Source: a virus (taxonomy: Duplodnaviria; Caudoviricetes). From it: 61,118 nucleotides of DNA. The DNA lies in the IMG/VR virus record IMGVR_UViG_3300045141_000235, positions 1 through 61,118 of that record; one strand, given 5' to 3'. The first letter of the stretch is position 1, and each line of letters begins with the position of its first letter. The notes beneath the pieces are model-generated. The model saw nothing but the letters and a program-made list of their open reading frames with translations, was not told the DNA's origin and ran no database searches. Shown here piece after piece: positions 1-61,118 of the stretch. Both the position numbers and the translations under genes were made by a program.

Positions 1-127
1 CGCATCCCGGAGAACGACGTGGCCTTAAAGGCGCTTTGCATGGCACTCCAGAGCATCAGCGCCGGCGCCGGCTTTGGGGGGTATCCGGGGGCCACTACCG
101 CCCTCTGGACGCGGCTGGCGGCGGCAA
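1..127. repeat. Terminal direct repeat, copy 1 (circular assembly overlap)
   Basis: Bases 1..127 are identical to 60992..61118, and an ORF reads in frame across the junction. Confidence 0.97.
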
Positions 128-1710
128 TCACGGCTCTGTTCGTCGATCCCGGGTTTCGTTTGTCCCAGGAGGGCTTTGACCAACTGGCAGCTCACCGCTC
201 GACGATGGAGGCCGTCTTCAAGGCGTCGATCTTCGGTGGCTCTGATCACCTATTCGCGTTGGTTCAGGAGGAGGAGGGGGTGAACAAGTACCTGCTGCTC
301 TTTCCCACGGACTCGAAGCTCGACCTTGATCTTGCCGAGATATTCACTCGCAACCCGCAGGAGATGGTAGGGCTGTATCTGTCGATGCTGGGCTACGCGC
401 AGATATTCACCCCGGAGGCTGATGCCCGCCGCAATCTTCTGATCTCGCTCGCACCAGCATTCGAGGATGTGGACCTGCCGCTGTGCCTGATTAACGCGCT
501 GTGCGCAGCCTATATGCACGTCAGTTACTCAGACTGCGAGGGCAAGCACGAACCTAAGCGCGTGCTTCACGCGATGATGGCGCGGCTTATGCAAAAGCAC
601 GTGAAGGTTCTGCAATTCCCGGTCCGGGAAGAGATCGCCCGGCCGACCATCCTGATTGTGTTCGACTGGTGGTGGTCGAGGCACGCAATGTATCGGTGCT
701 ATTCGCAGTCGATTTTGCAGTTAAAGCGCGACTTCCGGCTAATCGGGCTTGCCCGTAATGTCGTGACCGATGAGCCATCCCGCGCCATGTTCGATCAGTG
801 GATCGGGATTGCCGAGGATAAATTCATCCTGGCAGATGTTGCCCAGGAGATTGCGAACGCCGCTCCCGATATCATCTACTACCCCTCGATCGGCATGTCG
901 AGCCTGACAATTAGCCTCGCGTCGCTGCGTCTCGCCCCTCTGCAGGTGATGAGCTACGGGCACCCGGCGACCACGAATTCCCCTGAGATCGACTACGGGA
1001 TCATTGAGAACGACATGGGGGTGCAGGCGTGTTTCTCGGAGAAGTTGCAGCGCATTCCCTCGAACACCGTGCGCTACGTGCCATTTGCACCGGTTACCGC
1101 TCGCCACCGTGTACGGGTGAACCCGGAGACCATCAAGATTGCGGTGTGCGCCATGCAGGTGAAAGTGGGCTGGCCCTTTATACGGGCGATGCAGCAGGTG
1201 CAAAAGCGAGCGCGCCGGCGGGTTGAGTTTCATTTCTTCTGCGCCGCCCACGGCGTTGGGTTATTCAGCATGGCGAACCAGTTGAAGGGGTTGCTTGAGA
1301 ACACCATGATCTACGAGCGGGCGGACTATCAGGAGTTGATGGAGTGGGTCGCCGGTTGCGACATCTGCCTGTTTTCCTTCCCGTTCGGGGGCACCAATTC
1401 CGTGATCGACGCCATGCTGCTGGGCATCCCGTTTATCACCCTGGAGGGCTTGGAGCCGCACGCGCGAACCGATGCGATGTTAATCCGGCGGGCGGGGCTG
1501 CCGCAGTCGATGATTGCCTTGACCCAGGCCGAGTATGTCACTGAGGTCACGCGCCTGGTGGACGAGGACGACCGGCGCCACCGCTATGCGCGCTTGATCC
1601 GCCGGGTTGACGTCGCCCGCACCTTCTTCGAGCCTGACCACACCGAGGCGTTTGTCAATGCCTTCAGCACGATCTACCGGCGTCATGCCAAACAGGAGGC
1701 CGCAGCTTGA
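1..1710 (+). CDS. HMW1C/NGT-family (GT41) protein N-glycosyltransferase; true start probably GTG 60908 across the circular junction (about 597 aa)
   Basis: Colinear motifs as recalled for HMW1C/ApNGT: TRLAAAITALFVDP, AYMHVSYS..KHEPKR, HAMYR, YYPSIGM..LRLAPLQ...GHPATT, FPFGGTNSVID, GLPQSMIA. Confidence 0.9.
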   Translation, partial: RIPENDVALKALCMALQSISAGAGFGGYPGATTALWTRLAAAITALFVDPGFRLSQEGFDQLAAHRSTMEAVFKASIFGGSDHLFALVQEEEGVNKYLLLFPTDSKLDLDLAEIFTRNPQEMVGLYLSMLGYAQIFTPEADARRNLLISLAPAFEDVDLPLCLINALCAAYMHVSYSDCEGKHEPKRVLHAMMARLMQKHVKVLQFPVREEIARPTILIVFDWWWSRHAMYRCYSQSILQLKRDFRLIGLARNVVTDEPSRAMFDQWIGIAEDKFILADVAQEIANAAPDIIYYPSIGMSSLTISLASLRLAPLQVMSYGHPATTNSPEIDYGIIENDMGVQACFSEKLQRIPSNTVRYVPFAPVTARHRVRVNPETIKIAVCAMQVKVGWPFIRAMQQVQKRARRRVEFHFFCAAHGVGLFSMANQLKGLLENTMIYERADYQELMEWVAGCDICLFSFPFGGTNSVIDAMLLGIPFITLEGLEPHARTDAMLIRRAGLPQSMIALTQAEYVTEVTRLVDEDDRRHRYARLIRRVDVARTFFEPDHTEAFVNAFSTIYRRHAKQEAAA

Positions 1711-2438
1711 GCACCTTCCTTCAACTGGTCAACAAGCTATCCTCAGAATCCGGCATCTCGGGTGCGCCCGCGGCCATCACGAGCGTGATTGGGCAAACCG
1801 GCATGGCGCTGCGCATGGTGAACTGGACCATTGCCTCCTATCGGGAGATTCAGGGTCGGTCCGCGCAATGGCGGTGGCTTCGCAGCACGTTCTCGTTTCC
1901 GACGGTCGCTGGCACCGACACCTACGCTTATAACGCGGCGGGCTGCATTGACACGCGCTTGGGCGCGCCGATCACGAGGTTTCGCGGCTGGATACCGTTC
2001 GGGGAGCGCGGGGAGTCCAATATCAGCCGGTATCTCACCGCGGGCGGGGTGCCGGGCCAGATGTGGATGACTTTCCTGCCCTGGTCGATCTTCCGGGCGA
2101 TGTACAAGTTCGGCCCCATGCAATTGAACCAGTCGACCATTATTCACGTGACCATCACCCCGCAGAACCAGTTGATGATCGGGCCCAACCCCAATGAAGT
2201 GTTCACCGTGCTGGGCGAGTATCAGATGGCGGCGCAGATATTGGCGGCTGATGGCGATGTGCCGGAGATGCCGGAGGATTACCACGATCTGATTTTCTAC
2301 CGCGCGATGGAGAAGTACGGGCGGTTCCAGGCGGCGCCGGAGGTCGTGGCGCGCGGGGAGACTGAAGGAGGGCGCATTATGCGCGCTTTGGAACAGGGGC
2401 AACTCCCGCAACTTTTGTTAGCTGCGCCGCTTGCTTGA
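1707..2438 (+). CDS. Head-tail adaptor / tail tubular protein A-like
   Basis: STFLQLVN N-terminus, 'D.PEMPEDYHDLI.Y.A' C-terminal motif, and position upstream of the nozzle gene. Confidence 0.7.
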   Translation: MSTFLQLVNKLSSESGISGAPAAITSVIGQTGMALRMVNWTIASYREIQGRSAQWRWLRSTFSFPTVAGTDTYAYNAAGCIDTRLGAPITRFRGWIPFGERGESNISRYLTAGGVPGQMWMTFLPWSIFRAMYKFGPMQLNQSTIIHVTITPQNQLMIGPNPNEVFTVLGEYQMAAQILAADGDVPEMPEDYHDLIFYRAMEKYGRFQAAPEVVARGETEGGRIMRALEQGQLPQLLLAAPLA

Positions 2439-2468
2439 TGAATACGCTTCGGTTAGATACTCGGCGGC

Positions 2469-2499
2469 TTGACACCTGCGCGAGGCGGTGCGATATACT
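2469..2499 (+). promoter_or_regulatory. Sigma70-like promoter of the HTH moron
   Basis: TTGACA-19 bp-TATACT just after the adaptor stop codon; the spacer is long. Confidence 0.45.
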
Positions 2500-2659
2500 G
2501 CCTGCGTTCGAAATTAATTCGGACGTGCGTGTGACAACGCGAAAATGGAGTAACGTAGCAAGTCCTTTGCAGGGTGGGTCTCGGTTCGGTTTGCGTTGCT
2601 GCGTTCGCTCCTCCCGATTGTCACCCGTTTCCCGTTCTGCAAAGGGCTTCTTTTTGTCC

Positions 2660-3145
2660 ATGCGGCTGCAAAACGCCGTTTTCGCCAATCCGCCAACCAA
2701 AGGCGGCGAACTCTTCCTGCTTGTCAACTTAGCCAGATATGCTGCCGACGATGGCAGTCGTGTATATCCATCTGTCTCACGGTTGATGAAAGAAACAGCG
2801 CAGTGCAGGAGAGCCATAGAAACGCAACTCGCGAGTCTAGTAGCCAAAGGCATTATTGAAATTGTCAGGCGGCAGACTGCCAAACCAACTGAATATCGGA
2901 TTTGTGCAGAAAACATATACACAGACCCCGCATGTGGTGCGGGGTCAAAAAAACAGACCCCGCATTTGGTGCCAAAAGACCCCGCACCTAGTGCCAAAAC
3001 CCCCGCATTGAATGCGGACGATTCATTAATAGATTCGTTATATATCCATCAAAACCGGGTTGAGAAAAACAAAACCGTCAAAACCGCAGCGGGCGACGCG
3101 GCGCTCAGGAGCATGAAAGAGTTGCTGGGAAAATCTGATGGCTAA
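2660..3145 (+). CDS. Winged-HTH protein resembling the N-terminus of phage replication initiators (short, 161 aa)
   Basis: LLVNLARYAADDG.RVYPSVSRLMKET....RAI...LASL..KGIIEI pattern followed by iteron-like repeats; likely start ATG 2660. Confidence 0.7.
   Translation: MRLQNAVFANPPTKGGELFLLVNLARYAADDGSRVYPSVSRLMKETAQCRRAIETQLASLVAKGIIEIVRRQTAKPTEYRICAENIYTDPACGAGSKKQTPHLVPKDPAPSAKTPALNADDSLIDSLYIHQNRVEKNKTVKTAAGDAALRSMKELLGKSDG
2921..3016 (+). repeat. Four iteron-like repeats CCCCGCAnnnnnTGC
   Basis: ccccgcatgtggtgc, ccccgcatttggtgc, ccccgcacctagtgc and ccccgcattgaatgc, separated by A-rich spacers. Confidence 0.75.
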
Positions 3146-5225
3146 TAGCAACCTTCGAGCCCGGCGCGACGCAGCCTCAATGCCACCGGTAAGGGTGATC
3201 CCCGACGCCTTCCTGCTTAACGGCGGATTGGACGTGATGACCCCGCCGTTTGAGCTTAAATCCGGCTTCGCGCGCCTCGCCCAGAACTTCGAGTGCTCCA
3301 TCTTCGGGGGCTACCGCAGGATCGCGGGCTACGAGCGGATCGATGGCCGGGCAAGCCCGTCGGATGCGCAGTATTCAATCCTGCCCGTCACCCTTGTCAC
3401 CGGCGGGGCGGTGGGCAACACCCTCACGGGGGCGACTTCGGGCGCAACCGGGGTAATCATCGCGATCACCACAACGTCTTTCGTGCTGACCCGGACCGTG
3501 GGCGTCTTCCAGGCCGAGAACCTGAATGTCGGCGCCGGCACCATCGCGGTGTCGACCGCGCCAGCGACCCTGAATGCGGCGCAAAGCCCGCTCTTACATG
3601 CCCAGTACAACAACCTGGCGGCCGACGCGTACCGGGCGTTAATCGGGGCCGTGCCGGGTTCGGGCAAGATTCTGGGTGTTTTCTACTACAACGACGTGCT
3701 CTTTGCCTTTCGCAATAACGCGGGCGGCACGGCGGCAGCCCTGTATAAGTCCAGTCCTGCCGGCTGGATTGCCGTCCCCCTGGGCCGCGAGCTTAACTTC
3801 ACCTCGGGCGGCACCTTTGTGCTGGTCGAAGGCCAAACCGTAACCGGTGCGACATCTGGGGCAACCGCAGTAATCACCAGGGTTGCGCTCGAGACCGGGA
3901 CCTTCGCCGCTGGCACCGCGGCCGGGCATATCACCTTTGGCTCCCAGACCGGAACCTTCGTGGCCGAGAACCTGAATGTGGGGGCGAACCTGAACGTCGC
4001 CTCGATTGCCGGCAACGGGAGTGCGATCACGCAGCTCCCGGACGGGCGCTACGAATTCATCCTCTACAACTTCACCGGCGGGCTATCCACCAAGCGGGTG
4101 TATGGCTGCGATGGGGTCAACCGAGCATTCGAGTTCGATGGCACATCGTTTGTCCCAATCAACACCGGCATGGTGATCGACAAGCCCTCGCACATCGAGG
4201 GGCACCTGTATCACCTGTTCCTGTCGTTCTTCGGCTCGGTGCAGCATTCGGCTCCCGGCTTCCCGTTTCAATGGTCTGCCGTGGTGGGGGCAGGAGAGCT
4301 GGCGATGGGGGAGGCCGTCACCGGGTTTGCCTCGCAATCGGCAAGCTCGACGGCGGGCGCACTGGCGATATTCACCGTAGGCAAGCTCTCCATGCTCTAC
4401 GGCACGGGGGCCGCCGACTGGAACCTCTTGCCTTACCGGGATGAAATTGGTGCTTTTCCTTACACCATGCAGAACCTCGCCCAGACCATGTTCCTGGACC
4501 TGCAGGGGGTCACGGATCTGGTGACAACGCAGCGATTCGGAAATTTCGTCTACGCGGTCTTGTCCAACCGGGTGAAGTCGATCATCACGTCCTGGCGCTC
4601 GGCTGCGATTGCCTCATCGGTTTCACGGGACTTGTCGCAATACCGGCTGTTTTTCACGAACAACTTCGCCCTCTACTTCACGGTCGTTGCCGGCAAGGTG
4701 ATCGGCGTCATGCCGTGCCTGTATTCCCATACCGTGCGCTGTGCCTGGTCGGGCAGAACGCTGGCCGGGGTTGAGCGCAACTTCTTCGGATCGGACAACG
4801 GGTTCGTGTTCGAGATGGACAAGGGCACGAGCTTCGATGGCGAGCCAATCGAGGCGTTTTTCAATCTCGCGTACAACTTCTCGGGCGGCGTGCGGTTAAT
4901 CAAACGCTACCGCGGGGGTGCCCTTGAAATCTCAGGACCCGGATATGCATCATTCAACTTTGGCTACGCGCTGGGCTACAGCTTGCCAGAGATCATTCAG
5001 CCCACAACGGAGCGGATCACATCCAACTTCTCCGCTGTGTTCTGGGACCAGTTCGTGTGGGATGCCTTCTTCTGGGATGGCGTGACCCTTGGGCCTTCAA
5101 CGATTGAAATTGACGGCGCTGCCGAAAACATCTCGCTTGCCGTTCGCTGTGTGAGCGATTTTTATCAACCCTTCACGATCTCGGCTGCGGTGATTAACTA
5201 CAGCCCGCGTCGGCAGATGCGCTGA
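3138..5225 (+). CDS. Tail nozzle / tail tubular protein B-like (packaged-DNA stabilisation)
   Basis: 695 aa, beta-rich, N-terminal GGLD..TP...NFEC...GGYRRI.GYER motif; lies between adaptor and fibre. Confidence 0.7.
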   Translation: MANSNLRARRDAASMPPVRVIPDAFLLNGGLDVMTPPFELKSGFARLAQNFECSIFGGYRRIAGYERIDGRASPSDAQYSILPVTLVTGGAVGNTLTGATSGATGVIIAITTTSFVLTRTVGVFQAENLNVGAGTIAVSTAPATLNAAQSPLLHAQYNNLAADAYRALIGAVPGSGKILGVFYYNDVLFAFRNNAGGTAAALYKSSPAGWIAVPLGRELNFTSGGTFVLVEGQTVTGATSGATAVITRVALETGTFAAGTAAGHITFGSQTGTFVAENLNVGANLNVASIAGNGSAITQLPDGRYEFILYNFTGGLSTKRVYGCDGVNRAFEFDGTSFVPINTGMVIDKPSHIEGHLYHLFLSFFGSVQHSAPGFPFQWSAVVGAGELAMGEAVTGFASQSASSTAGALAIFTVGKLSMLYGTGAADWNLLPYRDEIGAFPYTMQNLAQTMFLDLQGVTDLVTTQRFGNFVYAVLSNRVKSIITSWRSAAIASSVSRDLSQYRLFFTNNFALYFTVVAGKVIGVMPCLYSHTVRCAWSGRTLAGVERNFFGSDNGFVFEMDKGTSFDGEPIEAFFNLAYNFSGGVRLIKRYRGGALEISGPGYASFNFGYALGYSLPEIIQPTTERITSNFSAVFWDQFVWDAFFWDGVTLGPSTIEIDGAAENISLAVRCVSDFYQPFTISAAVINYSPRRQMR

Positions 5226-5239
5226 CAGGACTTTGACCC

Positions 5240-7018
5240 ATGCCCAACGATTTTTACGCAGTCACCGGTTCTCCCGGAACATCTTCATTCGGCGCCTCAG
5301 CAGTCATTCGCGCTGAGTTTGTCGCAATCCAGTCGGCATTCGACAAGCTGCCGTCTTTGATCGGGAACGCTGGCAAGTTTCTGGCCGTCAATCCGGGTGA
5401 GACGGCTCTTATCGCGGTCGCGGTCACGGGATCCGGCTCTATTGTTCTGGCGGCCGGATCGACGCTGGATTCTCCCATCCTGATAACCCCGCAGTTGGGC
5501 ACACCTGTCTCCGGGAATCTCGTAAATGCGGTTGGATTGCCGATTGCTACTGGTGTGAGCGGCTTGGGCGCTGGGATTGCAACTTTCCTCGGTGCGCCAT
5601 CGAGTGCGAATCTCCTCTCGGCGGTGTCTGATGAGACGGGCAGCGGGGCGCTCGTATTCGCCAATTCACCGACCTTGATCGCGCCAGTGCTCGGCACGCC
5701 GGCATCTGGCAACCTAGTGAACTGCACGGGCTTCCCGGCTATGGCGGTCGGCAGCATCACGGGTTTAGGCACGGGTGTCGCCACTGCCCTTGCCATCAAC
5801 ACCGGCACCGCTGGTTCTCATGTCGTGCAGGGTGGAGCACTCGGCACACCGTCCTCTGGCGTTGGCACCAACATCACAGGTCTGCCGGTTAGCACTGGCA
5901 TCACCGGCCTTGGCACCGGAGTCGCCACCGCCCTTGCGGTCAATGTAGGCACAGCAGGCTCGTTTCTGACTGCTGCCGCGCCGAACCGCAACTTCATCGA
6001 CAACGGCGCGATGATGATAGATCAGAGGTTTGCGGGGGCAGTGCAGATTATAGCAGTTAACTCAAACTCCTTAGACCGATGGATTGCACTGTCTGATGTA
6101 ACATCCAAGTATTCTATTCAGCGAGTAGTTGATGCCCCCGCTGGCTTTCTATACAGCGTCAAGTTTACCGTTTTAGCGCAATACTCTCCCGGTGTGGCGG
6201 AGCGATTTGTATGCGAGCAGTCAATGGAAGGGCCAGATGCTATCCCGCTTGCGCTTGGCATTGCAGGTGCTGCAACTGTAACAATATCATTTTGGGCAAA
6301 GGCGAGCGTTGTCGGTATCTACTCCTTCAATATTTGCAATGGTGCAAATAGTAGATCATATACGTTTACCCAAACACTGACGACGGCGTTCGTTCGCTAC
6401 AGCAAGACTATCGTGCTTGATACGACTGGCACATGGCTAACGGCAATTGGAACTACCGGGTTACGATTGGGAATTGATCTTGGTAGTGGGGCAAACTTTA
6501 CCGGCACAGCAGATGTATGGACAGCGGGGCAATTGCGCTCCGCGACGGGTGCGCTGAAGTTCGTTAACCAAGTCGCAGGTTCAACCCTCAACATCACCGG
6601 CGTTCAGCTTGAGCTTGGCACGGTTGCAACGAGCTTCGAGCACCGTCCGTTCCAGCAGGAGTTTGCCCGCGTCCAGCGGCACTTCTGCAAGTCGTTCGCT
6701 TATGCAACGGCGCCGGCGCAGAACGTGGGGCCTGGCACTGGTGAGCATGTTTTTACTGCTGGGCGTGCGGGTGCTCTTGCACTGCTTAGTAACAGTGTAT
6801 ATTTTCCCGTAACTATGGCATCAGCGCCGACTATTACGCTGTACAACGCAAGTGCGGCAAATGCACAGGCACGGAATACCACCACTGCCACGGACTGCAC
6901 GGCATCCTCGGGGACATTTATAACTGACCACTCGTTTCTTGTTAGCGCTACTGGCCCTGTTGGAGGGTTGGTTGGTGACTTTATTACTGTCCACTGGACA
7001 GCCTCCACAGGATTTTAA
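5240..7018 (+). CDS. Tail fibre / receptor-binding protein
   Basis: N-terminal anchor (IRAEFVAIQSAFDKLP), GLGTGVATALA and LGTPxSG repeats, and a C-terminal RN.I.NG.M.IDQR...GVQLELGTVATSFEHR domain. Confidence 0.8.
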   Translation: MPNDFYAVTGSPGTSSFGASAVIRAEFVAIQSAFDKLPSLIGNAGKFLAVNPGETALIAVAVTGSGSIVLAAGSTLDSPILITPQLGTPVSGNLVNAVGLPIATGVSGLGAGIATFLGAPSSANLLSAVSDETGSGALVFANSPTLIAPVLGTPASGNLVNCTGFPAMAVGSITGLGTGVATALAINTGTAGSHVVQGGALGTPSSGVGTNITGLPVSTGITGLGTGVATALAVNVGTAGSFLTAAAPNRNFIDNGAMMIDQRFAGAVQIIAVNSNSLDRWIALSDVTSKYSIQRVVDAPAGFLYSVKFTVLAQYSPGVAERFVCEQSMEGPDAIPLALGIAGAATVTISFWAKASVVGIYSFNICNGANSRSYTFTQTLTTAFVRYSKTIVLDTTGTWLTAIGTTGLRLGIDLGSGANFTGTADVWTAGQLRSATGALKFVNQVAGSTLNITGVQLELGTVATSFEHRPFQQEFARVQRHFCKSFAYATAPAQNVGPGTGEHVFTAGRAGALALLSNSVYFPVTMASAPTITLYNASAANAQARNTTTATDCTASSGTFITDHSFLVSATGPVGGLVGDFITVHWTASTGF

Positions 7019-7020
7019 TC

Positions 7021-7410
7021 ATGCCTTCCTACAAACTCACTCTCGGCAACACGGTGCAGCGCCTAGATGACGGGGCGTTCGTTCCGATTGATCCTTCCAG
7101 TCAGGACTACGCGGATTACCTCGCGTGGGTAGCTGCGGGAAACACCGCGCAGCCGGTTGATCCGCCGACTGCTGAGCAAGTTGCGGCGGCGGCACGACTG
7201 GCGGTAGATACAGCGGAGGCGGAGTCAGTCAAGGCTGATAGTCAGGTCGTAACCTTTCTGAATTTCACTCCAGTGCAGCTCGACGCCTGGGTTGATACCA
7301 ACATTGGCGCAGCGGCTACGCTGGTGGCAGTAAGAACTGCCTGTGTTACAGCGTTCAAAGTTCTTGGGCGCATAGCACTTGCTGCTGGCCGTGGCAGGAG
7401 TTTGCGATGA
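7021..7410 (+). CDS. Tail fibre-associated (assembly) protein
   Basis: VQRLDDGAFVP.DP...DY.DYLAW...GN motif typical of genes following fibres. Confidence 0.6.
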   Translation: MPSYKLTLGNTVQRLDDGAFVPIDPSSQDYADYLAWVAAGNTAQPVDPPTAEQVAAAARLAVDTAEAESVKADSQVVTFLNFTPVQLDAWVDTNIGAAATLVAVRTACVTAFKVLGRIALAAGRGRSLR

Positions 7411-7574
7411 CAGAAGCCGAAATCAACGCCCGCCTGCAAGCCCTAGAAGCGCAGCGCACAGAGGCGCTTAATCAAGTCGTCGTGCTGTTCGGCCAGTTGA
7501 CTGTGGCGAAGGCTGATCTGGCGGCAGCGCAGGAGCAGTTGAAGAAGTTGCAGCCAGTGGAGCCGCCTCTATGA
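7407..7574 (+). CDS. Small coiled-coil protein (55 aa), paralog of 7674..7886
   Basis: Hand-translated MTEAEINARLQALEAQRTEALNQVVVL...; ATGA overlap with the upstream gene. Confidence 0.6.
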   Translation: MTEAEINARLQALEAQRTEALNQVVVLFGQLTVAKADLAAAQEQLKKLQPVEPPL

Positions 7575-7663
7575 TCCGACTGCGTGCCGCCATGCTCGCC
7601 CTGCTCCTCTCGACAGGTGCCGCAGCACAGTTGCCGGAGTCGCATCCTGTGCGGCAGTTTTGA
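7571..7663 (+). pseudogene. 30-codon remnant resembling the N-terminus of the membrane protein at 48706
   Basis: MIRLRAAMLALLLSTGAAAQLPESHPVRQF* versus MWLRVVVVALLLSTGALAQLPAPQPVQQ. Confidence 0.55.
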
Positions 7664-7673
7664 TGAATGTGCT

Positions 7674-7886
7674 ATGAACGAAATCTCCACCAACGAGATC
7701 AACGCGCGCTTGATCGCGCTGACCCGGCAAAGAAACGAAGCTCTTGATCGCATCGTGATGCTGGAGGGCGCTTATGCGGTCGAGATTGAGAAAACCAGAT
7801 CGCTCGCAGAAGAACTCGCTAAACTCGAAGCGAGGATCACGCAAATTGAAGCCAAGCCGGAAGACCCGGCTCCCGCAAAGGATTAA
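7674..7886 (+). CDS. Small coiled-coil protein (possible fibre chaperone)
   Basis: MNEISTNEINARLIALTRQRNEALDRIVML heptad pattern. Confidence 0.6.
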   Translation: MNEISTNEINARLIALTRQRNEALDRIVMLEGAYAVEIEKTRSLAEELAKLEARITQIEAKPEDPAPAKD

Positions 7887-7889
7887 CCC

Positions 7890-8837
7890 ATGCCTGGCCT
7901 AATCTCAAACGCAATCGACACCACCAACCCCAACGTGGTGCAGGGGGCACTGACGAGCAACTACGATGCCACAACGCGCACGGTGGACCCCAAGACGCAG
8001 ACCGTGGCCGGGCAATTGAATGATCTTCTATCTTCTGGCAGTCCGTACCTCGAGAGCGCTAAAGCCGGCGCCCTGCAAGCGGGCAATGCGCGCGGGCTGC
8101 TCAACTCCTCGATGACGGCGAGCGCCGGGCAGAAGGCCGCAATTGATGCGGCACTACCCATTGCGACGGCGGATGCGAACACCTACAACACGACCGCAGC
8201 TCAGAATCAGGCGTTTCAGAATACCGCTGGGCAGTTCAATGCGGGGGCCGCGAACACATCGAACCTGCAAGCCTCCCAGGCGGCGAACCAGGCGACACTT
8301 CAAGCAACCGCTGGCACGCAGCAGCAGACCTTGCAAGCGCAGAAGGCGGACATCGACAAGCAATTGCAGCAGATCGCTATCCAAGCCCAGACAGGCTTAA
8401 CTGCACAGCAGGCGCAGATACAAAAAGACCTGACCGCACAGCAAGCGGACCTGCAGAGCAAACTGTCGGCGCAGCAGGCGGGGCAGACTCAGGAAACTCA
8501 AGCGCAGGCTGCGGGACAAACAACCGAGCTGCAAACGTTGAAAGGCACGCAGGCGCAGGCACTCGCGGACACGGAGGCGGCCTACAAGAATCTGCTGCAA
8601 TCCAGTGCGAGTGCCACATCAATCTTCAACCAGGTGTCCACCAACATCAGCGCGATCCTGAATGATGCCACTACGGATGCGGCGACCAAGCAGGCGTTGC
8701 TCGCCAATCAGCAGGACTTGCTTAAATCCGGGTTGGCGATTGTGGGAGGCATTGGGAATTTGGATCTTAATGCGTTACTCGATTTCACCGCAGGCACCAA
8801 TCCACTTGGTAGCGCACAAGAATCTGGGGGTGATTGA
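7890..8837 (+). CDS. Putative internal virion / DNA ejection protein
   Basis: Gln/Ala-rich; TVAGQL..LL..GSPY...A...RGLLNSS motif; first gene of the cluster before the giant protein. Confidence 0.65.
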   Translation: MPGLISNAIDTTNPNVVQGALTSNYDATTRTVDPKTQTVAGQLNDLLSSGSPYLESAKAGALQAGNARGLLNSSMTASAGQKAAIDAALPIATADANTYNTTAAQNQAFQNTAGQFNAGAANTSNLQASQAANQATLQATAGTQQQTLQAQKADIDKQLQQIAIQAQTGLTAQQAQIQKDLTAQQADLQSKLSAQQAGQTQETQAQAAGQTTELQTLKGTQAQALADTEAAYKNLLQSSASATSIFNQVSTNISAILNDATTDAATKQALLANQQDLLKSGLAIVGGIGNLDLNALLDFTAGTNPLGSAQESGGD

Positions 8838-9000
8838 CTTTGATCCGGGTTGGCGATCATAGGAGGCATCTGGAATTTGGATCTCGGAAAACTTTTGGAT
8901 TTCTCTGCGCCATAGGAATAGGGAGCGATTAACATGCCTTTCAAATTCAACGCCACGCCGCTGCGTGCGCCGCGAGGAGTAAGCCTGCGCGACATAGGGG

Positions 9001-10233
9001 GTGACTAGTATGGGACAGTGGGTATATGGGGATGATCCGGGCTACCCTCCTTATTGGCGGGCCGACGACGCTTATGACCTGCCGCCTAGCGGACCGGCTG
9101 GCTCTGCCGCAGCAGAAGATGCCAAGAAAGCGCAAGACCAATATATCGCCTCTCAGACAGGACGCGGGTTTATCAATGGGCATTGGTATACGCCGTCCCT
9201 GTCAGTTGATCCTGTTACTCAGAAAATAATCCCTGTTACTGCCAATACCCCCGGCGCGCACCAGATTTTCTATTCTTCTGACCCTAATCAGACCGGTCTG
9301 AGGGATGCTTCGTATTGGGTAGCGCCTGAGCCACCGGAAGAAACCGCCCGAATAAACGCCGGCAATCACGCAAGCGGGGTGTTCGGAGTCCTGGAAAAGT
9401 TAGGCCCAGGCATCATAGCCTTGCCATTACTGCCAGCAGCGATAGCTGCGGGTGCGGGAGCGCTCGCAGGAGGCACCGCGGCCGGCGCTGCCGGTGCGGG
9501 TGAGGTTGCCGGCATGGCAGCTCTTGGCGAAGGTGTTACCGGCGCCGCAACCGGCATGGCTGCTCTTGGCGAGGGCGTTACCGGGGCTGCATCCGGGATG
9601 GCGGGACTTGGCGAGTTAGGTGCTGCCGCCGGTGCTGGTGCGGGAGCATTAGGTGCCACGGAAATTGGTGCTGGTGCCTTCCCAATAACCGAAGGCGGGA
9701 TGTCAACGATCCAGACCGCATTCAATCCTGCCACCGGAGCGTTCGAGGCGGTTGGCGGTCCAATGTCAACGACCGGGGCGTTGCAGTCATCTGTGGCGGG
9801 TGGTGGGTTCGCTGGCGGTGCTGTGGGTGGCGCTCTGGGGAGCGGGCTTACACAGCTACCAGCACCGGTTCAGGAAGGCCCAACGACCGTTGGCTCAGGA
9901 CCGCTCGGCAGTCAGCCTGGCACATCGACCCCATTTCTGGATTTGGTGAAGAAGGGTCTGATCAACAATGTTATCAGCCGGGGTGTCGGCACTGTTGTCA
10001 ATGGCCTGATTGGCCCGCCGAGTTCATCCGGCGTTGCGCCGCGGGCAACGCCGAGCGCGAATACGAACGTTGACTTTTCTGGCAAGATTGGTTTCGACCC
10101 CTCTGGTCAGCACTTGCAACTCCTGCATACGGACGGAACACCGGTTTTCAGCACGGATCAATTCGGCAAGCAGATCATCGCGGACGTGGGCTATCGCCCG
10201 CCGGGATTGATTAACGCAGCTTCGCAAACTTAG
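9001..10233 (+). CDS. Putative ejection protein, Gly/Ala-rich with a hydrophobic segment
   Basis: 410-aa ORF of low complexity within the ejection cluster. Confidence 0.55.
   Translation: MTSMGQWVYGDDPGYPPYWRADDAYDLPPSGPAGSAAAEDAKKAQDQYIASQTGRGFINGHWYTPSLSVDPVTQKIIPVTANTPGAHQIFYSSDPNQTGLRDASYWVAPEPPEETARINAGNHASGVFGVLEKLGPGIIALPLLPAAIAAGAGALAGGTAAGAAGAGEVAGMAALGEGVTGAATGMAALGEGVTGAASGMAGLGELGAAAGAGAGALGATEIGAGAFPITEGGMSTIQTAFNPATGAFEAVGGPMSTTGALQSSVAGGGFAGGAVGGALGSGLTQLPAPVQEGPTTVGSGPLGSQPGTSTPFLDLVKKGLINNVISRGVGTVVNGLIGPPSSSGVAPRATPSANTNVDFSGKIGFDPSGQHLQLLHTDGTPVFSTDQFGKQIIADVGYRPPGLINAASQT
9509..9616 (+). repeat. 42-bp coding tandem repeat (about 2.5 copies; GMAALGEGVTGAA)
   Basis: ccggcatggc(a/t)gctcttggcga.gg.gttaccgg repeated. 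Confidence 0.8.
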
Positions 10234-10242
10234 GAGTTTCAC

Positions 10243-10806
10243 ATGGGCGACGATTTCTTCGGTGACTTTTTCGACTTCACGAACGTAAACGAGCCGGATA
10301 TCAGCGCGCCGGCGAGTGCGCCCGTTAGCGCGCCGCCGGCGCCGCTGTCGGGAGTTGGAGATGCGGGCAGTCTTATCTCATCCGGGTTCGATGCGTTGAC
10401 TACAGGCCAGGTGTCATCGCCATTTACCACAAACCCCTCGTTTTCAGGTTTGGGCGGGTTCTACAACGCGCCAGAGGATACTTCGAGCAGCATGAAGGGA
10501 TTGTCCGATTGGGTGAAGGGAAACCAAACGGTAGCCGCGGCTCTGGTGACCGGCATCATGTCAGCTTTGGGAGGGATGGGTAAGGCTGGCCTGGATCGAC
10601 AAACCTTGGAGCGAAAAGCGCAGCTTGACCAGGAAGCGCTGAATGCCATCGTTACGCGCAAGTCGGCAGGCACTTACAGAGGTTCGCTTGGCATGGGACC
10701 ATCGGGCAATCAGGTTCTCATGCGGCCAAGCGGCGGGCCGGTCTACGATCCGGGCACCGGGCAGATCATTCGGCCGGGATTGATTAACCAAGCGCAGAGG
10801 GCCTGA
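10243..10806 (+). CDS. Putative ejection protein
   Basis: RBS (taggag), one hydrophobic helix, C-terminal PGLINQA. Confidence 0.55.
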   Translation: MGDDFFGDFFDFTNVNEPDISAPASAPVSAPPAPLSGVGDAGSLISSGFDALTTGQVSSPFTTNPSFSGLGGFYNAPEDTSSSMKGLSDWVKGNQTVAAALVTGIMSALGGMGKAGLDRQTLERKAQLDQEALNAIVTRKSAGTYRGSLGMGPSGNQVLMRPSGGPVYDPGTGQIIRPGLINQAQRA

Positions 10807-10808
10807 CC

Positions 10809-11336
10809 ATGGCTATTTACCATCAACCCGCACCGACACCGCAAATGGCGCCCGCGGCAGCACCAGCAGGACCGCAACCCGCTCCTGCAGTGGCTACTAC
10901 ACAGGCCGGCGGCGCGCGTCCGGTGCCACAGACGCAACCCGCTGCACGTCGGGCCCCTGCAACGCAGGACGCCTATTCTCGCGTAATGGCCGCGGCTGCC
11001 AAGGCGATCTACACGCCAGAGATCACGCAGGGGCTCCTCCAAATGATCAAAGCCGCGCGAAATCCAGTGGACGGACTCCTGCAGGCAACCGCCCTCATAA
11101 TGCGTCGGTTGGATGAAATATCGAAAAATACCATGCCATCCGAGGTCAAAGCGCCAGCCGCAAAGGAAGTCATGGCGTTGATTGCCGAACTTGCCCAAGC
11201 GCGCGGGGTTATCACCGATGCCGGGGCGGTGTTGGATCAGGCAACTCAGGAGATAGACCGCAAGACGGCGGGGATGCCGCAGGGAAACTTCAAACAGTTT
11301 TTGGTAGGCGCTGGCGCAGGAGAGACGCAGAGTTGA
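10809..11336 (+). CDS. Hypothetical virion-associated protein
   Basis: Tightly coupled ORF with a Pro/Ala-rich N-terminus and helical C-terminus. Confidence 0.55.
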   Translation: MAIYHQPAPTPQMAPAAAPAGPQPAPAVATTQAGGARPVPQTQPAARRAPATQDAYSRVMAAAAKAIYTPEITQGLLQMIKAARNPVDGLLQATALIMRRLDEISKNTMPSEVKAPAAKEVMALIAELAQARGVITDAGAVLDQATQEIDRKTAGMPQGNFKQFLVGAGAGETQS

Positions 11337-11644
11337 ATTACGAAAATGGTTGCGGGGATTGTGGGGGCATTTCTTTCAAATCAACGCTTGAAGGCTATCG
11401 CCGCAATGGATGGTGGGGCGCAATCTACGCATCCCTTGGGATTTACTATTACTTCCCACAAAATTCAGTGCGCCATCCCGGTATCGAATTGCTCGCCATA
11501 TTCTACGAACGCCGATGCAATCGGTTAAGCGAAGAGGCCCTGAAGATCGGCTATGAGTCCAGACGCGAAGCGGCGTCCAAAAGAAACGCTGAACGCTTGG
11601 CGCAGTCGCGCGCCATGAGGGGAAGTATTGGCAAGTCGGCTTGA
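11333..11644 (+). CDS. Hypothetical protein (accessory insert)
   Basis: Overlaps the upstream stop; the region looks more AT-rich than its flanks. Confidence 0.4.
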   Translation: MNYENGCGDCGGISFKSTLEGYRRNGWWGAIYASLGIYYYFPQNSVRHPGIELLAIFYERRCNRLSEEALKIGYESRREAASKRNAERLAQSRAMRGSIGKSA

Positions 11645-12023
11645 ATCATTTTTGCTACACGCGAATGAGGAGGTTGAAATCTTCTCAATTGTGGACAAGG
11701 CCACCGGGACAAATATCCACACATTTACCCTGGGACGGAATTATCACTGGTGGATAGTCGCCATCCTTGTGGCGATCAAATTTTTCGTTAAGCATTTTTA
11801 CTAAAAATGAAAAAAATAGAGTTAGATTCTGATTCTGAAGTTAGCCTGAACAGGCCAGAACCGACCCAAAAGCGCTGCTACGATTGGCCGCTGCAGAACG
11901 GGGAAAAAGATGTGCGGGGAGATCACGAGATCATTTTACGCGATCTGAAGTAGCGGAGTTTTTGTTGAGACATACAGAATTCACACCAATTAAGCACACC
12001 ATTGTAGCCTTAAAGGAACACAC

Positions 12024-12351
12024 GATGGGATTCCGAACCAAGAGGAATTTTTTGCGCACGCTTGGCCTTGGCGCAATAGCAAGCAAGCTCGGCTTCTTCT
12101 CATTTGCCAACGCCGAGGATGTCATGCCGCCGATCAAATACTTATGCCTCCCTTGCCCTGACGATCCACGCATGCCGCAGGTGGGTTATTACGGTGGACG
12201 AATTTATATCAACGGCCAAGAGTACGCGACCCTGTACTCAGCCCCGGCTCAAGATTACCAACGCTTGGGCAGAGAACAGACCGAACTGCGCTTGCGAGAA
12301 TTGGTGAAAGAACGCCTGACATTCATTTGGGAAAACGTGCGGAGAATTTGA
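12024..12351 (+). CDS. Hypothetical protein with a Tat-like signal (KRNFL)
   Basis: RBS aaggaa before MGFRTKRNFLRTLGLGAIA..ANA; start coordinate approximate. Confidence 0.4.
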
Positions 12352-13562
12352 TGGGACCACTACTATTCGGCGCAATGCAAGGTCTAGGCGAAGGCGGCGC
12401 TGCCGCTGCCGCTCAGTACGGACGCGAGGCCGCGGCTTCCAACATCGAAAAAATGAAGGAAGAAGCCGCCACCGCTCGTGAGACTGCGCTGGTGGAAGCG
12501 CGCCGGGTTGCGCAGATAAGTGTTGTGCGCGAGACCGCCGCAACCGAGATGGCTAACCTGCCGAAGAAGGTGGAGATTGAAACTGAGGGCAGGATAAGAC
12601 AGCGCGCCGCTCAACCCGAGATCGTTCCTGGTGGGTCAACACTCAAAGTGCCAGGACAAACCGACTTCACGGCACCCAAGGTTACAGATCCGAAAACGCC
12701 TGAAGAACTTGGCGAGTTTGTTTCACGCGGTCATCTGTTAGAAGCGCAGGCAGATTACTTTAGAGGAGCAAAAGCCAACGAAGCGCAGGCCCGCGCCGAT
12801 CAACTTGCTCAAGGTAAGGCAGGCAAACCAATTGGCCCCAACATCAGGCCGATCAAGGACGAAGAAGGCAATGAGTACCTGTTCGACACGAATTCAGGTG
12901 CAGTCGGAAAGGTAGTCAAAGGCCAGGCCGAAAAGCCAGAGAGCGGAATGCTGTGGTGGAAGAAGCCAGGAGTGCCAGCTTCCTTGCAACACACTGTATG
13001 GGCAACTGCGGACGGCCAGCCTTTGCCCGCAGGACCCTTCTCGCTTTACAGCCAACTTCCGGTCAATAAAGCTGGCGCGCCGCAGATCAATCAATCGAAT
13101 GGCGAGGTGGTCTTCAACGGCGAAGTCATCGGGCACGTCAATCCTAACTCACCCACGGCGGATCAGGAAGCCGCAGCCATGCTCACAAACGCAGCCAAAG
13201 AACCGGCCCAGGTGGATTTTTCAAAATTCGGCGTGGGAAAACCCAAACCGGCAGAACAGCCAAAGGACGCAAAACGTCCTCTTATCCACCAGGCTGAAAT
13301 GGGTCCGCCAGCACCGCCAGTTACCCTCGAAGATGCCCGTCGCCTTGCGACCGAACGGGGCGATCTGGCAGAAGAAACCGCACGCACCGAGATGCTTGCG
13401 CGTGGCCGGCGCAGAATAGAGGCCGACACCAGCGAGCTTATGGCGGGAAATCTTGATGTCGTATCCCAGCAGAATTTCAGGCGCCTGCAAAACATATTCA
13501 ATTCACCGGCGGCAACTCCCGCTGAACGCCTCAAAGCAGGCACGCTTCTACGTAAATACTGA
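12351..13562 (+). CDS. Putative ejection protein
   Basis: MGPLLFGAMQGLGEGG N-terminus; coupled to the giant gene. Confidence 0.6.
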   Translation: MGPLLFGAMQGLGEGGAAAAAQYGREAAASNIEKMKEEAATARETALVEARRVAQISVVRETAATEMANLPKKVEIETEGRIRQRAAQPEIVPGGSTLKVPGQTDFTAPKVTDPKTPEELGEFVSRGHLLEAQADYFRGAKANEAQARADQLAQGKAGKPIGPNIRPIKDEEGNEYLFDTNSGAVGKVVKGQAEKPESGMLWWKKPGVPASLQHTVWATADGQPLPAGPFSLYSQLPVNKAGAPQINQSNGEVVFNGEVIGHVNPNSPTADQEAAAMLTNAAKEPAQVDFSKFGVGKPKPAEQPKDAKRPLIHQAEMGPPAPPVTLEDARRLATERGDLAEETARTEMLARGRRRIEADTSELMAGNLDVVSQQNFRRLQNIFNSPAATPAERLKAGTLLRKY

Positions 13563-16500
13563 TGGACGGCCCCGAAAACATCCCTCAATGGCCGGACATT
13601 AAATCATCCAGTGTATTCAACGCGCTCGACGACGCCGAAAAAGAGCGCACACGCGCTGCTTACTTCCGGCAAATCATCGAACCCACTCTGGAGCCGGGCC
13701 AGGTCGCGAGTGCCAGGAGTCAATGGGATGAATTAACGGGTCCGGTTGGGCCGACATCCATTACCGATTATGGCGCGTCCGCGCTCTCGGGCGCAGCCTC
13801 CGGGCTCGGCATGATCTTTCAAGGCGGCGGTGAACTGCTCGCACGAGGGGTCAATGCGGTTGCTGGAACGAGTTTACGGGCGATCAATCCTTTGCAGGGT
13901 GCCATTGACTACCTGCAGGAATCTCAAACGCCTGGGGCCAAACGCGCCCAAGCCCAATCCCAAATCAGCGGCAGTTTGTTCGATCCTTCGACCTACGATT
14001 TTGGCACCAATCCGAACGCCAGCGGCCTTGCACTGCAAGGGTTGAATGCGATTGGGCAGTTTGCGCCAAATCTCGCTATTGCCATCGCCACATCGGGCGC
14101 GAGTATTCCAGCCCAACTCGGCATCGGCGCAACCGTGGGCGGCCTGCAAGCATTGGGGGGTGGCGCCGAAGAAGAACGCACGAAGTTCATGGCGATGGGC
14201 GACGATGAGCTTGCGGCATCAAGCCAACTTTACCGGGATCTCGTCGCAAACGGCACGAAGCCCGAAGTCGCCAAGCGCGCCGTGGCAGAAGCCGCAGCTT
14301 TGGGCGGCGGCATCGGCAATGCAATTCCATCTGCTGCGGAAGGTGCTTTTGAAAATTTCCTGATTGGCGCGATCACCAGAGGGAGATTCCGGTTTCCTTC
14401 GGTATTCGGCGCCGGCGCCGGGGTCGCTGGCAAAGTCGCAACCGGGCTTGTCGGTGGTGCGATGCTGGGAGGCTCTGAAGAGGCGGTCGAGCAGATCGGG
14501 CAAAACCTCGGGGTCAATGCTGCGATCGGCGGCAACCGGCAATTAACCGCGGATACTCTGCAGCAGTTTGTCATGGGCGCTATTGCCGAGGGAGCTGCTG
14601 GCGGTGGCGGGGCTTACGTTGCTAGGAATATCGCACAGGAGCGGCAAGCACCCGCAATTCCGGGTGCATCCAGCTCCTTTGGCGGTGTGCCCCCAGGCCC
14701 ATCACCGGCTGACCAATTCTCCAGACAAGCAGAAGCGACGGCGACCGCAATTCAAAGCCAGCCGACCGTTGAGGCCGCAGCGGGCGCGGCACAGGACACC
14801 ATCGGCGGAGTTCCGCTGGATGTCCTGATCGCCCGCGCCGAGAAAAGCCTTGGCGTAATAGGACAGACAACTGCCCGCATAGGGCTTATCAACGCCGCGT
14901 CGAAATCCGAAGGGGTAGGACCAATCGGCACCGCTCTTCGAGACACGTTGGGCCCGCCGCAGCCTGAAACAGGCATTACGACGCCATTGCCGGTTCGCCT
15001 GTTCGGGCAGCCGATCGAGGAAGTGGGAGACGCCGAACTTGACCAGGCCATACAGAATCACCCCATGTCGGCATTCAGGGTCGCCGCGGAGCAGGAAAAA
15101 GCGCGGCGCGCCGCCAATGTTGATCGTGGAACATCGACAGGAGACAGCAATGCCCCAGGTATCATTGGACCAACTGCGCAGAATATCCCGCAAGCTCAAC
15201 CAGAACAGGGTGGAGCCGGTCAACGGGATGTTGCCGTGGGTATTCCCGCTGCCGCCGGCGTTACAGGAGGAACTGCTGGCCCTACCACCGCCATCCAGCC
15301 CGCAGCGCCGCAGGACGCCCCCATACCGCAAGCCGTAGCCCCTGTCACAACCCTTCTTGGCTATCCGATTGCGGAGTTCACTACACCGCAACTTCAGAAT
15401 ATTCTCCCATTGCTCAAGCCAGAAGCGCGGCCTGGCTTAATGGCTGAGATTGCCCGGCGCGCACCGCCGCCCGCTCCTCCTGTTAAGCCTGCAACCGCCG
15501 TTGCACCGCCGCCCACCACAGAAGGAACCAGAATTTACCTAGCCGTGCCATTCACTTCTCGGAATTTTGCAAAAACGCACGGAGCAAAGTGGGATAGTGA
15601 AGAGAAACTGTGGTTTGACGAAAAACGCAAGGATGGTCAAATCAATATTAGCTTGCGCCATTTCATACCGCAGAGGGACGCAGTAGTAAGAGACAAAAAC
15701 TACGCCCGCGCTGCCGCACTCAACGCTACTACGGAAACAGGGCGCGAACATCATGCTATTCCGCATCCTGACCCGATGCTTGCTGGCGGGTATACAGTGG
15801 TTGAAAAGGGAGCGCCAGCACGTACCGCAGCACCGCCGCCCCCTCCCGCCCCCAAACCCCTCACCGGCACCGTCCTGCAAAACCGCGACCGCTCATCCGC
15901 TGCCTCGCGTGCCTGGATAAAAAGCGCGTCGGCCAATTTGAGTTACTTGGGCACAGGACCCTCGACGAATTTTCAAAGCGGAGCGTTTGTCGGATTTGAG
16001 GATCAGCCCACGATTCCTGCGAATCGGTTTGGTAGAGAAGGGCGAATCCTGGCAGCGGGCGGTCGCATCATTCCGTTTCGCTACGCAGTGGTAGATATAC
16101 GAGATACGTTAAGGAGCCACGCAGCCGATGGCACCCCAAACGAAGGATACGAAACTGGTGTTCCCGGAAAGGTGCGGATTGTCGCGGGAAATGGTCGCGG
16201 AGAGGCAATTGCAGAAGCATTTAGAACCGGGCGCGCAGCTCGGTATGTAGAAGATTTTCGCGCCGACGCAGAAGGGCATGGCATAGCGCCATCCGAAATC
16301 GATGCGGTGGAACAGCCAGCGCTGATCCGTGTCATTGCTGCTTCCGAAATAACACCGGACATTGGCGATCTGTCCAACATCTCGCAGGCCGCCGACCTAT
16401 CGCCGGCGGAGAAGGCCACCAACGACGCGCGCCGCCTGGATATGTCCGGGCTCGAGTTCAGCGAAGACGGTCAAATTACCCGAAACGCAGTGAAGCAGTT

Positions 16501-19500
16501 CGTCGCCGCTCTCCCGGACACCGAGCGCTCCGGGTTAATCGACCATGCGGGCGAACCCACGCGCCAGGCGTACGACAGGCTCACCAACGCCGTATTCCTG
16601 CAGGCGTATGGGGATGCAGAACTCGTATCGCTCCAATCCCAGGCAACAGACCCCGAAGCGCGCACCGTGATGACGGCGTTGACGCGCGCAGCGCCCGTAA
16701 TGATGAAGCTCGAAGGGGCAGAAAGCCTGGACATTCGCTCGGTTGTGATCGAAGCGGCAAAGGCTGCGGTGAACGCAAAACGCCAGGGGGCATCCCTTGT
16801 TCGCTTCGCGCAGCAGGTAGATTTGACCATGCACCCCGAATCCTCCTTAGTGCTCAAATTTTTTGCTGATAACATCCGGTCTGCTGCTCGAATTGCGGAC
16901 GGCCTCACGCGGGCGGCCACCACCGCAGTTGAAGAAGCTGCCAAACCGGCAACGGATATGTTCGGCGCTGTGCCGCGCGCTTCCCGTGCTGACATTCTGA
17001 GGAGATTAAGTGAAACCGATATCCAGGAAAATCTGGGGGAGCGAGCCGGGGTTAAAACTCCTGGGCAAGATGTTGAACGGGGAGGTACTGGACAGCCAGG
17101 ACCAGCAGACAATCGCCCGGCTGAAGAAGGTGGACCCGCCGAGACCGGACTTCGGCAGCCAACCCCAGAATACGAAGCCGCAGGAGTAGCGCCGCCAGGA
17201 GCCGCTGAAGCAATAAGCAGGCACGGGCTACCAGAGAATACTGCATGGGATCGAGGACGCGGCCCGATAAGCGATAAATGGGCGGCGTCGGCTAGTGGAG
17301 TCCAGAGCAATTACCATGCGACTGCTGATGCGGCCGCAAAAGAACTGCGTGAATTCCTTGATGCCGCAGGGCACGCTCGCGCTGCTGACGAAGCAGTAAA
17401 CCGGGCGCAGAATAGTGCGGCCGATAAATTAAGGCGAGGGGAAAATCCGACATTCCCTGAGTGGAAAGCCGCTTTCCCGCAATTGAGGCAAGGCCATACC
17501 TACCTGCGTCAGCCGGATATTGCACCATTTCTCATCGAACACTTTGGTTTTCGTCGCAATGATATTCGCTCGAATCTGGGCGAAGCCGCGGGCACTCTCA
17601 CATCCGATACTGGCGCGCAGTATCCAATTGTCTATTTCAACAAACTCGAAAGGGTATTAAGCCAAGCGCCGCCAGCATTTGATCTTGCTGGACAGACCCC
17701 AGAAGAACTGCGCGCCGCTGCGCGGGCCCGCCGCGCGGAAGCAGCAACCAAATCAGCCGCCGAGCGCGCCGCCGCAGAGGCCGCGGCATCAGCACTCGAA
17801 CGCGAAGCCATTCGCCAAGCCGCAGCAAAAGACGGGCCACTCGAACTCACACCGACTTCGGCGGTAGATAAAGCAACGCAGAAGGCACTCGACGAGAAAG
17901 ACGCGCTCGATCAATTGTCGGGGCAGGGGGGGCTATTCCAGACCAGGGCACGCTACGAAGTCGTCCCCCGGCTATCCGTCCTGCACAATCTCAACGCCGA
18001 GAACCTGAAATTCGCTGACCGCCTGGGCGGCCTTCCAGTGCCCTCGCTCGGTATCGTTCGAGAAGGCATGGGCATCTCAGGCATGGGAGACATTACCCTG
18101 ATCGGCCGGCGGGAGCTTGCAGACCCCGCAGCACAACCGGTTCACGATGCCGATACCTATTCGCCCACCTTTCCGCGTCCAGAGTACGACAAGGCGCGCT
18201 ACGCCACGGCAGAGCGGCTATTCAACGAACTCAAACCCTTTGGCGACAAGTTTGATGACGGCAATTCGCAACATGTCACGGTCGACAACTCGGTCACAAA
18301 CCCAGACCCGCAGAAGATCATCGCGACTTGGGTATCAGGGCCAGCGCCGCAGGCGATGTTCCTGTCAGGAAAGGGTGTCGATGTCGAGCCGGTGATGATG
18401 GACAAAAGTGTTACGTTCAATTGGGTCAGATTTGGGAACGTCGAGCGCATGCGGGCGCTCTTGAAAGAAATAACCGGTGATCCGACGCCTGCCAACGATG
18501 TAGCGCACCGCGCGACAGTAGACTTGATTGAGGAAATGCGCGCGGCCATTCGTAGAGACCCTGACTACCAGCGTTACCGTAAGTTGGCTGGTGCTGCGCA
18601 AGCGATGGCGGGCAAAGCGCACATATTCGGTGCCTCCGGTCAATGGATCAATGCCGCTGATGCAGCCGATAAAATGCCCGGCGCTATTCTCTACAGGCTT
18701 CAGGACAGCATCGACGGTCTAGGTAAACAGGAAGTCGATCGCAGCGCAACCCGCGAGCGCCTGGCAGAAGCACTCAAAGGCCAGGAGGCCGAATTCAAGA
18801 CCTGGGTGGACGACAAGGTGATGGCGATGTTCGGGCGCCCATTCCTGCGGCTGCGCGGAAGGAAAGAACCCTACAACCTTGCAAACATCGTGGAAGCCAT
18901 GAGCGGGCGCGTGCGCGCAACCGAGGAGACCATGACATTCGGGCCGGGCAAGGCGCGAGCCGCGGCGGCCAGTCGGTTCCAGGACATCGAGCAGATGCGG
19001 CGGGCGGCAAGCCAAATAGGCGACGAGAGTGAGATCAAGGCCGCCCGCGATCATGCCGCGAAATTACTGGAAGATTGGCGTAACAGCGTAATTGACTATT
19101 ACGGCGACCCCGTAGAAGGCCGCAATGCGTTCGGGCGCACTTGGGATGCCTTGGATGCGTCGATGAAGGCGCTCGCGCGATGGGCGCGCGGTGCCAAGAC
19201 CGAAGCGAATATGAAGCGCGCGTTGGCGACGGAGGGTTTTCGCACGGGCGAGATGTCCGATTATCACTTCGAGGATGGCGTTGCCGCCGGTCAAGCCTGG
19301 ATGAAGGCGCCGGTGCCGTATTTTGAAGCAAAGCCGCAGCGGGCGGTCGCGTTGAATGAGTTTGCGGGCGCTGTGATCCCAGAGAAAACAGACGCGGCGA
19401 CGCGCACGATTCTGGACAAGCACGGCATCCCGTATCGCACCTATGCCGAAGGCCAGCAACAGAGAGCCACTGATGAATTCAGGGCGGAGCTGGCGGGGCG

Positions 19501-22500
19501 CGGCGAGAATGTGTTGTTTCAGGCTCAGGCACCGTATGAGGCGGGCGGCGGCGTGCCCGCCCTGACCCCTGCCGGCGAGTATAATCTTCCCGATGCACAG
19601 ACCGGTCCCGATCAGGTACAGGCGCCGCGTGGAAAAGCTCCTGGCGGGCAGCCGCCGGCCTCCGGCCAAGGGGACCTATTCACCGCGGCCGCGTTACCGG
19701 GTTTCCAAAAAGGCCCGCAGCCCCCAATCGTCGTAAGTGCCGTGCAACGCGGCCTCATGCGTATCGGCTACGACAGGCTCGATACGCCAGAGAAGGCAGC
19801 GCAGGCTTTCTCGGCCCTTCGCAAATCCCCGCGTGAGCATTTCCAGATCATCGTGACGGATGCTCAGGATCGACCGCTCGCGGCGTGGCATCTATTCTCA
19901 GGTACGCTGACGACATCGAGCGTTTATCCGCGCGAGGTGATGACCGCGATTTACATGACCCCTGGGGCGGGCAAAGTCTGGTTTTCGCACAATCATCCGT
20001 CGGGAGTGGCCGATCCAAGCCATGCCGATCAAATGCTGACTGAGGGTTTGGTAAGAGCGGGCCTGGGGCGCGACATCGGGGTGGAACTCGCAGGCCACAT
20101 CATCATCGCCGCCCGGCGGGCGCGGATGTTCAGTGCTGCAGATCCATTGGGCTATGTGTTCGACATCCCGGCTGCCTCGCGCAAGGTCGCCATTCCGATT
20201 CTTGAGAGGACGATCACGCGCCAGTCATTTGCTGACCGAGCACCCCTGAATAATCCAGATCGCGTTCGCAATTACCTGAGCGACGAGAAAAATCGCCCGC
20301 GGGAGCCGGGGCTTTTGCTTATGGACGCCCAGAACCGCCCGCTTGGGTTCTGGCCGATCTCGGTTGCCGACATGGGCGCACTCAGAACCAGCGATGTCAA
20401 CACCGGCGCCGGGCGGGTGATCCAGATGGTTGGCCGGTTGAACCCCGGAGCCGCCATTGCCTACGTGCCTGGGGTAGATGACTTCACAACCCAGAGGGCG
20501 GTTGCCAACATAGGCTCGCTCTTAAACGGTATTGATGTGCGCATGATCGACGGCTTCGTGGTCGAGCCCGGGCCGCAGGGTAAGGTTACAAGCTACGCCG
20601 AGCGCGGATTTGATCTGGCGGCTCCTACGTTCTATTCGCGCGGGGACACCGGCGCAACTGGTATTTCGGTATCCGACCTCGAGACGGCAATCGGGGAAGC
20701 GCTCGACCAGCTCGACACCGGCTACACGCTGCACGCGAATATCGAAGAAGCGCGGGCGGCCACCGGCGCCCAACACCCGGCCGACGCCAAGGCGTTCTTT
20801 GACAACGGGCGGATGCACTTCGTAGCCGCCAATCTGGATAGCGCCCAGGACGCCGAAGAACAACTCTGGCATGAGACGCTCCACGCTGGCATAGCCCGCC
20901 TGTACGGGCAGCGCGGACGGGCCTATGAGCAGGCCTTGACCACCATCGCCGGGCGCAACCCGAACCTCCGAACTGAGGCTCGGCAATGGCGTGAGGACTT
21001 CGGAGAGGACGCAAGGCGCACCGCAGTCGATTCGGGCATGACAGATGACCAGGCGCGCCGCCACGTGACGCTCACGAGCTATGAGGAGGCCCTGGCGAGG
21101 CTATCCGGGCGCAATGCCAAAATCAGCGGTCTGTCGCAGTTCTTGGCGGCTGTGCAGCGGTTCCTGCGGGCGGTTGGATTGACGCGCCTGGCGGATGCCA
21201 TGGAGGCAGCCACGGACGCAGAAGCGCTCAATCTCGTGCTGCGGGCGCGCGAGGCGGTGACAACAGGGCGGGGAGTGGCGGGGCCGGTATCGTCAGCCAC
21301 GCTTGAGACGAAGTTCTCGCGGACTACACCTCAAGCAACAGCCCAATTCAAAGCCTTGCTCGACACTTTGGGGCGCGACGACGTAAACGCTATCCTGGGC
21401 GACTGGAACGATTCGGAGCTGTCCGAGGATGGCAGCCGTATCGTTCAATATTCTGGCCGTGACCGCGAGTTCTCAACCGGAAAAGAGGGCGGTAAACACA
21501 CCATACCGAAAGCCGATTTTCTGTCGTGGCTCGCAAGCGACGCGCCGTTTGCCGAGATCAAAGACCCAGAATGGCGCGCACAGATTGAGGCTGCGCGGCG
21601 GGCGGCTTTTGGAGAACAGCGCGGCGCTTTGCGTATCGACCAAACGCAGACCCCGGAATTCAAGAATTTTTTCGGGGATTGGGAAGCGTTGCGCGCTCAG
21701 GGAAAACTCGACTCCATGATGCCGGTGTCCATACAGATTCCTGCCGGCTGGGAGCGCTTGCCCAAAACAGAACTTCGCCAGCGTGTAGCTGATGCGCTTG
21801 ACGCCGCCGTGCGTGATCGTGCGGAAATAGTGCATCCAGAGTTGGGCGCCATCAAGATAGGTCGGCGCGGAGTAAACAAGACCATCAGCGCGAGCCCTGA
21901 CCCGGCGAAGCTGCTGATTGCGAATGATCTGGCAAACGTCATTCCAGCAACCGTAGTAATGGCGACACAGCCTGGAAACGCTCCCAACATTTTGCAGAGG
22001 ACTACCCTTGCCGCCCGCGTGCAAATAGGGCGCACGGAACTCGTTGCGCTCGCGGCGGTTAATCAGCAGGAAGATGGGCGCTGGTACTACAATACGGTGG
22101 TCGTAGAAGACCCCCAAATACAAACCCCGACCGAAGCCGGGGCAGGGACTCCTGGGCATGTGCGGGGCGCAACGGCCGAAACCGAAAGTAACCCGCTCCT
22201 AACAGAAGTCGCGAACTTTATACGCCGCTCGCTTCGCCGCGTCAATCCTGCGCTCGTTTCCAAGGTGGTCGATGCAAGCGACAAGCCGCTTGCGGTATAT
22301 AACGGCACAACTGCCGTTTTTACGGCGTTCTCGCTAAACAAACTTGGTGAAAAGACAGGCGCGGCAGACGCGAGGGAAGGTTTCTTTTTCTCCGAGAATC
22401 CTGATGCTGCCGAGCAGTTCACGTGGGCGGATGGCGAGAAGTCAGGGTCGATCATGCCCGTCTATCTCGCCATTAAAAATCCGTTCGTTTCAGATCATGT

Positions 22501-25500
22501 GTTGAACGGTGCTACGGGTACAATTGCCGGGAAGATCATCGCGCAGGCCAAGGCGTCGGGCCATGATGGCGTGATTTTCACACAATCCGACATGCTTGGT
22601 CATAAGGGTAAAACTTACGTTGCTTTCCGCCCAGAACAAATTAAATCCGCGATCGGCAATACCGGAACCTTCAGCCCAACGAACCCCGACATACGCTACA
22701 GCCGCGGCCCTGTCGCCGCCGTCCAGCCGGCACTGAATAGCGCCCGCCAGGTCATAGACGACATCATCACGTCCGACCGGGTATTGAATCGCGTTATCTC
22801 GAAGGTCAATACGCCGTTTCACTTGGCCGAGACGCACCCGGAATTCAAGCCCGTCTATACCGAAGCGCAGAACTACACCGCCGACACCTCGCGCTACGCG
22901 AACGAGGCGGCCGACCAGGCGCCCAATCTTCTGGTCAGGATTGAATCCTTTGGCGACTTCAATCGCACGCTTCCAACCGACGCTGATCTGTCAGCAATCG
23001 AGCGGGCGCTGCATATCGGGACCCTGTGGGGGGGCCCATCCCCATTGCAGGGGAGGCTCTGGCGCGACGCCGAACTCAAAGCCGGGCGGATCAAGGAGGG
23101 CGGGCTGCCAGTCTTCACGCCCTTGAACGACGCCCAGATCAAGCTCTACCGGCAGCACTTGGCCGCGGTTTCCACCGGGCTCGAAGAACACTCGAAGTCG
23201 CTCATCTGGAAGATCGCCGATACAGCCGGGCTCGAAGTGGACCACGAGATGCCGATCGCGGATGTAGCGCAAAACGCCCGCGATGCGGCCGATGGCGCAA
23301 TTGAGACGTTAAATGCGCGACTTCAATACCTCTCGGACCAGGACCGGATTGACGGGCATGTGCAGGGCATGGACGCGGCCCGCGCCTCTGAATACCGCAG
23401 GAAGCAGGAAGACGAAGCGGCTCGCGTGGCGGACAAGATCGACGGGCTGGAGAAGCTCAAAGCCTCGGTTTCAGACATTGAGCAAAAGACCGCCGATCTG
23501 ATTGCCCACGGCTACACCCCGCTCATGCGCTTTGGCGCCTATGCGGTCAACGTGGTGAGCTTTGATGAAAATGGGGCCGAGACCGAGGAATTCTTCGGGC
23601 GCTACGACACCCAGCAGGAGGCGAATCGCGCCAAGCGCGATCTCGCTCGTGAATTCAAAGATCAGAATGTGCGGATCACCAGCAGCGTTTTGCCACAGGA
23701 AGCACACAAGCTATTCCAGGGCTTGAATCTGGATGCGCTGTCGATCTTCGCAGAGTACATGACGGACGATGAAGGCCGCCCGATTTCTGAGAACCCTGCG
23801 ATCCAGGCATACCTGCGCCTGGCGACAACCGAGAGGAGCGCCCTGAACCGCATGATTCACCGCAAGGGCACGCCGGGCTTCTCGAAAGACGTATCCCGCG
23901 GCCTGGCGCAGTTCACAGTTTCGATGGCGCAGGCGACGTCGCGCAATTATCACTCAGCCTCGATGCTCTCGCTTGCCAACGACATCCGGGCGGGCGACCT
24001 AAAAGACTATGCCGCGCGCTATGTGCGGTATTTGCAGGACCCGCAGGAGGAAGCGCAGGCGTTGCGGGGGTTCCTGGCCCAGTACTACATCCTGGGGTCG
24101 ATTGCGTTCGGTGCGGTCAATCTCACGCAACCGATTTTGATGACGGTGCCCGCTCTCTCGGCGCACACGAGCTACGCCAATGCCATGCGCGAGATCGTGC
24201 GCGCGGCCGGCAACATGGTAACGGGACGCAAGACCCTGAGCGCCGAAGAGCGCCATGCCTACAACCGGGCGGCAAAAGCGGGCAAAGTCAGCCCGCAGGA
24301 AATTCACCAGTTGCGGGCGGACACCAAGGCCACCATGTTCGGCGCATCTCCAATGTGGCAGAAGATCGACAGCCTGCTCGCGTCTCGCGGAATGAAGCTG
24401 CCGGGCAGACTGCTTATGCGCAAGCTCTCGTTTGTCTGGGGCAGTATTTATGCGCTTACCGAACAAGTGAATAGAGGAACAACTTTCCTCGCGGCGTACC
24501 GAATCGCAAAGCAAAACAAAGAGCGTGATCCGTACGGATTTGCAGTGAACATGGTCGATGCGACGCAAGGCGTGTACGCGAGATCAAATCGACCTGAAAT
24601 TTCGCGCGGCCCGATTGGCGCTCCTCTTCTCGTATTCAAACAATTTTCAATCGCATATATTGAACTCGCCAAGCGGCTCTATGACACGGACAAAAAAGCT
24701 TTCGCAGTTCTGATGCTGACTCTCATAGCGCTTGCGGGCGCTGACGGCCTACCATTCGCGGAGGACGTCGAGGATTTAATCGATGTTTTGGGACAATGGA
24801 TGGGTTATGCCACGAACTCGAAAAAGGAATTGCGTAAGCTCGCCACCAATCTGCTCGGCAAAGAAATGGGGGATGTGCTTCTCCACGGCATGAGTGCGAT
24901 TCCAGGAATGCCGATCGACGTCTCGCAGAGAATGGGGATGCACAATTTGATTCCAGGGACAGGATTGCTGAAAACGAGCGAAGCGGATAAAACGCGAGAC
25001 ATTCAGGACATCTTAGGCCCGGCCGCGAGCCTTGCCAAGAACATCGGGCAGGCGGTCGAGGGTATTGCAACCGGGCACCCTGGACAGGTGAAGCTGCTGG
25101 CTCCACTTGCGATCCAGAACATCCTGAAGGGTATTGAGATGGCGCAGACGGACGTTTATACGGATCAGCGCGGACGGAAAATTCTCTCTGTTGATGCCGT
25201 TGACAGTATTTTCAAAATGATAGGTTTCCAGCCAGCAGCAGTCGCCGCCGAAACCCGCATCGTCGGCCAGAACCAGCAGGACATCGCGCTGCAGAAGATC
25301 ATTGAATCCAGCATTGCAGATAATTGGGCGCACGGGCTGACTGATCCAGACCCGGATCTGGTGCGCCGCTCGCGCGAGCAACTGGCTGAGTGGAATTCTA
25401 AAAACCCAGAGCTAATTATTCGCTTGAACCAGGGACAAATCTTGCGCCGCGTGCGCGAGATCAGATCGACGCGAGAGCAGAGATTTATTCGTAGCGCACC

Positions 25501-25543
25501 ACCGGAAATTCGCGGTAGTGTGCGTCAGGACTTCCCGCAGTAG
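13562..25543 (+). CDS. Giant polyvalent virion protein (3,993 aa) with C-terminal PLxRFG domain
   Basis: DUF5710-like (YLAVPF...AK..GAKWD...KLWF), DdrB-like ParB (LQNRDRS; AGNGR), RadC/JAB (HNHPSG...PS.AD), zincin HETLH, ART-PolyVal-like (GFFFS...MPVYL.IKNP...GHDGV..QIKSA.GN.GTF) and GYTPLMRFG. Confidence 0.85.
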   Translation: MDGPENIPQWPDIKSSSVFNALDDAEKERTRAAYFRQIIEPTLEPGQVASARSQWDELTGPVGPTSITDYGASALSGAASGLGMIFQGGGELLARGVNAVAGTSLRAINPLQGAIDYLQESQTPGAKRAQAQSQISGSLFDPSTYDFGTNPNASGLALQGLNAIGQFAPNLAIAIATSGASIPAQLGIGATVGGLQALGGGAEEERTKFMAMGDDELAASSQLYRDLVANGTKPEVAKRAVAEAAALGGGIGNAIPSAAEGAFENFLIGAITRGRFRFPSVFGAGAGVAGKVATGLVGGAMLGGSEEAVEQIGQNLGVNAAIGGNRQLTADTLQQFVMGAIAEGAAGGGGAYVARNIAQERQAPAIPGASSSFGGVPPGPSPADQFSRQAEATATAIQSQPTVEAAAGAAQDTIGGVPLDVLIARAEKSLGVIGQTTARIGLINAASKSEGVGPIGTALRDTLGPPQPETGITTPLPVRLFGQPIEEVGDAELDQAIQNHPMSAFRVAAEQEKARRAANVDRGTSTGDSNAPGIIGPTAQNIPQAQPEQGGAGQRDVAVGIPAAAGVTGGTAGPTTAIQPAAPQDAPIPQAVAPVTTLLGYPIAEFTTPQLQNILPLLKPEARPGLMAEIARRAPPPAPPVKPATAVAPPPTTEGTRIYLAVPFTSRNFAKTHGAKWDSEEKLWFDEKRKDGQINISLRHFIPQRDAVVRDKNYARAAALNATTETGREHHAIPHPDPMLAGGYTVVEKGAPARTAAPPPPPAPKPLTGTVLQNRDRSSAASRAWIKSASANLSYLGTGPSTNFQSGAFVGFEDQPTIPANRFGREGRILAAGGRIIPFRYAVVDIRDTLRSHAADGTPNEGYETGVPGKVRIVAGNGRGEAIAEAFRTGRAARYVEDFRADAEGHGIAPSEIDAVEQPALIRVIAASEITPDIGDLSNISQAADLSPAEKATNDARRLDMSGLEFSEDGQITRNAVKQFVAALPDTERSGLIDHAGEPTRQAYDRLTNAVFLQAYGDAELVSLQSQATDPEARTVMTALTRAAPVMMKLEGAESLDIRSVVIEAAKAAVNAKRQGASLVRFAQQVDLTMHPESSLVLKFFADNIRSAARIADGLTRAATTAVEEAAKPATDMFGAVPRASRADILRRLSETDIQENLGERAGVKTPGQDVERGGTGQPGPADNRPAEEGGPAETGLRQPTPEYEAAGVAPPGAAEAISRHGLPENTAWDRGRGPISDKWAASASGVQSNYHATADAAAKELREFLDAAGHARAADEAVNRAQNSAADKLRRGENPTFPEWKAAFPQLRQGHTYLRQPDIAPFLIEHFGFRRNDIRSNLGEAAGTLTSDTGAQYPIVYFNKLERVLSQAPPAFDLAGQTPEELRAAARARRAEAATKSAAERAAAEAAASALEREAIRQAAAKDGPLELTPTSAVDKATQKALDEKDALDQLSGQGGLFQTRARYEVVPRLSVLHNLNAENLKFADRLGGLPVPSLGIVREGMGISGMGDITLIGRRELADPAAQPVHDADTYSPTFPRPEYDKARYATAERLFNELKPFGDKFDDGNSQHVTVDNSVTNPDPQKIIATWVSGPAPQAMFLSGKGVDVEPVMMDKSVTFNWVRFGNVERMRALLKEITGDPTPANDVAHRATVDLIEEMRAAIRRDPDYQRYRKLAGAAQAMAGKAHIFGASGQWINAADAADKMPGAILYRLQDSIDGLGKQEVDRSATRERLAEALKGQEAEFKTWVDDKVMAMFGRPFLRLRGRKEPYNLANIVEAMSGRVRATEETMTFGPGKARAAAASRFQDIEQMRRAASQIGDESEIKAARDHAAKLLEDWRNSVIDYYGDPVEGRNAFGRTWDALDASMKALARWARGAKTEANMKRALATEGFRTGEMSDYHFEDGVAAGQAWMKAPVPYFEAKPQRAVALNEFAGAVIPEKTDAATRTILDKHGIPYRTYAEGQQQRATDEFRAELAGRGENVLFQAQAPYEAGGGVPALTPAGEYNLPDAQTGPDQVQAPRGKAPGGQPPASGQGDLFTAAALPGFQKGPQPPIVVSAVQRGLMRIGYDRLDTPEKAAQAFSALRKSPREHFQIIVTDAQDRPLAAWHLFSGTLTTSSVYPREVMTAIYMTPGAGKVWFSHNHPSGVADPSHADQMLTEGLVRAGLGRDIGVELAGHIIIAARRARMFSAADPLGYVFDIPAASRKVAIPILERTITRQSFADRAPLNNPDRVRNYLSDEKNRPREPGLLLMDAQNRPLGFWPISVADMGALRTSDVNTGAGRVIQMVGRLNPGAAIAYVPGVDDFTTQRAVANIGSLLNGIDVRMIDGFVVEPGPQGKVTSYAERGFDLAAPTFYSRGDTGATGISVSDLETAIGEALDQLDTGYTLHANIEEARAATGAQHPADAKAFFDNGRMHFVAANLDSAQDAEEQLWHETLHAGIARLYGQRGRAYEQALTTIAGRNPNLRTEARQWREDFGEDARRTAVDSGMTDDQARRHVTLTSYEEALARLSGRNAKISGLSQFLAAVQRFLRAVGLTRLADAMEAATDAEALNLVLRAREAVTTGRGVAGPVSSATLETKFSRTTPQATAQFKALLDTLGRDDVNAILGDWNDSELSEDGSRIVQYSGRDREFSTGKEGGKHTIPKADFLSWLASDAPFAEIKDPEWRAQIEAARRAAFGEQRGALRIDQTQTPEFKNFFGDWEALRAQGKLDSMMPVSIQIPAGWERLPKTELRQRVADALDAAVRDRAEIVHPELGAIKIGRRGVNKTISASPDPAKLLIANDLANVIPATVVMATQPGNAPNILQRTTLAARVQIGRTELVALAAVNQQEDGRWYYNTVVVEDPQIQTPTEAGAGTPGHVRGATAETESNPLLTEVANFIRRSLRRVNPALVSKVVDASDKPLAVYNGTTAVFTAFSLNKLGEKTGAADAREGFFFSENPDAAEQFTWADGEKSGSIMPVYLAIKNPFVSDHVLNGATGTIAGKIIAQAKASGHDGVIFTQSDMLGHKGKTYVAFRPEQIKSAIGNTGTFSPTNPDIRYSRGPVAAVQPALNSARQVIDDIITSDRVLNRVISKVNTPFHLAETHPEFKPVYTEAQNYTADTSRYANEAADQAPNLLVRIESFGDFNRTLPTDADLSAIERALHIGTLWGGPSPLQGRLWRDAELKAGRIKEGGLPVFTPLNDAQIKLYRQHLAAVSTGLEEHSKSLIWKIADTAGLEVDHEMPIADVAQNARDAADGAIETLNARLQYLSDQDRIDGHVQGMDAARASEYRRKQEDEAARVADKIDGLEKLKASVSDIEQKTADLIAHGYTPLMRFGAYAVNVVSFDENGAETEEFFGRYDTQQEANRAKRDLAREFKDQNVRITSSVLPQEAHKLFQGLNLDALSIFAEYMTDDEGRPISENPAIQAYLRLATTERSALNRMIHRKGTPGFSKDVSRGLAQFTVSMAQATSRNYHSASMLSLANDIRAGDLKDYAARYVRYLQDPQEEAQALRGFLAQYYILGSIAFGAVNLTQPILMTVPALSAHTSYANAMREIVRAAGNMVTGRKTLSAEERHAYNRAAKAGKVSPQEIHQLRADTKATMFGASPMWQKIDSLLASRGMKLPGRLLMRKLSFVWGSIYALTEQVNRGTTFLAAYRIAKQNKERDPYGFAVNMVDATQGVYARSNRPEISRGPIGAPLLVFKQFSIAYIELAKRLYDTDKKAFAVLMLTLIALAGADGLPFAEDVEDLIDVLGQWMGYATNSKKELRKLATNLLGKEMGDVLLHGMSAIPGMPIDVSQRMGMHNLIPGTGLLKTSEADKTRDIQDILGPAASLAKNIGQAVEGIATGHPGQVKLLAPLAIQNILKGIEMAQTDVYTDQRGRKILSVDAVDSIFKMIGFQPAAVAAETRIVGQNQQDIALQKIIESSIADNWAHGLTDPDPDLVRRSREQLAEWNSKNPELIIRLNQGQILRRVREIRSTREQRFIRSAPPEIRGSVRQDFPQ

Positions 25544-25658
25544 ATGTTAGAGGCGGGCGCCATTGCCGCCTACCTGGTTTTTTTCACCCTAGTCGCGTAC
25601 GTCTGCGAGCGCTGGTCGCCGCTTGTTGGAATCGGCGGGCTGCTGCTGATCTTGGCTG

Positions 25659-26087
25659 TTGCCAAAATGTTGTGAAGGAGTTTTGTTGACCACATCAACC
25701 GATAATTCGAAGCGGGCGCTTTATTTCGGATACGCTCCTGGAGGCGGCCATTTTCTACAATGTCCAAACAAGCCGCTGTCCCTAGCGCCAGAGCGAGATG
25801 TTCCGGGCTTCCCTTGGAATATTGGTCTGCTCGATTGTGGTCTGCTGAAAAACGGCCGTCACGACGACGTTTATGACGGCCGCGTGTTCTGGACGTGTGG
25901 CGGTGATCCCCTATGGCTGGCATTTGTCTGGTGGGATCGCTCCGGTGATAAGCGCGGCGCGTCAAATTCTGGATTCTATGTCCAGGGTTTTCAACTAACT
26001 GATCGACAGGCTGCATTCGATTACGCCAGTTCTATCTTCCCGCAGGTTATTGCACGCCAAACTCACCCATTGGTGCTTGAGCCATGA
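25659..26087 (+). CDS. Hypothetical protein (start uncertain)
   Basis: Aromatic-rich ORF (ALYFG...GGGHFL; WWDRSGDKRGASNSGF) ending the + strand block. Confidence 0.55.
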   Translation: MPKCCEGVLLTTSTDNSKRALYFGYAPGGGHFLQCPNKPLSLAPERDVPGFPWNIGLLDCGLLKNGRHDDVYDGRVFWTCGGDPLWLAFVWWDRSGDKRGASNSGFYVQGFQLTDRQAAFDYASSIFPQVIARQTHPLVLEP

Positions 26088-26099
26088 CCGACGTCGCCC

Positions 26100-26786
26100 C
26101 TATGTAGCTATATCAATTTGTCGAATTGCCTTGCTTAACGCTTCCCATGCTTCGCGCACTAGGGAGTCCGGCGGGTTGTATGAGTAGCCGATGCCATTGA
26201 TAACGATACCGTCAGGGTGCGCGAAACTTTTAATCCGGGTTAATCGCATTACGGCGGTTTCAAGCATTGCCGCATAGCGTGCTTTCTCGTAGAGCAAAGC
26301 CTGGTTCTGCGCCTTCAGCCGATCTATTTCGTCCTCGAGCTCGGGTTGTCTTGTTTCCGGCGTGTCGTAGTGTTTCAGCCTGTTATTGAGTTTCTCAATC
26401 TCCGCGTCGCGCCGAGCGAATCCAGCGAGGGCTAATTCGTTGAGCTCGTTATACGTTCGTTCATAGACAAGCGCGTCACCGCCCCTAAATACAACGACTG
26501 GTTCTTGACCAAGTTCGCTCACTTGACGCGTGAATGGTAGTAGTGGCATTTTGGTACCACATAGATCAAATCCAGGATCAAGGTCTTCATCGAAACACCT
26601 CTGCATGTTCCTGTTTGGCCGCATCTCAATACCACAATGCGGGCAGTTTGGTATGTCCGACCCGTAAGCCGGGGACGTGCCGTCGGCATAAACGACCGAG
26701 GAGCTTCTTGCCACATCGTCTACGGGGTTGCCTACATACCAGCCAACGATCTTGCCACAAGGTGTGTGCCGTATCGGAGTAGCCAT
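26100..26786 (-). CDS. Hypothetical protein with Zn-ribbon-like Cys pairs and coiled coil
   Basis: HTPCG...CPHCG; likely start MATPIRH. Confidence 0.55.
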   Translation of the reverse strand: MATPIRHTPCGKIVGWYVGNPVDDVARSSSVVYADGTSPAYGSDIPNCPHCGIEMRPNRNMQRCFDEDLDPGFDLCGTKMPLLPFTRQVSELGQEPVVVFRGGDALVYERTYNELNELALAGFARRDAEIEKLNNRLKHYDTPETRQPELEDEIDRLKAQNQALLYEKARYAAMLETAVMRLTRIKSFAHPDGIVINGIGYSYNPPDSLVREAWEALSKAIRQIDIAT

Positions 26787-26796
26787 CTTGTTCGCT

Positions 26797-27081
26797 TCAG
26801 AGATAGCTCCACGAGCCATCAGGCATTGCCATTCGGTTCGCAGGCCAGCGGATAGCAACATTCATCACTGTGATCTCCATCCATACGCTGCCGTCTGCCA
26901 TTTCAACAGGGATCCCTAGTGAATGGTCTCCGGCGATGGTGATCCATCGCTCCTCTTGACGCAGGGCAGACAAAAAGCGCTCTCCTTCTTCAGGCGAGCC
27001 CAGAAGAATCACCGCAGGAGGCTTCAAGTTCGCTGCTGAAAATGCGAACCGCGTTTTTGCTATCGCATCAAGTATGTCCAC
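26797..27081 (-). CDS. Hypothetical protein
   Basis: Packed ORF in the leftward early operon; probable GTG start. Confidence 0.45.
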   Translation of the reverse strand: MDILDAIAKTRFAFSAANLKPPAVILLGSPEEGERFLSALRQEERWITIAGDHSLGIPVEMADGSVWMEITVMNVAIRWPANRMAMPDGSWSYL

Positions 27082-27397
27082 TGTTAAACTCCCCCGCCTG
27101 CGGCAACGGCCGACCTGACGCTGCTTCGGCATGCCTAATCAGTGACTGCGCGATGTCAATTGCTTGCTTAGGCGTGAATGCCACCCATTTCGTAGGGTGC
27201 GGGAACGCAATCCCAACGCTACCTTTTTCATGCCCAATTACCACCGAAACCATGCCCTCGTCTGCGGCGTTTAACCTGCCATCAGGAAACTCGCCTTGCA
27301 TTCTTAGTTGAGCCTTACGGGCGGCTTCAAGCAGCATTTTTCGTTTCGGCGAGGCGTCGCGTTCGTCTTTCGGTTCTTCTCTTCCGTGATGGCTCAT
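27068..27397 (-). CDS. Hypothetical protein
   Basis: GEFPDGRLNAADEG...W..F.P.QA motif; packed operon. Confidence 0.55.
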   Translation of the reverse strand: MSHHGREEPKDERDASPKRKMLLEAARKAQLRMQGEFPDGRLNAADEGMVSVVIGHEKGSVGIAFPHPTKWVAFTPKQAIDIAQSLIRHAEAASGRPLPQAGEFNSGHT

Positions 27398-27594
27398 GGC
27401 TTGGCTCCATAACATTTGCGTTCGTGTTCGTTGCGGCACTTTGCTTTTGTGCAGACATAAACTGTAGCATTGAAATTGATCTGGCAGTCACTGCAAGCCC
27501 ATAGCGTAGATTCTTGGCAAACGTGACAAATTTTCTTTGCGTCGCAGACAGTGCAACAGCGGTTGCCTTTAGCGTATTGATCACGTCTTGTCAT
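27394..27594 (-). CDS. Small Cys-rich (Zn-finger-like) protein
   Basis: Several CxxC pairs in 66 aa; ATGA coupling on both sides. Confidence 0.6.
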   Translation of the reverse strand: MTRRDQYAKGNRCCTVCDAKKICHVCQESTLWACSDCQINFNATVYVCTKAKCRNEHERKCYGAKP

Positions 27595-27902
27595 GGCTTT
27601 AGCAGATCAAGAATCGCGCGTTGTGCTGCATCCCACATTTCAAATTCGTTCACGCGAACGCCGTGTGCTTTCTGCTTCATCGCCTCGCACACCGCGGCGC
27701 ATTCCCTGATCGTCTCGGCGCGCGATTGCGTGTCCACGTTGCGTCTTAACGAGGCAACGATTGCCGACAGGCTTTCAATAGTGGCTTCTTGGCATGCAAG
27801 CCGACCCGCTGCCGCTCTCAAATCACAGGGTTCGGTATCGGGCCAGGTGTATTTCGAAATGATAAGCAGCCGATCAATGAGCTGCTGCGTTTCTACTTTC
27901 AT
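27591..27902 (-). CDS. Hypothetical protein
   Basis: Coupled ORF MKVETQQ...IRECAAVCE. Confidence 0.5.
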   Translation of the reverse strand: MKVETQQLIDRLLIISKYTWPDTEPCDLRAAAGRLACQEATIESLSAIVASLRRNVDTQSRAETIRECAAVCEAMKQKAHGVRVNEFEMWDAAQRAILDLLKP

Positions 27903-28201
27903 TAGCAACTCTCCATGCGGCCATTTCGGACAAATCCGTGCCACGAACCAACGCGATGAACTGATGGCGATAACGTTGGCTTGTCCTCGTTTCCATCCCA
28001 CTCCCAAGACGGTCCATCGGTCGTGTGTGGGCGCAGATTGATGGCCGATACGGCCCCATCAGGAAGTTTCAACCACATGACCTTTCCTGCCTCTGTCTCA
28101 GTGATGTAGAAGCTGCCGGGCGGGCCATCAAGCACCGCGTCATCGTCGCAACAGCGGACCGTGTCACATGATTCAGTGTTCAATCTAAACGCGTCGCTCA
28201 C
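27902..28201 (-). CDS. DUF6527-like protein
   Basis: WEWDGN..KPTLSPS.....WHGFVRNG motif; RBS taggag. Confidence 0.6.
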   Translation of the reverse strand: MSDAFRLNTESCDTVRCCDDDAVLDGPPGSFYITETEAGKVMWLKLPDGAVSAINLRPHTTDGPSWEWDGNEDKPTLSPSVHRVGSWHGFVRNGRMESC

Positions 28202-28363
28202 GGCTTCTCCTAGGTATTAATCAGCGCGCCTTCTTCTTCCCAAGCGCTTCGCGCAACAACTGCCCGCGATAGGTCGCAGGCGCCGGCTCGCCGCGCGCTT
28301 TAGGTTCGCGCTGGCGCTTGCGCAGCAGCAGGCGGTGCATCGGAATGCCGGGCTTCTTGCCCA

Positions 28364-28588
28364 TCAGACGGGGATGGTGTCAGTCAGGGCCGTCTCGTCG
28401 AGCCACATATACTCGATTCTGGCTAACGGCTTGTCAGTTTGTTCGTCGTACCATTTACCGTCAGTACTAGCGGTCATGTAAAACACACCGCGGATAAACC
28501 ACTTGCCCAAGTCGTCTTGTAGGGCGATCAAGGCTGTGGCCGGAAGGCTGGAAGGGGCCTCGGTGTGGGGCTGCCAAGGGAGGGTCAT
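28364..28588 (-). CDS. Hypothetical protein
   Basis: Coupled ORF in the leftward operon. Confidence 0.5.
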   Translation of the reverse strand: MTLPWQPHTEAPSSLPATALIALQDDLGKWFIRGVFYMTASTDGKWYDEQTDKPLARIEYMWLDETALTDTIPV

Positions 28589-29235
28589 GCCGGCAGCAGT
28601 TCAAGTGCTTTCTCAGTCATCGACGCAAGCATAGCCTCGGCTTCCGGGCCTTCTTCCTTGGCGATGTTTGCGAGGAACGGCAGGCGTTTCTCGAAACAGT
28701 CGAGTATCTGCTGCCGGGTCGCGGGCTTGCCGTAGGCGAACCACAGCACTTCCGTAGGCTCGCCCAGGCGAATGAGCCAACTGTGCTCGACCTTGTAGGG
28801 CTTAAAGCTCTGGCAGATCCAGATGCATACCGCACCGGGATTGCCGTCAAGCATTTCCGGGGGACGGAGTATGCCTGCTGGCAAATTGGCAGAGCGATAT
28901 TGGGCGTCCGGCAACGTCATGAATGGGCACGCCTGGGCTGCGAACTCAGCGCATTCGCGGTGAGATGGCGGCTCGCTGGTGTTTCTGTTCACCGCGCACA
29001 TGGGGCCTATTGTGAAGGCGAGGTAACGGCCTAACTTCTCTCCGCATATCCAGCAAAGCCGCTCATTGACTGCTTTCACGAGCTTTTTACCATCCGCCAC
29101 GCGAAAGTCACGCGAGCCGTCGGGCAGGGTTGCAACGAAGTAAGGTATCGGATATCCGCGACGGTCGAGAGGCAATTTAATAAGTCTCGTCGGCAGAGGC
29201 GGCAATCCGCCTCGAAGTACAGGGCATGTGTCCAT
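28585..29235 (-). CDS. Conserved-looking phage hypothetical protein (Cys-motif)
   Basis: RGYPIPYFV...LCWICGE.LG...EPPSH.ECA.FA..ACPF. Confidence 0.6.
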   Translation of the reverse strand: MDTCPVLRGGLPPLPTRLIKLPLDRRGYPIPYFVATLPDGSRDFRVADGKKLVKAVNERLCWICGEKLGRYLAFTIGPMCAVNRNTSEPPSHRECAEFAAQACPFMTLPDAQYRSANLPAGILRPPEMLDGNPGAVCIWICQSFKPYKVEHSWLIRLGEPTEVLWFAYGKPATRQQILDCFEKRLPFLANIAKEEGPEAEAMLASMTEKALELLPA

Positions 29236-29561
29236 CAGAAAAGCCGTGCCTGATCATCAAACATGAACGAGAGCTGCGCAATCTCGCGCTTCTTCTCCTC
29301 CAACCGATCCGCCACAATCGCGCGCACAAAGCTGTTGACGATGTTCGCCTTGCAGCCACAAGCTTCGGCCACGGCCTTGATCGCATCCGAATAATCCTCC
29401 TGCGCCGTGTTGATGGTGCGAAGTAGGTCCTGCAGGTGGGCAGATTCCTTGTCGGTCAACTTGCGCAGAATCGCCTCCTGGCGCTGCTTGTCCAGGCGCC
29501 CGGTTCGCGTGTGGTGAATGCGGGCGCTTCTGATGCCGGCTACTTCGGTGAGGGTGGTCAT
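29235..29561 (-). CDS. GapR/DsbA-like DNA-binding protein
   Basis: Helical 'EDYSDAIKAVAE..G....IV..FV' pattern; RBS aaggag before MTTLTE. Confidence 0.45.
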   Translation of the reverse strand: MTTLTEVAGIRSARIHHTRTGRLDKQRQEAILRKLTDKESAHLQDLLRTINTAQEDYSDAIKAVAEACGCKANIVNSFVRAIVADRLEEKKREIAQLSFMFDDQARLF

Positions 29562-29859
29562 AATGTGCTCCTTGGGTTTTCGTTTATTAAAAAGTGTTTG
29601 TACTTGCGGTAGTTGGATAGGCTGCGGCAGGCATCGTGCCAAAGGACGACGCCCGCGGCTACGCTTAACAGACCCAGCGGATTTGAGTCAAAGATAGATA
29701 ACAACGCCACGCCAGCATTGAGCAGGAACAAAAGGGATTCCCATACGAAATAACGCCGCGAGAACTTAGCGAACCAGATCGACTCCTCGACTCGACATCG
29801 ATCGTCCAACCGGGCGATGGCTTGTTCAAATTCTTGTTCCACAGTCCTTCGGTTCCGCC

Positions 29860-31089
29860 TCACGCTGCCGCGCCCCGAAACACGCTTTGCGCATCGATCC
29901 AATCACGGGCGGCATCCAGCTCCGCCGCCGGCAACTGTGCCAACCGCACGATACCAAACTTCTGCTCCCACTCAATCGCGCCAATCCCAGCCCGCTGCAG
30001 CATCCCCTCCAACTGAGCGACATCCTCCGGGCCGATAAACCGGGTGCCGGCCGGATGGGCCCGGCTTGGCTGCTGGGGAGTCAATTCAGCCTTCCTCGCC
30101 TCTTTTGCCGCAATCAGCCGATCGACCGCCGCCCGGCGGACCTCCAGGTCCAACTGAAACGCCCGCGCCTCACTGGTCGCCAGCTCGAAGTCCCGCGCCA
30201 ACTGCGGCAAGGTCGCACACTTCTCGAACTTGCCCACCCAGGTCGCTACACGGGCCTCCAGGCGCTCCAGCGGGCTGCCCATGTCACGGCCAGCCTCCTC
30301 CGCGGGCGACGCGGTGTAGAGCCACTGCGCAAGCGTGGAGCCATGTTTCTCGGTCATTCGGCCAATTACCCCCTCCATCGGAAACACCCCGGTGCGGTCT
30401 TTCAGGGTGGTTGCCACATTGCCCTCGGTGTCGAGGTTTAAGAGGCTCGTGAACTCATACTCGGCGCCGGCGCGCTGGATGGGCGCCATGCCTATCCGCT
30501 TCGGGCGGTGGCGCTTGTTGCCCTGCTTGTCCGTGTATTCCTCTGTCACCCAGGCGGTTTTGGAGCGCATGGAGACGATGAGATGAGCGGGCGTTGCCAG
30601 AAGGTCTTCGAGGAACCGGTTTTGCTCAGGGGTGATGTCATCGAACGCCTTCCAGGTGTTGCCGTCTTTTTTCGCGATCGTCGCGAGCTTCTCGAGAAGC
30701 CCCCCTTGGCCGGCCCACGCATGGGAGAGCTGGTCGATGCCGATCACCACATGGCCGGAAATCTCCATCGAGCGCAGAGCCTTGATGTAGCGCTCAGTGG
30801 TGTAGGGCGGGCGCAGCTCCAGCACATCGAAGGGCGGGATTCGCGTGCCATCGGGCAGCATGGCGTCGGCGTATAGCCTGGCGGATTTTTGCTCGGTGTC
30901 GATGATTCCGATCTTGCCATCCAGCGGTCCCGCGATGATCTTCATGTCGATCATCGCTTGGACGAGACCGCCGGCGATCCGCAGCATGGTCATGGTTTTG
31001 CCGCCGCCCGAGGTGCCGCACAGGGCCAGGCGCAGGCGCGAGCTTTTGCGGGTTGCTCGCTCAATCTTGAATTCGTCGTTGTCGCTCAA
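29860..31089 (-). CDS. Sak4-like AAA ATPase (ssDNA-annealing recombinase)
   Basis: Walker A GTSGGGKT, IDTE..SA.LYA, IDQLSHAWAGQGGLLE, MRSKT, KDRTG. Confidence 0.8.
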   Translation of the reverse strand: MSDNDEFKIERATRKSSRLRLALCGTSGGGKTMTMLRIAGGLVQAMIDMKIIAGPLDGKIGIIDTEQKSARLYADAMLPDGTRIPPFDVLELRPPYTTERYIKALRSMEISGHVVIGIDQLSHAWAGQGGLLEKLATIAKKDGNTWKAFDDITPEQNRFLEDLLATPAHLIVSMRSKTAWVTEEYTDKQGNKRHRPKRIGMAPIQRAGAEYEFTSLLNLDTEGNVATTLKDRTGVFPMEGVIGRMTEKHGSTLAQWLYTASPAEEAGRDMGSPLERLEARVATWVGKFEKCATLPQLARDFELATSEARAFQLDLEVRRAAVDRLIAAKEARKAELTPQQPSRAHPAGTRFIGPEDVAQLEGMLQRAGIGAIEWEQKFGIVRLAQLPAAELDAARDWIDAQSVFRGAAA

Positions 31090-31116
31090 GGTGATTCTCC
31101 CTTTGGTTGAAGTGAT

Positions 31117-31296
31117 TTAATTTCTGGACTTTCGAGGATTGCCTTTGAATCCTACGTCCATGTTTAGGAACGCGTACAGCGCAGTCTCAATCAAGTTCGC
31201 TAAAGACCTGTTTTCTTTGACAGCTCGCTCGGCGAGCGCGGATTTGAGATTGCGGTCAATCCACATGTGCAGCACCGTTGGTTTTGTTTTTCCCAT
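31117..31296 (-). CDS. Arc-like ribbon-helix-helix regulator (59 aa)
   Basis: Hand-translated MGKTKPTVLHMWIDRNLKSALAERAVKENRSLANLIETAL; absent from the ORF track. Confidence 0.7.
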   Translation of the reverse strand: MGKTKPTVLHMWIDRNLKSALAERAVKENRSLANLIETALYAFLNMDVGFKGNPRKSRN

Positions 31297-31356
31297 CGGA
31301 GTTCCTTGTCCAAAAGTGATAGCATTGTGAAATAATGCGCGTGCGGCGCTCGCGCG

Positions 31357-31704
31357 TCAAGATTGATCGAACAGCGCCTCCTGCTTGGCGGTCTTTACGC
31401 GCTGCTTGCCGGCCGCATAGACGGAGAGCACGCGATCGGCGATTACGGACAGACCGTGCTTTTCCTCACCGTTTTTGGTCCAGGACGAGAGCTTGGCGCG
31501 CTCGGCAATGGCGCAGGCGTCGCCTTTTTTCAGGAGCAGCAGCGCTGCGGCTGTGTCTTCTGCGAAGGCGATTACGCTGACCAGCATGGGTTCCGTGTTC
31601 TCAGCCGGAACCTTGACCGAAGCGGTCGTGTAGGGTTTGCCGGCGACGCTCATGCGCGAAACCGGGTCGGCTATCAGGGTGCCTGTGGCGAGGACGGAGA
31701 GCAT
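31357..31704 (-). CDS. ssb: Single-stranded DNA-binding protein
   Basis: OB-fold pattern G.L.ADP...GKPY...VIAF...A....LKKGD....LSSW..NGE...GLSVIAD; adjacent to the Sak4-like gene. Confidence 0.75.
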   Translation of the reverse strand: MLSVLATGTLIADPVSRMSVAGKPYTTASVKVPAENTEPMLVSVIAFAEDTAAALLLLKKGDACAIAERAKLSSWTKNGEEKHGLSVIADRVLSVYAAGKQRVKTAKQEALFDQS

Positions 31705-32948
31705 TCGAGGGATTCCTTGAATCGGGCGATGATTTCGATCAGCTCGGGTGCTGATTGCAATTCGCGCCCTACATTAACCGCTGGGTAGTAGTGGTTGTTG
31801 CAACAACCGAAAACGTGTTTGAGACTGCCGTTTGCACCGAGGGTCAAAACATTGATGGTGACCGATTCTTCGCAGCGCACACCGGTTGATGGATCGATGA
31901 AAATGCAACGGTGATCAAGAATCGGTTTACTCTCCTCTGAGGCGATTACGAACGACTGCTCGAACGGGCGGCCATCGCCATAGAAAGTCACGCCCTGCAA
32001 CACATATTCCGTGCCGATTTTGCCATTGGCACGGCACCACTCGGCATATCGCAACGTGCCGGCCAGCATGGCCTTGGGGTCGCAACCTTCGGCCACCCGC
32101 GCGCTCCACGCCTCCCGCGCTTCGAGCACAGGATTGTTGCCATCTCGGCGCGGGTACGACCGCCAGGCGTCAGCGAAAAGCGGTGGATCAGCGCCAGATG
32201 CTTTCTCGCCAGGCAGGCGCAACTGCGCCCAATCCTCCCGCACGGCGCCCATGAACCCCTCGTCCCAATCGGCGTAGACGTAGCCCTTGGCGCGGGCCTT
32301 GCTGACGAAATGCTCGAGATGCCGGTCGAGGTCTGTAAAGCCCTTGCCGGACGCCCAGGCCGTTACCCGCTCCGAGATCTTGAAGTCTTCTGGAAGCGGG
32401 GTTTTTGCTGATCGCCGGGCTTTGGCTTTTTTCTCCGGTTTTGCGTCAACGGGGGGGTCCTCGCGCGCAGCGCGAGGGGGGGTAGGGGAATCAGGAATCA
32501 AGGAAGAGGGAATCAAGGAAGAGGGAATCAGCCCGGCTAGCACCTGCCTTTCCACGGCTGGGTCATACCTTTCCACGGCTGGGTCATACCTTTCCACGGC
32601 TGGGTCATACCTTTCCACGGCTGGCGCAGGTTTTGGAATGACGGAGGGCGCTTCTTTGGGGTGTGGATTTTGATGTTTAACGAAAGAACATATCTCTATA
32701 AACCTTGCCCCATCAGACTCATAGCGGCGGATAAACCCGAATTTATCAAGATCGACGAGCGCGTTTTCTACGTCAATAGAATCGCTTGGGAATACCTCCA
32801 TCTTGATGCGCTTCGGGCGATCCTCAAGTCGGCCCTCGCGATCGGCAAGCAACCAAAGCCCGATAAATAGCAGCCGCGTCGAAAACGGTAACTCGGCCAA
32901 GTCTTCGTTCTTAAAAAAGGAGGGTTTGATATTCCGCGAACGGGCCAT
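31674..32948 (-). CDS. Phage replication initiator / replisome organiser
   Basis: MARSRNIKPSFFKNEDL...RLLFIGLW..ADREGRLEDRP, internal iterons, C-terminal F..AW..YPRR domain. Confidence 0.8.
   Translation of the reverse strand: MARSRNIKPSFFKNEDLAELPFSTRLLFIGLWLLADREGRLEDRPKRIKMEVFPSDSIDVENALVDLDKFGFIRRYESDGARFIEICSFVKHQNPHPKEAPSVIPKPAPAVERYDPAVERYDPAVERYDPAVERQVLAGLIPSSLIPSSLIPDSPTPPRAAREDPPVDAKPEKKAKARRSAKTPLPEDFKISERVTAWASGKGFTDLDRHLEHFVSKARAKGYVYADWDEGFMGAVREDWAQLRLPGEKASGADPPLFADAWRSYPRRDGNNPVLEAREAWSARVAEGCDPKAMLAGTLRYAEWCRANGKIGTEYVLQGVTFYGDGRPFEQSFVIASEESKPILDHRCIFIDPSTGVRCEESVTINVLTLGANGSLKHVFGCCNNHYYPAVNVGRELQSAPELIEIIARFKESLECSPSSPQAP
32487..32624. repeat. Probable replication origin: 21-bp iterons (3 full + 1 partial) and 15-bp repeats
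   Basis: cctttccacggctgggtcata tandem from 32547; ggaatcaaggaagag twice from 32495; both inside the initiator gene as in lambda O. Confidence 0.8.
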
Positions 32949-33203
32949 TATTGCGTCTCCCCGTTTGAAAGCAATGCAGCCCCTTTGACAGCCGCACCCA
33001 AGTGTGATGAGTTCCGACCGCCGGTGAAGTAAAACGCTTGGAACCAGGATGCGGCCGTCGAAGGAGCCATAATTTAATACTTCACCAGGAGATCGGCCAT
33101 CACGCCGATGCGCACAATTGCGCACCAGCATCGTGCCTATGTTGCAAAACCTTGTCAACACACTGGTGTTGCGTCACGCGTGACAGCGTGACGGTCGAGC
33201 GCG

Positions 33204-33551
33204 TCAGCTTTGCGCGCTCGGCACCTCAATGCGCCGTTTCTTCCTCACCTCGACCACAACCGGCTTGGGCGCCGGCTTCGGCTCTGGCGCCGGCGGCTGT
33301 TTCTTCGCCTTCTGAGGCTTCGCTGCCGATTTTTCGACAGGTGGAGTAGGCGGCTTGACTTCGGGCGGAGGAGGGGGAGGGGCGTTCGGATCAAGCATAA
33401 GCACATCAAAAGTCTCAAGTATTGAGACGCTTGCCCTGGAGCAATTAACGTCGTAGAGCCGCTTTGCTTCTGTGCGGGCGGTATCAATATCCGGTTGCGG
33501 GCGCTTGCAGTTTCCGCGGCCGTTGACGTAAATATAGTATGGTGCTGGCAC
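33204..33551 (-). CDS. Hypothetical protein with a Pro/Lys-rich tail
   Basis: GTG start with strong RBS (ggagg). Confidence 0.55.
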   Translation of the reverse strand: MPAPYYIYVNGRGNCKRPQPDIDTARTEAKRLYDVNCSRASVSILETFDVLMLDPNAPPPPPPEVKPPTPPVEKSAAKPQKAKKQPPAPEPKPAPKPVVVEVRKKRRIEVPSAQS

Positions 33552-33554
33552 TCG

Positions 33555-33700
33555 GTCCTCCCTTTAGACGTGGAAACGTCTGAGTCTTGCCCGGGTCGGT
33601 GAGAAACCTTTAGAATCTTGCAAAGGTCTGAGGCCGACTACAGATCGACTCAGTTCGGAAGCCCCGAGAATTATCCCTCGGGGCTTTGTTTTTGTAGAAT
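33555..33700 (-). ncRNA. Structured leader RNA candidate
   Basis: Nested stems (aagccccgag/ctcggggctt; ctgagtc/gactcag; gtcgg/ccgac; agacgt/acgtct) downstream of TTGCAA-18-CATTCT. Confidence 0.45.
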
Positions 33701-33748
33701 GCGCTTTTTATGAGAACGTTGCAAGCCGAGGCCTGTTGCGGGCGGCAG

Positions 33749-34120
33749 CTAATCCTGGCCTAACGCCTGATCACAGATCCTTCGGTGTTGATCTTCTGCC
33801 TCGGCCCACGTCGAGCAGCGTTCGGTAAACCCGTTATGCGGCCCGCCGAAAACCAGAGTCTCGAACAGCAAAGGCTTTGCTCCGCGGCCTAACATACCAA
33901 AAGACGCATGGTCGACGCCGAGAAAAGCGGTAGAGACGCGCGTGCCGTTGCGCTCTGTGTTCGCAACGCGCCGGTCGGCTTGCTCCATCCAGCGAGCCCA
34001 GACGATAAGGTCAATACATGCCACGGCGTTGCGGCCAGCGAGCACGTAGAGGCCGAGCCACTTACGTCTTTGGGGTTTCAATTGTGGAAACGACCTTGCC
34101 GGCGCCGGCAATATGATCAC
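33749..34120 (-). CDS. Conserved-looking phage hypothetical protein
   Basis: VST.FLG.DH...P.LFET.VFGG......RCSTWAEA..QH motif. Confidence 0.6.
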   Translation of the reverse strand: MIILPAPARSFPQLKPQRRKWLGLYVLAGRNAVACIDLIVWARWMEQADRRVANTERNGTRVSTAFLGVDHASFGMLGRGAKPLLFETLVFGGPHNGFTERCSTWAEAEDQHRRICDQALGQD

Positions 34121-34482
34121 TTACGCTTCTGGCTAATCTGCGAGACATTCGACGGCGGCTCGGCTACTGGCTTCTGCGCTTCCTTCGCGGCCCGTGCCGC
34201 TTCGGCTTCCCGGCTTGCCTTCTCCAATTCCTTCAACAAGTGCGAGGCTGGCTCAACGCGCAGGACGTTCAGATGCGCCCGGAATTGCTTGCCGTGCTTG
34301 ATCTGTGCTTTCTCGCGCTTCTTGCTGTAGTTTCTAGCGCCGGTGACGTCGATGTGGTCCATTACCGCGTCCTCGTCGTGGGTGCGGCCAAGGCCGAATA
34401 GCCATTTGCCGACTGCGTAGATGCACACCGCGGCGACACAGGAGGCCGCGAGGATCAGAACGGTGGCGGACCCTTCGCTCAA
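34117..34482 (-). CDS. Hypothetical membrane-anchored protein
   Basis: N-terminal hydrophobic helix; coupled ORF. Confidence 0.5.
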   Translation of the reverse strand: MSEGSATVLILAASCVAAVCIYAVGKWLFGLGRTHDEDAVMDHIDVTGARNYSKKREKAQIKHGKQFRAHLNVLRVEPASHLLKELEKASREAEAARAAKEAQKPVAEPPSNVSQISQKRK

Positions 34483-34733
34483 GACTTATCCTTCGCCTCC
34501 ACCCGCTTGTTGAATCCATCGCACTCGACGGCCCCATTGTACAGACGAATCCGTCCACCCCGCACGACGATGGCCTTTGGCCCGAGTTCCAGCGCCAAGG
34601 CTGTGAGATCCACGCGCAGGCGAACGTCGCCCACCAAAACGCCGCCAGCGCTGCCAGGCGGCGCGCCAGGCAGGTCTATGCCGGATTTGGCGAGGACACC
34701 GACAAGTTCGATGGAGCGGGTCAATTTGCGCAT
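34479..34733 (-). CDS. Hypothetical protein
   Basis: Coupled ORF. Confidence 0.45.
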   Translation of the reverse strand: MRKLTRSIELVGVLAKSGIDLPGAPPGSAGGVLVGDVRLRVDLTALALELGPKAIVVRGGRIRLYNGAVECDGFNKRVEAKDKS

Positions 34734-34753
34734 GAATTTCTCGAAGTAAATCC

Positions 34754-34954
34754 CTAGGCGTGTTGATGTTTCTGGGTAGAGCGCGCCCTGTTGGGCTTCT
34801 TCGAGCGCCTCGCTGCTTCCTCAATCGCCTCGACACGATCCTCCCGGTGCAGCCCGGTTAGCAGCGCTGCAATTTCGTGATCTTTCCAGCCAGCGGCCTG
34901 AAGTGTCTTGACTGCCGTGCTGAGTCTGGTCTGTGCTTCCTCCCTGGACATCAT
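34754..34954 (-). CDS. Small hypothetical protein, first leftward gene
   Basis: RBS aaggag before MMSREEAQ. Confidence 0.5.
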   Translation of the reverse strand: MMSREEAQTRLSTAVKTLQAAGWKDHEIAALLTGLHREDRVEAIEEAARRSKKPNRARSTQKHQHA

Positions 34955-34985
34955 CGTGGTGCGCTCCTTAAAGTTAATTCTGACA

Positions 34986-35043
34986 ATCTTAGTCCCCCAA
35001 AGATGATAACACAATGGACTTTTGCAATGAGAGAGCCTAAGAT
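34986..35043. promoter_or_regulatory. Back-to-back divergent sigma70-like promoters
   Basis: + strand TGGACT-17-TAAGAT (35015..35043); - strand TTGTGT-17-TAAGAT (35014..34986); they sit at the strand switch. Confidence 0.6.
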
Positions 35044-35049
35044 CAGCGA

Positions 35050-35202
35050 ATGCCAAATAAAAGACCGACCAAAGCGCAGTTTCGCGAGTGGGGCAGGCAG
35101 GGCGGACTCAAGCGGGCGCGGCGATTGACCAAGGCCGCGCGCCGGCGCATCGCGATTAAGGCGGTGCGGGCGCGGGAGGCGTTGAAAGTGAGGAGGGGAT
35201 AG
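35050..35202 (+). CDS. Small highly basic protein (50 aa)
   Basis: Hand-translated MPNKRPTKAQFREWGRQGGLKRARRLTKAARRRIAIKAVRAR; first rightward gene. Confidence 0.6.
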   Translation: MPNKRPTKAQFREWGRQGGLKRARRLTKAARRRIAIKAVRAREALKVRRG

Positions 35203-35203
35203 A

Positions 35204-35518
35204 TTGAGCACGCTGCCAACATCCCGGCAAAAAGCCGAATTTCTGCGCCAGCTCGCCCTTGAGCGCGCCGGCCATGCGTGTGAGGGCAGCCCGGCGTTTC
35301 CCCATTGCCGCGCACGGGCCGATCGCGCGCACCCGGAAACCGACAAGCCGGTGACGCTGCTCGTTATCAACTTCGAGCCCGGCGTCGAGACCCTGGGCAA
35401 CAAGCGCGTGATGTGCAACCGGTGTGTATTGGCCTACGATTTCCCGCTGCATTGCACTCAAGGGTGGAGACAGCGCAGGAAGGCGATGCTGAATCTTGAG
35501 TTGTTTCCGATCGAATAA
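35204..35518 (+). CDS. Degenerate HNH-like Cys-motif protein
   Basis: RAG.ACEGSP..P.CRA...N...MCNRC.L.YD; the HNH His residues are not evident. Confidence 0.45.
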   Translation: MSTLPTSRQKAEFLRQLALERAGHACEGSPAFPHCRARADRAHPETDKPVTLLVINFEPGVETLGNKRVMCNRCVLAYDFPLHCTQGWRQRRKAMLNLELFPIE

Positions 35519-35530
35519 AAGGAGGAAAAC

Positions 35531-36127
35531 GTGGGGCCAAATTGCATCATTTATGATTGTGAAATTATTAACGCGATTCCGAACCGCGACGGCTCCAAGC
35601 TGAAAGGCATCGCGTACTGCGCTGGCTGGCGGGACTTCGAGAACATGGGCGTGAGCGTGACGGGCGTTTACGATTACGTCGAGGACCGGTACCGGGTATT
35701 TTGCGATGACAACAAAGCTGAACTCGCGGAACTGATTCACGGCCGCAAAGCGCTGTGCGTTGGATTCAACAACATACCATTCGATAATAGGCTACTGTTT
35801 GCCGCCGGCTGGCCTTGTCCTAATGATGAGATGTCGTACGATTTACTTCGGGAGATATGGATTGCCGCAGGATTGCCCCCGACGTTTGACCACAAAACGC
35901 ATGGCGGGTTTGGGCTGGACGCGGTTTGCGAGAAGAACTTCGGAACTAAAAAAACAGGCAGCGGAGCGCTCGCGCCGGTTTTGTGGCAGCACGGCCAGAA
36001 GGGCCAGGTCATTGATTATTGCTTGAACGACATTCGACTGACCAAACAGCTATTCGATGATGTTCTGCAGGAGAAAAACATCATCAATCCTAAAAGCGGA
36101 CTGCCGTTACGATTGAGGAAGCCGTGA
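35531..36127 (+). CDS. DEDD/RNase H-like 3'-5' exonuclease
   Basis: IIYDCE (Exo I), VGFNNIPFD (Exo II), YCLNDI (Exo III). Confidence 0.8.
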   Translation: MGPNCIIYDCEIINAIPNRDGSKLKGIAYCAGWRDFENMGVSVTGVYDYVEDRYRVFCDDNKAELAELIHGRKALCVGFNNIPFDNRLLFAAGWPCPNDEMSYDLLREIWIAAGLPPTFDHKTHGGFGLDAVCEKNFGTKKTGSGALAPVLWQHGQKGQVIDYCLNDIRLTKQLFDDVLQEKNIINPKSGLPLRLRKP

Positions 36128-36525
36128 GCATACCCGCCCAGATGCGAGACCCCGCGGCCGATCACCGCGACGCGGAGAACTGGCGCTATCTCAAATCGCA
36201 CACCCCCTCTGCGGGCGCGCTGATCAAGTTCATCGGCGGCGAGAGTTTCCAAATCGACTTCCTGTGGAGTAGGGTTCTATCGGCGGTCGAGGAGCGCGAC
36301 TACTTGCTGGCGCGCATGCGGATGCTCGCGTCGTTGCCCGACAGCCCAAATAATGCGGCCGATTCCAAGCGGCTGGTGGTTGAGGCTATCTGGAGGATCG
36401 AAGAAACGCGCCAGGCCGCAATCAATGCTGCAGCACCCGCAGGACCCGCGTCCGTGCAGGCGCCCCAATCGCCGAAAGCTCTCGACGGCGAGTCTGCGCT
36501 GGGCGCGGGCCAGGAGGGCAAATGA
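36124..36525 (+). CDS. Hypothetical protein
   Basis: Coupled ORF. Confidence 0.5.
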   Translation: MSIPAQMRDPAADHRDAENWRYLKSHTPSAGALIKFIGGESFQIDFLWSRVLSAVEERDYLLARMRMLASLPDSPNNAADSKRLVVEAIWRIEETRQAAINAAAPAGPASVQAPQSPKALDGESALGAGQEGK

Positions 36526-36725
36526 AAGACCTTTTGATCGAAGCGAGGCAGGAAATTCTCGATCTACGCCGCCACAATGAGATTTTGAGCGCCCAAATGA
36601 GTGTAGTTGAGATATTCGCCGCTGCTCTGGGGATAAAACGCGGCCAAGGCGAAGCGGCTCCAGACATTGCTTGGGCGCTGCAGAAGAAAATCGACGAGCT
36701 GATTAAAGCCCAGGAGAAGCCTTGA
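36522..36725 (+). CDS. Hypothetical protein
   Basis: Coupled ORF with RBS ggagg. Confidence 0.5.
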   Translation: MKDLLIEARQEILDLRRHNEILSAQMSVVEIFAAALGIKRGQGEAAPDIAWALQKKIDELIKAQEKP

Positions 36726-37027
36726 GCCAAGCTGACGACGTAAAAAAATTAGTTGATAGCTTAACTAAAAAGGCGGCGGACGAAGGCCGTCTAATAGAGC
36801 TTGGATGGCTCTCCTTTAGATTGGCTGTCTTGCCTCCAGAATGCTCTGATATTCAGGTCAAGGAATGTCGGCGTGCGTTCATGGCGGGCGCGCAGCATTT
36901 GTTCGGCTCAATCATGACGATCCTTGAACCCGGAACAGAAGCAACTGACCACGACGTAGCGACGCTAACCATGATTAACCAGGAGTTAGCCCTATTTGTT
37001 AAGGAAGTAAAGGCGGGTCGATTATGA
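36722..37027 (+). CDS. Hypothetical protein
   Basis: Q..E.RRAF.AGA motif; coupled ORF. Confidence 0.55.
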   Translation: MSQADDVKKLVDSLTKKAADEGRLIELGWLSFRLAVLPPECSDIQVKECRRAFMAGAQHLFGSIMTILEPGTEATDHDVATLTMINQELALFVKEVKAGRL

Positions 37028-37166
37028 GTCTTGAAGGCCAGGCTCGGCGGTCCGAACACCTGCCGGCTGTCTTCACCGGCGCAGTCGCGCCTGGCGCGGA
37101 CCAAACGGAGAACCGCACGCGGCTGATCGAGAAGGCGGTCAAACGCAAGCGGGAAATGAGGCGGAA

Positions 37167-37838
37167 ATGACCGACCCCCTCGACCAGATCGCCAGCGAAC
37201 TGCGCGCACAGCTTGCTGTTACCAAGTGGGGAAACGAACAGAGCGCGATACTGTATGCCCTCAACCGTGCGCGGGCGCTGCCAGCCGAGCCGCAGGAGCC
37301 GACTGAGGAAATGATCTCTGCTATCGCTGATAAATATAGATACCCTGCCATTCCAGGATTTATGCACACTGCAAAGCGCGCATTCATTGATGCAATTCAC
37401 GAGGCTTTGTCAATGCGTGTGTTGAAGAGGCCAGCCGCAGAGCAGCCAGAACTTAGGGTTGCGCCTTCCGACGAGGACGCTTCGGCTGCTCCCGCTGCGA
37501 CTGCTACGAAGTATCGCAAGAAACCGGTAATAGTTGCGGCAACACAGTGGTTCAAGATAGGAGATCACACTGCGGTTGTGGAGGTTCCTGACAGGATTAG
37601 AGAAACATGGGAGAGTAGAACCACGGATTTATTCTCTGATAAGTTGGGATGGATTGGAACCTTAGAAGCAGGGCACGTAGTTACGCCTGGAGATTTCATT
37701 ATTACTGGTGTACAGGGCGAAATGTATCCCTGTAAGCCAGATATTTTCGCACTAACGTATGAACCTGCTGCGGCTCCGGGCGATACACCCCGCCACCGTC
37801 CCACGGCTGAGATAGACCATGAGACAGGTGAATCGTGA
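37167..37838 (+). CDS. Protein with a conserved phage KYRKKPV...PGD.II.GV.GE.YPCKPDIF domain
   Basis: Recognisable C-terminal motif. Confidence 0.65.
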   Translation: MTDPLDQIASELRAQLAVTKWGNEQSAILYALNRARALPAEPQEPTEEMISAIADKYRYPAIPGFMHTAKRAFIDAIHEALSMRVLKRPAAEQPELRVAPSDEDASAAPAATATKYRKKPVIVAATQWFKIGDHTAVVEVPDRIRETWESRTTDLFSDKLGWIGTLEAGHVVTPGDFIITGVQGEMYPCKPDIFALTYEPAAAPGDTPRHRPTAEIDHETGES

Positions 37839-38386
37839 TTGACCTAACAGATTTGATGCAGTTCGGAAATAAATATGGCCCTCTTGTAACTCCGCAAGAG
37901 TTTATTGAGCGAAGTATCGTCCGTGTGCCGTGGAGTGGGTGTTGGTTGTGGGAACGCGCACAGCAGAAACGTGGCTACGGAGTGGTCTGTATTAGAGGAA
38001 AGATTGAACTGGCCCATCGTTTTTCTTACATCGTTTATAAAGGGCCGATCAACGAGAATTTGAAGATACTACACCGTTGCGATGTGCCGCTTTGCGTAAA
38101 TCCAGATCATCTATTCGCTGGAACAGATAGAGATAATCTGGTGGATGCGTATTTAAAAGGCCGTAAGGGAAAGTTATCAACATCAGATATAAAGCAGATC
38201 AAGTTATTTCGGAAAAATGGACATTCTTTAAGAGCCTTGGCAAGACTCTTTGGAGTTACTTTTAAGGCAATTTCATATTGGGATAACCATGACAGAGAAG
38301 CCCGCTACGCCGCCGGCGAACTCCAGCTCGCGCATAAATTCAAGGAAGCTGACAAGGTGAGGAAGATGGCGAGAGGGGAGGAGTGA
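37835..38386 (+). CDS. HNH homing endonuclease with C-terminal HTH
   Basis: GCWLW...GYG...AHRFSY...LHRCDVPLCVNPDHLF.GT..DN. Confidence 0.9.
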   Translation: MIDLTDLMQFGNKYGPLVTPQEFIERSIVRVPWSGCWLWERAQQKRGYGVVCIRGKIELAHRFSYIVYKGPINENLKILHRCDVPLCVNPDHLFAGTDRDNLVDAYLKGRKGKLSTSDIKQIKLFRKNGHSLRALARLFGVTFKAISYWDNHDREARYAAGELQLAHKFKEADKVRKMARGEE

Positions 38387-38398
38387 TGAATTTCTCAT

Positions 38399-38492
38399 GC
38401 GACCGTGGCCAAACTGGTAAAGGCAGCGGACTTAAAATCCGAGAGCGGCTTAAAGGTGCCGTATGCAGGTTCGAGTCCTGCCGGTCGCACCA
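38399..38492 (+). tRNA. tRNA-Leu (TAA)
   Basis: Acceptor gcgaccg/cggtcgc, anticodon loop CT-TAA-AA, long variable arm, GGTTCGAGTCC T-arm, encoded CCA. Confidence 0.9.
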
Positions 38493-38507
38493 TTTACAGG
38501 AGGGGTG

Positions 38508-38960
38508 ATGTTGGTGTCTAAATTCAACCGGCAACTAACAACGTTCGTTGAGGAAAGCAATCGGATTGAAGGCATTTTAGACACGTCGTCTAACGATATT
38601 ACCGCGCATTGGAAACTGCTTCAACTGCCCGCATTAACGATTGCCGACATTGAGGAATTCGTGAAGTGGGTGCAGCCGGGCGCTGAGCTGCGTGGCCGGA
38701 TGGGACTCGACGTGCGGGTAGGCAACTACCGCCCGCCGCCGGGCAGCTTTGCAATCCGTAAAGCTCTGGACACGATGTTGGATGATATAGGCTCGTTCAC
38801 GCCGTATCAATTCCACCTAGAGTACGAAACTCTACACCCATTCACGGATGGCAACGGGCGCTCGGGCCGTGCCATTTGGCTATGGATGATGAAGGGGGAC
38901 GCGCCGCTGGGGTTTATGCACACTTGGTATTATCAGTCATTAGACGGTTACAGAAAATGA
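38508..38960 (+). CDS. Fic-domain protein
   Basis: Canonical HPFTDGNGRSGR motif; ESNRIEG N-terminal motif. Confidence 0.9.
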   Translation: MLVSKFNRQLTTFVEESNRIEGILDTSSNDITAHWKLLQLPALTIADIEEFVKWVQPGAELRGRMGLDVRVGNYRPPPGSFAIRKALDTMLDDIGSFTPYQFHLEYETLHPFTDGNGRSGRAIWLWMMKGDAPLGFMHTWYYQSLDGYRK

Positions 38961-39319
38961 AATACGCAGAATCAAAACAATGTCCGGTGTGTGGAATCAA
39001 ATTTAAGCCCGCTATCAAAAGGGGAAAAGCACAAGTATGTTGTTCCAGACTTTGTGACGGAAACACGCGCATTTGGGGCGTCGCTGGTGGTGTTGTTTCA
39101 AAGGGTGAAGACATTGGCGAAGGGAGAAGAATGAAATCAGGATGTGAAACCACCAAGTTAGTTCTCTCTCATGTGTGGAAAGCGGGATTGCTTGTCAGGC
39201 ACCCGGACTGGATCACTTGCGTTACGTGCGGGATCATCAAACGTGCTGACGGAAAGAATGGCCCATGCCGAGGAGCCGTGAAAGTGGTGATGCGAAAAGC
39301 GAAGGAGCGCCATGAGTGA
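38957..39319 (+). CDS. Cys-rich hypothetical protein
   Basis: CPVCG...CCSRLC...CVTCG; ATGA coupling. Confidence 0.45.
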   Translation: MKYAESKQCPVCGIKFKPAIKRGKAQVCCSRLCDGNTRIWGVAGGVVSKGEDIGEGRRMKSGCETTKLVLSHVWKAGLLVRHPDWITCVTCGIIKRADGKNGPCRGAVKVVMRKAKERHE

Positions 39320-39578
39320 CGACACGCCGAGAACATACGCAGCTACAGGAGATGTAATGGATGGTGCTGTTGTTGTATCAGCGGAATTTGCCCGACAGCT
39401 TGAGCGCGAACTCTCGCAGGTAAAAACGCGACTCGCTCAGGAGACGAATTTCAAATACAACGCTAACAGGCGGGCGGACTATGCCGAGGCTGAACTGGCG
39501 AAACTCAAGCGCGGCGAATTCATCTGCAAACGGTGCGGGCTTCGCAAGGACGCGGAATTTGAGAGGGGTAATTTCTAG
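39312..39578 (+). CDS. Hypothetical protein
   Basis: TPRT...V.AEFARQLEREL motif. Confidence 0.55.
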   Translation: MSDDTPRTYAATGDVMDGAVVVSAEFARQLERELSQVKTRLAQETNFKYNANRRADYAEAELAKLKRGEFICKRCGLRKDAEFERGNF

Positions 39579-39793
39579 TGAGTGACACGGATATTTCACG
39601 CTGCCCTGCCTGCGGCCAGCAGATGCGCGGAATAGATTGGGCTTATAAGGTGCTGGCTGAGAACGAGCGTTTGCGCGCGCGGCTGGCTGAAATCCTCGAA
39701 GTGTGGGCGGGCGCAATGCGTGATAGTGATTTGCGCAGAGATAGGTTAGCTGCCAATCTGATGTATGACCTCGCGGTCGAGGCGCTGAAATGA
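39578..39793 (+). CDS. Hypothetical protein
   Basis: Coupled ORF with CPACG. Confidence 0.5.
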   Translation: MSDTDISRCPACGQQMRGIDWAYKVLAENERLRARLAEILEVWAGAMRDSDLRRDRLAANLMYDLAVEALK

Positions 39794-40182
39794 GTTATGA
39801 GGATAAGGACATAAGGGCCGTTGAGGCTCTGGAGAAGATCAAGGCAATACTGCGCGAACACGATCTGTGGGCAGCCTTCGTCGTAGTGAGCGTCGAGCGT
39901 GTTCACTGGCTGTATCACTTCGAGCCGTCATGGTCTTGTCTGCACCTTAATCCAGAGACAGGCGAGGCGCGTATTAGGGCCATGCGGGCCGATTTCGCAA
40001 CGCCCGAGCAGCAGCATCGCGTTGTTGAGCTTACGACAGGGGCGATAGCGGCTACACGCGACTTCGGCGCACAGCAGTTCAAGGACGCCGAGAAGCTCTA
40101 CGAAGTGTTGGCGAAGCAGTTTGAAATCGAACACGAATATTCAGATCCTCAGTTCGCAAAGAAGAAATCGCATGCCGATTAA
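39790..40182 (+). CDS. Hypothetical protein
   Basis: Coupled ORF. Confidence 0.55.
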   Translation: MSYEDKDIRAVEALEKIKAILREHDLWAAFVVVSVERVHWLYHFEPSWSCLHLNPETGEARIRAMRADFATPEQQHRVVELTTGAIAATRDFGAQQFKDAEKLYEVLAKQFEIEHEYSDPQFAKKKSHAD

Positions 40183-40360
40183 ACCCAAGCAGCGCCGCCC
40201 CAAACTTGGCAATCTCAATCGCCTGATGGATCGGGTATTCGCGCTATACGGACTATCCGAGTCCGAGCAAAAGGCTGCGCGCACGGCGGCGTGGGCGGAC
40301 TACACGCGGGCGCGCAGGTGCTATCAGGCTATCGTGAATTCCTTGAGGATGCCATCGTGA
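40172..40360 (+). CDS. Hypothetical protein
   Basis: Coupled ORF MPIKPKQRR. Confidence 0.45.
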   Translation: MPIKPKQRRPKLGNLNRLMDRVFALYGLSESEQKAARTAAWADYTRARRCYQAIVNSLRMPS

Positions 40361-40845
40361 GCGCCATGCTGAGGTTGAAAGACGACGACGCGCTCGCACT
40401 ATTTCTGCGCTCGCGTCATGTGAAGGTGCATGAGACCGCGAGGCTCGTGCAACCGATGGGGCCGCGGGATGCGGGCGGCACACCGGTCAGGGTAGAAAAA
40501 CCCGTGAAGCTGCCTCCGCGCAGCGAGATAGAAGCGCTGATGTCGCAGCAGATATTGCTCGCGAACCTGCCAAGACCGATTGAGTGGCCGCAGCGCCATC
40601 GGCCGTTCTATCCGCAGCGAAAGTATGAGGTCGATTTCTGCTGGCCGGATCGAAAGCTGGTGTTGGAGATCGACGGCCACGTTCATCGCATCAAGAGAAG
40701 CTTCAAAGACTCGTTCGAGCGCTCCTGGTGGTTCCTGCGCGCCGGCTGGGTAGTGCTGCACGTTGGGGGCGAGCAGGTGAGGAGCGGGGAGGGGTGCGAG
40801 TGGTTGAGGGAACTGCTGATAAAATGTCCGCCCAAGGAGGCATAG
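40357..40845 (+). CDS. PD-(D/E)XK endonuclease, DUF559/Vsr-like (possible resolvase)
   Basis: YEVDFCWP..KLVLEIDG..H...GW.VLH. Confidence 0.8.
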   Translation: MSAMLRLKDDDALALFLRSRHVKVHETARLVQPMGPRDAGGTPVRVEKPVKLPPRSEIEALMSQQILLANLPRPIEWPQRHRPFYPQRKYEVDFCWPDRKLVLEIDGHVHRIKRSFKDSFERSWWFLRAGWVVLHVGGEQVRSGEGCEWLRELLIKCPPKEA

Positions 40846-40847
40846 CG

Positions 40848-41087
40848 ATGATGATTCTGATTCACAGCACTGATCGCGTCGTGACGTTCAAGAACAAGGC
40901 GGGCGCGGAGATATCGGGGCGGATATGGGAAGGTGAAACCGACAGCGGAATCTCAGTGGTGTGCGTGATTGCCAGGATCGCCGTGCCGAATGAGCAGGAC
41001 CAGACGCAATTCAGGAAAGAACTGGAGGAACACGAGGCGCCGACCGATCTTGCCGTAAAGGCGTTCCCCATCAGGATGATAATTTGA
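40848..41087 (+). CDS. Hypothetical protein
   Basis: RBS aaggagg; RIWEG.T.SGI.V motif. Confidence 0.55.
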   Translation: MMILIHSTDRVVTFKNKAGAEISGRIWEGETDSGISVVCVIARIAVPNEQDQTQFRKELEEHEAPTDLAVKAFPIRMII

Positions 41088-41270
41088 CGGACGAGGGCAA
41101 GATAGAGTAGCTTTCGCACCATACCCTGTAAACAGTCTCGTTTATTACCCCCAGCGGGCAATCGGGTTTTCGCCACCCGATTTTGATCCCGCTGGGGGCC
41201 AGCGAAAGGACGCTCCATTGAGATTTGTCCATCGTCTGCGACCTGGCCCGGCTCAAGCCGGGCTTTTTTT
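41084..41270 (+). ncRNA. Small structured RNA candidate (promoter to terminator)
   Basis: TTGACG-18-TAGCTT, long stem cccccagcggg/cccgctggggg with inner aatcgggt/acccgatt, then an intrinsic terminator. Confidence 0.5.
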
Positions 41271-41782
41271 CCGTGCCCGCAGTCAGGATCATTGAGGTAG
41301 TCGACGAGATTCAGGGAGGAATCCCGCCGGAGCACCAAGGCATTCACCAAAAACTCCAATCCTGGGGTCGGTGGTGCCATAAGCACAGGCACGCCGCGCA
41401 CTGCTATTCGCTGGAAGGCGCCTACCGCGCCCCCCGCGGCGCCGAGATAGAGTGGGAAACAGCAATCCCGCCACCTTCGCCTCAACCGCGCCCAGATGAT
41501 CTGGAAGGCCTGGCCGTCGAGCTAATCTGGCGGTTGATCCCCGATAGCCTGGGACATCGAACAGCCCTGAAACTCGTCTACGTTTGGGGATGCGATACCA
41601 AGTCCTGCTGCCGGCAATTGCACATCAAATATCACCTATGGCCGAAGCTTATATACCGCGCCCGCCAGATGGCTTTGAACCTTTTGTTGACGAATCAGCA
41701 GCCTAAGCAGATACTTCCGCTCACAATTCGGGAAAGTCTGCTACCACGAGATCGACTGCCGGGGGAGCAGTGCGTGCCCTGA
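41225..41782 (+). CDS. Antitermination protein Q-like (start uncertain)
   Basis: H..L..WGRW...C.S.EG.YR...AL...YV....CR.L; last early gene before the late promoter. Confidence 0.6.
   Translation: MSIVCDLARLKPGFFSVPAVRIIEVVDEIQGGIPPEHQGIHQKLQSWGRWCHKHRHAAHCYSLEGAYRAPRGAEIEWETAIPPPSPQPRPDDLEGLAVELIWRLIPDSLGHRTALKLVYVWGCDTKSCCRQLHIKYHLWPKLIYRARQMALNLLLTNQQPKQILPLTIRESLLPRDRLPGEQCVP
41246..41270 (+). terminator. Rho-independent terminator
   Basis: gcccggc-tcaa-gccgggc followed by T7. Confidence 0.8.
41687..41715 (+). promoter_or_regulatory. pR'-like late promoter
   Basis: TTGACG-17-GATACT at the end of the Q-like gene. Confidence 0.6.
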
Positions 41783-41799
41783 AGAAAGACGAGAACGAG

Positions 41800-41871
41800 C
41801 GCGCCGTGGGAAAGTAGCAATCCGCCTGGCTCATAACCAGGAGATCGTCTGTGCAATTCAGACCGGCGCAA
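41800..41871 (+). tRNA. tRNA-Met (CAT), initiator-like, atypical
   Basis: C1:A72 mismatch, gcgccg/cggcgc acceptor, cctgg-CTCATAA-ccagg anticodon arm; T-loop TGCAATT; followed by CCC rather than CCA. Confidence 0.75.
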
Positions 41872-41898
41872 CCCCTCTAAAAACCCGCAGGAGGCTCA

Positions 41899-42411
41899 AT
41901 GCCGACCCTTCAATACTACGAACGCTCGACAGGGGTACGCGTACACGCCACCGCCAACCTCGTAGGCAATGACATCACCTTGGGCGAGAACTGCCGCATT
42001 GATGGCAACGTCACGATTACCGGTAAAGTCGCAATCGGGCGCAATTGTCATATCGGAACGGGGGTGAGTATTTTGGGCGGGCATGGCGTGACGATTGGAG
42101 ACCATTGCGGCATAAGTCCTGGGGTTAAGATTTTCACCGGCACGATTGATCCTGATTGCGGGCTGCTTCTGCTACATGCCGAAAGTGAACTCGAATCCGA
42201 GGGAAGGGTGGGACCAGTGCAGATCGGAAATTACGTCACCATCGGCGCGAACTCGGTGGTGCTGCCAGGCGTGACAATAGAGGACCAGGTAATTGTCGGC
42301 GCTCTCTCACTCGTGAGGGGTGGTCACATTGGGGCCGGGTATATTTACGGCGGCAATCCGCTGCGGACCTTGGGCTTGAGGACGCCGTTGAAGTATCAGC
42401 AGACCGCGTAA
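41899..42411 (+). CDS. Hexapeptide-repeat acyltransferase (VioB-like sugar N-acyltransferase)
   Basis: Left-handed beta-helix repeats LGENCRID, IGRNCHIG, IGDHCGIS, IGANSVVLPGVTI, YGGNP. Confidence 0.8.
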   Translation: MPTLQYYERSTGVRVHATANLVGNDITLGENCRIDGNVTITGKVAIGRNCHIGTGVSILGGHGVTIGDHCGISPGVKIFTGTIDPDCGLLLLHAESELESEGRVGPVQIGNYVTIGANSVVLPGVTIEDQVIVGALSLVRGGHIGAGYIYGGNPLRTLGLRTPLKYQQTA

Positions 42412-42414
42412 GCA

Positions 42415-42642
42415 ATGCCGGAGACGCTGAAACAGGTGATGGGCGTCATTATGGCAAGCCCTAACGGGCGAGATGACTGGTTGCCGGTCAGGTACGAGGA
42501 CGTGCCAGATTTTGTGAAACACCCGGACTGCATGGCACGCCTGGTCGAGGGGGATATGGTGATGGGCCCCAAGCTGGGACCCAAAGGCTCGGCATGGTTC
42601 CGGCTTGAAACCATCAGGGGCGAGCAGGACCCCGTACATTGA
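42415..42642 (+). CDS. Hypothetical protein between the sugar-modifying genes
   Basis: 75-aa coupled ORF. Confidence 0.5.
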   Translation: MPETLKQVMGVIMASPNGRDDWLPVRYEDVPDFVKHPDCMARLVEGDMVMGPKLGPKGSAWFRLETIRGEQDPVH

Positions 42643-43670
42643 TTCGTTTATTGGTGCCCTTGATTCCGCCCATCGAGGCGGCAATCCCCTACTACCGGAA
42701 GTCCGAAGAAGCGCGCCATTACAGTAATTTCGGCCCCTGCGTACTCGAACTTGAGCGCCGCCTATCCGAGCACTTCGCCGGCGCCTACATCACCACGACG
42801 TCGAGCTGCACGAGCGGGCTGGAAATCGTCTACACGCTGGCCCATATCTCGGGCTACGAGAAGATTGAGCTGCCGGCCCTGACATACCCAGCCACCTGGA
42901 TGGCAGCCACACGCTCCGGGCTTGAGATATTGCCGATCGACGTCGATCCTGACACCTGGATTGCGCCGGGAGTAGCCGGGTTCGGGTTGCCGAGCTACGC
43001 GCCGATTGTGGACGCGGCCGGCGCGTTCGGTGAGCAGCGGGTGCCGATCATCACGGAGGGGATGACGGCGGTATTCAGCGCGCACTGTACCAAGCCATTG
43101 GGCGTTGGTGAGGCGGGCTGGATTGTTACGTGGGACCAGGGGGCGTCAGAAGAATACCGCGCGATGTCGCAGTTTGGCATCAACGGGCAGACCGGGTTCG
43201 GGCTTAATGCCAAGATGAGCGAGCTGCACGCTGCGATGGCGCTCGCGGCCCTGGACGCCTGGCCTGGGACGCGGGCGCGCTACCTGCAGCTCTTCGACTG
43301 GTACGACAAATACCTGCCGGCGGGCGTGACCCCGCAGAAGCGCCCGCGAGGGGTTTACCCGATTCTGGCGGTAAAGCTGCCACAGATGCCTGGCGGCGCG
43401 CTGGCGGCGGTCGCGGCAATGCGGGAGCGCGGCGTCGAGTGCCGGCAGTGGTATGTGCCAACATGCGACCGGCTGCCGCTATTCATCCCCAAACAACCCA
43501 AGGAAGGGGCGCTGGGAGGGCACAGGCGGGCGCAGGCGAAGCTGCCGCACCTGCCGGTCACTGAGGTCCTGGCGGAGAGCCTAATCGGCCTCCCCTGGCA
43601 TTTGTGGCTTTCTGAGTCTGACGTGAAGCAGGTATGCGAGGCGCTTGGCGCCGTGATCGAAGTTCGTTAA
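42639..43670 (+). CDS. DegT/DnrJ/EryC1/StrS PLP aminotransferase (VioA-like)
   Basis: YSNFGP...LE, SCTSGL, P.LTYPAT, DAAGAFG, FSAHCTKPLGVGE.G (PLP lysine), GLNAKMSELHAA. Confidence 0.9.
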   Translation: MIRLLVPLIPPIEAAIPYYRKSEEARHYSNFGPCVLELERRLSEHFAGAYITTTSSCTSGLEIVYTLAHISGYEKIELPALTYPATWMAATRSGLEILPIDVDPDTWIAPGVAGFGLPSYAPIVDAAGAFGEQRVPIITEGMTAVFSAHCTKPLGVGEAGWIVTWDQGASEEYRAMSQFGINGQTGFGLNAKMSELHAAMALAALDAWPGTRARYLQLFDWYDKYLPAGVTPQKRPRGVYPILAVKLPQMPGGALAAVAAMRERGVECRQWYVPTCDRLPLFIPKQPKEGALGGHRRAQAKLPHLPVTEVLAESLIGLPWHLWLSESDVKQVCEALGAVIEVR

Positions 43671-43712
43671 AGGGCCGCGGCGGAAGATCGCCCTCGCTCG
43701 GAAAGAAATCCC

Positions 43713-44288
43713 ATGAAGAAACGCCGCAAGCCCGCCAAAGGCGGATCAGCACGCGCTGTGAAGGCACGCGAGAATGCTTTCGCGCACGCATATCTGGCTA
43801 ATGGGAGAAATGGGACACAGGCTGCGATATCAGCCGGGTACAGCAAAAAGGGCGCCGATGTGACCGCAGTTCGGCTACTAAGGCGTGCTAGGGTTATGGC
43901 GATAGTTGACGCCGCCGCCGACAAAGCGGCCGAAGAATCGGGCCTGACGGTGGAGCGCACGCTGCGCGAAGTGGCAAGGATCGCGTATTCGAGCCCGAAG
44001 CGGTTTTACCGGAACCAGGTGCTACTGCCGATCGACCAGATGGACGACGAGGACGCCGCCTGCGTTGCCTCCTTCGAGGTAGATGACGACAAGGAAGGCA
44101 ATCTCACGAAGAAAATCAAGATTTGGGACAAGCCGGCGGCGTTGGGGCTGGCAGCTCGAATCCTGGGCATGTTCGAGAAGGACAATCGCCAGCAGCCGGC
44201 TGCGGTCGCGCTGCACCCGATTGGCAAGGTCACTTACCGCTTTAAGCCCTACCGCGGGCGGGAGCGCGCAACGTCGCAGAGCCGCTGA
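43713..44288 (+). CDS. terS: Terminase small subunit
   Basis: F...YL..NGTQAAISAGYS..A...RLL; L.E.ARIA.S; KIKIWDK..AL. Confidence 0.9.
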   Translation: MKKRRKPAKGGSARAVKARENAFAHAYLANGRNGTQAAISAGYSKKGADVTAVRLLRRARVMAIVDAAADKAAEESGLTVERTLREVARIAYSSPKRFYRNQVLLPIDQMDDEDAACVASFEVDDDKEGNLTKKIKIWDKPAALGLAARILGMFEKDNRQQPAAVALHPIGKVTYRFKPYRGRERATSQSR

Positions 44289-45874
44289 TGCCGGCGCCGA
44301 AGCAGGACCTTTACGCTGCCAGAGCGCGCTACGTGGCCGATCTGCTCGCGCATCTGAACCGCTGCACCATGAAGCAAGCGCTGGCCGAGTATGACCGACT
44401 GCCGCACGAATCGGCCTGTGATGATTGGGTGATCGCGGAACTCGGGCGCTCGGATTTGTTCTTCCTGATGCACCAGTTGTTGTGGCGCCCTGACATCGGG
44501 CATCCGTGGTTATATGCGCGGTGCCGGGAGCTTGAAGCTGACCCGTATGAGCATCTGGACCTATGGGCAAGATCGCATTATAAAAGCTCGTTGCTGACCT
44601 TCGCCTGCGGCATCCAGGACGTGCTGCGCGACCCCGAGCTTTGCACCGGCATCTTCTCGCACACCCGGCCCAAGGCAAAAGACTTCCTGCGCCAGATCAA
44701 GCAGGAGTTGGAGAACAACGAGGATCTGCAGGACCTCTACGCTGACGTGCTCTGGAAGGAGCCGAGGAAGACGGCGCCGATATGGAGTGAGGACCACGGC
44801 TTAGTCGTCAAGCGCAAGCAGAATCCGGCCGAGGCGAGCTTTGAGGCGTGGGGCTTGATCGACTCCATGCCCACGGGCAAGCACTTCGGCAAACTGGTTT
44901 ACGACGACATCGTAACCGAGCAGTCGGTAACGTCGCCGGAAATAATGAAGAAAACCACCGATCAGTTGGCGTTGTCGTTCAATCTTGGGCGCGAAGGCGC
45001 TGTTCGGCAGTTCATCGGCACGCGCTACCACATGAACGACAGCTACCGCACTCTGATCGACCGCAAGACGGTTAAGGTGCGGCTGCATCCATGCACAGCC
45101 AACGGCAAGCTGGAGAAGGGTGTGGACGGCGTGCTGATGGATTTCGAGACGCTCGCCAAGATGCGGCGCGACATGGGGCAATATATTTTCGAAGCGCAGA
45201 TGATGCTAAATCCGCGCGGCGACGAAACCCAGGGCTTCAAACGCGAATGGCTTCGCCACTACAAAAACGCGCAGTCGGGCCGCGGGATGAACGTCTACAT
45301 CCTGGTGGACCCGGCGAACTCGAAGCGAAAGAAGTCGGACTACACCGCGATCATGGTGGTTGGCCTGGGACCGGATTCGAACTACTACATCCTGGACATG
45401 GTTCGGGACCGGTTGAATCTCACGCAGCGCACTCAACGCCTGATGGAGCTGCATCGCAAGTGGCAGCCGCAGGATGACGGGGTTCGGTACGAGGAATACG
45501 GAATGCAGGCCGACATCCAGCACATCGAATCAGTGCAGGAGTCGGCCAACTACCGCTTCAAGATCACCCCCGTTGGGGGCGGTATGCACAAAGCCGATCG
45601 GATCAATCGCTTAATCCCGCTCTACGAGCAGGGGAAGGTCTGGATGATGGTCTCGCTCCACGTAACCAACGTGGAGGGCGAGGTGCGCGATCTCGTTCAC
45701 GACTTCATCGAGGACGAGTACATGGCCTGGCCGGTGCCGGTTCACGAAGATTTGTTGGACGCATTTGCCCAAATTACAGATTCGGAGCTGCCCTTGAGAT
45801 GGCCGGCGAAGAAGAAAGACTTCGGGAACATCATGCCCGCTTACGTTAGTCTCGATCCTGGCGTCGGGATGTAG
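44288..45874 (+). CDS. terL: Terminase large subunit
   Basis: ATPase motifs LWARSHYKS, TGKHF..YDD, IGTRYH; nuclease VDPA...SDYTA...HEDLLDA. Confidence 0.9.
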   Translation: MPAPKQDLYAARARYVADLLAHLNRCTMKQALAEYDRLPHESACDDWVIAELGRSDLFFLMHQLLWRPDIGHPWLYARCRELEADPYEHLDLWARSHYKSSLLTFACGIQDVLRDPELCTGIFSHTRPKAKDFLRQIKQELENNEDLQDLYADVLWKEPRKTAPIWSEDHGLVVKRKQNPAEASFEAWGLIDSMPTGKHFGKLVYDDIVTEQSVTSPEIMKKTTDQLALSFNLGREGAVRQFIGTRYHMNDSYRTLIDRKTVKVRLHPCTANGKLEKGVDGVLMDFETLAKMRRDMGQYIFEAQMMLNPRGDETQGFKREWLRHYKNAQSGRGMNVYILVDPANSKRKKSDYTAIMVVGLGPDSNYYILDMVRDRLNLTQRTQRLMELHRKWQPQDDGVRYEEYGMQADIQHIESVQESANYRFKITPVGGGMHKADRINRLIPLYEQGKVWMMVSLHVTNVEGEVRDLVHDFIEDEYMAWPVPVHEDLLDAFAQITDSELPLRWPAKKKDFGNIMPAYVSLDPGVGM

Positions 45875-45897
45875 TCACAACGCACTTAGGAGAAATC

Positions 45898-45931
45898 ATG
45901 GCAGACGCCGTAACCACCCAGACAATCTTCA
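45898..45931 (+). pseudogene. Orphaned 5' end (MADAVTTQTIF) of the gene at 47080; predicted TnpB guide region on the - strand
   Basis: Has RBS taggag; 27/34 nt identical to 47080..47113; abuts the TnpB right end. Confidence 0.8.
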
Positions 45932-47113
45932 TTGACATCCTCCCCGCCTTAAAGGACGGGGATTCCTACAGCTAGACGCGAATGTCCTCGCGCGAAAATG
46001 AGCTTGGCTGAATTGACATCACGATCATGAGAGACGCCGCATTCAGTGCAAGTCCAATTTCTTATTCGCAAGTCTGCGATACCTTTAGGGCCACCGAGCG
46101 AACCGCACTCGGAGCAGACTTGGGTCGTGAAGCGTTCGTTGACTTCCTCGAACCATACGCGGTGCGCGATCGCTTTATAGGCGAGCATGATTCTGAATGC
46201 ACTCCACCCCGCATCCAAGACCGATTTCGCCATCTTGGTTTTTGCGAGGTCGGAGGCATTCACGTTGCCAACGAAGATTACCGCGTTCTCGCGAACGAGG
46301 CGGGTGGAAAGTTTATGCAAATGGTCTTTCCTGCGGTACTTGATTTTGGCGTGTATCGCTTTGATACGCCGCTTCTTGTGGGCGCGCTGCGCGATAGCCA
46401 GCTTGGGTTGAAGATCGCGGTAGAACCGCTGGGCTTCAATCTTCTCCCCATTACTGAACGTGGCGAAGTCCTTGATGCCGAGGTCTATGCCGATGGAACC
46501 GGTACCTTCGGATGCAGCGGGTTGATCGACTTCGCAATTTAAGTTCACGAACCAGTGGCCTTGCGCATTTTGAGCAAAGTTGCCAGCTTTGATCTTGCCT
46601 TCGATGGGTCGCGACAGCCAGAAGCGGAAGGTGTGACCGTAGTAATTGACAGAATCGTCAGTGATCTTGACACCGGGCGCCTTGAACGGAATCCAACCAA
46701 GTGATTTCTTTCCACGCCAGCGCAAACGCCGCTTCCTGAATTGCTGGCGGCGGGTAGCGTATTCCTCGCAGACAGCCTGAATGCTCTGGGCGTTGATGCC
46801 GAGTTCTTTGGAGCAACCAGCGGTGAGTTTAATCAGATCGAAACCGGAAGGCCAACGCTTTGCCCACCGCAGCGCATGATGCTGTGTTTCGTTACAGAAG
46901 TTCCAGACCATGTTGACGGCGCGCGCCATCTCTCCAAGCGCATCGGCACAGTTGGAGTCTTTAACCCGGAAGGAAAAGGTGCGAATCATGTTTAACCATT
47001 CCGCGAAATCGCGAGCAAGAACGGTGAAGTGTCAGAATCGTAGCACAGCTTCGCTGTGCGCGCTGAAAAGGAAACAATAATGGCAGACTCGGTAACTTCT
47101 CAGACCATTTTCA
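45932..47113 (-). mobile_element. IS200/IS605-family TnpB-only element (left boundary uncertain)
   Basis: Right end on - strand ...ggaatccccgtcctttaaggcggggaggatgTCAA (hairpin + TCAA); hairpin gcacagcgaagctgtgc upstream of tnpB; no tnpA. Confidence 0.75.
45949..46989 (-). CDS. tnpB: RNA-guided endonuclease TnpB
   Basis: RuvC-I GIDLG, zinc finger CSECG...CTECG, RuvC-III HDRDVNSA; the canonical RuvC-II Glu position reads IFVGNV, with a candidate alternative Glu in VNERFTTQ. Confidence 0.93.
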   Translation of the reverse strand: MIRTFSFRVKDSNCADALGEMARAVNMVWNFCNETQHHALRWAKRWPSGFDLIKLTAGCSKELGINAQSIQAVCEEYATRRQQFRKRRLRWRGKKSLGWIPFKAPGVKITDDSVNYYGHTFRFWLSRPIEGKIKAGNFAQNAQGHWFVNLNCEVDQPAASEGTGSIGIDLGIKDFATFSNGEKIEAQRFYRDLQPKLAIAQRAHKKRRIKAIHAKIKYRRKDHLHKLSTRLVRENAVIFVGNVNASDLAKTKMAKSVLDAGWSAFRIMLAYKAIAHRVWFEEVNERFTTQVCSECGSLGGPKGIADLRIRNWTCTECGVSHDRDVNSAKLIFARGHSRLAVGIPVL

Positions 47114-47508
47114 ACACCCCTCAGCGGACCAAGGTGCATTGGACGAACATCTCGGACGGCACCGGCGAGGCGGCGGTTACCAAGCTGAATATCACAACAC
47201 TCCTCGCCAACGACAACCTGCAGCCGAATTCCTTGGACATCGAGGAAGTTGATTGGTCAATCCAGGGCTTTGCGTCAGTGCGTATCCTGTGGGACCACAC
47301 GATCCCGGACGTAGCACTCGTGCTGGCCGCTGGCAGTGGGTATCGGGACTTTCGGAACAATTCCGATCCCCTGGACGATGATGGCATTCGGGCGCTGAAC
47401 GACCCTCGAAGTGCGGGCGGCACCGGTAGCATCCTTGTGACAACCAATGGGGCGCTGGCTGGGGCGACATACGACATCTCGGTGACATTCAGGAAGCGGC
47501 CCGGCTGA
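47080..47508 (+). CDS. Conserved phage virion-associated protein
   Basis: MADSVTSQTI...TNISDGTGE.AVTK motif; RBS aaggaa. Confidence 0.65.
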   Translation: MADSVTSQTIFNTPQRTKVHWTNISDGTGEAAVTKLNITTLLANDNLQPNSLDIEEVDWSIQGFASVRILWDHTIPDVALVLAAGSGYRDFRNNSDPLDDDGIRALNDPRSAGGTGSILVTTNGALAGATYDISVTFRKRPG

Positions 47509-48704
47509 TGGACGTTATTTCGCCTTCCAGGCGGCGCTTGATGTTCGGACAAAGTGGTTATGCGCCCTTGCGCCTGACGTTCAATTTGCGCCTGAGTGAT
47601 CTGGGGGGAACCTCTGGGGTTGATCTTGCGGCACAAGGTTTAGGGCTGGTCACACCAACATTCACACGTAATTCGGTGGCCTGGTTTAAGACCGCCGGTG
47701 GCGTCTGGGCCAAAGTTGCTTCCAATGTACCGCGCTCTCACTACCTAAGCAGCCCAAGCGAGAACACTTCAGCCGCCGGCTCGATCTACGCAGGATACTG
47801 GCAGGAGGGTGCAGGCATAAATTTAGTGACGCCAGCCGCAGCAATTCGAGACATGACCAACGCCGCTTGGGTGAAGACAGGGTTGACTGCGGTAAAGAAC
47901 GCACAAGGCATTGATGGGCTGGCTTTGAGCGCATCTACACTGACAGCCTCGGCGCCGGCAGCAACGGTATTGCAAATCCTGACCGCTGCGGCCTCGTCGC
48001 GCATCTATTCCGTATTCCTGCGCCGCAAAACCGGTTCCGGCGCGATTCTGATTCAACAGGGCGCCACAACTCTTGATGTAACGGCACAACTCAATACGCT
48101 CACCTACACGCGGGTTTTCCTACTGGCGAGCGTTCTCAATTCGGCATTCGGGATACGGATTGCAACCACTGGCGACGCCGTAGAGGCTGATTTCAATCAG
48201 TTCGAACCTCCAAACGCCACAAAATTGATTGGCCCTAGTAGCCCGATAGAAACGCAAGCTCCGCGCGAGGCCGACGCTTTATCATTCACGATCGCTGGCA
48301 ATGCTGATTTCGCGCAAGGCTCGGTATATGCCGAGATCGCTTCGATTGGGTGGAACTCAGGATTAGGGAGCATCGTTTCATTAGGAGACGGCGGCATCCA
48401 GACAAATATAAGTCCAAACAGTCTACAGATTGCGGACAGAGTCAATTTTAATAGCGTAGCGTTTACTCCGTCATCGATTACTGTGAGAAAGGTGGCCGCC
48501 AACTGGGGAGGCGCCACCGCGCAAGCATTCGCCAATGGTGTTGCCGGAGTAGCTGGGACTTTTTCCGGTGCCCTTGGGACAGGTAACAGTATCTACATTG
48601 GCACCGATCCTAATCCTTCCAACCACTGGTATGGCACCATCAAGAACGTGCAGATAACGCTTGTGAAACCAACGGAAGCGCAGATGTTAGCGCGGGTATC
48701 CTGA
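47508..48704 (+). CDS. Head spike/fibre-like protein with lectin (LamG-like) beta domains
   Basis: TFTRNS.A...N.PR...EG...NL, R.AD.L, G.IKNV motifs. Confidence 0.6.
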   Translation: MDVISPSRRRLMFGQSGYAPLRLTFNLRLSDLGGTSGVDLAAQGLGLVTPTFTRNSVAWFKTAGGVWAKVASNVPRSHYLSSPSENTSAAGSIYAGYWQEGAGINLVTPAAAIRDMTNAAWVKTGLTAVKNAQGIDGLALSASTLTASAPAATVLQILTAAASSRIYSVFLRRKTGSGAILIQQGATTLDVTAQLNTLTYTRVFLLASVLNSAFGIRIATTGDAVEADFNQFEPPNATKLIGPSSPIETQAPREADALSFTIAGNADFAQGSVYAEIASIGWNSGLGSIVSLGDGGIQTNISPNSLQIADRVNFNSVAFTPSSITVRKVAANWGGATAQAFANGVAGVAGTFSGALGTGNSIYIGTDPNPSNHWYGTIKNVQITLVKPTEAQMLARVS

Positions 48705-48705
48705 T

Positions 48706-49275
48706 ATGGATGATCGCAGACAACCAATCCCCGGCATCAGAATGTGGCTGCGTGTCGTTGTGGTTGCCTTGTTACTATCGACAGGCGCTTTGGCGCAGTT
48801 GCCTGCTCCTCAGCCAGTGCAGCAGCCTACGCCGGTTGTGCAATCGGGCCCGGTCGCGGTGGTTGAGTCGAATCAGGCTATGTGGATTGCGGTCGCGACC
48901 AGCGTTGTGGGTTTGCTCGGCACGGTTTTCACTGGATTGATGGCTTTTTTCATGGCCCGGCTCAACAAGCAAGCTGACGCCGCTACACAGATTGCCCAGA
49001 CAGGGTTGGACAAAGGAGAGAAAATTCTTGTGGCGTCCTCAAAAACGCTCGAAGTAGCAACAGCGAGCCACATTCTTTTGAATCATGACCGGCATGTGAT
49101 TCTCCAGAGCAACGCTGTGCTCGCGCGCCGGATTGCGGAGATTACGAAGTCGCAAGCAGATATTAAGACCGCTGACGATGCAGATAAGGCTGTAATTGAG
49201 CACGATTTGGGTCAAGCACGGGCCGACGCGAAGAAGGGCAGGATTCCGGTTGTTGGTGATAGGAGAGCGGGGTGA
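48706..49275 (+). CDS. Membrane protein (holin-like candidate)
   Basis: Signal-like N-terminus plus one TM helix, upstream of the lysin. Confidence 0.5.
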   Translation: MDDRRQPIPGIRMWLRVVVVALLLSTGALAQLPAPQPVQQPTPVVQSGPVAVVESNQAMWIAVATSVVGLLGTVFTGLMAFFMARLNKQADAATQIAQTGLDKGEKILVASSKTLEVATASHILLNHDRHVILQSNAVLARRIAEITKSQADIKTADDADKAVIEHDLGQARADAKKGRIPVVGDRRAG

Positions 49276-49511
49276 TGTCTTTCGTCCTGCAGCACTCCCG
49301 CCACGGCAACGTGATCGCCGTGAGTAAGCGTCCAAGCCATTCGTGGAAGCATCCAGTTCCGAAAGAGTATCAATTCGCAACCGAGGCCGAAGCGATGGAG
49401 TTCCTCGCTGAAAATGTTCCGATCGAGTGGCGAACGAGCTATTCAATCATCGAGCGGTCGCACCTGACAGGCGAAGGCAGCCATGCCCGACGACAAAAAA
49501 AAGCGCGGTAA
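49275..49511 (+). CDS. Hypothetical protein
   Basis: Coupled ORF. Confidence 0.4.
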   Translation: MSFVLQHSRHGNVIAVSKRPSHSWKHPVPKEYQFATEAEAMEFLAENVPIEWRTSYSIIERSHLTGEGSHARRQKKAR

Positions 49512-49674
49512 GCCCGATCGCAGCAGATTCAGCCTGTCGCAGGCGCACGAGTTGCGCTACTGGAGCCGCAGGTTTGGCATCACGCAGACTGATCTACGCA
49601 GCATCGTTAAGCTCGTGGGGCCGATGGTGAAGGACGTGAAGCTCTTTTTGCATATCAGAATCGACGAAGCCTGA
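49483..49674 (+). CDS. DUF3606-like small protein
   Basis: MPDDKKKRGKPDRSR.....HELRYWS..FGIT...L...VK.VG..V.DV. Confidence 0.75.
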   Translation: MPDDKKKRGKPDRSRFSLSQAHELRYWSRRFGITQTDLRSIVKLVGPMVKDVKLFLHIRIDEA

Positions 49675-49684
49675 GGGGAATGCC

Positions 49685-49891
49685 ATGCACCTAGAACACC
49701 AATTGCACGTCATCGATCGCAAGCTCAATCACTTGGACGCGCTCTGTCACGAAATCATTCAGATTCAACTGTTATCATGCAACACGCTAGACCCGCAGGC
49801 GCTTAAAGCATCGCAGGATCGGCTGAGGGCGAGCGCGGAAGCGTTAAAGGCAGCACTCGAAAACGTAAGTCCACCAGTACCACCAACCTGA
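49685..49891 (+). CDS. Hypothetical coiled-coil protein
   Basis: RBS gagggg; helical pattern. Confidence 0.5.
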   Translation: MHLEHQLHVIDRKLNHLDALCHEIIQIQLLSCNTLDPQALKASQDRLRASAEALKAALENVSPPVPPT

Positions 49892-49902
49892 AAGGAACAA
49901 TC

Positions 49903-50148
49903 GTGAGTCAAGCAATCGACGACGCAGTTCAAGCACTAAACGATCAAATCACCAAGAACACGGATGCCGAGGCTTCTGCCGTGCTGTTGATCAACAGCAT
50001 CGCCTCCCGCATCGACGCAGCAGTAGCCGCAGCGCTCTTGGCGAATCCGTCGATAACGGCTGCGCAACTGGCGGGGATCACCGCAGAAACAGCGGCGCTG
50101 AAGAAGTCAAGCGACGACCTCGGAGCCGCGATCGTAGCAAATACCTAG
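49903..50148 (+). CDS. Hypothetical Ala-rich coiled-coil protein
   Basis: RBS aaggaa; ends L.AAI.ANT. Confidence 0.6.
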   Translation: MSQAIDDAVQALNDQITKNTDAEASAVLLINSIASRIDAAVAAALLANPSITAAQLAGITAETAALKKSSDDLGAAIVANT

Positions 50149-50219
50149 CACGCAGCACCCGCTCGCTACCCGGCGGGCGGGAATCAGCACGGCAAGGGAG
50201 GTTACTCGCGGAGATTGCG

Positions 50220-50528
50220 ATGAGAAGAACACCCTCGAAAAAGGTATTGGCATTGAGCTTTTCAGAGGCAGCTTTATTGGGCATGGTATCGACTGCGGCG
50301 TTGGCAGAGCCAATGGCCGTGAGTTTGGGCGGGCTGGTGAACTTCGTTATCTACGTGCTGATCCTTGCCGCCGTGGTGTGGCTGCTTTTGTTCATAATTG
50401 CGAAGGCTGAACCACCGGAACCCTTCTCGAAAATTTTGCCGATGATCGTGTACATCGTTGCAGCGCTTCTGTTGATAGCAATGCTTTTGAGTTTCGCCGG
50501 GATGCCTGTCGTTAATGTAGGTAGATAG
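50220..50528 (+). CDS. Small multi-TM membrane protein (holin candidate)
   Basis: Two strong TM helices around a PPEPF loop, immediately before the lysin. Confidence 0.55.
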   Translation: MRRTPSKKVLALSFSEAALLGMVSTAALAEPMAVSLGGLVNFVIYVLILAAVVWLLLFIIAKAEPPEPFSKILPMIVYIVAALLLIAMLLSFAGMPVVNVGR

Positions 50529-50529
50529 G

Positions 50530-51009
50530 ATGAGCCCGCAATTCGTCCTGGAATTCGCGATCGTACCAGCACTTCGATTGCTCCCTGACGAGATGACCAG
50601 TCCGGGTGCCGAAGCAATGCTGTTGGCTATCGGAGCGCAGGAGAGTGGGTTCGATCATCGGCGTCAGATTGGAAACGGGCCTGGTCTTGGATTTTGGCAA
50701 TTTGAACAGGGCGGGGGCGTGCTCGGAGTTCTCAGACATCCGGCAACCAAGCGTCACATCCAGGCCGTGCTGACCGCGTTGGATTACGATCCAGCGTCGG
50801 ACCCGGAGACGTGTTACGGAATCATCGAGCACAACGATATTATGGCTGCCGCCTTCGCGCGCTTGTTGTTGTGGACGGTGCCGGCGCCGCTCCCGGTAAA
50901 GACTGCACCAATGTTGGGCTGGAGCCAGTACGTTTCGGTTTGGCGCCCAGGGAAACCGCACCGCGAAACTTGGGACAAACTTTTTGAGTCTGCTTGGGAA
51001 ATCATTTAG
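50530..51009 (+). CDS. Endolysin (lysozyme-fold / transglycosylase-like)
   Basis: MLLAIG.QES...RRQ...GP..GFWQFEQGGG...ARLLL...WRPGKPH. Confidence 0.75.
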   Translation: MSPQFVLEFAIVPALRLLPDEMTSPGAEAMLLAIGAQESGFDHRRQIGNGPGLGFWQFEQGGGVLGVLRHPATKRHIQAVLTALDYDPASDPETCYGIIEHNDIMAAAFARLLLWTVPAPLPVKTAPMLGWSQYVSVWRPGKPHRETWDKLFESAWEII

Positions 51010-51018
51010 GAGACAACC

Positions 51019-51429
51019 TTGAGACGAAACCGCGGATTCTCCGAAATCGCAGCTCTACTCTACTTCGGCATCGTAGGTGCCGCCCTAATCGCCTGCACAG
51101 CACCGCCGCAGGGCGCTGTCGGCCAATCGCCGGAGTCGATGATCAAGAACGCAGCCAACGCGCACGCGGCCACTTCAACGCTGGCGACGGCTTTGCTGAA
51201 AAACAACCGCGTGACCGTATCGCAAAGTAAATCGTTCTCGATTTTGCTTCACGCATCCAGCACCGCTCTGGATAACGCCAACGAGGACTTGTTGGAGTGC
51301 CGGTCCGCCACGGCCAGCACGGCATCGACTTCGCCTGACCCGTGCGCGGTAAAAGTCACCGATGTGATCAAACTCGCTTCGGACGGGATCGCCAACGTGA
51401 GAAAAACCCTCGAAGCCAAACGCCCTTAA
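51019..51429 (+). CDS. Lipoprotein (spanin-like candidate)
   Basis: Hydrophobic signal ending in the lipobox LIAC; follows the lysin. Confidence 0.55.
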   Translation: MRRNRGFSEIAALLYFGIVGAALIACTAPPQGAVGQSPESMIKNAANAHAATSTLATALLKNNRVTVSQSKSFSILLHASSTALDNANEDLLECRSATASTASTSPDPCAVKVTDVIKLASDGIANVRKTLEAKRP

Positions 51430-51444
51430 GAGAGAGGAAACAGC

Positions 51445-51702
51445 ATGGGTACGGTAAGCCTGGTTCTCCCCCTGATCTCCGAAGCCTTAGCCGTCATCGC
51501 CGCATTCAAGGGTGACGCAAAACTCGCGCGCTCGACCGGGCAGATTACGGATGCAATTGATGTCGTTGAATCCCTGATCCCACTGGTGGTCGATTGGGGC
51601 AATGGGGTTGAAGTCACCCCCGAAGAAGTGATCGCCGCCCTCGAAGGCAAGGACGCAGCACTCGCCGCATTCGACAAGCTGATCCTCGAAAGGAGTGTGT
51701 GA
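51445..51702 (+). CDS. Hypothetical protein
   Basis: RBS gagagg; amphipathic helices. Confidence 0.55.
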   Translation: MGTVSLVLPLISEALAVIAAFKGDAKLARSTGQITDAIDVVESLIPLVVDWGNGVEVTPEEVIAALEGKDAALAAFDKLILERSV

Positions 51703-51703
51703 A

Positions 51704-51862
51704 ATGCAAACATATGGCACCGCAGTTCCGCGCATCGGCAGCACTATCGGCCGCGGCTTAATCAACCGCGCCCGTGTCTCGGCGCGACCCATGAAGATGT
51801 CGCAACCCGCCCGGCCCACCAGAGCCGCACGAACTCCCACACCGTCAACCAGGAGATACTGA
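51704..51862 (+). CDS. Tiny basic protein (52 aa) with a capsid-like N-terminus and GLINRA motif
   Basis: Hand-translated MQTYGTAVPRIGSTIGRGLINRARV...; RBS aaggag. Confidence 0.55.
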   Translation: MQTYGTAVPRIGSTIGRGLINRARVSARPMKMSQPARPTRAARTPTPSTRRY

Positions 51863-51863
51863 C

Positions 51864-52211
51864 ATGCCCCACGTTTGCGCTGAAATCGAGATCAAAGAGG
51901 ACGGTTCGGTGTGGGTTGGACTCGAACCCCCAGAGGAAGCTGGGTACGGAGGAGAAGGCGGGGGCGAGGGCGCTGGAGCACCTGCCGGCGCGCAAGGTAG
52001 TGCCCCAGGCGGCGCTACGGAGGGGGTTGAGGATAAGCCCTACCTGAAACCCGCCGGCAGCCTGGACGAGGCCCTGAGCGTAGCCCGCGACCTGCTATCA
52101 GGCGCATCCGGCGCCCAGGCCCAAGGTGCCGAGCAGGACTTGGCAACCGGTTACGCCAAGGCGGGCGGCGCGATGGGGCAGCCGCAGCCGCCCGGAGCGA
52201 TGGGCGCGTGA
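51864..52211 (+). CDS. Acidic Gly-rich protein with scaffold-like motif
   Basis: RBS aggag; QDLATGYAK near the C-terminus. Confidence 0.6.
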   Translation: MPHVCAEIEIKEDGSVWVGLEPPEEAGYGGEGGGEGAGAPAGAQGSAPGGATEGVEDKPYLKPAGSLDEALSVARDLLSGASGAQAQGAEQDLATGYAKAGGAMGQPQPPGAMGA

Positions 52212-52215
52212 TGCG

Positions 52216-52392
52216 ATGCCATGGCAGGCTGGAGATGCGCGCTCGCACACGCACAAGGCGAAGTCGGCTGCTCAACAGACGCAATGGGCGAAGGTCGCCA
52301 ACGCGATACTGGCGAGAACCGGCGATGATGCCAAGGCCATTCGGATCGCCAACGCGGGGCTGCTTCATAGTGCGATGAAGAGATCGAGATGA
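52216..52392 (+). CDS. Small basic protein upstream of portal
   Basis: MPW...A..HT.KA......QWAKVAN..L...GDD..AIRIANA; coupled to portal. Confidence 0.6.
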   Translation: MPWQAGDARSHTHKAKSAAQQTQWAKVANAILARTGDDAKAIRIANAGLLHSAMKRSR

Positions 52393-54770
52393 CCATAGGC
52401 ACTGGCCCGCAGACGAGTGACCAAGCAGCAGCGGACCAGTTGGGCCCGGAAGATCAACGAAGTCTGGATGACGCACGCTCGGAGCGCTTAAACGCCCTCG
52501 GCTTGGCTCTTGCCAAAAAGCGTGGCGATGCGATTCAGGGGCGCCAGCAGTGCGGGATTGAATCGGTCTGGATCGGAGACGAGGAGCACTACCAGGGCGT
52601 TGATGACGCCAATCGCGCCGAGCACATAAACGCCTGGCACACCAAGCCTCCGGGCATGGTGACACCCCCGCCGGCCGGCACCACGCGCTCGACCGTGTTC
52701 CCGAACGTAACCCGCCCGTATTGCGACGCCGCAGCCGCCCGCATTGCCGACATGCTGCTGCCGAACGACGACAGAAACTGGTCTCTGGAGCCAACCCCGG
52801 TGCCGGAGTTGGCAGAGATCGCGGCAGGCCAGATTCCCGACTGGATGCAGCAGGAGATGCAGGCCGAGCCCGGTGTCGACGCGGCCCGGATGCAGCAGAT
52901 GCAGGCCGCCGTCATTGACCAGGCGAAGAAGATTGTCGATGAGGCCAAAAAGATGGCCGACAAGGCCCAGGAGCGCATCTCCGACTGGCAGATTGAAGGC
53001 CAGTGGCATGCCGAAGTGCGCCGGGTGATCGAGGATGCCGCGCGCTGCGGCTCTGGCGTTCTGAAAGGCCCGGTACCGGTCAAACGCAAGGTCGTGATTC
53101 TCGAGGACGTCGCGGGCGATGGGCAGGCTGCCCCGCATCCCAACGTGTTCCAGCGCATCGTGACCGGTATCCGCACGATGCTGACCAATGCGAAGATCCA
53201 GACCCAGAAGCAGTTGATCGTGAAAGAGGAGATCAAACCCGCCTCCAAGTGGGTGTCGTTCTGGAACTTCTTCCCGGACCCGGCCTGTGGCGACAACCTG
53301 CATAACGGATCGTTCACCTTCGAGAAAGATTACCTCGCGCCCAAGCAGCTCAAAGACTTGAAAGGCACCCCTGGCTACATCGACAACCAGATCGAAGCCT
53401 GTCTGGAAGAAGGCCCGATGCGGGCGGTGGCGCCCAGCAAGGACAATCCGAACGATTACGCGAACAAAAGCGGGGAGGGCGACACCCGGTTTGAGATTTG
53501 GTACTACCACGGCAGCCTCGACAAGGAAGAACTGGCCGCGGCCGGTTGCGACTGCCCGGAAGGCGAAGACGTGCCACTGATCCCGGCCCAGGTAACGATG
53601 GTGAATAACCGCGTGATCCGGGCGAGCTTAAACCCGCTCGACTCAGGCGACTATCCCTACGACATCATGCCATGGCAGCGCCAGCCGGGCTCCCCCTGGG
53701 GCATCGGGGTTGCGCGCCAGGGCAGAACGCCGCAGCGTATCGTGACGGCCGCTACGCGAAACCTGATGGACAACGGAGGGTTGTCGGCAGGGCCGCAGAT
53801 CATCCTGAAGAACGGGCTTATCGTACCAGCGGACGGCAACTACACGATCACGCCCAGGAAGGTCTGGTATGCGGGCGAGGACTCCGACATCGAGGATGTG
53901 AGCAAAGCCATCACGTTCGTCGATGTACCATCCATGCAGGCCGAGCTGATGGAGATCATTCAGTTCGGCTTGAAGATGATGGAGGATTCAACCGGCCTGC
54001 CCATGCTGCTTCAGGGGCAGCAGGGCAAGGCTCCCGACACCGTGGGCGGCATGACGCTCCTGAACAACAACGCGAGTGCGGTGCTGCGGCGCCTGGCACG
54101 CACGTTCGATGATTGCGTGACCGAGCCGCACATCCGGCGTTACTACACCTGGCTTCTGCAGTACGGTGAGGACGACGAGAAGGGCGACTCCCAGATTGAT
54201 GCGCGCGGCTCATCTGCGCTGGTCGAGCGCGACTTACAGGCAACGGAAATTGCGCAAATGGCGGCGGTAGTCACCAATCCGATCTTCGGGCTCGACCCGA
54301 AGAAGTGGGCGCGCGAGTTGTTGAAGTCACGGAAGTTCGACTCCCGGCTCTTCGAGTATGACGATCCGCAATGGCAGAAGATTGTCGAGCAGATGGGTCA
54401 GAAGCCGCAGGACCCGAGAGAAGCCATCGCGCAGTTGAAGGCCCAAACGGATGAGAAGCTATTGCAGTTGACGCAGACATTCGAGGCTACGGAGAACGAG
54501 AAAGAGCGCGAGAACAAGGTCGTGATCGAAATGATCAACGAGAAAATCTCGAATGCGGAATTGGATTCAGTGGAGCGCCAGGTGCTTGAGAAATTAAAGT
54601 CGGATCTTGCTTCGGTAACTCTCAAACTTGGCGTACAGCGTGAGATATCGGCTGCGACGCTGGCTCTCGATGCTCACAAGCACCACACGCTGCCGGCGCT
54701 GAAGGCTGTGACCGCACCGCCTAGCGAGCCCGGCGGACGTGCCCAGCCTGGGCGGAGTTTTCAGAGTTAG
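52389..54770 (+). CDS. Portal protein
   Basis: 793 aa; N.TRPYC..A.ARI.D.L.P, G.GVLKGP, WNFFPDP, WG.GV...Q, T.GGM.LL..NA; position before scaffold and capsid. Confidence 0.85.
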   Translation: MTIGTGPQTSDQAAADQLGPEDQRSLDDARSERLNALGLALAKKRGDAIQGRQQCGIESVWIGDEEHYQGVDDANRAEHINAWHTKPPGMVTPPPAGTTRSTVFPNVTRPYCDAAAARIADMLLPNDDRNWSLEPTPVPELAEIAAGQIPDWMQQEMQAEPGVDAARMQQMQAAVIDQAKKIVDEAKKMADKAQERISDWQIEGQWHAEVRRVIEDAARCGSGVLKGPVPVKRKVVILEDVAGDGQAAPHPNVFQRIVTGIRTMLTNAKIQTQKQLIVKEEIKPASKWVSFWNFFPDPACGDNLHNGSFTFEKDYLAPKQLKDLKGTPGYIDNQIEACLEEGPMRAVAPSKDNPNDYANKSGEGDTRFEIWYYHGSLDKEELAAAGCDCPEGEDVPLIPAQVTMVNNRVIRASLNPLDSGDYPYDIMPWQRQPGSPWGIGVARQGRTPQRIVTAATRNLMDNGGLSAGPQIILKNGLIVPADGNYTITPRKVWYAGEDSDIEDVSKAITFVDVPSMQAELMEIIQFGLKMMEDSTGLPMLLQGQQGKAPDTVGGMTLLNNNASAVLRRLARTFDDCVTEPHIRRYYTWLLQYGEDDEKGDSQIDARGSSALVERDLQATEIAQMAAVVTNPIFGLDPKKWARELLKSRKFDSRLFEYDDPQWQKIVEQMGQKPQDPREAIAQLKAQTDEKLLQLTQTFEATENEKERENKVVIEMINEKISNAELDSVERQVLEKLKSDLASVTLKLGVQREISAATLALDAHKHHTLPALKAVTAPPSEPGGRAQPGRSFQS

Positions 54771-54773
54771 CCG

Positions 54774-55010
54774 ATGGCCGGCCCCGAACCGTTACTGACC
54801 GCAGAAGACCGCGACAATCGCCTGTGGTTGAAGTTGAAGGCGAATCTCGAAGATCGCCTGACGGCGCTGCGCATTCAAAACGATAGCACCAAGCTCACGC
54901 TGGACGACACGAACAAGCTGCGCGGGCGAATTCAAGAGGTCAAACGCCTGCTGTCGCTCGGGACCGCGACGCCGATCGTGGACGAGGAAAGCGACTTGTT
55001 CAAAGATTAA
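54774..55010 (+). CDS. Small conserved protein following portal
   Basis: W.KLK..LE.RL..LR..ND....T..LRGRI.E.K.LL. Confidence 0.65.
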   Translation: MAGPEPLLTAEDRDNRLWLKLKANLEDRLTALRIQNDSTKLTLDDTNKLRGRIQEVKRLLSLGTATPIVDEESDLFKD

Positions 55011-55030
55011 AACCATGTTAAGACGCTAAC

Positions 55031-57007
55031 ATGAGTTTCAATAGAACAATTGTCGGTGATTGCCTAAAAATACTGCCGACTTTGGACACTGGCAGCGTTC
55101 AATGTTGTGTTACGAGTCCTCCGTACTGGGGTTTAAGGAATTACGGAGTTTCTGGTCAGTTGGGGCTGGAAAGCACTCCCGAGGAGTACGTCGAGAAGAT
55201 AGTCACCGTGTTCCGCGAGGTGCGGCGCGTACTGCGTGACGACGGAACATTGTGGCTTAATTTGGGGGATTCGTACTCCCGTGGAGAACGAGTCAACAAT
55301 CCTAACGACCACAAACGCGGGACTGGGTTTCACGAAGAAATTACGGAAGCTGGCGGATATGCTCAGGCAGGAAAAGCGACCGGATTAGAGTCAAAGCAGT
55401 TAATCGGCGTCCCGTGGCGGGTGGCGTTTGCTCTGCAAGCCGACGGCTGGCATTTGCGCCAGGACATCATTTGGTGCCTCTCTGGTGGCGCTGCGGTGTA
55501 CGCGCGCACGCAGAAGGGCGATATGCCTATCATGGTTAAAGACCTTGTACGCCTTCGCCCGGATACCGTGCAACTCTGGAACGGCACGAAGTGGACACAA
55601 GCGCTTGGGTGGTCGCGCTCGGCCGATACCGACGGCGCGATTGAACTGGAACTTCGCAGCGGAGAGCGCGTCGGTTGTACGCGAGGGCATCAATGGCCAA
55701 CGAAGCGCGGGTTGTTGCGCGCAGATGAATTACAAGCCGGCGACGTGATCGACACAACACGCTTGCCTGCCCCGGATACACCGGCTGAACCAGACGCGCT
55801 CGGACTGGATGTGGCATGGCTCTGCGGCCTATACCTTGCCGAAGGTTCAATGAGCGGAGATACGGTGCAGATTGCCGGGCACGCGAACGAAACAGGAACA
55901 CGGCTTGAGAAAATAGAGCGCGTAGCTGCGTCTTTTCACGGCAGCGTTAATGCTTACGTCAGCGCGAACGGAAACGGCGCGACGATCAACATGGAAGGCC
56001 CAATCATAGCCGCTGTTATTCGTGCCTACGTCCACGGCGACAACGCGCACAACAAGGGATTGAAGGTGCGCGTATGGCAGCGCAGCGATGTGTGGCTGAG
56101 GGCATTTTTGGAAGGATACCTTGCCGGGGATGGGCACCATGACGTTGCGAATGATCGCTGGCGCCTTGGATTTTGCCGTAACGACCGGCTTGCCGATGAC
56201 TTCAGAACGCTCGCGGCCCGCATGGGTCTACCGATACGCCTTGCGGCAGTCACAGTAACAGGGTTTGGTCGGGAGTGGCCGGCGTATCGCGGAGACATCC
56301 GCTTGCTGGCATCAACGCACCATAATGCGCGCGACGCCGGCGAGATTGTCACTATCCGCGCGAGTCGTGCGCGACAGTTTTGGGATATTGGAGTGGCCGA
56401 CGATCCGCACACGTTCGCGCTCGCATCAGGTGTGCTTACGCACAATTCGAAGCCGAACCCGATGCCAGAGTCGGTCAAAGACCGTTGCACGAAATCGCAC
56501 GAGTACATTTTCTTGTTGACAAAGTCTGAGCGTTATTACTTCGATCAGGAGTCCATTAGCGAGAAGTGCAGTCCGAACACGCACGCACGTCTCTCTCAGG
56601 ATGTTCAAAATCAGGTTGGCAGCACCAGAGTTCCCGGCAAAACAAACGGCAATATGAAGGCTGTCGGACGTAAATTTGACCCCGGCGCGAACAATAAAAA
56701 CAATCCGAGCTTTGACACAGCAATGGCTATCATGCCGGAAACTCGCAATAAGCGCTCGGTCTGGACCGTCACAACGCAGGGATTCGATGGAGCGCATTTT
56801 GCGACGTTTCCGCCTGCACTGATCGAGCCTTGCATCTTAGGCGGCAGCAAAGTCGGTGACGTGGTACTAGATCCGTTCGCAGGCAGCGGTACGACCGGCA
56901 GTGTGGCCGAAGCGCTCGGCCGGCAATGGCTGCTGATCGAGTTGAACGAAGAATACGCCAAACTGTGCGCCGACCGAACACGGCAAATGGGCATAGTGAT
57001 GGCCTGA
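55031..57007 (+). CDS. Beta-class N4/N6 DNA methyltransferase interrupted by an intein
   Basis: VTSPPYWGLR (motif IV), HFATFP, VLDPFAGSGTT (motif I). Confidence 0.92.
   Translation: MSFNRTIVGDCLKILPTLDTGSVQCCVTSPPYWGLRNYGVSGQLGLESTPEEYVEKIVTVFREVRRVLRDDGTLWLNLGDSYSRGERVNNPNDHKRGTGFHEEITEAGGYAQAGKATGLESKQLIGVPWRVAFALQADGWHLRQDIIWCLSGGAAVYARTQKGDMPIMVKDLVRLRPDTVQLWNGTKWTQALGWSRSADTDGAIELELRSGERVGCTRGHQWPTKRGLLRADELQAGDVIDTTRLPAPDTPAEPDALGLDVAWLCGLYLAEGSMSGDTVQIAGHANETGTRLEKIERVAASFHGSVNAYVSANGNGATINMEGPIIAAVIRAYVHGDNAHNKGLKVRVWQRSDVWLRAFLEGYLAGDGHHDVANDRWRLGFCRNDRLADDFRTLAARMGLPIRLAAVTVTGFGREWPAYRGDIRLLASTHHNARDAGEIVTIRASRARQFWDIGVADDPHTFALASGVLTHNSKPNPMPESVKDRCTKSHEYIFLLTKSERYYFDQESISEKCSPNTHARLSQDVQNQVGSTRVPGKTNGNMKAVGRKFDPGANNKNNPSFDTAMAIMPETRNKRSVWTVTTQGFDGAHFATFPPALIEPCILGGSKVGDVVLDPFAGSGTTGSVAEALGRQWLLIELNEEYAKLCADRTRQMGIVMA
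55475..56446 (+). mobile_element. Intein (324 aa) with LAGLIDADG homing endonuclease
   Basis: QDIIW|CLSGG ... LASGVLTHN|SKPNP; T.GH.W block B; WLCGLYLAEGS and FLEGYLAGDG motifs. Confidence 0.92.
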
Positions 57008-57112
57008 GTATTGACGTAGGACTAATACGCCCGCAGCCGCAAGGCTTCCGGCAAACGTGGTGGACGGCGGCAACGCTCTCCATCGAATAGACCCGCTCTG
57101 GCGGGTTTTTGC
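57008..57112 (+). ncRNA. Structured leader upstream of scaffold
   Basis: Two GCAA tetraloop hairpins (agcc-gcaa-ggct; gcg-gcaa-cgc), then acccgc-tctg-gcgggt + T run. Confidence 0.45.
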
Positions 57113-57131
57113 ATTTTGAAGGGGTATCACA

Positions 57132-58202
57132 GTGGCAGAACAGACCGCAGTAGCGAACGAGCAACCCAGCCCAGCGCCGCAAACCGACGCGGGCGACATC
57201 GAGCCAACCCAGGAGGCAGCGGATGCTGATCTCGCAGCCGGGTTCGCCAAGGTGCATTCTTTGAAAGAAGGGTCCCCCGAGGCGCAACCCCCAGCCGAGA
57301 CACCGCAACCCGCAGCCGACGAGGCCGCAGCGAAGAAGACGGCTGATGAGGCCGCGGCAAAAGCAGCACAAGCCGCAGCGCCATCAGCCGAGACGCAGCG
57401 CGCACAGTACGACGCCGCCCTAAAAACGCACGTCGACACCGAGGTTCGCAAGGTCTACAGCAAGATTGGGGAATTGAATCGCACCATCCAGGAGTTAACG
57501 AAGAATCTGGCCGCAGGCAAAAACGCCTCCCGCAAGATCACTTCCGAAGCCCTGGCACGAGTCAACGCCGAGCTACCCGGTCTCGGGGATGCTCTGGCGC
57601 TCGATCTGGATGCGATCCTGAATTCACCGGTGGCCGCAGCACAGGTGCAGGAAGCCCGCGCCGAAGCCGAAGCCAAAGGGGTGCCATTCGACCCCGAAAA
57701 GTACTACGCCGAGAAAGTGGCTCCCGCCCTCCAAGCAGTCGAGGCCCGAAGCCAGGCGGCTCTACCAGCAATGCTAGATGAGGCGCGTCAGAAAGCGCGC
57801 CTGGACATAGTGCATGACGGCTGGGAGGACACGGTAAAGCTGCCGGAGTTCACCGCCTTCGCCTACGTCAACGGACCAACCCCAGAGGAACGCGCGCATC
57901 TCGCGCAGCTCGAAGCGACCGACCCGCAAGCCGCGGAACGGCAACTGGCTGCCCACATGCGCAAGTACCCTCAATGGTGGGCCGACACCGGCAACCTGGT
58001 CATGAGCGAGAAGGCATCCGACGCCATCCGGCTACTGGACGCCTTCAAGGCGCGAAAAACGCCTGCAGCACGACAAAGCACAACGTCCCGGCTCGAACGC
58101 GCAATCGCCCCCAAGGGCGGTGGTGCGACCCCCGCGCCGGCCATCAATGATGAGGAAGCGGACTTGGCAGCCGGGTTTCAGAAGGTCGCCAGGAAACGCT
58201 GA
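57132..58202 (+). CDS. Capsid scaffolding protein
   Basis: Acidic Ala/Pro-rich helical protein directly upstream of the capsid gene; H.GW...V...EF motif. Confidence 0.75.
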   Translation: MAEQTAVANEQPSPAPQTDAGDIEPTQEAADADLAAGFAKVHSLKEGSPEAQPPAETPQPAADEAAAKKTADEAAAKAAQAAAPSAETQRAQYDAALKTHVDTEVRKVYSKIGELNRTIQELTKNLAAGKNASRKITSEALARVNAELPGLGDALALDLDAILNSPVAAAQVQEARAEAEAKGVPFDPEKYYAEKVAPALQAVEARSQAALPAMLDEARQKARLDIVHDGWEDTVKLPEFTAFAYVNGPTPEERAHLAQLEATDPQAAERQLAAHMRKYPQWWADTGNLVMSEKASDAIRLLDAFKARKTPAARQSTTSRLERAIAPKGGGATPAPAINDEEADLAAGFQKVARKR

Positions 58203-58219
58203 CATTCAGGAGTTAAATC

Positions 58220-59266
58220 ATGCCTTCCAACATCCAAACCTACAGCACCGCTGCAGGACGGATCAACATCGTCAAGGGTGAAATCCTGGCGCATGCGATT
58301 CCGATCGAGGTGCTATCCCTGGGCTGCTCCATGAAGCCCTTTCCGAAGAACCAGGGCGACAACGTGATCTATCGCCGCTGGCTGCCGTTTGGCGCAACCA
58401 CGCTAAACGCGAATACCATCAACCGCTGGGTGGTCTCAGCCGCGGCCCACATCACGACCGAAGGGGTAACGCCAGCGGCCGATACGATGGTGCCCCAGGA
58501 CGTTGCTGTGACGCTGCAGCAGTATGCCTGCCTCTACAGCTACACCGATAAAACGGCGGACCTGTACGAGGACGACATCCCCGAGGAAATGAAAACACAG
58601 ACCGGGGAGCGAATGGGGCTCGTGCGCGAAATGATCCGCTACGGCGCCATGCGTGCGATAACCAACGCGTTCTATTCGGGCGGCACCACACGGGCAACCG
58701 TGGCCGGGGTTCTCACGCTGAACCTGCTGCGCAAGGTCGCGCAGACGCTCCTCGCGAACCACGGCAAGATGAAGAACAAGGTGCTGGCTGCCGGCCCCGC
58801 GTTCGACACCTCCGCAGTCGAGGCGGGGTTCCTCGTGTTCTCCCACACCGATCTCGAGCCCGACATCCGGGATTTGCCGGGGTTTGTCCCAACCGCCAAG
58901 TACGCGCAACGCTCGGTTTTGAACGAGTACGAGCTTGGCACCTGCGAGCGCTTCCGCTTTATCACCTCACCGGAGTTGAACCCCTACCCGGATGCTGGCG
59001 CGGCGGTGGCCTCCACGTCGCTTTTCAGCACCACGGGCACGCTGGCGGACGTCTACCCTGTGATCGTATGTGGGGCGGACGGCGTATTCGATATCGCGCT
59101 TCGCGGATCGAGGAGCTTCAACCTGTCGGTCATCCCGCACACCCAGAAAGACAAGTCCGACATCCTGGGGCAGCGCGGATACGTGGGAGCCTCCTTCTGG
59201 TCAGCGGTACTCGTGACCAACCCCGGCTGGGTCAGCGTGGTGGAAGTCGCCCGCACCGCGCTGTAA
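58220..59266 (+). CDS. Major capsid protein (N4-gp56 family)
   Basis: P.N.G...YRR, TEGVTP, LQQY, HTDLEPDIRDLPGF....Y, ELG..E.FRFI.SP, D.LGQRGYVG. Confidence 0.9.
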   Translation: MPSNIQTYSTAAGRINIVKGEILAHAIPIEVLSLGCSMKPFPKNQGDNVIYRRWLPFGATTLNANTINRWVVSAAAHITTEGVTPAADTMVPQDVAVTLQQYACLYSYTDKTADLYEDDIPEEMKTQTGERMGLVREMIRYGAMRAITNAFYSGGTTRATVAGVLTLNLLRKVAQTLLANHGKMKNKVLAAGPAFDTSAVEAGFLVFSHTDLEPDIRDLPGFVPTAKYAQRSVLNEYELGTCERFRFITSPELNPYPDAGAAVASTSLFSTTGTLADVYPVIVCGADGVFDIALRGSRSFNLSVIPHTQKDKSDILGQRGYVGASFWSAVLVTNPGWVSVVEVARTAL

Positions 59267-59307
59267 TCCTTTCAATGACTTCGCCATAAAAGTAAAAGGA
59301 GATTCAA

Positions 59308-59535
59308 ATGGCAGAATCAATCGCAAGACGTGTCGGCGGTATGAAGATTGGCAAGATGTCGCAGAAAGAGCTTTTGAAAATTCTGCTGTCGCTTCAGTCT
59401 GATCTTGCGAACTTCAGAACTACGGCTAACGCCATCGTTCTGGATCTTCGCGCGCTCGCCAACAACACGGGCTCCGCCAACAACACGGTCCAGATCACCG
59501 CAGCGAACGTAGCCGCGATGAATACGACCGTATAG
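59308..59535 (+). CDS. Small putative capsid decoration protein with three N-X-T sequons
   Basis: RBS aaggag; C-terminus ANNTGSANNTVQITAANVAAMNTTV. Confidence 0.6.
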   Translation: MAESIARRVGGMKIGKMSQKELLKILLSLQSDLANFRTTANAIVLDLRALANNTGSANNTVQITAANVAAMNTTV

Positions 59536-59582
59536 CGTCGTAGCAAACCTGGCAATTTCAATTACTCATCAAGGAGAAAGAT

Positions 59583-60050
59583 ATGGAAGCTAACAGAGTA
59601 GGTGATCATGGTGGAAACGTCACCATGTCGCGGGCGGGCCTGGCGCTGGGTGCCACCGCCGGCACGGTGAATATCGCCAGCAATGTGCAGTTCTGCATTG
59701 ATGGCATATTCGCCACGGTCAACGCGGTCAACAACGCGGCTTTCAGCAACAATCACCTGTCGCTCGCTGCCGGCTGCGCGTGCCTGTTCGGCGTGTGGGT
59801 GACGGCCGCAGGCGTGGTGAGCACAACGCAGGGCAAGGTCGTGGATACGGCAAGCCTCGCCACGGCAGGGGGCAGCAAGGTGCTCCAGATGCCGGATGTG
59901 GTGGCGAACTCGGCACTGCTCGGTCTCATCAAGGTCGTAACTGCGGGCACGGCGGTATTCGTTCCGGGCACCACCAACCTGAACGCGACGAATGTCACGG
60001 CCACGTACTACGACACGACCGACATGCCAACCAAGCCGTTTCTGATCTGA
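59583..60050 (+). CDS. Putative capsid decoration / minor head protein
   Basis: RBS aaggag; beta-rich, FVPGTT.L motif; sequons NVT, NAT, NVT. Confidence 0.65.
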   Translation: MEANRVGDHGGNVTMSRAGLALGATAGTVNIASNVQFCIDGIFATVNAVNNAAFSNNHLSLAAGCACLFGVWVTAAGVVSTTQGKVVDTASLATAGGSKVLQMPDVVANSALLGLIKVVTAGTAVFVPGTTNLNATNVTATYYDTTDMPTKPFLI

Positions 60051-60076
60051 CGAGCGCCGCACTGGCGGTAATCCTG

Positions 60077-60103
60077 GCGCCCCTTAATCGGGGCGCTTTT
60101 TTT
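60077..60103 (+). terminator. Rho-independent terminator after the head genes
   Basis: gcgcccc-ttaatc-ggggcgc followed by T7. Confidence 0.8.
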
Positions 60104-60113
60104 GGAGGTTCCA

Positions 60114-60389
60114 ATGAGCAAGCAATCCGTACTCGCAGCAAAGCGTGTCGCCCAGGAGGCGTTGAAGGTGAAAGCAGCCGCAGCTATTGCCCTGGCCGCT
60201 AAAAACGAGCAGGAGCGTAAAGACGCGCTTGTGGAAGCCGAAGCGCACGCGGTTCTGGTCGCGCAGTTGGCCGAGGAGGTCGAGCGCGCCCATAAATTCG
60301 AGATCGCCGAGGGCGAGCGCCTGGCGAAAGAGGCCGGCATTGAAGCTGCGAGTTTTTGGGAGCGCTTCAAGAAGGCCGTGAGCTGGTGA
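60114..60389 (+). CDS. Hypothetical coiled-coil protein
   Basis: RBS ggagg; Ala/Glu/Lys-rich. Confidence 0.55.
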   Translation: MSKQSVLAAKRVAQEALKVKAAAAIALAAKNEQERKDALVEAEAHAVLVAQLAEEVERAHKFEIAEGERLAKEAGIEAASFWERFKKAVSW

Positions 60390-60414
60390 TCGACATTTTC
60401 CTGGAGGGCAACAC

Positions 60415-60900
60415 ATGACCAGAAGCAACGCAGCAAAAAAGCAGCAAACCGACGCAGCAGCCGAAACCATCGGACAGGATCGGCCGCGCGCCCAGAAGTC
60501 AACCGGACCGGCAAGAGAGTCCCTTGAGCCAGCGCATATCGAGGCCGTCGATCGGCCGGTAGACAAGGATTGGGCCGACCAAATGAAGTTCAACGAGGAG
60601 CCGGTGAAGATCGTGGTCCACGATTCAACCGAGAAGAACGCCGAGCGCGTGGTGGAAGTGTGGAATAACGGCATCTCGCAGCGCTTTATCCGCGGCCAGG
60701 AGCAGGTGGTGAAGCGAAAGTTCATGGAAGTGCTGGCGCGAGCCAAGATCACGTCCTACACGCAGGAGAAGGTGCGAGACGAGGACGGCAACGAGAGTTA
60801 CCGCAACATCCCGCATACGGCGCTGCGCTATCCGTTTAGCGTGATCGAGGATCTGAACCCTCGCGGGCGCGAATGGTTGCGCACGGTCCTGGAATCGTAG
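60415..60900 (+). CDS. Conserved phage head-module protein
   Basis: F.EEPV.I...V.NNG....RG....VKRKF.EVLARAK...YPFSVIED.NPRG.EWL. Confidence 0.7.
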   Translation: MTRSNAAKKQQTDAAAETIGQDRPRAQKSTGPARESLEPAHIEAVDRPVDKDWADQMKFNEEPVKIVVHDSTEKNAERVVEVWNNGISQRFIRGQEQVVKRKFMEVLARAKITSYTQEKVRDEDGNESYRNIPHTALRYPFSVIEDLNPRGREWLRTVLES

Positions 60901-60907
60901 GCAACCC

Positions 60908-61118
60908 GTGGAATCGGCCACCACCGCAACCATCGCCAACGTTGATCTGGAAGGCTTGGAGCGTGCAATCTATCTGAGAGCGCACGCCGAGCGCATCCCG
61001 GAGAACGACGTGGCCTTAAAGGCGCTTTGCATGGCACTCCAGAGCATCAGCGCCGGCGCCGGCTTTGGGGGGTATCCGGGGGCCACTACCGCCCTCTGGA
61101 CGCGGCTGGCGGCGGCAA
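60908..61118 (+). CDS. N-terminal part of the HMW1C/NGT glycosyltransferase (continues at the window start)
   Basis: GTG GAA TCG... reads VESATTATIANVDLEGLERAIYLRAHAERIPENDVALKAL, in frame with 19..1710. Confidence 0.8.
   Translation, partial: MESATTATIANVDLEGLERAIYLRAHAERIPENDVALKALCMALQSISAGAGFGGYPGATTALWTRLAAA
60992..61118. repeat. Terminal direct repeat, copy 2 (circular assembly overlap)
   Basis: Identical to 1..127. Confidence 0.97.

Follow-up and report, generated by a model that had tools for sequence, protein, structure and literature searches.

An HMW1C/NGT-type glycosyltransferase gene within the virion module of a tailed-phage subclade: a candidate virion N-glycosylation system

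The 61,118-nucleotide stretch of tailed-phage DNA analysed here (the window) encodes a genuine full-length homologue of the NGT-type glycosyltransferases of family GT41 (hereafter NGT), and its gene is a stable member of the virion module in one phage subclade. Homology, fold, gene position and the co-variation of acceptor motifs with the gene make it plausible that this enzyme N-glycosylates virion proteins of its own phage, and this is the reading towards which we lean. Comparison with related phages points to two small proteins encoded beside it, p155 and p75, as the likeliest candidate acceptors.

Results

The NGT gene is complete and spans the genome ends

IMG/VR lists the window as a virus record that has direct terminal repeats and a CheckV completeness of 100%. 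Because its first 127 bases recur at the opposite end (Table 1), the genome forms either a circle of 60,991 bp or a terminally redundant unit of that length. Across this junction, the 569-aa frame that is open at base 1 continues the frame that begins with GTG at 60908, giving a protein of 28 + 569 = 597 aa, and a protein of the same 597 aa, 99% identical to NGT (566/569 residues), is encoded on another contig (P0001). An earlier note on this DNA, made from the letters alone, had described a full-length protein of about 597 aa across the circular junction, which both the 127-nt repeat and the protein of P0001 bear out. The frame is full-length and without truncation, its GTG start lies 8 nt past the TAG that ends p161, the 161-aa gene upstream, and its GC3 of 0.78 is the same as that of the adjoining structural genes. 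The same genome also encodes a 3993-aa polyvalent protein with Fic and ART domains.

Table 1. Positions of the features discussed in the text, in window coordinates.
Feature	Position	Strand	Remarks
Terminal direct repeat	1..127		identical to 60992-61118; complete circular or terminally redundant genome
NGT gene, main part (569 aa; HMW1C/NGT-like GT41 glycosyltransferase)	1..1710	+	stop TGA 1708-1710
SU10-type head-tail adaptor	1707..2438	+	Pfam 34 bits
p695, conserved tail or nozzle-region protein	3138..5225	+	possible further acceptor
tRNA-Met	41800..41873	+	directly 5' of the sugar-tailoring genes
Left-handed beta-helix (hexapeptide) acyltransferase	41899..42411	+	Pfam Hexapep 71 bits vs 27
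75-aa ORF between the two sugar genes	42415..42642	+	without family match
DegT/DnrJ/EryC1-family sugar aminotransferase	42639..43670	+	Pfam 118 bits vs 19.8
Major head protein (MCP)	58220..59266	+	PHROG 1357, 6.4e-50
p75, small helical protein, candidate acceptor	59308..59535	+	Asn-rich C-terminal tail; 10.7% Asn; 3 N-x-T
p155, beta-rich accessory head-module protein, best candidate acceptor	59583..60050	+	loop motif NATNVT (N134, N137)
95-aa Ala/Glu-rich ORF	60102..60389	+	without family match
p161, conserved module gene directly 5' of NGT	60415..60900	+	
NGT gene, 5' part	60908..61118	+	GTG start 60908; includes repeat copy 60992-61118

NGT has the sequence and fold of the GT41 N-glycosyltransferases

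The comparison with HMW1C/GT41 by HMM and by structure that had been suggested in the earlier note was run, and the family membership holds. Specifically, NGT matches the Pfam family HMW1C_N (PF18071) at 41.6 bits (cut-off 27), and positions 61-598 of the 614-position NCBIfam model NGTferase (NF049992) at 280.9 bits (E 2e-83). The latter score falls far short of the equivalog cut-off of 1000 for UDP-glucose:protein N-beta-glucosyltransferase. In a phmmer search of the PDB, NGT finds AaNGT (8p0q/8p0o, 1.9e-66) and ApNGT (3q3e, 5e-65), and its residues 36-548 align colinearly to residues 65-602 of AaNGT. The AF2 model of NGT (pLDDT 92.1, pTM 0.91) superposes on AaNGT 8p0o with a Z of 46.3 and an rmsd of 2.3 A over 578/597 residues, and reaches Z 45-46 with the NGTs, whereas with the O-GlcNAc transferases and SPY it reaches only Z 26-33. 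Both the phmmer alignment and the model give an N-terminal all-alpha domain followed by two Rossmann-like GT-B lobes, colinear over the full length.

Nucleotide-binding residues are conserved, whereas the residue that reads the acceptor is replaced

Residues were compared, in ApNGT numbering, between 37 members of the NGT clade and 79 other homologues. Lys441, Asn521 and Asp525, which passages of PMC10466321 name as nucleotide-binding residues of ApNGT, and the Gly of the GHPAT motif are invariant in 37/37 clade members, as they nearly are in the other homologues (79, 78, 79 and 79 of 79, respectively). The GHPAT Gly, a contact of the acceptor Asn in AaNGT, is present in the window NGT. Since the tested nucleotide-binding residues have stayed invariant in a clade that has diverged to 42% identity, selection for catalysis is indicated, and the conserved residues and homology predict that NGT is probably an active enzyme. 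The loss of catalytic or sugar-binding residues had earlier been named as an outcome that would speak against the proposal, whereas all tested nucleotide-binding residues are present.

In contrast, Asp215, the reader of Ser/Thr at position +2, is kept in 66/79 other homologues and in 0/37 clade members, where it is replaced by Gly (21), Ser (11) or, in the rest, Ala, Asn, Thr, Gln or Met. In the window NGT, the positions of AaNGT Arg177 and His214 and of Asp215 hold Ala, Cys and Ala, respectively; Arg177 is poorly conserved outside the studied enzymes too (4/79 other homologues). The equivalents of His495 and Tyr501 are Arg and Leu in the window NGT, with Tyr501 retained in 34/37 clade members, and the position near ApNGT Gln469 is Ala or Val in the clade. 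The colinear HMW1C/ApNGT motifs that had been read from the sequence are thus present as far as the nucleotide-binding residues and GHPAT are concerned, but do not extend to Asp215. Passages of PMC10466321 describe that mutation of Asp215 in ApNGT lowers activity and loosens +2 specificity, and that D215 mutants glycosylate non-canonical motifs, yet still prefer N-W-T. D215A inactivates AaNGT on peptide, according to a passage of PMC10507012, and ApNGT carrying D215A is cited in PMC10466321 as inactive on HMW1.

NGT is a conserved member of the virion module

The NGT gene lies between the head genes and the head-tail adaptor. The start of the adaptor, TTG at 1707, shares bases with the NGT stop (TTGA) and follows an AGGAGG at 1693-1698. 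This location, with its stop-start overlap, had been read from the letters and is confirmed by the PHROG 1357 match of the MCP and by the adaptor start. The order p155 - p161 - NGT - adaptor - p695 is found in 15 further loci (L004-L007, L011, L091-L099 and L102), that is, in 16 with the window, at an NGT identity of 36-53%. Across loci whose MCP is 64-72% identical, NGT identity is 41-53%. Among related loci without an NGT gene, 0/52 have one at the p161-adaptor site, where p161 usually stands directly before the adaptor. The neighbours of NGT are phage head, adaptor and tail genes, and no adhesin or transporter family was found beside it among the proteins scanned. L011 was binned with a Sedimentisphaerales MAG, an assignment that may be a binning artefact.

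The p161-adaptor junction of relatives carries other candidate protein-modifying genes, such as an MptE-like/DUF115 gene in L195 (57 bits); in L182, a weak GT2 match and a SAM methyltransferase are found there. The same junction also holds unrelated cargo in relatives, including a 4.1-kb block, a 6.3-kb block, a pectate-lyase-like fibre and a lectin-like protein, and the position of NGT by itself is therefore no proof of its function.

Loop sequons of p155 co-vary with the NGT gene

Across all 74 predicted proteins, sequons number 74 against 71.6 expected from composition-preserving shuffles. p75 and p155, which had been called sequon-rich, have three N-x-S/T each against 1.28 (p 0.11) and 2.19 (p 0.39) expected, so that their counts are explained by composition. 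As sequons are not enriched over composition, the comparison between phages was used as the stronger evidence, and it points to the same pair that the earlier note had named.

In p155, a 16-residue loop distinguishes phages with NGT from those without. Among distinct sequences, at least one N-x-[ST] occurs in 13/13 from NGT-positive loci and two occur in 10/13, compared with 3/12 and 1/12 from NGT-negative loci (Fisher p = 1e-4, kinship uncorrected). The loop reads ..N-A-T-N-V-T-A-T.. in NGT-positive phages and ..D-A-[AS]-G-V-T-E-T.. in NGT-negative relatives, so the difference is a gain of Asn, from Asp or Gly, at sites where the Thr is mostly present in both groups. Additionally, Asn makes up 8.8% of p155 in NGT-positive and 4.0% in NGT-negative loci. 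In the L011 lineage, p155 belongs to the NGT-negative subfamily and the MCP is sister to those of NGT-negative phages, yet the same NATNVT is present, while the NGT-positive L004 is without the NAT/NVT pair in this loop.

In the confident structure model of p155 (pLDDT 87.5), N134 belongs to a loop and N137 opens a strand. The 10 structures that match this model best (Z 4.4-6.1) comprise only TssK and phage fibre or receptor-binding 'shoulder' domains; the top Z of 6.1 is under the tool's reliability level, and the position of p155 in the virion is thus only predicted. A Foldseek search against the PDB returned no match at E <= 0.001, the best being Mtd at 0.14, and a search against BFVD returned one uncharacterised homologue and otherwise only weak matches to fibre or receptor-binding domains. 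A complex prediction for NGT with p155 scored 0.00 in a run without controls and weighs neither way on binding.

p75 accompanies NGT, and the co-variation comes from two lineages

A p75 profile matches 5/5 NGT-positive loci that cover the interval and two loci of uncertain NGT status within the NGT-positive clade, whereas among 52 NGT-negative loci it gives a single weak match (E 6e-7). Two distant p75 homologues have Asp-rich tails, and the others have N-N-T tails. The target segments of both p155 and p75 are also rich in Thr. In p695, two N-F-[ST] columns are commoner in NGT-positive than in NGT-negative phages (0.60 vs 0.12 and 0.80 vs 0.15), a weak signal, and no NGT-specific sequon columns were found in the MCP, portal, adaptor or p161.

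The co-variation with NGT rests on two independent lineages. In a phylogenetically paired test, both available pairs go in the expected direction, and with only two pairs the test is unable to reach significance. Furthermore, p75, p155 and NGT lie within 2 kb of each other, so that they may have travelled jointly by recombination without a functional link. Taken together, the near restriction of the N-x-T motifs of p155 and p75 to NGT-positive phages suggests, at the level of gene comparison, that the phage sugar-coats its own particle.

Sugar-tailoring genes accompany NGT in the genome

At a distance of 17 kb from NGT, the genome carries a DegT-family aminotransferase gene and an acyltransferase gene (Table 1). 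Among NCBIfam models, DegT is nearest to DesI (98 bits against a cut-off of 650), with WecE/VioA-type models at 19-38 bits, and its best PDB match is 2po3 (2e-19). The acyltransferase scores 55.5 bits against TIGR03570 (NeuD/PglB/VioB; cut-off 160.8), and its best PDB match is 3vbi (1.9e-14), which we take to be an N-acyltransferase of an amino-dideoxyglucose, followed by VioB 7txp at 1.3e-5. The VioA/VioB-like genes described earlier are accordingly present as DegT and hexapeptide families, while the labels VioA and VioB themselves fall below equivalog level.

A survey for the co-occurrence of NGT, DegT and acyltransferase, likewise proposed beforehand, found both tailoring genes absent from the NGT-negative relatives searched. 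DegT was found in 0/10 records of such relatives, 7 of them at least 90% complete. A Pfam search, for which G000 served as positive control, gave 0/4 for DegT, and 0/4 complete relatives had the acyltransferase. The link of these genes to NGT is seen in one complete NGT-positive genome only.

Discussion

A proposed route to sugar-coated particles

We propose that NGT would be a soluble, catalytically competent GT41 enzyme produced late, along with the proteins that form the head and join it to the tail, since only 8 nt separate its gene from p161 and its stop codon shares bases with the adaptor start. Acting in the cytoplasm while particles assemble or earlier, it would move a sugar from a nucleotide sugar to Asn in exposed N-x-T motifs, with N134 and N137 of the p155 loop and the Asn-rich C-terminal tail of p75 as its main targets and p695 as a possible further one. 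Because Asp215 is replaced and the acceptor groove altered, the accepted motif may exceed N-x-S/T. As for the sugar, DegT and the acyltransferase may, tentatively, act on an NDP-4-keto-6-deoxyhexose of the host to yield an N-acylated amino-deoxyhexose, which would serve as donor or be added later, a possibility that we rate below an even chance. A self-contained cytoplasmic, OST-independent system, in which a remodelled NGT (Asp215 lost, no equivalent of Gln469) would act with a DegT/acyltransferase-made sugar and with acceptors that changed from Asp or Gly to Asn on two capsid-associated proteins, is doubtful as a whole. The virion N-glycosylation put forward in the earlier note keeps its footing in the NGT type of the enzyme, its place in the module and the co-variation of acceptor motifs, which comes from two lineages only, and has lost the argument from sequon number and the classical Asp215.

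An active NGT might instead be directed at host proteins, such as adhesins, receptors and defence or translation factors, or at non-structural phage proteins, with the p161-adaptor junction serving as a tolerated cargo site. The unrelated inserts at this junction in relatives (the 4.1-kb and 6.3-kb blocks and the pectate-lyase-like and lectin-like proteins), the sequon counts of the phage proteome, which equal expectation, and the presence of other host-directed enzymes in the genome (the Fic and ART domains of the polyvalent protein) are consistent with this, as are the known family members, which modify bacterial adhesins according to passages of PMC3012730 and PMC10507012. We nevertheless consider such targets unlikely, albeit deserving of serious weight: they leave unexplained why, in two lineages, the p155 loop and p75 differ according to whether NGT is there, and the divergence of NGT parallels that of the structural genes, with translational coupling to the adaptor retained.

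The site of transfer could also differ, with NGT modifying p155 and p75 at Ser/Thr, as the GT41 O-GlcNAc transferases do, or at Asn outside N-x-S/T, and the conserved Asn acting as recognition elements. The replacement of Asp215 throughout the clade when most other homologues keep it, the changed equivalents of Arg177 and His214, and the non-canonical motifs glycosylated by ApNGT D215 mutants (in passages of PMC10466321) argue for such transfer, as do the Thr-rich target segments and an Asn content of p155 that is twice the NGT-negative level and goes well beyond two sequons. However, the hallmark of NGT-positive phages is the gain of Asn, with Thr mostly in both groups, the fold is far nearer to the NGTs than to the O-GlcNAc transferases, and the same ApNGT variants still prefer N-W-T (PMC10466321), so that we hold this reading to be rather improbable. 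Very improbable, in our estimate, is that NGT is a catalytically dead relic or has a non-enzymatic part to play, for instance as a chaperone or in assembling the head-tail joint. The loss of Asp215, with D215A variants inactive in the assays quoted above, and an NCBIfam score far under the equivalog cut-off would suit a dead enzyme, but its nucleotide-binding residues are invariant across 37 diverged members, its gene is full-length and untruncated, and it co-occurs with sugar-tailoring genes.

Relation to known glycosylation systems

UDP-glucose is the default donor of the NGT family, and the partner of ApNGT is an alpha-1,6-glucosyltransferase; the phage NGT is linked to amino-sugar tailoring genes instead. 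HMW1C, ApNGT and AaNGT (GT41; 3q3e, 8j30, 8p0o/8p0q) share the three-part architecture of the phage NGT (Z 45-46, 27% identity), and the HMW1C-like enzymes and the phage NGT alike have the nucleotide-binding Lys, Asn and Asp and the GHPAT motif and are soluble, and the candidate acceptors of the phage NGT carry N-x-T. HMW1C-like genes stand beside a two-partner-secreted or autotransporter adhesin, whereas the phage NGT is inside a virion module, and Asp215 of ApNGT and AaNGT is mostly Gly, Ser or Ala in the phage clade, with the Arg177 and His214 equivalents changed too.

Among viruses, chlorovirus PBCV-1 encodes cytoplasmic glycosyltransferases and N-glycosylates its capsid outside the ER/OST route, with large atypical glycans at non-sequon sites. 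PBCV-1 is a giant virus of eukaryotes and its enzymes differ; the likeness lies in virus-encoded machinery for Asn-linked capsid sugars. In mycobacteriophages, the linkage is reportedly O-glycosylation of C-terminal residues. The mycobacteriophages Che8, Corndog and Myrna use their own glycosyltransferases to modify capsid and tail-tube proteins and bear surface glycans (Freeman et al. 2023, as cited in a passage of PMC12363180). Those systems involve different enzyme families and actinobacterial hosts, whereas the window has a proposed Asn-directed GT41 enzyme with accessory proteins, rather than the major capsid protein, as candidate targets; the tie between glycosyltransferase and structural genes, a trait of the mycobacteriophage type, holds for the window as well (16 loci, stop-start overlap). 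When co-expressed in E. coli, ApNGT glucosylated to completion an N-A-T tag that had been engineered into the coat protein of phage AP205, and assembly was not blocked, according to a passage of PMC6881330. That system is synthetic, with a bacterial enzyme and an inserted tag, whereas the enzyme and motifs described here are natural parts of one phage lineage.

If the proposal is true, NGT-type cytoplasmic N-glycosylation would extend from bacterial adhesins to virus particles, and tailed phages of Gram-negative-type hosts would bear Asn-linked sugars beside the known mycobacteriophage glycosylation. Compact enzyme-acceptor pairs of natural origin would then be at hand, made up of NGT, the 155-aa beta-protein whose loop reads NATNVT, and the tailed 75-aa protein, and surface glycans might alter phage adsorption, stability or recognition by host defences and antibodies; the earlier note had put forward shielding, adhesion or stability as possible roles. 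Were the complete three-part system to hold, it would amount to the first tailed-phage virion N-glycosylated in nature, with an NGT that takes a donor other than glucose. With respect to Asp215, the clade is also an experiment of nature; in ApNGT this residue is mutated by engineers who seek a wider acceptor range, and the clade enzymes could therefore serve glycoengineering.

NGT-like genes on other phage-like contigs

The earlier note knew of no described NGT-type pathway in a tailed phage, and our searches agree with it. A literature search, with subscription journals largely outside its coverage, found no description of a phage-encoded NGT, a tblastn search with NGT gave no match in 50,697 GenBank phage records (from which the window's own genome is possibly excluded), and NGT falls in no PHROGs family. 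NGT-like genes do occur on the phage-like contigs L101 and L103, where they adjoin DegT homologues of 48% and 40% identity, and in L008, together with KAS III-like and SDR genes. An NGT-like gene accompanied by sugar-modifying enzymes is common to these and the window, whereas candidate acceptors come from the window lineage only. These genes belong to other NGT clades and lie outside a head module, and those of L101 and L103 retain Asp215.

A divergent HMW1C/NGT-type enzyme

Sequence and structure model agree that the 597-aa protein of the window (NGT) is an HMW1C/NGT-type GT41 enzyme. Specifically, phmmer aligns it colinearly over residues 36-548 with AaNGT (1.9e-66) and ApNGT (5e-65), Pfam HMW1C_N matches above its cut-off, and the NCBIfam NGTferase model matches with 281 bits (E 2e-83), far below its equivalog cut-off of 1000. 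Additionally, the AF2 model of NGT (pLDDT 92.1) aligns to 8p0o with a Z of 46.3 and an rmsd of 2.3 Å over 578 residues, versus a Z of only 26-33 for O-GlcNAc transferases and SPY. The assignment to GT41, which an earlier note had made from the sequence, is thereby borne out.

According to two studies, the UDP contacts of the NGT family are Lys441, His495, Tyr501, Asn521 and Asp525 (PMC10466321), and the peptide is read by Arg177, His214 and Asp215 (PMC10466321, PMC10507012; ApNGT/AaNGT numbering). AaNGT R177A and D215A are both described there as inactive (PMC10507012), and ApNGT D215 variants as less active and less strict at the +2 position (PMC10466321). We located these residues using HMMER alignments and by aligning NGT to 116 homologues in MAFFT; 37 of the homologues are close relatives (the clade), and 79 are not. 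Like AaNGT and ApNGT, NGT has the full-length fold together with Lys441, Asn521, Asp525 and the Gly of GHPAT, all four of which are kept in 37/37 clade members and in 79/79 other homologues (78/79 for Asn521). Unlike these enzymes, no clade member has Asp215 (0/37; G in 21, S in 11, otherwise A, N, T, Q or M), which 66 of the 79 others retain. The window protein carries Ala and Cys at the equivalents of Arg177 and His214, and Arg177 is rare beyond the studied enzymes (4/79). Because the four core residues are invariant and Asp215 is missing throughout the clade, the catalytic core looks intact and the sequon-reading part looks rebuilt. Asp215 is not among the colinear motifs reported earlier. 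With this residue missing and a score below the curated cut-off, NGT is best classed as a divergent branch of the HMW1C-like family that is specific to phages, rather than as an equivalog of UDP-glucose:protein N-glucosyltransferase.

A phage subclade has NGT as a fixed part of its virion module

The window, a virus record from IMG/VR, is complete and carries direct terminal repeats, bases 1-127 recurring as 60992-61118. The NGT frame is open at base 1 (569 aa, stop TGA 1708-1710), starts across the 127-nt repeat at a GTG (60908), 8 nt past the TAG of the gene for the 161-aa protein p161, and overlaps the TTG start of the adaptor (1707) in TTGA, which is preceded by AGGAGG at 1693-1698. The earlier note gave the coordinates and layout of the gene correctly. 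A second contig encodes a 597-aa protein identical to NGT at 566 of 569 residues.

Features of the window and of two loci with DegT beside an NGT-like gene
Feature	Coordinates	Strand	Remarks
SU10-type adaptor	1707-2438		
Inserted HTH ORF	2435-3145	+	HTH_36 winged-helix domain
p695	3138-5225		
Fibre-like protein	5240-7018		
3993-aa polyvalent protein	13562-25543	+	ART-PolyVal, RadC/JAB, PBECR5 nuclease, ddrB-ParB, LPD3, DUF5710 domains
tRNA-Met	41800-41873		
Hexapeptide acyltransferase	41899-42411		
75-aa ORF	42415-42642		
DegT aminotransferase	42639-43670		
Small terminase	from 43713		
Large terminase	from 44288		
TnpB-like gene	45949-46989	-	OrfB_IS605 and Cas12f1-like TNB domain
SU10-type portal	52389-54770		
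DNA methyltransferase split by LAGLIDADG intein-like insert	55031-57007	+	
Putative scaffold	57132-58202		
Major head protein	58220-59266		
p75	59308-59535		
p155	59583-60050		
95-aa ORF	60102-60389		
p161	60415-60900		
NGT	60908..1710		across the repeat
DegT and NGT-like pair	L101:1102-4072		NGT-like 31% identical to NGT, Asp215 kept
DegT and NGT-like pair	L103:8171-11941		NGT-like 31% identical to NGT, Asp215 kept

The order p155, p161, NGT, adaptor, p695 is common to 15 further loci, within the reach of each fragment: L004-L007 from IMG/VR, L011 and ten short metagenome contigs (L091-L099 and L102). An IMG/VR scan with a major-head-protein alignment, of which the best 80 of 212 relatives were kept, contributed to a set of 95 classified loci; 18 have an NGT-like match (16 of the head-module type, the others being L100 and L101), 52 have p161 and adaptor and lack NGT (NGT-), and 25 are too short to judge. 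In most NGT- relatives the adaptor directly follows p161, and no NGT was found anywhere in the records of nine relatives (six at ≥90% completeness), with the window as positive control. In the head-protein tree, NGT+ phages occupy two places, one holding the window, L004, L005 and three loci of undefined status (88% support), and the other holding L011 with L191 as sister to an NGT- group (85%).

Beyond these loci, a large protein collection yielded the 37 proteins of the clade, a tight group with 42-64% identity and lengths of 576-609 aa; many of them are encoded on 30-68 kb contigs. Among 185,579 species-representative genomes, a single contig matched at 41% identity, namely L011 (19 kb), which is binned with a Sedimentisphaerales MAG; none of the other matches exceeds 33%, and most are in MAGs of Alpha- and Betaproteobacteria. 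A tree of 62 homologues separates the nine rows whose phage synteny is proven from the two DegT-adjacent NGT-like genes (96% SH-aLRT), and places all 40 sampled non-clade homologues in one group (94%) separate from the clade rows. No PHROG family matches NGT, no match occurs among 50,697 GenBank phage records, and neither these records nor the literature searched describe a phage NGT system.

In relatives, the p161-adaptor junction also carries other cargo, including an MptE-like/DUF115 protein (57 bits; L195:14841-15686) and a weak GT2 plus SAM methyltransferase (L182:14018-15282) in two NGT- phages, a pectate-lyase-like fibre in L220 and a concanavalin-like protein in L197. The DUF115 family includes Maf flagellin glycosyltransferases, and the L195 and L182 genes are further candidate protein-modifying genes. 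Such cargo is consistent with a hot spot for accessories that belong to the virion surface or modify the virion; since other genes occupy it too, position alone is no proof of NGT function.

Comparison between phages points to p155 and p75 as candidate acceptors

The proposal that NGT glycosylates virion proteins had leaned partly on sequon-rich small proteins. This argument fails, because the N-x-S/T count within the window genome is what composition predicts. The proposal keeps partial support from a genuine NGT-type enzyme that is a constant part of the virion module in a phage subclade, and from a comparison between phages in which p155 and p75 stand out as candidate Asn acceptors. The best-conserved C-terminal segment of p155 reads G-T-T-N-[LF]-N-A-T-N-[VI]-[TN]-[AT]-T in NGT+ phages versus G-T-T-x-[LF]-D-A-[AST]-[GD]-[VI]-T-[ED]-T in NGT- relatives, so that Asp/Gly-to-Asn and Ala/Ser-to-Thr changes create two N-x-T motifs. 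Scored over this 16-residue segment in 34 distinct complete sequences, at least one motif is present in 13/13 NGT+ sequences (two motifs in 10), in 3/12 NGT- sequences (two in 1) and in 3/9 of undefined NGT status (Fisher p = 1e-4 for motif versus NGT presence, uncorrected). The Asn content of p155 is 8.8% in NGT+ loci versus 4.0% in NGT- loci. Tandem duplication of p155 in four NGT+ loci (L005, L007, L011 and L095) kept the loop motifs in both copies; in the L011 lineage p155 belongs to the NGT- subfamily, yet one copy has NATNVT and the other DATNVT. A five-sequence p75 profile matches 5/5 NGT+ loci covering the interval, two status-undefined loci inside the NGT+ group and L199 (status undefined), with one weak match among 52 NGT- loci. 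The p75 tail is A-N-N-T-G-S-A-N-N-T-V in the window and of the D-A-D-G-G-V-T-G-T-D type in two distant homologues.

On the other side, the p75, p155 and NGT genes are close enough for inheritance as a block, and L004 is NGT+ with a p155 that lacks the NAT/NVT pair. A paired test offers two independent contrasts only, both in the expected direction, and significance is impossible at n=2. Acceptor motifs that co-vary with NGT presence are the window's own addition to the phage NGT theme.

The AF2 model of p155 is confident and beta-rich (pLDDT 87.5, pTM 0.83); N134 is a loop residue, and N137 sits at the edge of the final long strand. Foldseek against the PDB gave nothing clear; an all-against-representatives alignment placed phage fibre, receptor-binding-protein "shoulder" and TssK domains in the top ten, the best Z values being 6.1 (Mtd), 5.2 (HFTV1 tail fibre) and 5.0 (SPP1 gp22), where Z <8 is weak by the tool's calibration. 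p155 is probably a trimeric surface accessory protein, and the place of its gene, just behind that of the head protein, would suit a head fibre or decoration.

Sugar-tailoring genes as likely partners of phage NGT-like enzymes

The DegT and hexapeptide acyltransferase genes, earlier called VioA/VioB-like, belong to these families and, judging from their scores, are members without defined specificity. The nearest NCBIfam model of DegT, DesI, gives 98 bits versus a cut-off of 650, and the acyltransferase gives 55 bits versus 161 against the NeuD/PglB/VioB model; the best PDB matches are 2po3 (DegT) and 3vbi (acyltransferase). Among the window proteins scanned, the search turned up neither a further glycosyltransferase nor a sugar dehydratase or nucleotidyltransferase.

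DegT was not found in the records of 10 NGT- relatives (0/4 by a Pfam search with positive control), nor the acyltransferase in four. Independently, the phage-like metagenome contigs L101 and L103 each have a DegT homologue (48% and 40% identity, respectively) immediately upstream of an NGT-like gene; L103 belongs to a phage-like contig of 64.7 kb that also encodes thymidylate synthase and tail proteins. Both NGT-like genes belong to a different clade from NGT. A third phage-like contig (L008; 35.8 kb, IMG/VR), with tail genes of the GTA/phiJL001 type, carries at 1-4054 an NGT-like gene (37% identity) and, after it, KAS III-like, SDR and DUF2514 genes. Given DegT in L101 and L103 and KAS III-like/SDR genes in L008, a recurrent partnership of phage NGT-like enzymes with sugar tailoring is likely, and the tailored sugar may be what NGT uses as donor. 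Separately, a 2OG-dioxygenase-like gene lies just upstream of the L101 pair.

Other features of the window

Between the large terminase and the portal region, the opposite strand carries the TnpB-like gene. The N6/N4 DNA methyltransferase matches Pfam (155 bits) in two stretches; its insert, with a weak LAGLIDADG match, starts with Cys after "IIW" and ends in "THN" before "SKPNPMPES". The HTH_36 ORF separates adaptor and p695, which are adjacent in relatives; its first ~80 codons look non-protein-like and the true start may be later. An HNH endonuclease, tRNA-Leu(TAA) and a Fic/DOC-domain protein cluster at 37835-38960 and 38399-38492, in the region of lowest GC (0.51). At 32534-32638, 4-5 tandem copies of a 21-nt unit inside or beside a minus-strand 495-aa gene may be iterons or an origin. 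At 8721-8884, a 47-nt sequence occurs twice (85% identical, 117 nt apart) at the end of and just past a 315-aa gene (7890-8837).

What the first reader, a model, noticed from the sequence alone, without database searches (positions are those of the whole stretch)
45898..47113. TnpB whose predicted guide is a phage gene start, with a recoded immune replacement: RNA-guided homing or phage-versus-phage weapon
Seen: after terL a gene begins (RBS + atg gca gac gcc gta acc acc cag aca atc ttc a) and is cut by the TnpB right end (TCAA on the - strand). Beyond tnpB the gene restarts with a new RBS and a recoded start (atg gca gac tcg gta act tct cag acc att ttc a; 7 differences in 34 nt, protein nearly unchanged). 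Known: the TnpB omega-RNA guide is the sequence flanking the right end, and IS200/605 insertion makes no target duplication. The predicted guide tgaagattgtctgggtggtt mismatches the working copy at positions 5, 8, 14, 16 and 17. No tnpA is present. Inference: the cassette cuts element-free sibling phages at a conserved gene while sparing itself, and spreads by recombination like an intron-less homing endonuclease.
Basis: partly seen in the sequence, partly recalled or inferred. Interest (0 to 1): 0.88.

Follow-up and report, generated by a model that had tools for sequence, protein, structure and literature searches.

The report
Phage tnpB flanked by duplicated gene start
A soil phage carries an RNA-guided nuclease gene (tnpB) whose guide spells the normal start of the neighbouring virion gene, but the normal site lacks the short motif this nuclease family needs, so it looks more like a recombination scar than a phage-versus-phage weapon.

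Summary
A 34-nt stub of gene X's start (45898-45931) abuts the right end of an intact, tnpA-less tnpB element. The working start of X (47080-47113) differs at 7 of 34 nt. The repeat is really 38 nt, 30/38 identical. The omega-RNA scaffold and its end ...GTCAA| are supported by covariation, so the predicted guide is the stub.

An element-free allele, stub running straight on into X, exists in another soil run. A third form of the terL-X slot also exists.

The weapon reading fails its own test. Twenty-one of 21 canonical left ends of relatives sit next to TTAT or TTAC. The wild-type site has GGTGT there.

A second phage contig, L086, has the same stub-element-gene anatomy. Its guide matches its own gene 39/39, again without a TAM. 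Only these 2 of roughly 100 distinct viral right ends show a stub.

The working copy ends in ATTAT where the element begins, as after an ordinary insertion.

Best reading (0.5): a stranded IS605-type element with a duplication scar made by recombination with an element-free sibling. RNA-guided homing is not excluded (0.15).

The parts
44288..45874 (+). terL (large terminase), left neighbour of the slot
   Evidence: Pfam Terminase_6C 2e-05; PHROG 38, terminase large subunit, 3e-55.
45894..45931 (+). Right-end-side repeat copy S': 4 nt upstream plus the first 34 nt of a wild-type-like X allele (the stub). The stub ORF runs on to a stop at 45975 (25 aa).
   Evidence: The peptide is identical to the N-terminus of homologue P0002. 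A contig of run X4 reads through 45931 straight into the rest of X.
45912..45931 (-). Predicted 20-nt guide of the omega-RNA (the sequence directly 3' of the right end)
   Evidence: Right-end boundary. Unique in the window at up to 3 mismatches.
45932..46071 (-). Right end and omega-RNA scaffold; overlaps the 3' end of tnpB and ends ...GGAGGATGTCAA
   Evidence: Alignment of 30 right ends. Consensus structure of 21 pairs, 13 with compensatory changes. Sub-threshold Rfam HgcC hit at 45921-46038: 23.2 bits against a gathering score of 50, E 0.016.
45949..46989 (-). tnpB, 346 aa, intact
   Evidence: Pfam; PHROG 506, 2.4e-69. All 68 invariant columns of a 15-sequence alignment are kept, including GIDLG, CxxC...CxxC and HDRD. 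ISDra2 TnpB structures match at E 6.5e-29.
46990..47076 (-). Left-end-like region with two hairpins. It lacks the GCCGTAAAAC-type motif of relatives. Its outer end supplies the AAGGAAAC ribosome-binding stretch of X.
   Evidence: DNA fold -15.6 kcal/mol; 8 of 200 shuffles fold as well.
47077..47081 (-). ATTAT on the element's strand: a TAM-like pentamer at the end of repeat copy S, overlapping the AT of X's start codon. The stub has ATGAT at the same place.
   Evidence: Relatives' TAM. L140, the closest relative (60% identity), also has ATTAT.
47076..47113 (+). Left-end-side repeat copy S: the working start of X
47080..47508 (+). Gene X, 142 aa: a small single jelly-roll protein, probably a virion protein
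   Evidence: 228 homologues. In L002 it lies between head and tail genes. Model pLDDT 90.1. Best structural matches are virus turret and cement jelly rolls: Z 8.7, rmsd 2.9, 104 aligned; and Z 6.7.

Best explanation
A tnpA-less IS200/IS605-family element (tnpB plus its omega-RNA, about 45932-47076, minus strand) sits in a variable slot between terL and a small jelly-roll virion gene, X. It is flanked by an imperfect 38-nt direct repeat made of X's first 34 nt plus 4 nt upstream.

The left-end-side copy is the phage's own working gene start. It ends in ATTAT, the family's TAM type. That side therefore looks like an ordinary TnpA insertion 3 nt upstream of X's ATG, with the end of the element now supplying the ribosome-binding site.

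The right-end-side copy is a dead stub of a wild-type-like X allele. I infer that it was added when the element-bearing genome recombined illegitimately with an element-free sibling of another lineage in a mixed infection, by template switch or end joining.

The omega-RNA guide therefore happens to spell the wild-type start of X. In wild-type genomes that sequence is preceded by GGTGT, not TTAT, so TnpB most likely cannot open and cut it. The only site that would join the TAM to this guide is the joint left by precise excision of this very element. If the nuclease acts at all, it acts as the ordinary selfish 'restorative' device of IS605 elements.

The mismatches of the resident copy are allelic divergence, not engineered immunity.

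Shown: the anatomy, the right-end boundary, the scaffold, the intact nuclease motifs, the TAM of relatives, the element-free allele, and the second locus.
Inferred: the TAM of this particular enzyme, the exact left boundary, and the recombination origin.
For: 1. TAM. Twenty-one of 21 canonical left ends found by the motif scan are preceded by TTAT (20) or TTAC (1). Copies within one genome diverge exactly there, and the multiple alignment agrees.
2. The wild-type site reads GGTGT before the guide match. This follows from the X4 contig, which runs from 45931 into ACACCCC... (table 7), and the resident copy is the same there.
3. Repeat copy S ends in ATTAT where non-repeated sequence begins. A hairpin lies 17 nt further in, the same spacing as in relatives. 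L140, the closest TnpB at 60% identity, also has ATTAT.
4. L086 carries a complete IS605: Y1_Tnp 8.6e-43 and a 360-aa tnpB. It has the same S-element-S' geometry, with a canonical TTTAT|left-end junction. The stub of a 75-aa gene abuts its right end, and the guide is identical to the resident gene over 39/39 nt while preceded by ATCAC. That genome would cut itself if a TAM were dispensable.
5. In L086 the two copies differ by a replaced middle segment. In the window they differ at 21% of positions, with 5 of 7 differences at third codon positions (binomial p = 0.045). This is what two alleles that diverged while both were functional would show.
6. The slot is variable among close relatives: a plain 23-nt spacer in X4, a different 564-nt insert in X2, and the tnpB form in X1 and X3.
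7. The anatomy is rare. Of 82 GTCAA-ended sites (40 viral, 42 bacterial, including some internal control sites), only the window (z = 11) and L086 (z = 28) stand out. Blastn across 111 loci found only L086. None of 74 further viral right ends scored above 14.
8. No TAM-flanked copy of the guide was found. The 31 exact 16-mer hits in IMG/VR do not extend beyond the 16-mer and none has TTAT.
Against: - The TAM of this enzyme is inferred from relatives that are only 41-60% identical; it was not measured.
- tnpB and the omega-RNA scaffold are fully intact while the left end has lost the motif conserved in relatives. That asymmetry is what selection on nuclease function without transposition would give, and it fits a domesticated use better than a decaying relic.
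- The left boundary is ambiguous. The inner hairpin (46990-47031) resembles relatives' left ends better in sequence, and with that boundary the flank reads TCTGA, not a TAM.
- The resident gene's 5' end is more diverged from the X4-type allele (11/52) than its body (17/196; Fisher p = 0.023). This assumes the two X4 contigs are one genome. It could be a co-conversion tract, as in homing.
- No mechanism that I could write down produces the right-end|stub junction cleanly, and microhomology at the junction is at most 1 nt.
- I could not see the letters of the X4 and X2 contigs inside the aligned parts.
Confidence: 0.5

Rival explanations
1. The cassette is an RNA-guided, intron-less homing device or phage-versus-phage weapon. 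TnpB guided by the stub cuts the conserved start of X in element-free siblings, the mismatched resident start is immune, and the cassette spreads by recombinational repair.
For: - The guide is the wild-type-like start of X. The stub peptide is identical to P0002 and to the family consensus.
- An element-free allele exists in nature.
- The resident copy has 5 of 20 mismatches, including guide positions 5 and 8.
- The nuclease and scaffold are intact while the left end is degenerate and tnpA is absent.
- The differences keep the protein nearly unchanged, with 5 of 7 at third codon positions.
- The resident 5' end is more diverged than the body (p = 0.023), as co-conversion would give.
- TnpB-driven spread without TnpA is shown for plasmids (PMC11870625, passages read). 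A 2026 review calls it theoretically possible for phages (PMC13565253, passages read).
Against: - The wild-type site lacks the TTAT/TTAC TAM that 21 of 21 relatives show.
- L086 tolerates a perfect 39-nt guide match in its own genome without a TAM.
- The resident start ends in ATTAT at the element's edge, as a native insertion flank would, not an imported replacement.
- No second copy of the cassette was found. The exact stub, the degenerate pattern and the X and TerL protein scans found nothing close in IMG/VR. None of the 80 metagenome X loci encodes a TnpB.
- The stub anatomy occurs in only 2 of roughly 100 distinct viral right ends.
Confidence: 0.15
2. An ordinary TnpA insertion into a genome that already carried a short tandem duplication of X's start, left for example by earlier traffic through the variable terL-X slot. 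Nothing happened after insertion, and the guide simply records the flank, as in any IS605 element.
For: - ATTAT followed directly by the guide is exactly the canonical empty site for this element.
- The slot has at least three forms in related phages.
- The family's rule that the guide equals the right-end flank needs no extra event.
Against: - No genome with the tandem S-S' arrangement but no element was seen. The X4 allele has a single copy.
- The two copies are 21% diverged, with a third-position bias that a young in-genome duplicate would not have.
- The same coincidence would have to be invoked again for L086, where the copies differ by a replaced middle segment.
Confidence: 0.12
3. An assembly chimera: the stub, the element or the restart were joined by the assembler from different genomes.
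For: It is a metagenome-derived virus record. Many unrelated soil contigs share the 36-nt right end (table 7), and such a repeat can mislead assemblers.
Against: - An independently built 23.9-kb Logan contig spans 44000-49000 with 0 differences, although it comes from the possible source run.
- A contig from a different run and study (X3) crosses the stub/right-end junction with 0 differences in 193 nt. X3 also holds 47121-47271 unchanged.
- L086 shows the same anatomy in an unrelated contig.
Confidence: 0.03

Closest known systems
IS200/IS605 TnpB-omega-RNA elements (ISDra2 type) and 'restorative homing'. Sources: the abstract starts of Karvelis 2021 (PMC8612924) and Meers 2023 (10.1101/2023.03.14.532601) in the listing; the mechanism as summarised in passages of PMC11870625.
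   Same: - TnpB with OrfB_IS605 and TNB domains and intact RuvC and zinc motifs.
- An omega-RNA scaffold overlapping the 3' end of tnpB.
- The guide is the right-end flank.
- A TTAT-type motif sits at one candidate left-end flank.
   Different: - No tnpA in the genome.
- The left end lacks the motif conserved in relatives.
- The right-end flank is a copy of sequence lying 5' of the TAM.
Intron-less homing by free-standing endonucleases of T-even phages (SegF, SegB, Mob), as described in passages of the review PMC13565253.
   Same: - A nuclease gene stands free between conserved phage genes.
- The nuclease-free allele of the neighbouring gene carries the sequence the nuclease could read.
- The resident allele differs by substitutions.
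- Siblings without the gene exist.
   Different: - Recognition would be by RNA guide plus TAM, and the TAM is missing at the wild-type site.
- No evidence of biased inheritance or of spread to other phages.
TnpB gene drive of IS605 in multicopy plasmids (bioRxiv preprint, PMC11870625; passages read).
   Same: TnpA-independent and RuvC-dependent advantage of the element-bearing replicon over the empty one. This is the mechanism the weapon model needs.
   Different: - There the empty site carries TAM plus guide by design; here it does not.
- The replicon is a plasmid, not a phage.
IMG/VR contig behind locus L086
   Same: The same geometry: gene start, TAM, left end, element, right end, then a stub of the same gene start.
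   Different: - A complete IS with tnpA.
- The copies are 96% identical over the first 50 nt and differ by a replaced middle segment.
- The repeat is about 165 and 305 nt long rather than 38.
- The guide matches the resident gene perfectly.
TldR, phage-encoded nuclease-dead TnpB-like RNA-guided repressors (PMC10705468; abstract start only).
   Same: A phage-borne TnpB relative with a fixed guide, used without transposition.
   Different: TldR has lost nuclease activity according to that abstract. Here the RuvC motifs are intact, and the guide lies in a coding start with no TAM.

Membership tests
IS200/IS605-family TnpB element | TnpB protein with OrfB_IS605 (RuvC) and zinc-ribbon/TNB domains | tested here: met
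   PF01385 9.4e-14 and PF07282 6.8e-20; PHROG 506 2.4e-69; ISDra2 TnpB chains at E 6.5e-29.
IS200/IS605-family TnpB element | Catalytic and zinc-binding residues intact (active nuclease, not a dead derivative) | tested here: met
   The window keeps every one of the 68 invariant columns of the 15-sequence alignment, including D169 (GIDLG), E282/E285, C292/C295/C314/C317 and D324 (HDRD). Assigning these to the RuvC triad is recalled knowledge.
IS200/IS605-family TnpB element | Conserved structured omega-RNA scaffold at the 3' end of tnpB, ending at the right end | tested here: met
   30 right ends aligned. 21 predicted pairs, 13 with compensatory changes. Copies diverge right after GTCAA.
IS200/IS605-family TnpB element | TAM directly 5' of the left end | tested here: inconclusive
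   ATTAT lies at the end of repeat copy S (47077-47081, minus strand), with a hairpin 17 nt further in. The inner hairpin matches relatives better, and there the flank reads TCTGA.
IS200/IS605-family TnpB element | Left-end subterminal hairpin with the conserved 5' motif (GCCGTAAAAC type in this clade) | tested here: not met
   The motif is present in 21 relatives and absent from 46990-47079. Hairpins are present.
IS200/IS605-family TnpB element | tnpA (Y1 transposase) in the element or genome | tested here: not met
   PF01797: 0 matches in the complete 61-kb record; the same search hit in 6 of 14 control genomes. The element is non-autonomous at best.
IS200/IS605-family TnpB element | Insertion without duplication of flanking sequence | tested here: not met
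   A 38-nt imperfect direct repeat flanks the element. Such a repeat is absent from the bacterial right ends, and from the other viral right ends, apart from L086.
Intron-less homing cassette (free-standing homing endonuclease type) | The nuclease-free allele carries a cleavable target in the neighbouring gene | tested here: not met
   An element-free allele exists and continues the stub, but the TAM position reads GGTGT against TTAT/TTAC in 21 of 21 relatives. Cleavage itself is not testable with these tools.
Intron-less homing cassette (free-standing homing endonuclease type) | The resident allele is protected by substitutions | tested here: met
   5 of 20 guide positions mismatch, and no match with up to 3 mismatches exists elsewhere in the genome.
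Intron-less homing cassette (free-standing homing endonuclease type) | Biased inheritance, or spread of the cassette with co-converted flanks among related phages | not testable with these tools
   No second carrier lineage was retrievable. The only hint is a more diverged 5' end of X (p = 0.023).

The most novel reading that the evidence does not exclude
A phage has domesticated a stranded TnpB as an RNA-guided, intron-less homing nuclease. The stub beside the right end serves as a hard-wired spacer against the wild-type start of an essential virion gene in sibling phages. The resident start is a mismatched, protein-preserving allele, and this enzyme has a relaxed or changed TAM (for example NGTGT). 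A weaker form of the same idea: stub-element-gene duplications such as this one and L086 are footprints of conflict between IS605 homing and TAM-escape alleles in mixed phage infections. In both loci the stub-side copy carries a single change at the third base of the TAM pentamer.
Probability: 0.15. Interest if true: 0.88.

Novelty: new variant of a known kind. Interest (0 to 1): 0.42.

Why it matters
TnpB genes are common in phage contigs: more than 520 relatives of this one were found in IMG/VR. What they do there is open. A 2026 review still calls TnpB homing between co-infecting phages theoretical (PMC13565253, passages).

This locus is a clean natural test case. It has an intact nuclease and guide RNA, no transposase, a guide that spells the wild-type allele of the neighbouring gene, a mismatched resident allele, and element-free siblings in the same habitat.

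If the enzyme cuts the wild-type site, this would be the first RNA-guided analogue of Seg/Mob-type intron-less homing. If it does not, as the TAM evidence suggests, the locus and L086 document something else. They would be IS605-type elements flanked by allelic partial duplications, which the family's transposition chemistry does not predict. That points to illegitimate recombination between element-bearing and element-free phage genomes.

Tried and rejected
Searches for relatives that found nothing useful:
- Gene X as a single protein in IMG/VR: 13 pattern hits, 0 confirmed.
- The exact 34-nt stub in IMG/VR: 0 hits.
- A degenerate pattern for the N-terminal peptide with two free codons: 0 hits.
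- TerL in IMG/VR: 1 distant hit at 22% identity.
- The tools state that records very near the window may be left out, so these blanks do not show that the phage has no kin.
- The 80 metagenome loci with X homologues are at most 58% identical and hold no TnpB and no TerL of this type (tblastn). In L002, X lies between head and tail genes.
- Shorter X fragments: 1 irrelevant hit.
- GenBank phages share only the tnpB 3' end and scaffold: 14 records, none covering at least 80% of the query.

Weak or negative feature scans:
- Rfam gives only a sub-threshold HgcC match.
- The single-sequence fold of the scaffold is not better than shuffles (z = -0.83).
- The promoter scan found none, and the 2 terminator-like sites are at the chance level.
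- Foldseek against the PDB gave no match at E <= 0.001 for X.
- The 31 IMG/VR hits to the guide 16-mer do not extend and have no TTAT. About that many are expected by chance by my own rough estimate.

Enrichment: stub-bearing elements in viral against bacterial loci, 2/40 against 0/42, is not significant (p = 0.23).

Origins considered and dropped:
- Recombination between two insertions, at p and at q: there is no TAM at p.
- TnpA cleavage at a pseudo right-end site: TCAC in L086 resembles TCAA, but the window's GGTGT does not.
- TnpB cut-distance effects: the repeat lengths of 38 and about 165-305 nt do not fit a cut 15-21 nt from the TAM (that distance is recalled knowledge).
- Homeology between the right end and X (GAGGATGT against GAGGGGTGT): the junction retains the full CAA, so a crossover there does not fit.

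Parts without cover: runs X2 and X4 show no or little depth over 46004-46671. The tool warns that a hole proves nothing, and I draw nothing from it. Table 3 was cut at 40 of 168 differences, so I could not read the letters of the X4 or X2 alleles inside the stub or the start of X.

Supplementary files of papers were not opened and could hold surveys of phage tnpB loci.

Literature: three searches found no paper describing a phage tnpB whose guide is a stub of the neighbouring gene. This covers only the held library.
Full report
WHAT IS THERE

The window is a complete 61,118-bp virus record with direct terminal repeats. After terS (43713-44288) and terL (44288-45874) comes a 23-nt spacer with GGAG. 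An ATG at 45898 opens the first 11 codons of a gene.

At 45931/45932 the frame runs into the right end of an IS200/IS605-type element lying on the minus strand. tnpB is 45949-46989 and encodes 346 aa (OrfB_IS605 plus TNB domains; PHROG 506 at 2.4e-69).

Ninety nt beyond its start codon the gene restarts at 47080 and runs to 47508. I call this 142-aa gene X. The two starts differ at 7 of 34 nt. The repeat extends 4 nt further upstream: 38 nt, 30/38 identical, score 22 against at most 12 in 200 shuffles.

The genome has no Y1 transposase and no second tnpB.

THE ELEMENT

The right-end boundary is firm.
- Eleven related viral loci end in ...GGAGGATGTCAA and diverge right after it.
- Copies within single bacterial genomes do the same.
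- In four soil runs many unrelated contigs match only 45932-45967 and run on unlike at 45931/45932 (table 7).

An alignment of 30 right ends gives a consensus structure of 21 pairs, 13 of them with compensatory changes, including the terminal hairpin and a long-range helix closed by GTC. Rfam has only a sub-threshold HgcC match.

The protein keeps all 68 invariant columns of a 15-member alignment, with the GIDLG, CxxC...CxxC and HDRD motifs. It matches ISDra2 TnpB structures at E 6.5e-29.

So an intact nuclease and guide-RNA scaffold are present, and the predicted guide is the reverse complement of the stub.

The left side is different. The 90 nt between tnpB and X hold two hairpins but not the GCCGTAAAAC-type motif that 21 relatives share.

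GENE X AND ITS ALLELES

X has 228 homologues and no Pfam or PHROG family. In L002 it lies between head and tail genes.

Its model is a single jelly roll (pLDDT 90.1). The best structural matches are virus turret and cement proteins (Z 8.7, rmsd 2.9, 104 aligned; KHP40 cement Z 6.7). The tool's own note says Z under 8 is common, so this is only a lead.

I aligned 29 of the 120 listed homologues. The N-terminus MADAV occurs in 19 of the 28 full-length ones. The closest full-length homologue, P0002 (79% identity), has exactly the stub's 11 residues followed by NTPQR. Ser at position 4, as in the working copy, occurs in 4 distant homologues.

Laying the contigs of four soil runs on 44000-49000 gave four results.
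- A 464-nt contig of X4 covers 45488-45931 (23 differences in 444) and then runs straight on with 18 letters. These read, in frame, NTPQRI. This is an element-free allele in which the stub is the real start of X.
- A 1,197-nt contig of X2 matches terL up to 45872 (7 differences in 397). It then has 564 other letters, and then matches X from exactly 47080 (26 differences in 236). This is a third form of the slot.
- A 193-nt contig of X3 crosses the stub/right-end junction without a difference.
- The possible source run X1 spans everything.

The terL-X junction is therefore a variable slot, and the tnpB form is real and present in at least two runs.

TESTING THE WEAPON MODEL

The model needs a TAM next to the guide match in wild-type genomes.

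In relatives the left end is always preceded by TTTAT, TTAT or TTTAC. In a motif scan, 21 canonical left ends have TTAT (20) or TTAC (1). I placed the boundary by eye, using the pairs. These include L086 and L140, the relatives most like the window's protein.

In the wild-type allele and in the resident copy, the five bases 5' of the guide match read GGTGT. The caveat is that the TAM is inferred from proteins only 41-60% identical.

A natural control points the same way. L086 is an IMG/VR contig with a complete IS605 (tnpA confirmed). It has the same anatomy. The right end abuts a stub (METKVLSVRIDAET...) of a 75-aa gene whose intact copy lies just beyond a canonical TTTAT|left-end junction. 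The guide is identical to the intact copy over 39/39 nt but is preceded by ATCAC. If a TAM were dispensable, that genome would target itself.

No TAM-flanked copy of the window's guide turned up. The 31 IMG/VR 16-mer hits do not extend.

The anatomy is rare. The window (z = 11) and L086 (z = 28) are the only outliers among 82 sites. Only L086 was found among 111 loci by blastn. None was found among 74 further viral right ends. Some of these sets share contigs.

WHERE THE STUB MAY COME FROM

In both loci the copy next to the left end (S) ends in the TAM: ATTAT in the window, TTTAT in L086. In the window a hairpin follows 17 nt further in, the spacing seen in relatives. So the left junction looks like a normal TnpA insertion, in the window 3 nt upstream of X's ATG. 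The working start is then the native flank, not an imported replacement, and the AAGGAAAC before it belongs to the element's end.

The anomaly is the right junction. The right end is followed by a second copy (S') of the segment that lies 5' of the TAM. Only after S' comes the sequence that should have been the flank.

The copies look like alleles from different genomes. In L086 they share the first 75 nt or so and a 28-nt block at the TAM, but have different middles. In the window they differ at 21% of positions, with 5 of 7 differences at third codon positions (p = 0.045).

In both loci S' has one change at the third base of the TAM pentamer (ATGAT, TCTAT). With two cases this is only a hint.

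I infer an illegitimate join (template switch or end joining) between an element-bearing genome and an element-free sibling in a mixed infection. I could not derive a clean mechanism. The alternatives I dropped are listed under Tried and rejected.

HOW IT MOST LIKELY WORKS

The element makes a TnpB-omega-RNA complex whose guide spells the wild-type start of X. This part is shown by sequence and homology.

The only DNA that would combine the TAM with this guide is the joint left by precise excision of this element (ATTAT plus guide). That would require a TnpA supplied in trans and a functional left end, which looks degenerate.

My best reading (0.5) is a stranded selfish element with a duplication scar and an idle or merely restorative nuclease.

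Three facts count against that reading: the intact nuclease and scaffold beside a decayed left end, the more diverged 5' end of the resident gene (11/52 against 17/196, p = 0.023), and the existence of element-free siblings. They keep RNA-guided homing alive at about 0.15.

COMPARISON AND NOVELTY

It is a member of the IS200/IS605 TnpB family by protein and RNA. It fails three family features: tnpA, the left-end motif, and insertion without a flanking repeat.

It resembles intron-less homing cassettes in layout but fails the cleavable-target test.

Within the held library, three searches found no description of such a locus. TnpB gene drive is reported for plasmids (PMC11870625, passages). For phages it is described as only theoretical (PMC13565253, passages). 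Other phage tnpB reports I read are descriptive (10.64898/2026.02.14.705889 and PMC11054128, passages).

I rate it a new variant of a known kind, of moderate interest, with one cheap decisive experiment: a TAM and cleavage assay.

LIMITS

- I could not read the letters of the X4 and X2 alleles inside the aligned parts.
- No close relative's DNA could be fetched.
- The enzyme's TAM is inferred, not measured.

Noticed in passing
window 45872-47080, seen through run X2 (tables 5 and 8): A close relative (terL 98% identical over 397 nt) has a different 564-nt insert between the terL stop and the ATG of X. Run X3 has a loose end at 45872 that may be the same insert. The terL-X junction is a variable slot with at least three forms. 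The content of the 564 nt could not be read.
   Followed up: partly
L086:2118-4417 (IMG/VR contig, 31.9 kb): A complete IS605 (tnpA plus tnpB) is flanked by a near-identical partial duplication of a 75-aa gene's start and upstream region. The guide matches the resident gene 39/39 without a TAM. The stub-side copy has TCTAT where the other has TTTAT.
   Followed up: partly
window 13562-25543 (+): A 3,993-aa ORF with polyvalent-protein domains: ART-PolyVal, RadC-like JAB, PBECR5 nuclease, LPD3 and a ddrB-ParB domain.
   Followed up: no
window 41899-43670 (+): A hexapeptide-repeat acyltransferase (170 aa) and a DegT/DnrJ/EryC1 aminotransferase (343 aa) lie just upstream of terS. These are sugar-modification genes in a phage.
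   Followed up: no
L083, L141, L145, L146, L154, directly upstream of tnpB: A small ORF reads like a ribbon-helix-helix protein (my reading of the sequence; not tested) and overlaps the tnpB start. It fits the title and abstract start of a 2026 preprint on Arc repressors in IS605 elements (10.64898/2026.09.24.754181, listing only).
   Followed up: no
window 45932-45967, in runs X1-X4 (table 7): Many unrelated soil contigs share only the 36-nt right-end hairpin and diverge on both sides. This IS family is abundant in these soils. Relatives of the TnpB are found in Burkholderiales and Moraxellaceae genomes, which may hint at the host range.
   Followed up: no
window 45949-46989 against the whole window: tnpB has 53.8% G+C against 58.0% for the phage, consistent with foreign origin.
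   Followed up: no
window 47505-47508: X's stop overlaps the ATG of the next gene (ATGA). That gene encodes a 398-aa protein with a weak concanavalin-like/Laminin_G_3 match (E 0.00094, below the cut-off). The same X-then-overlapping-gene layout occurs in L002, where the next gene matches baseplate and virion protein families.
   Followed up: no
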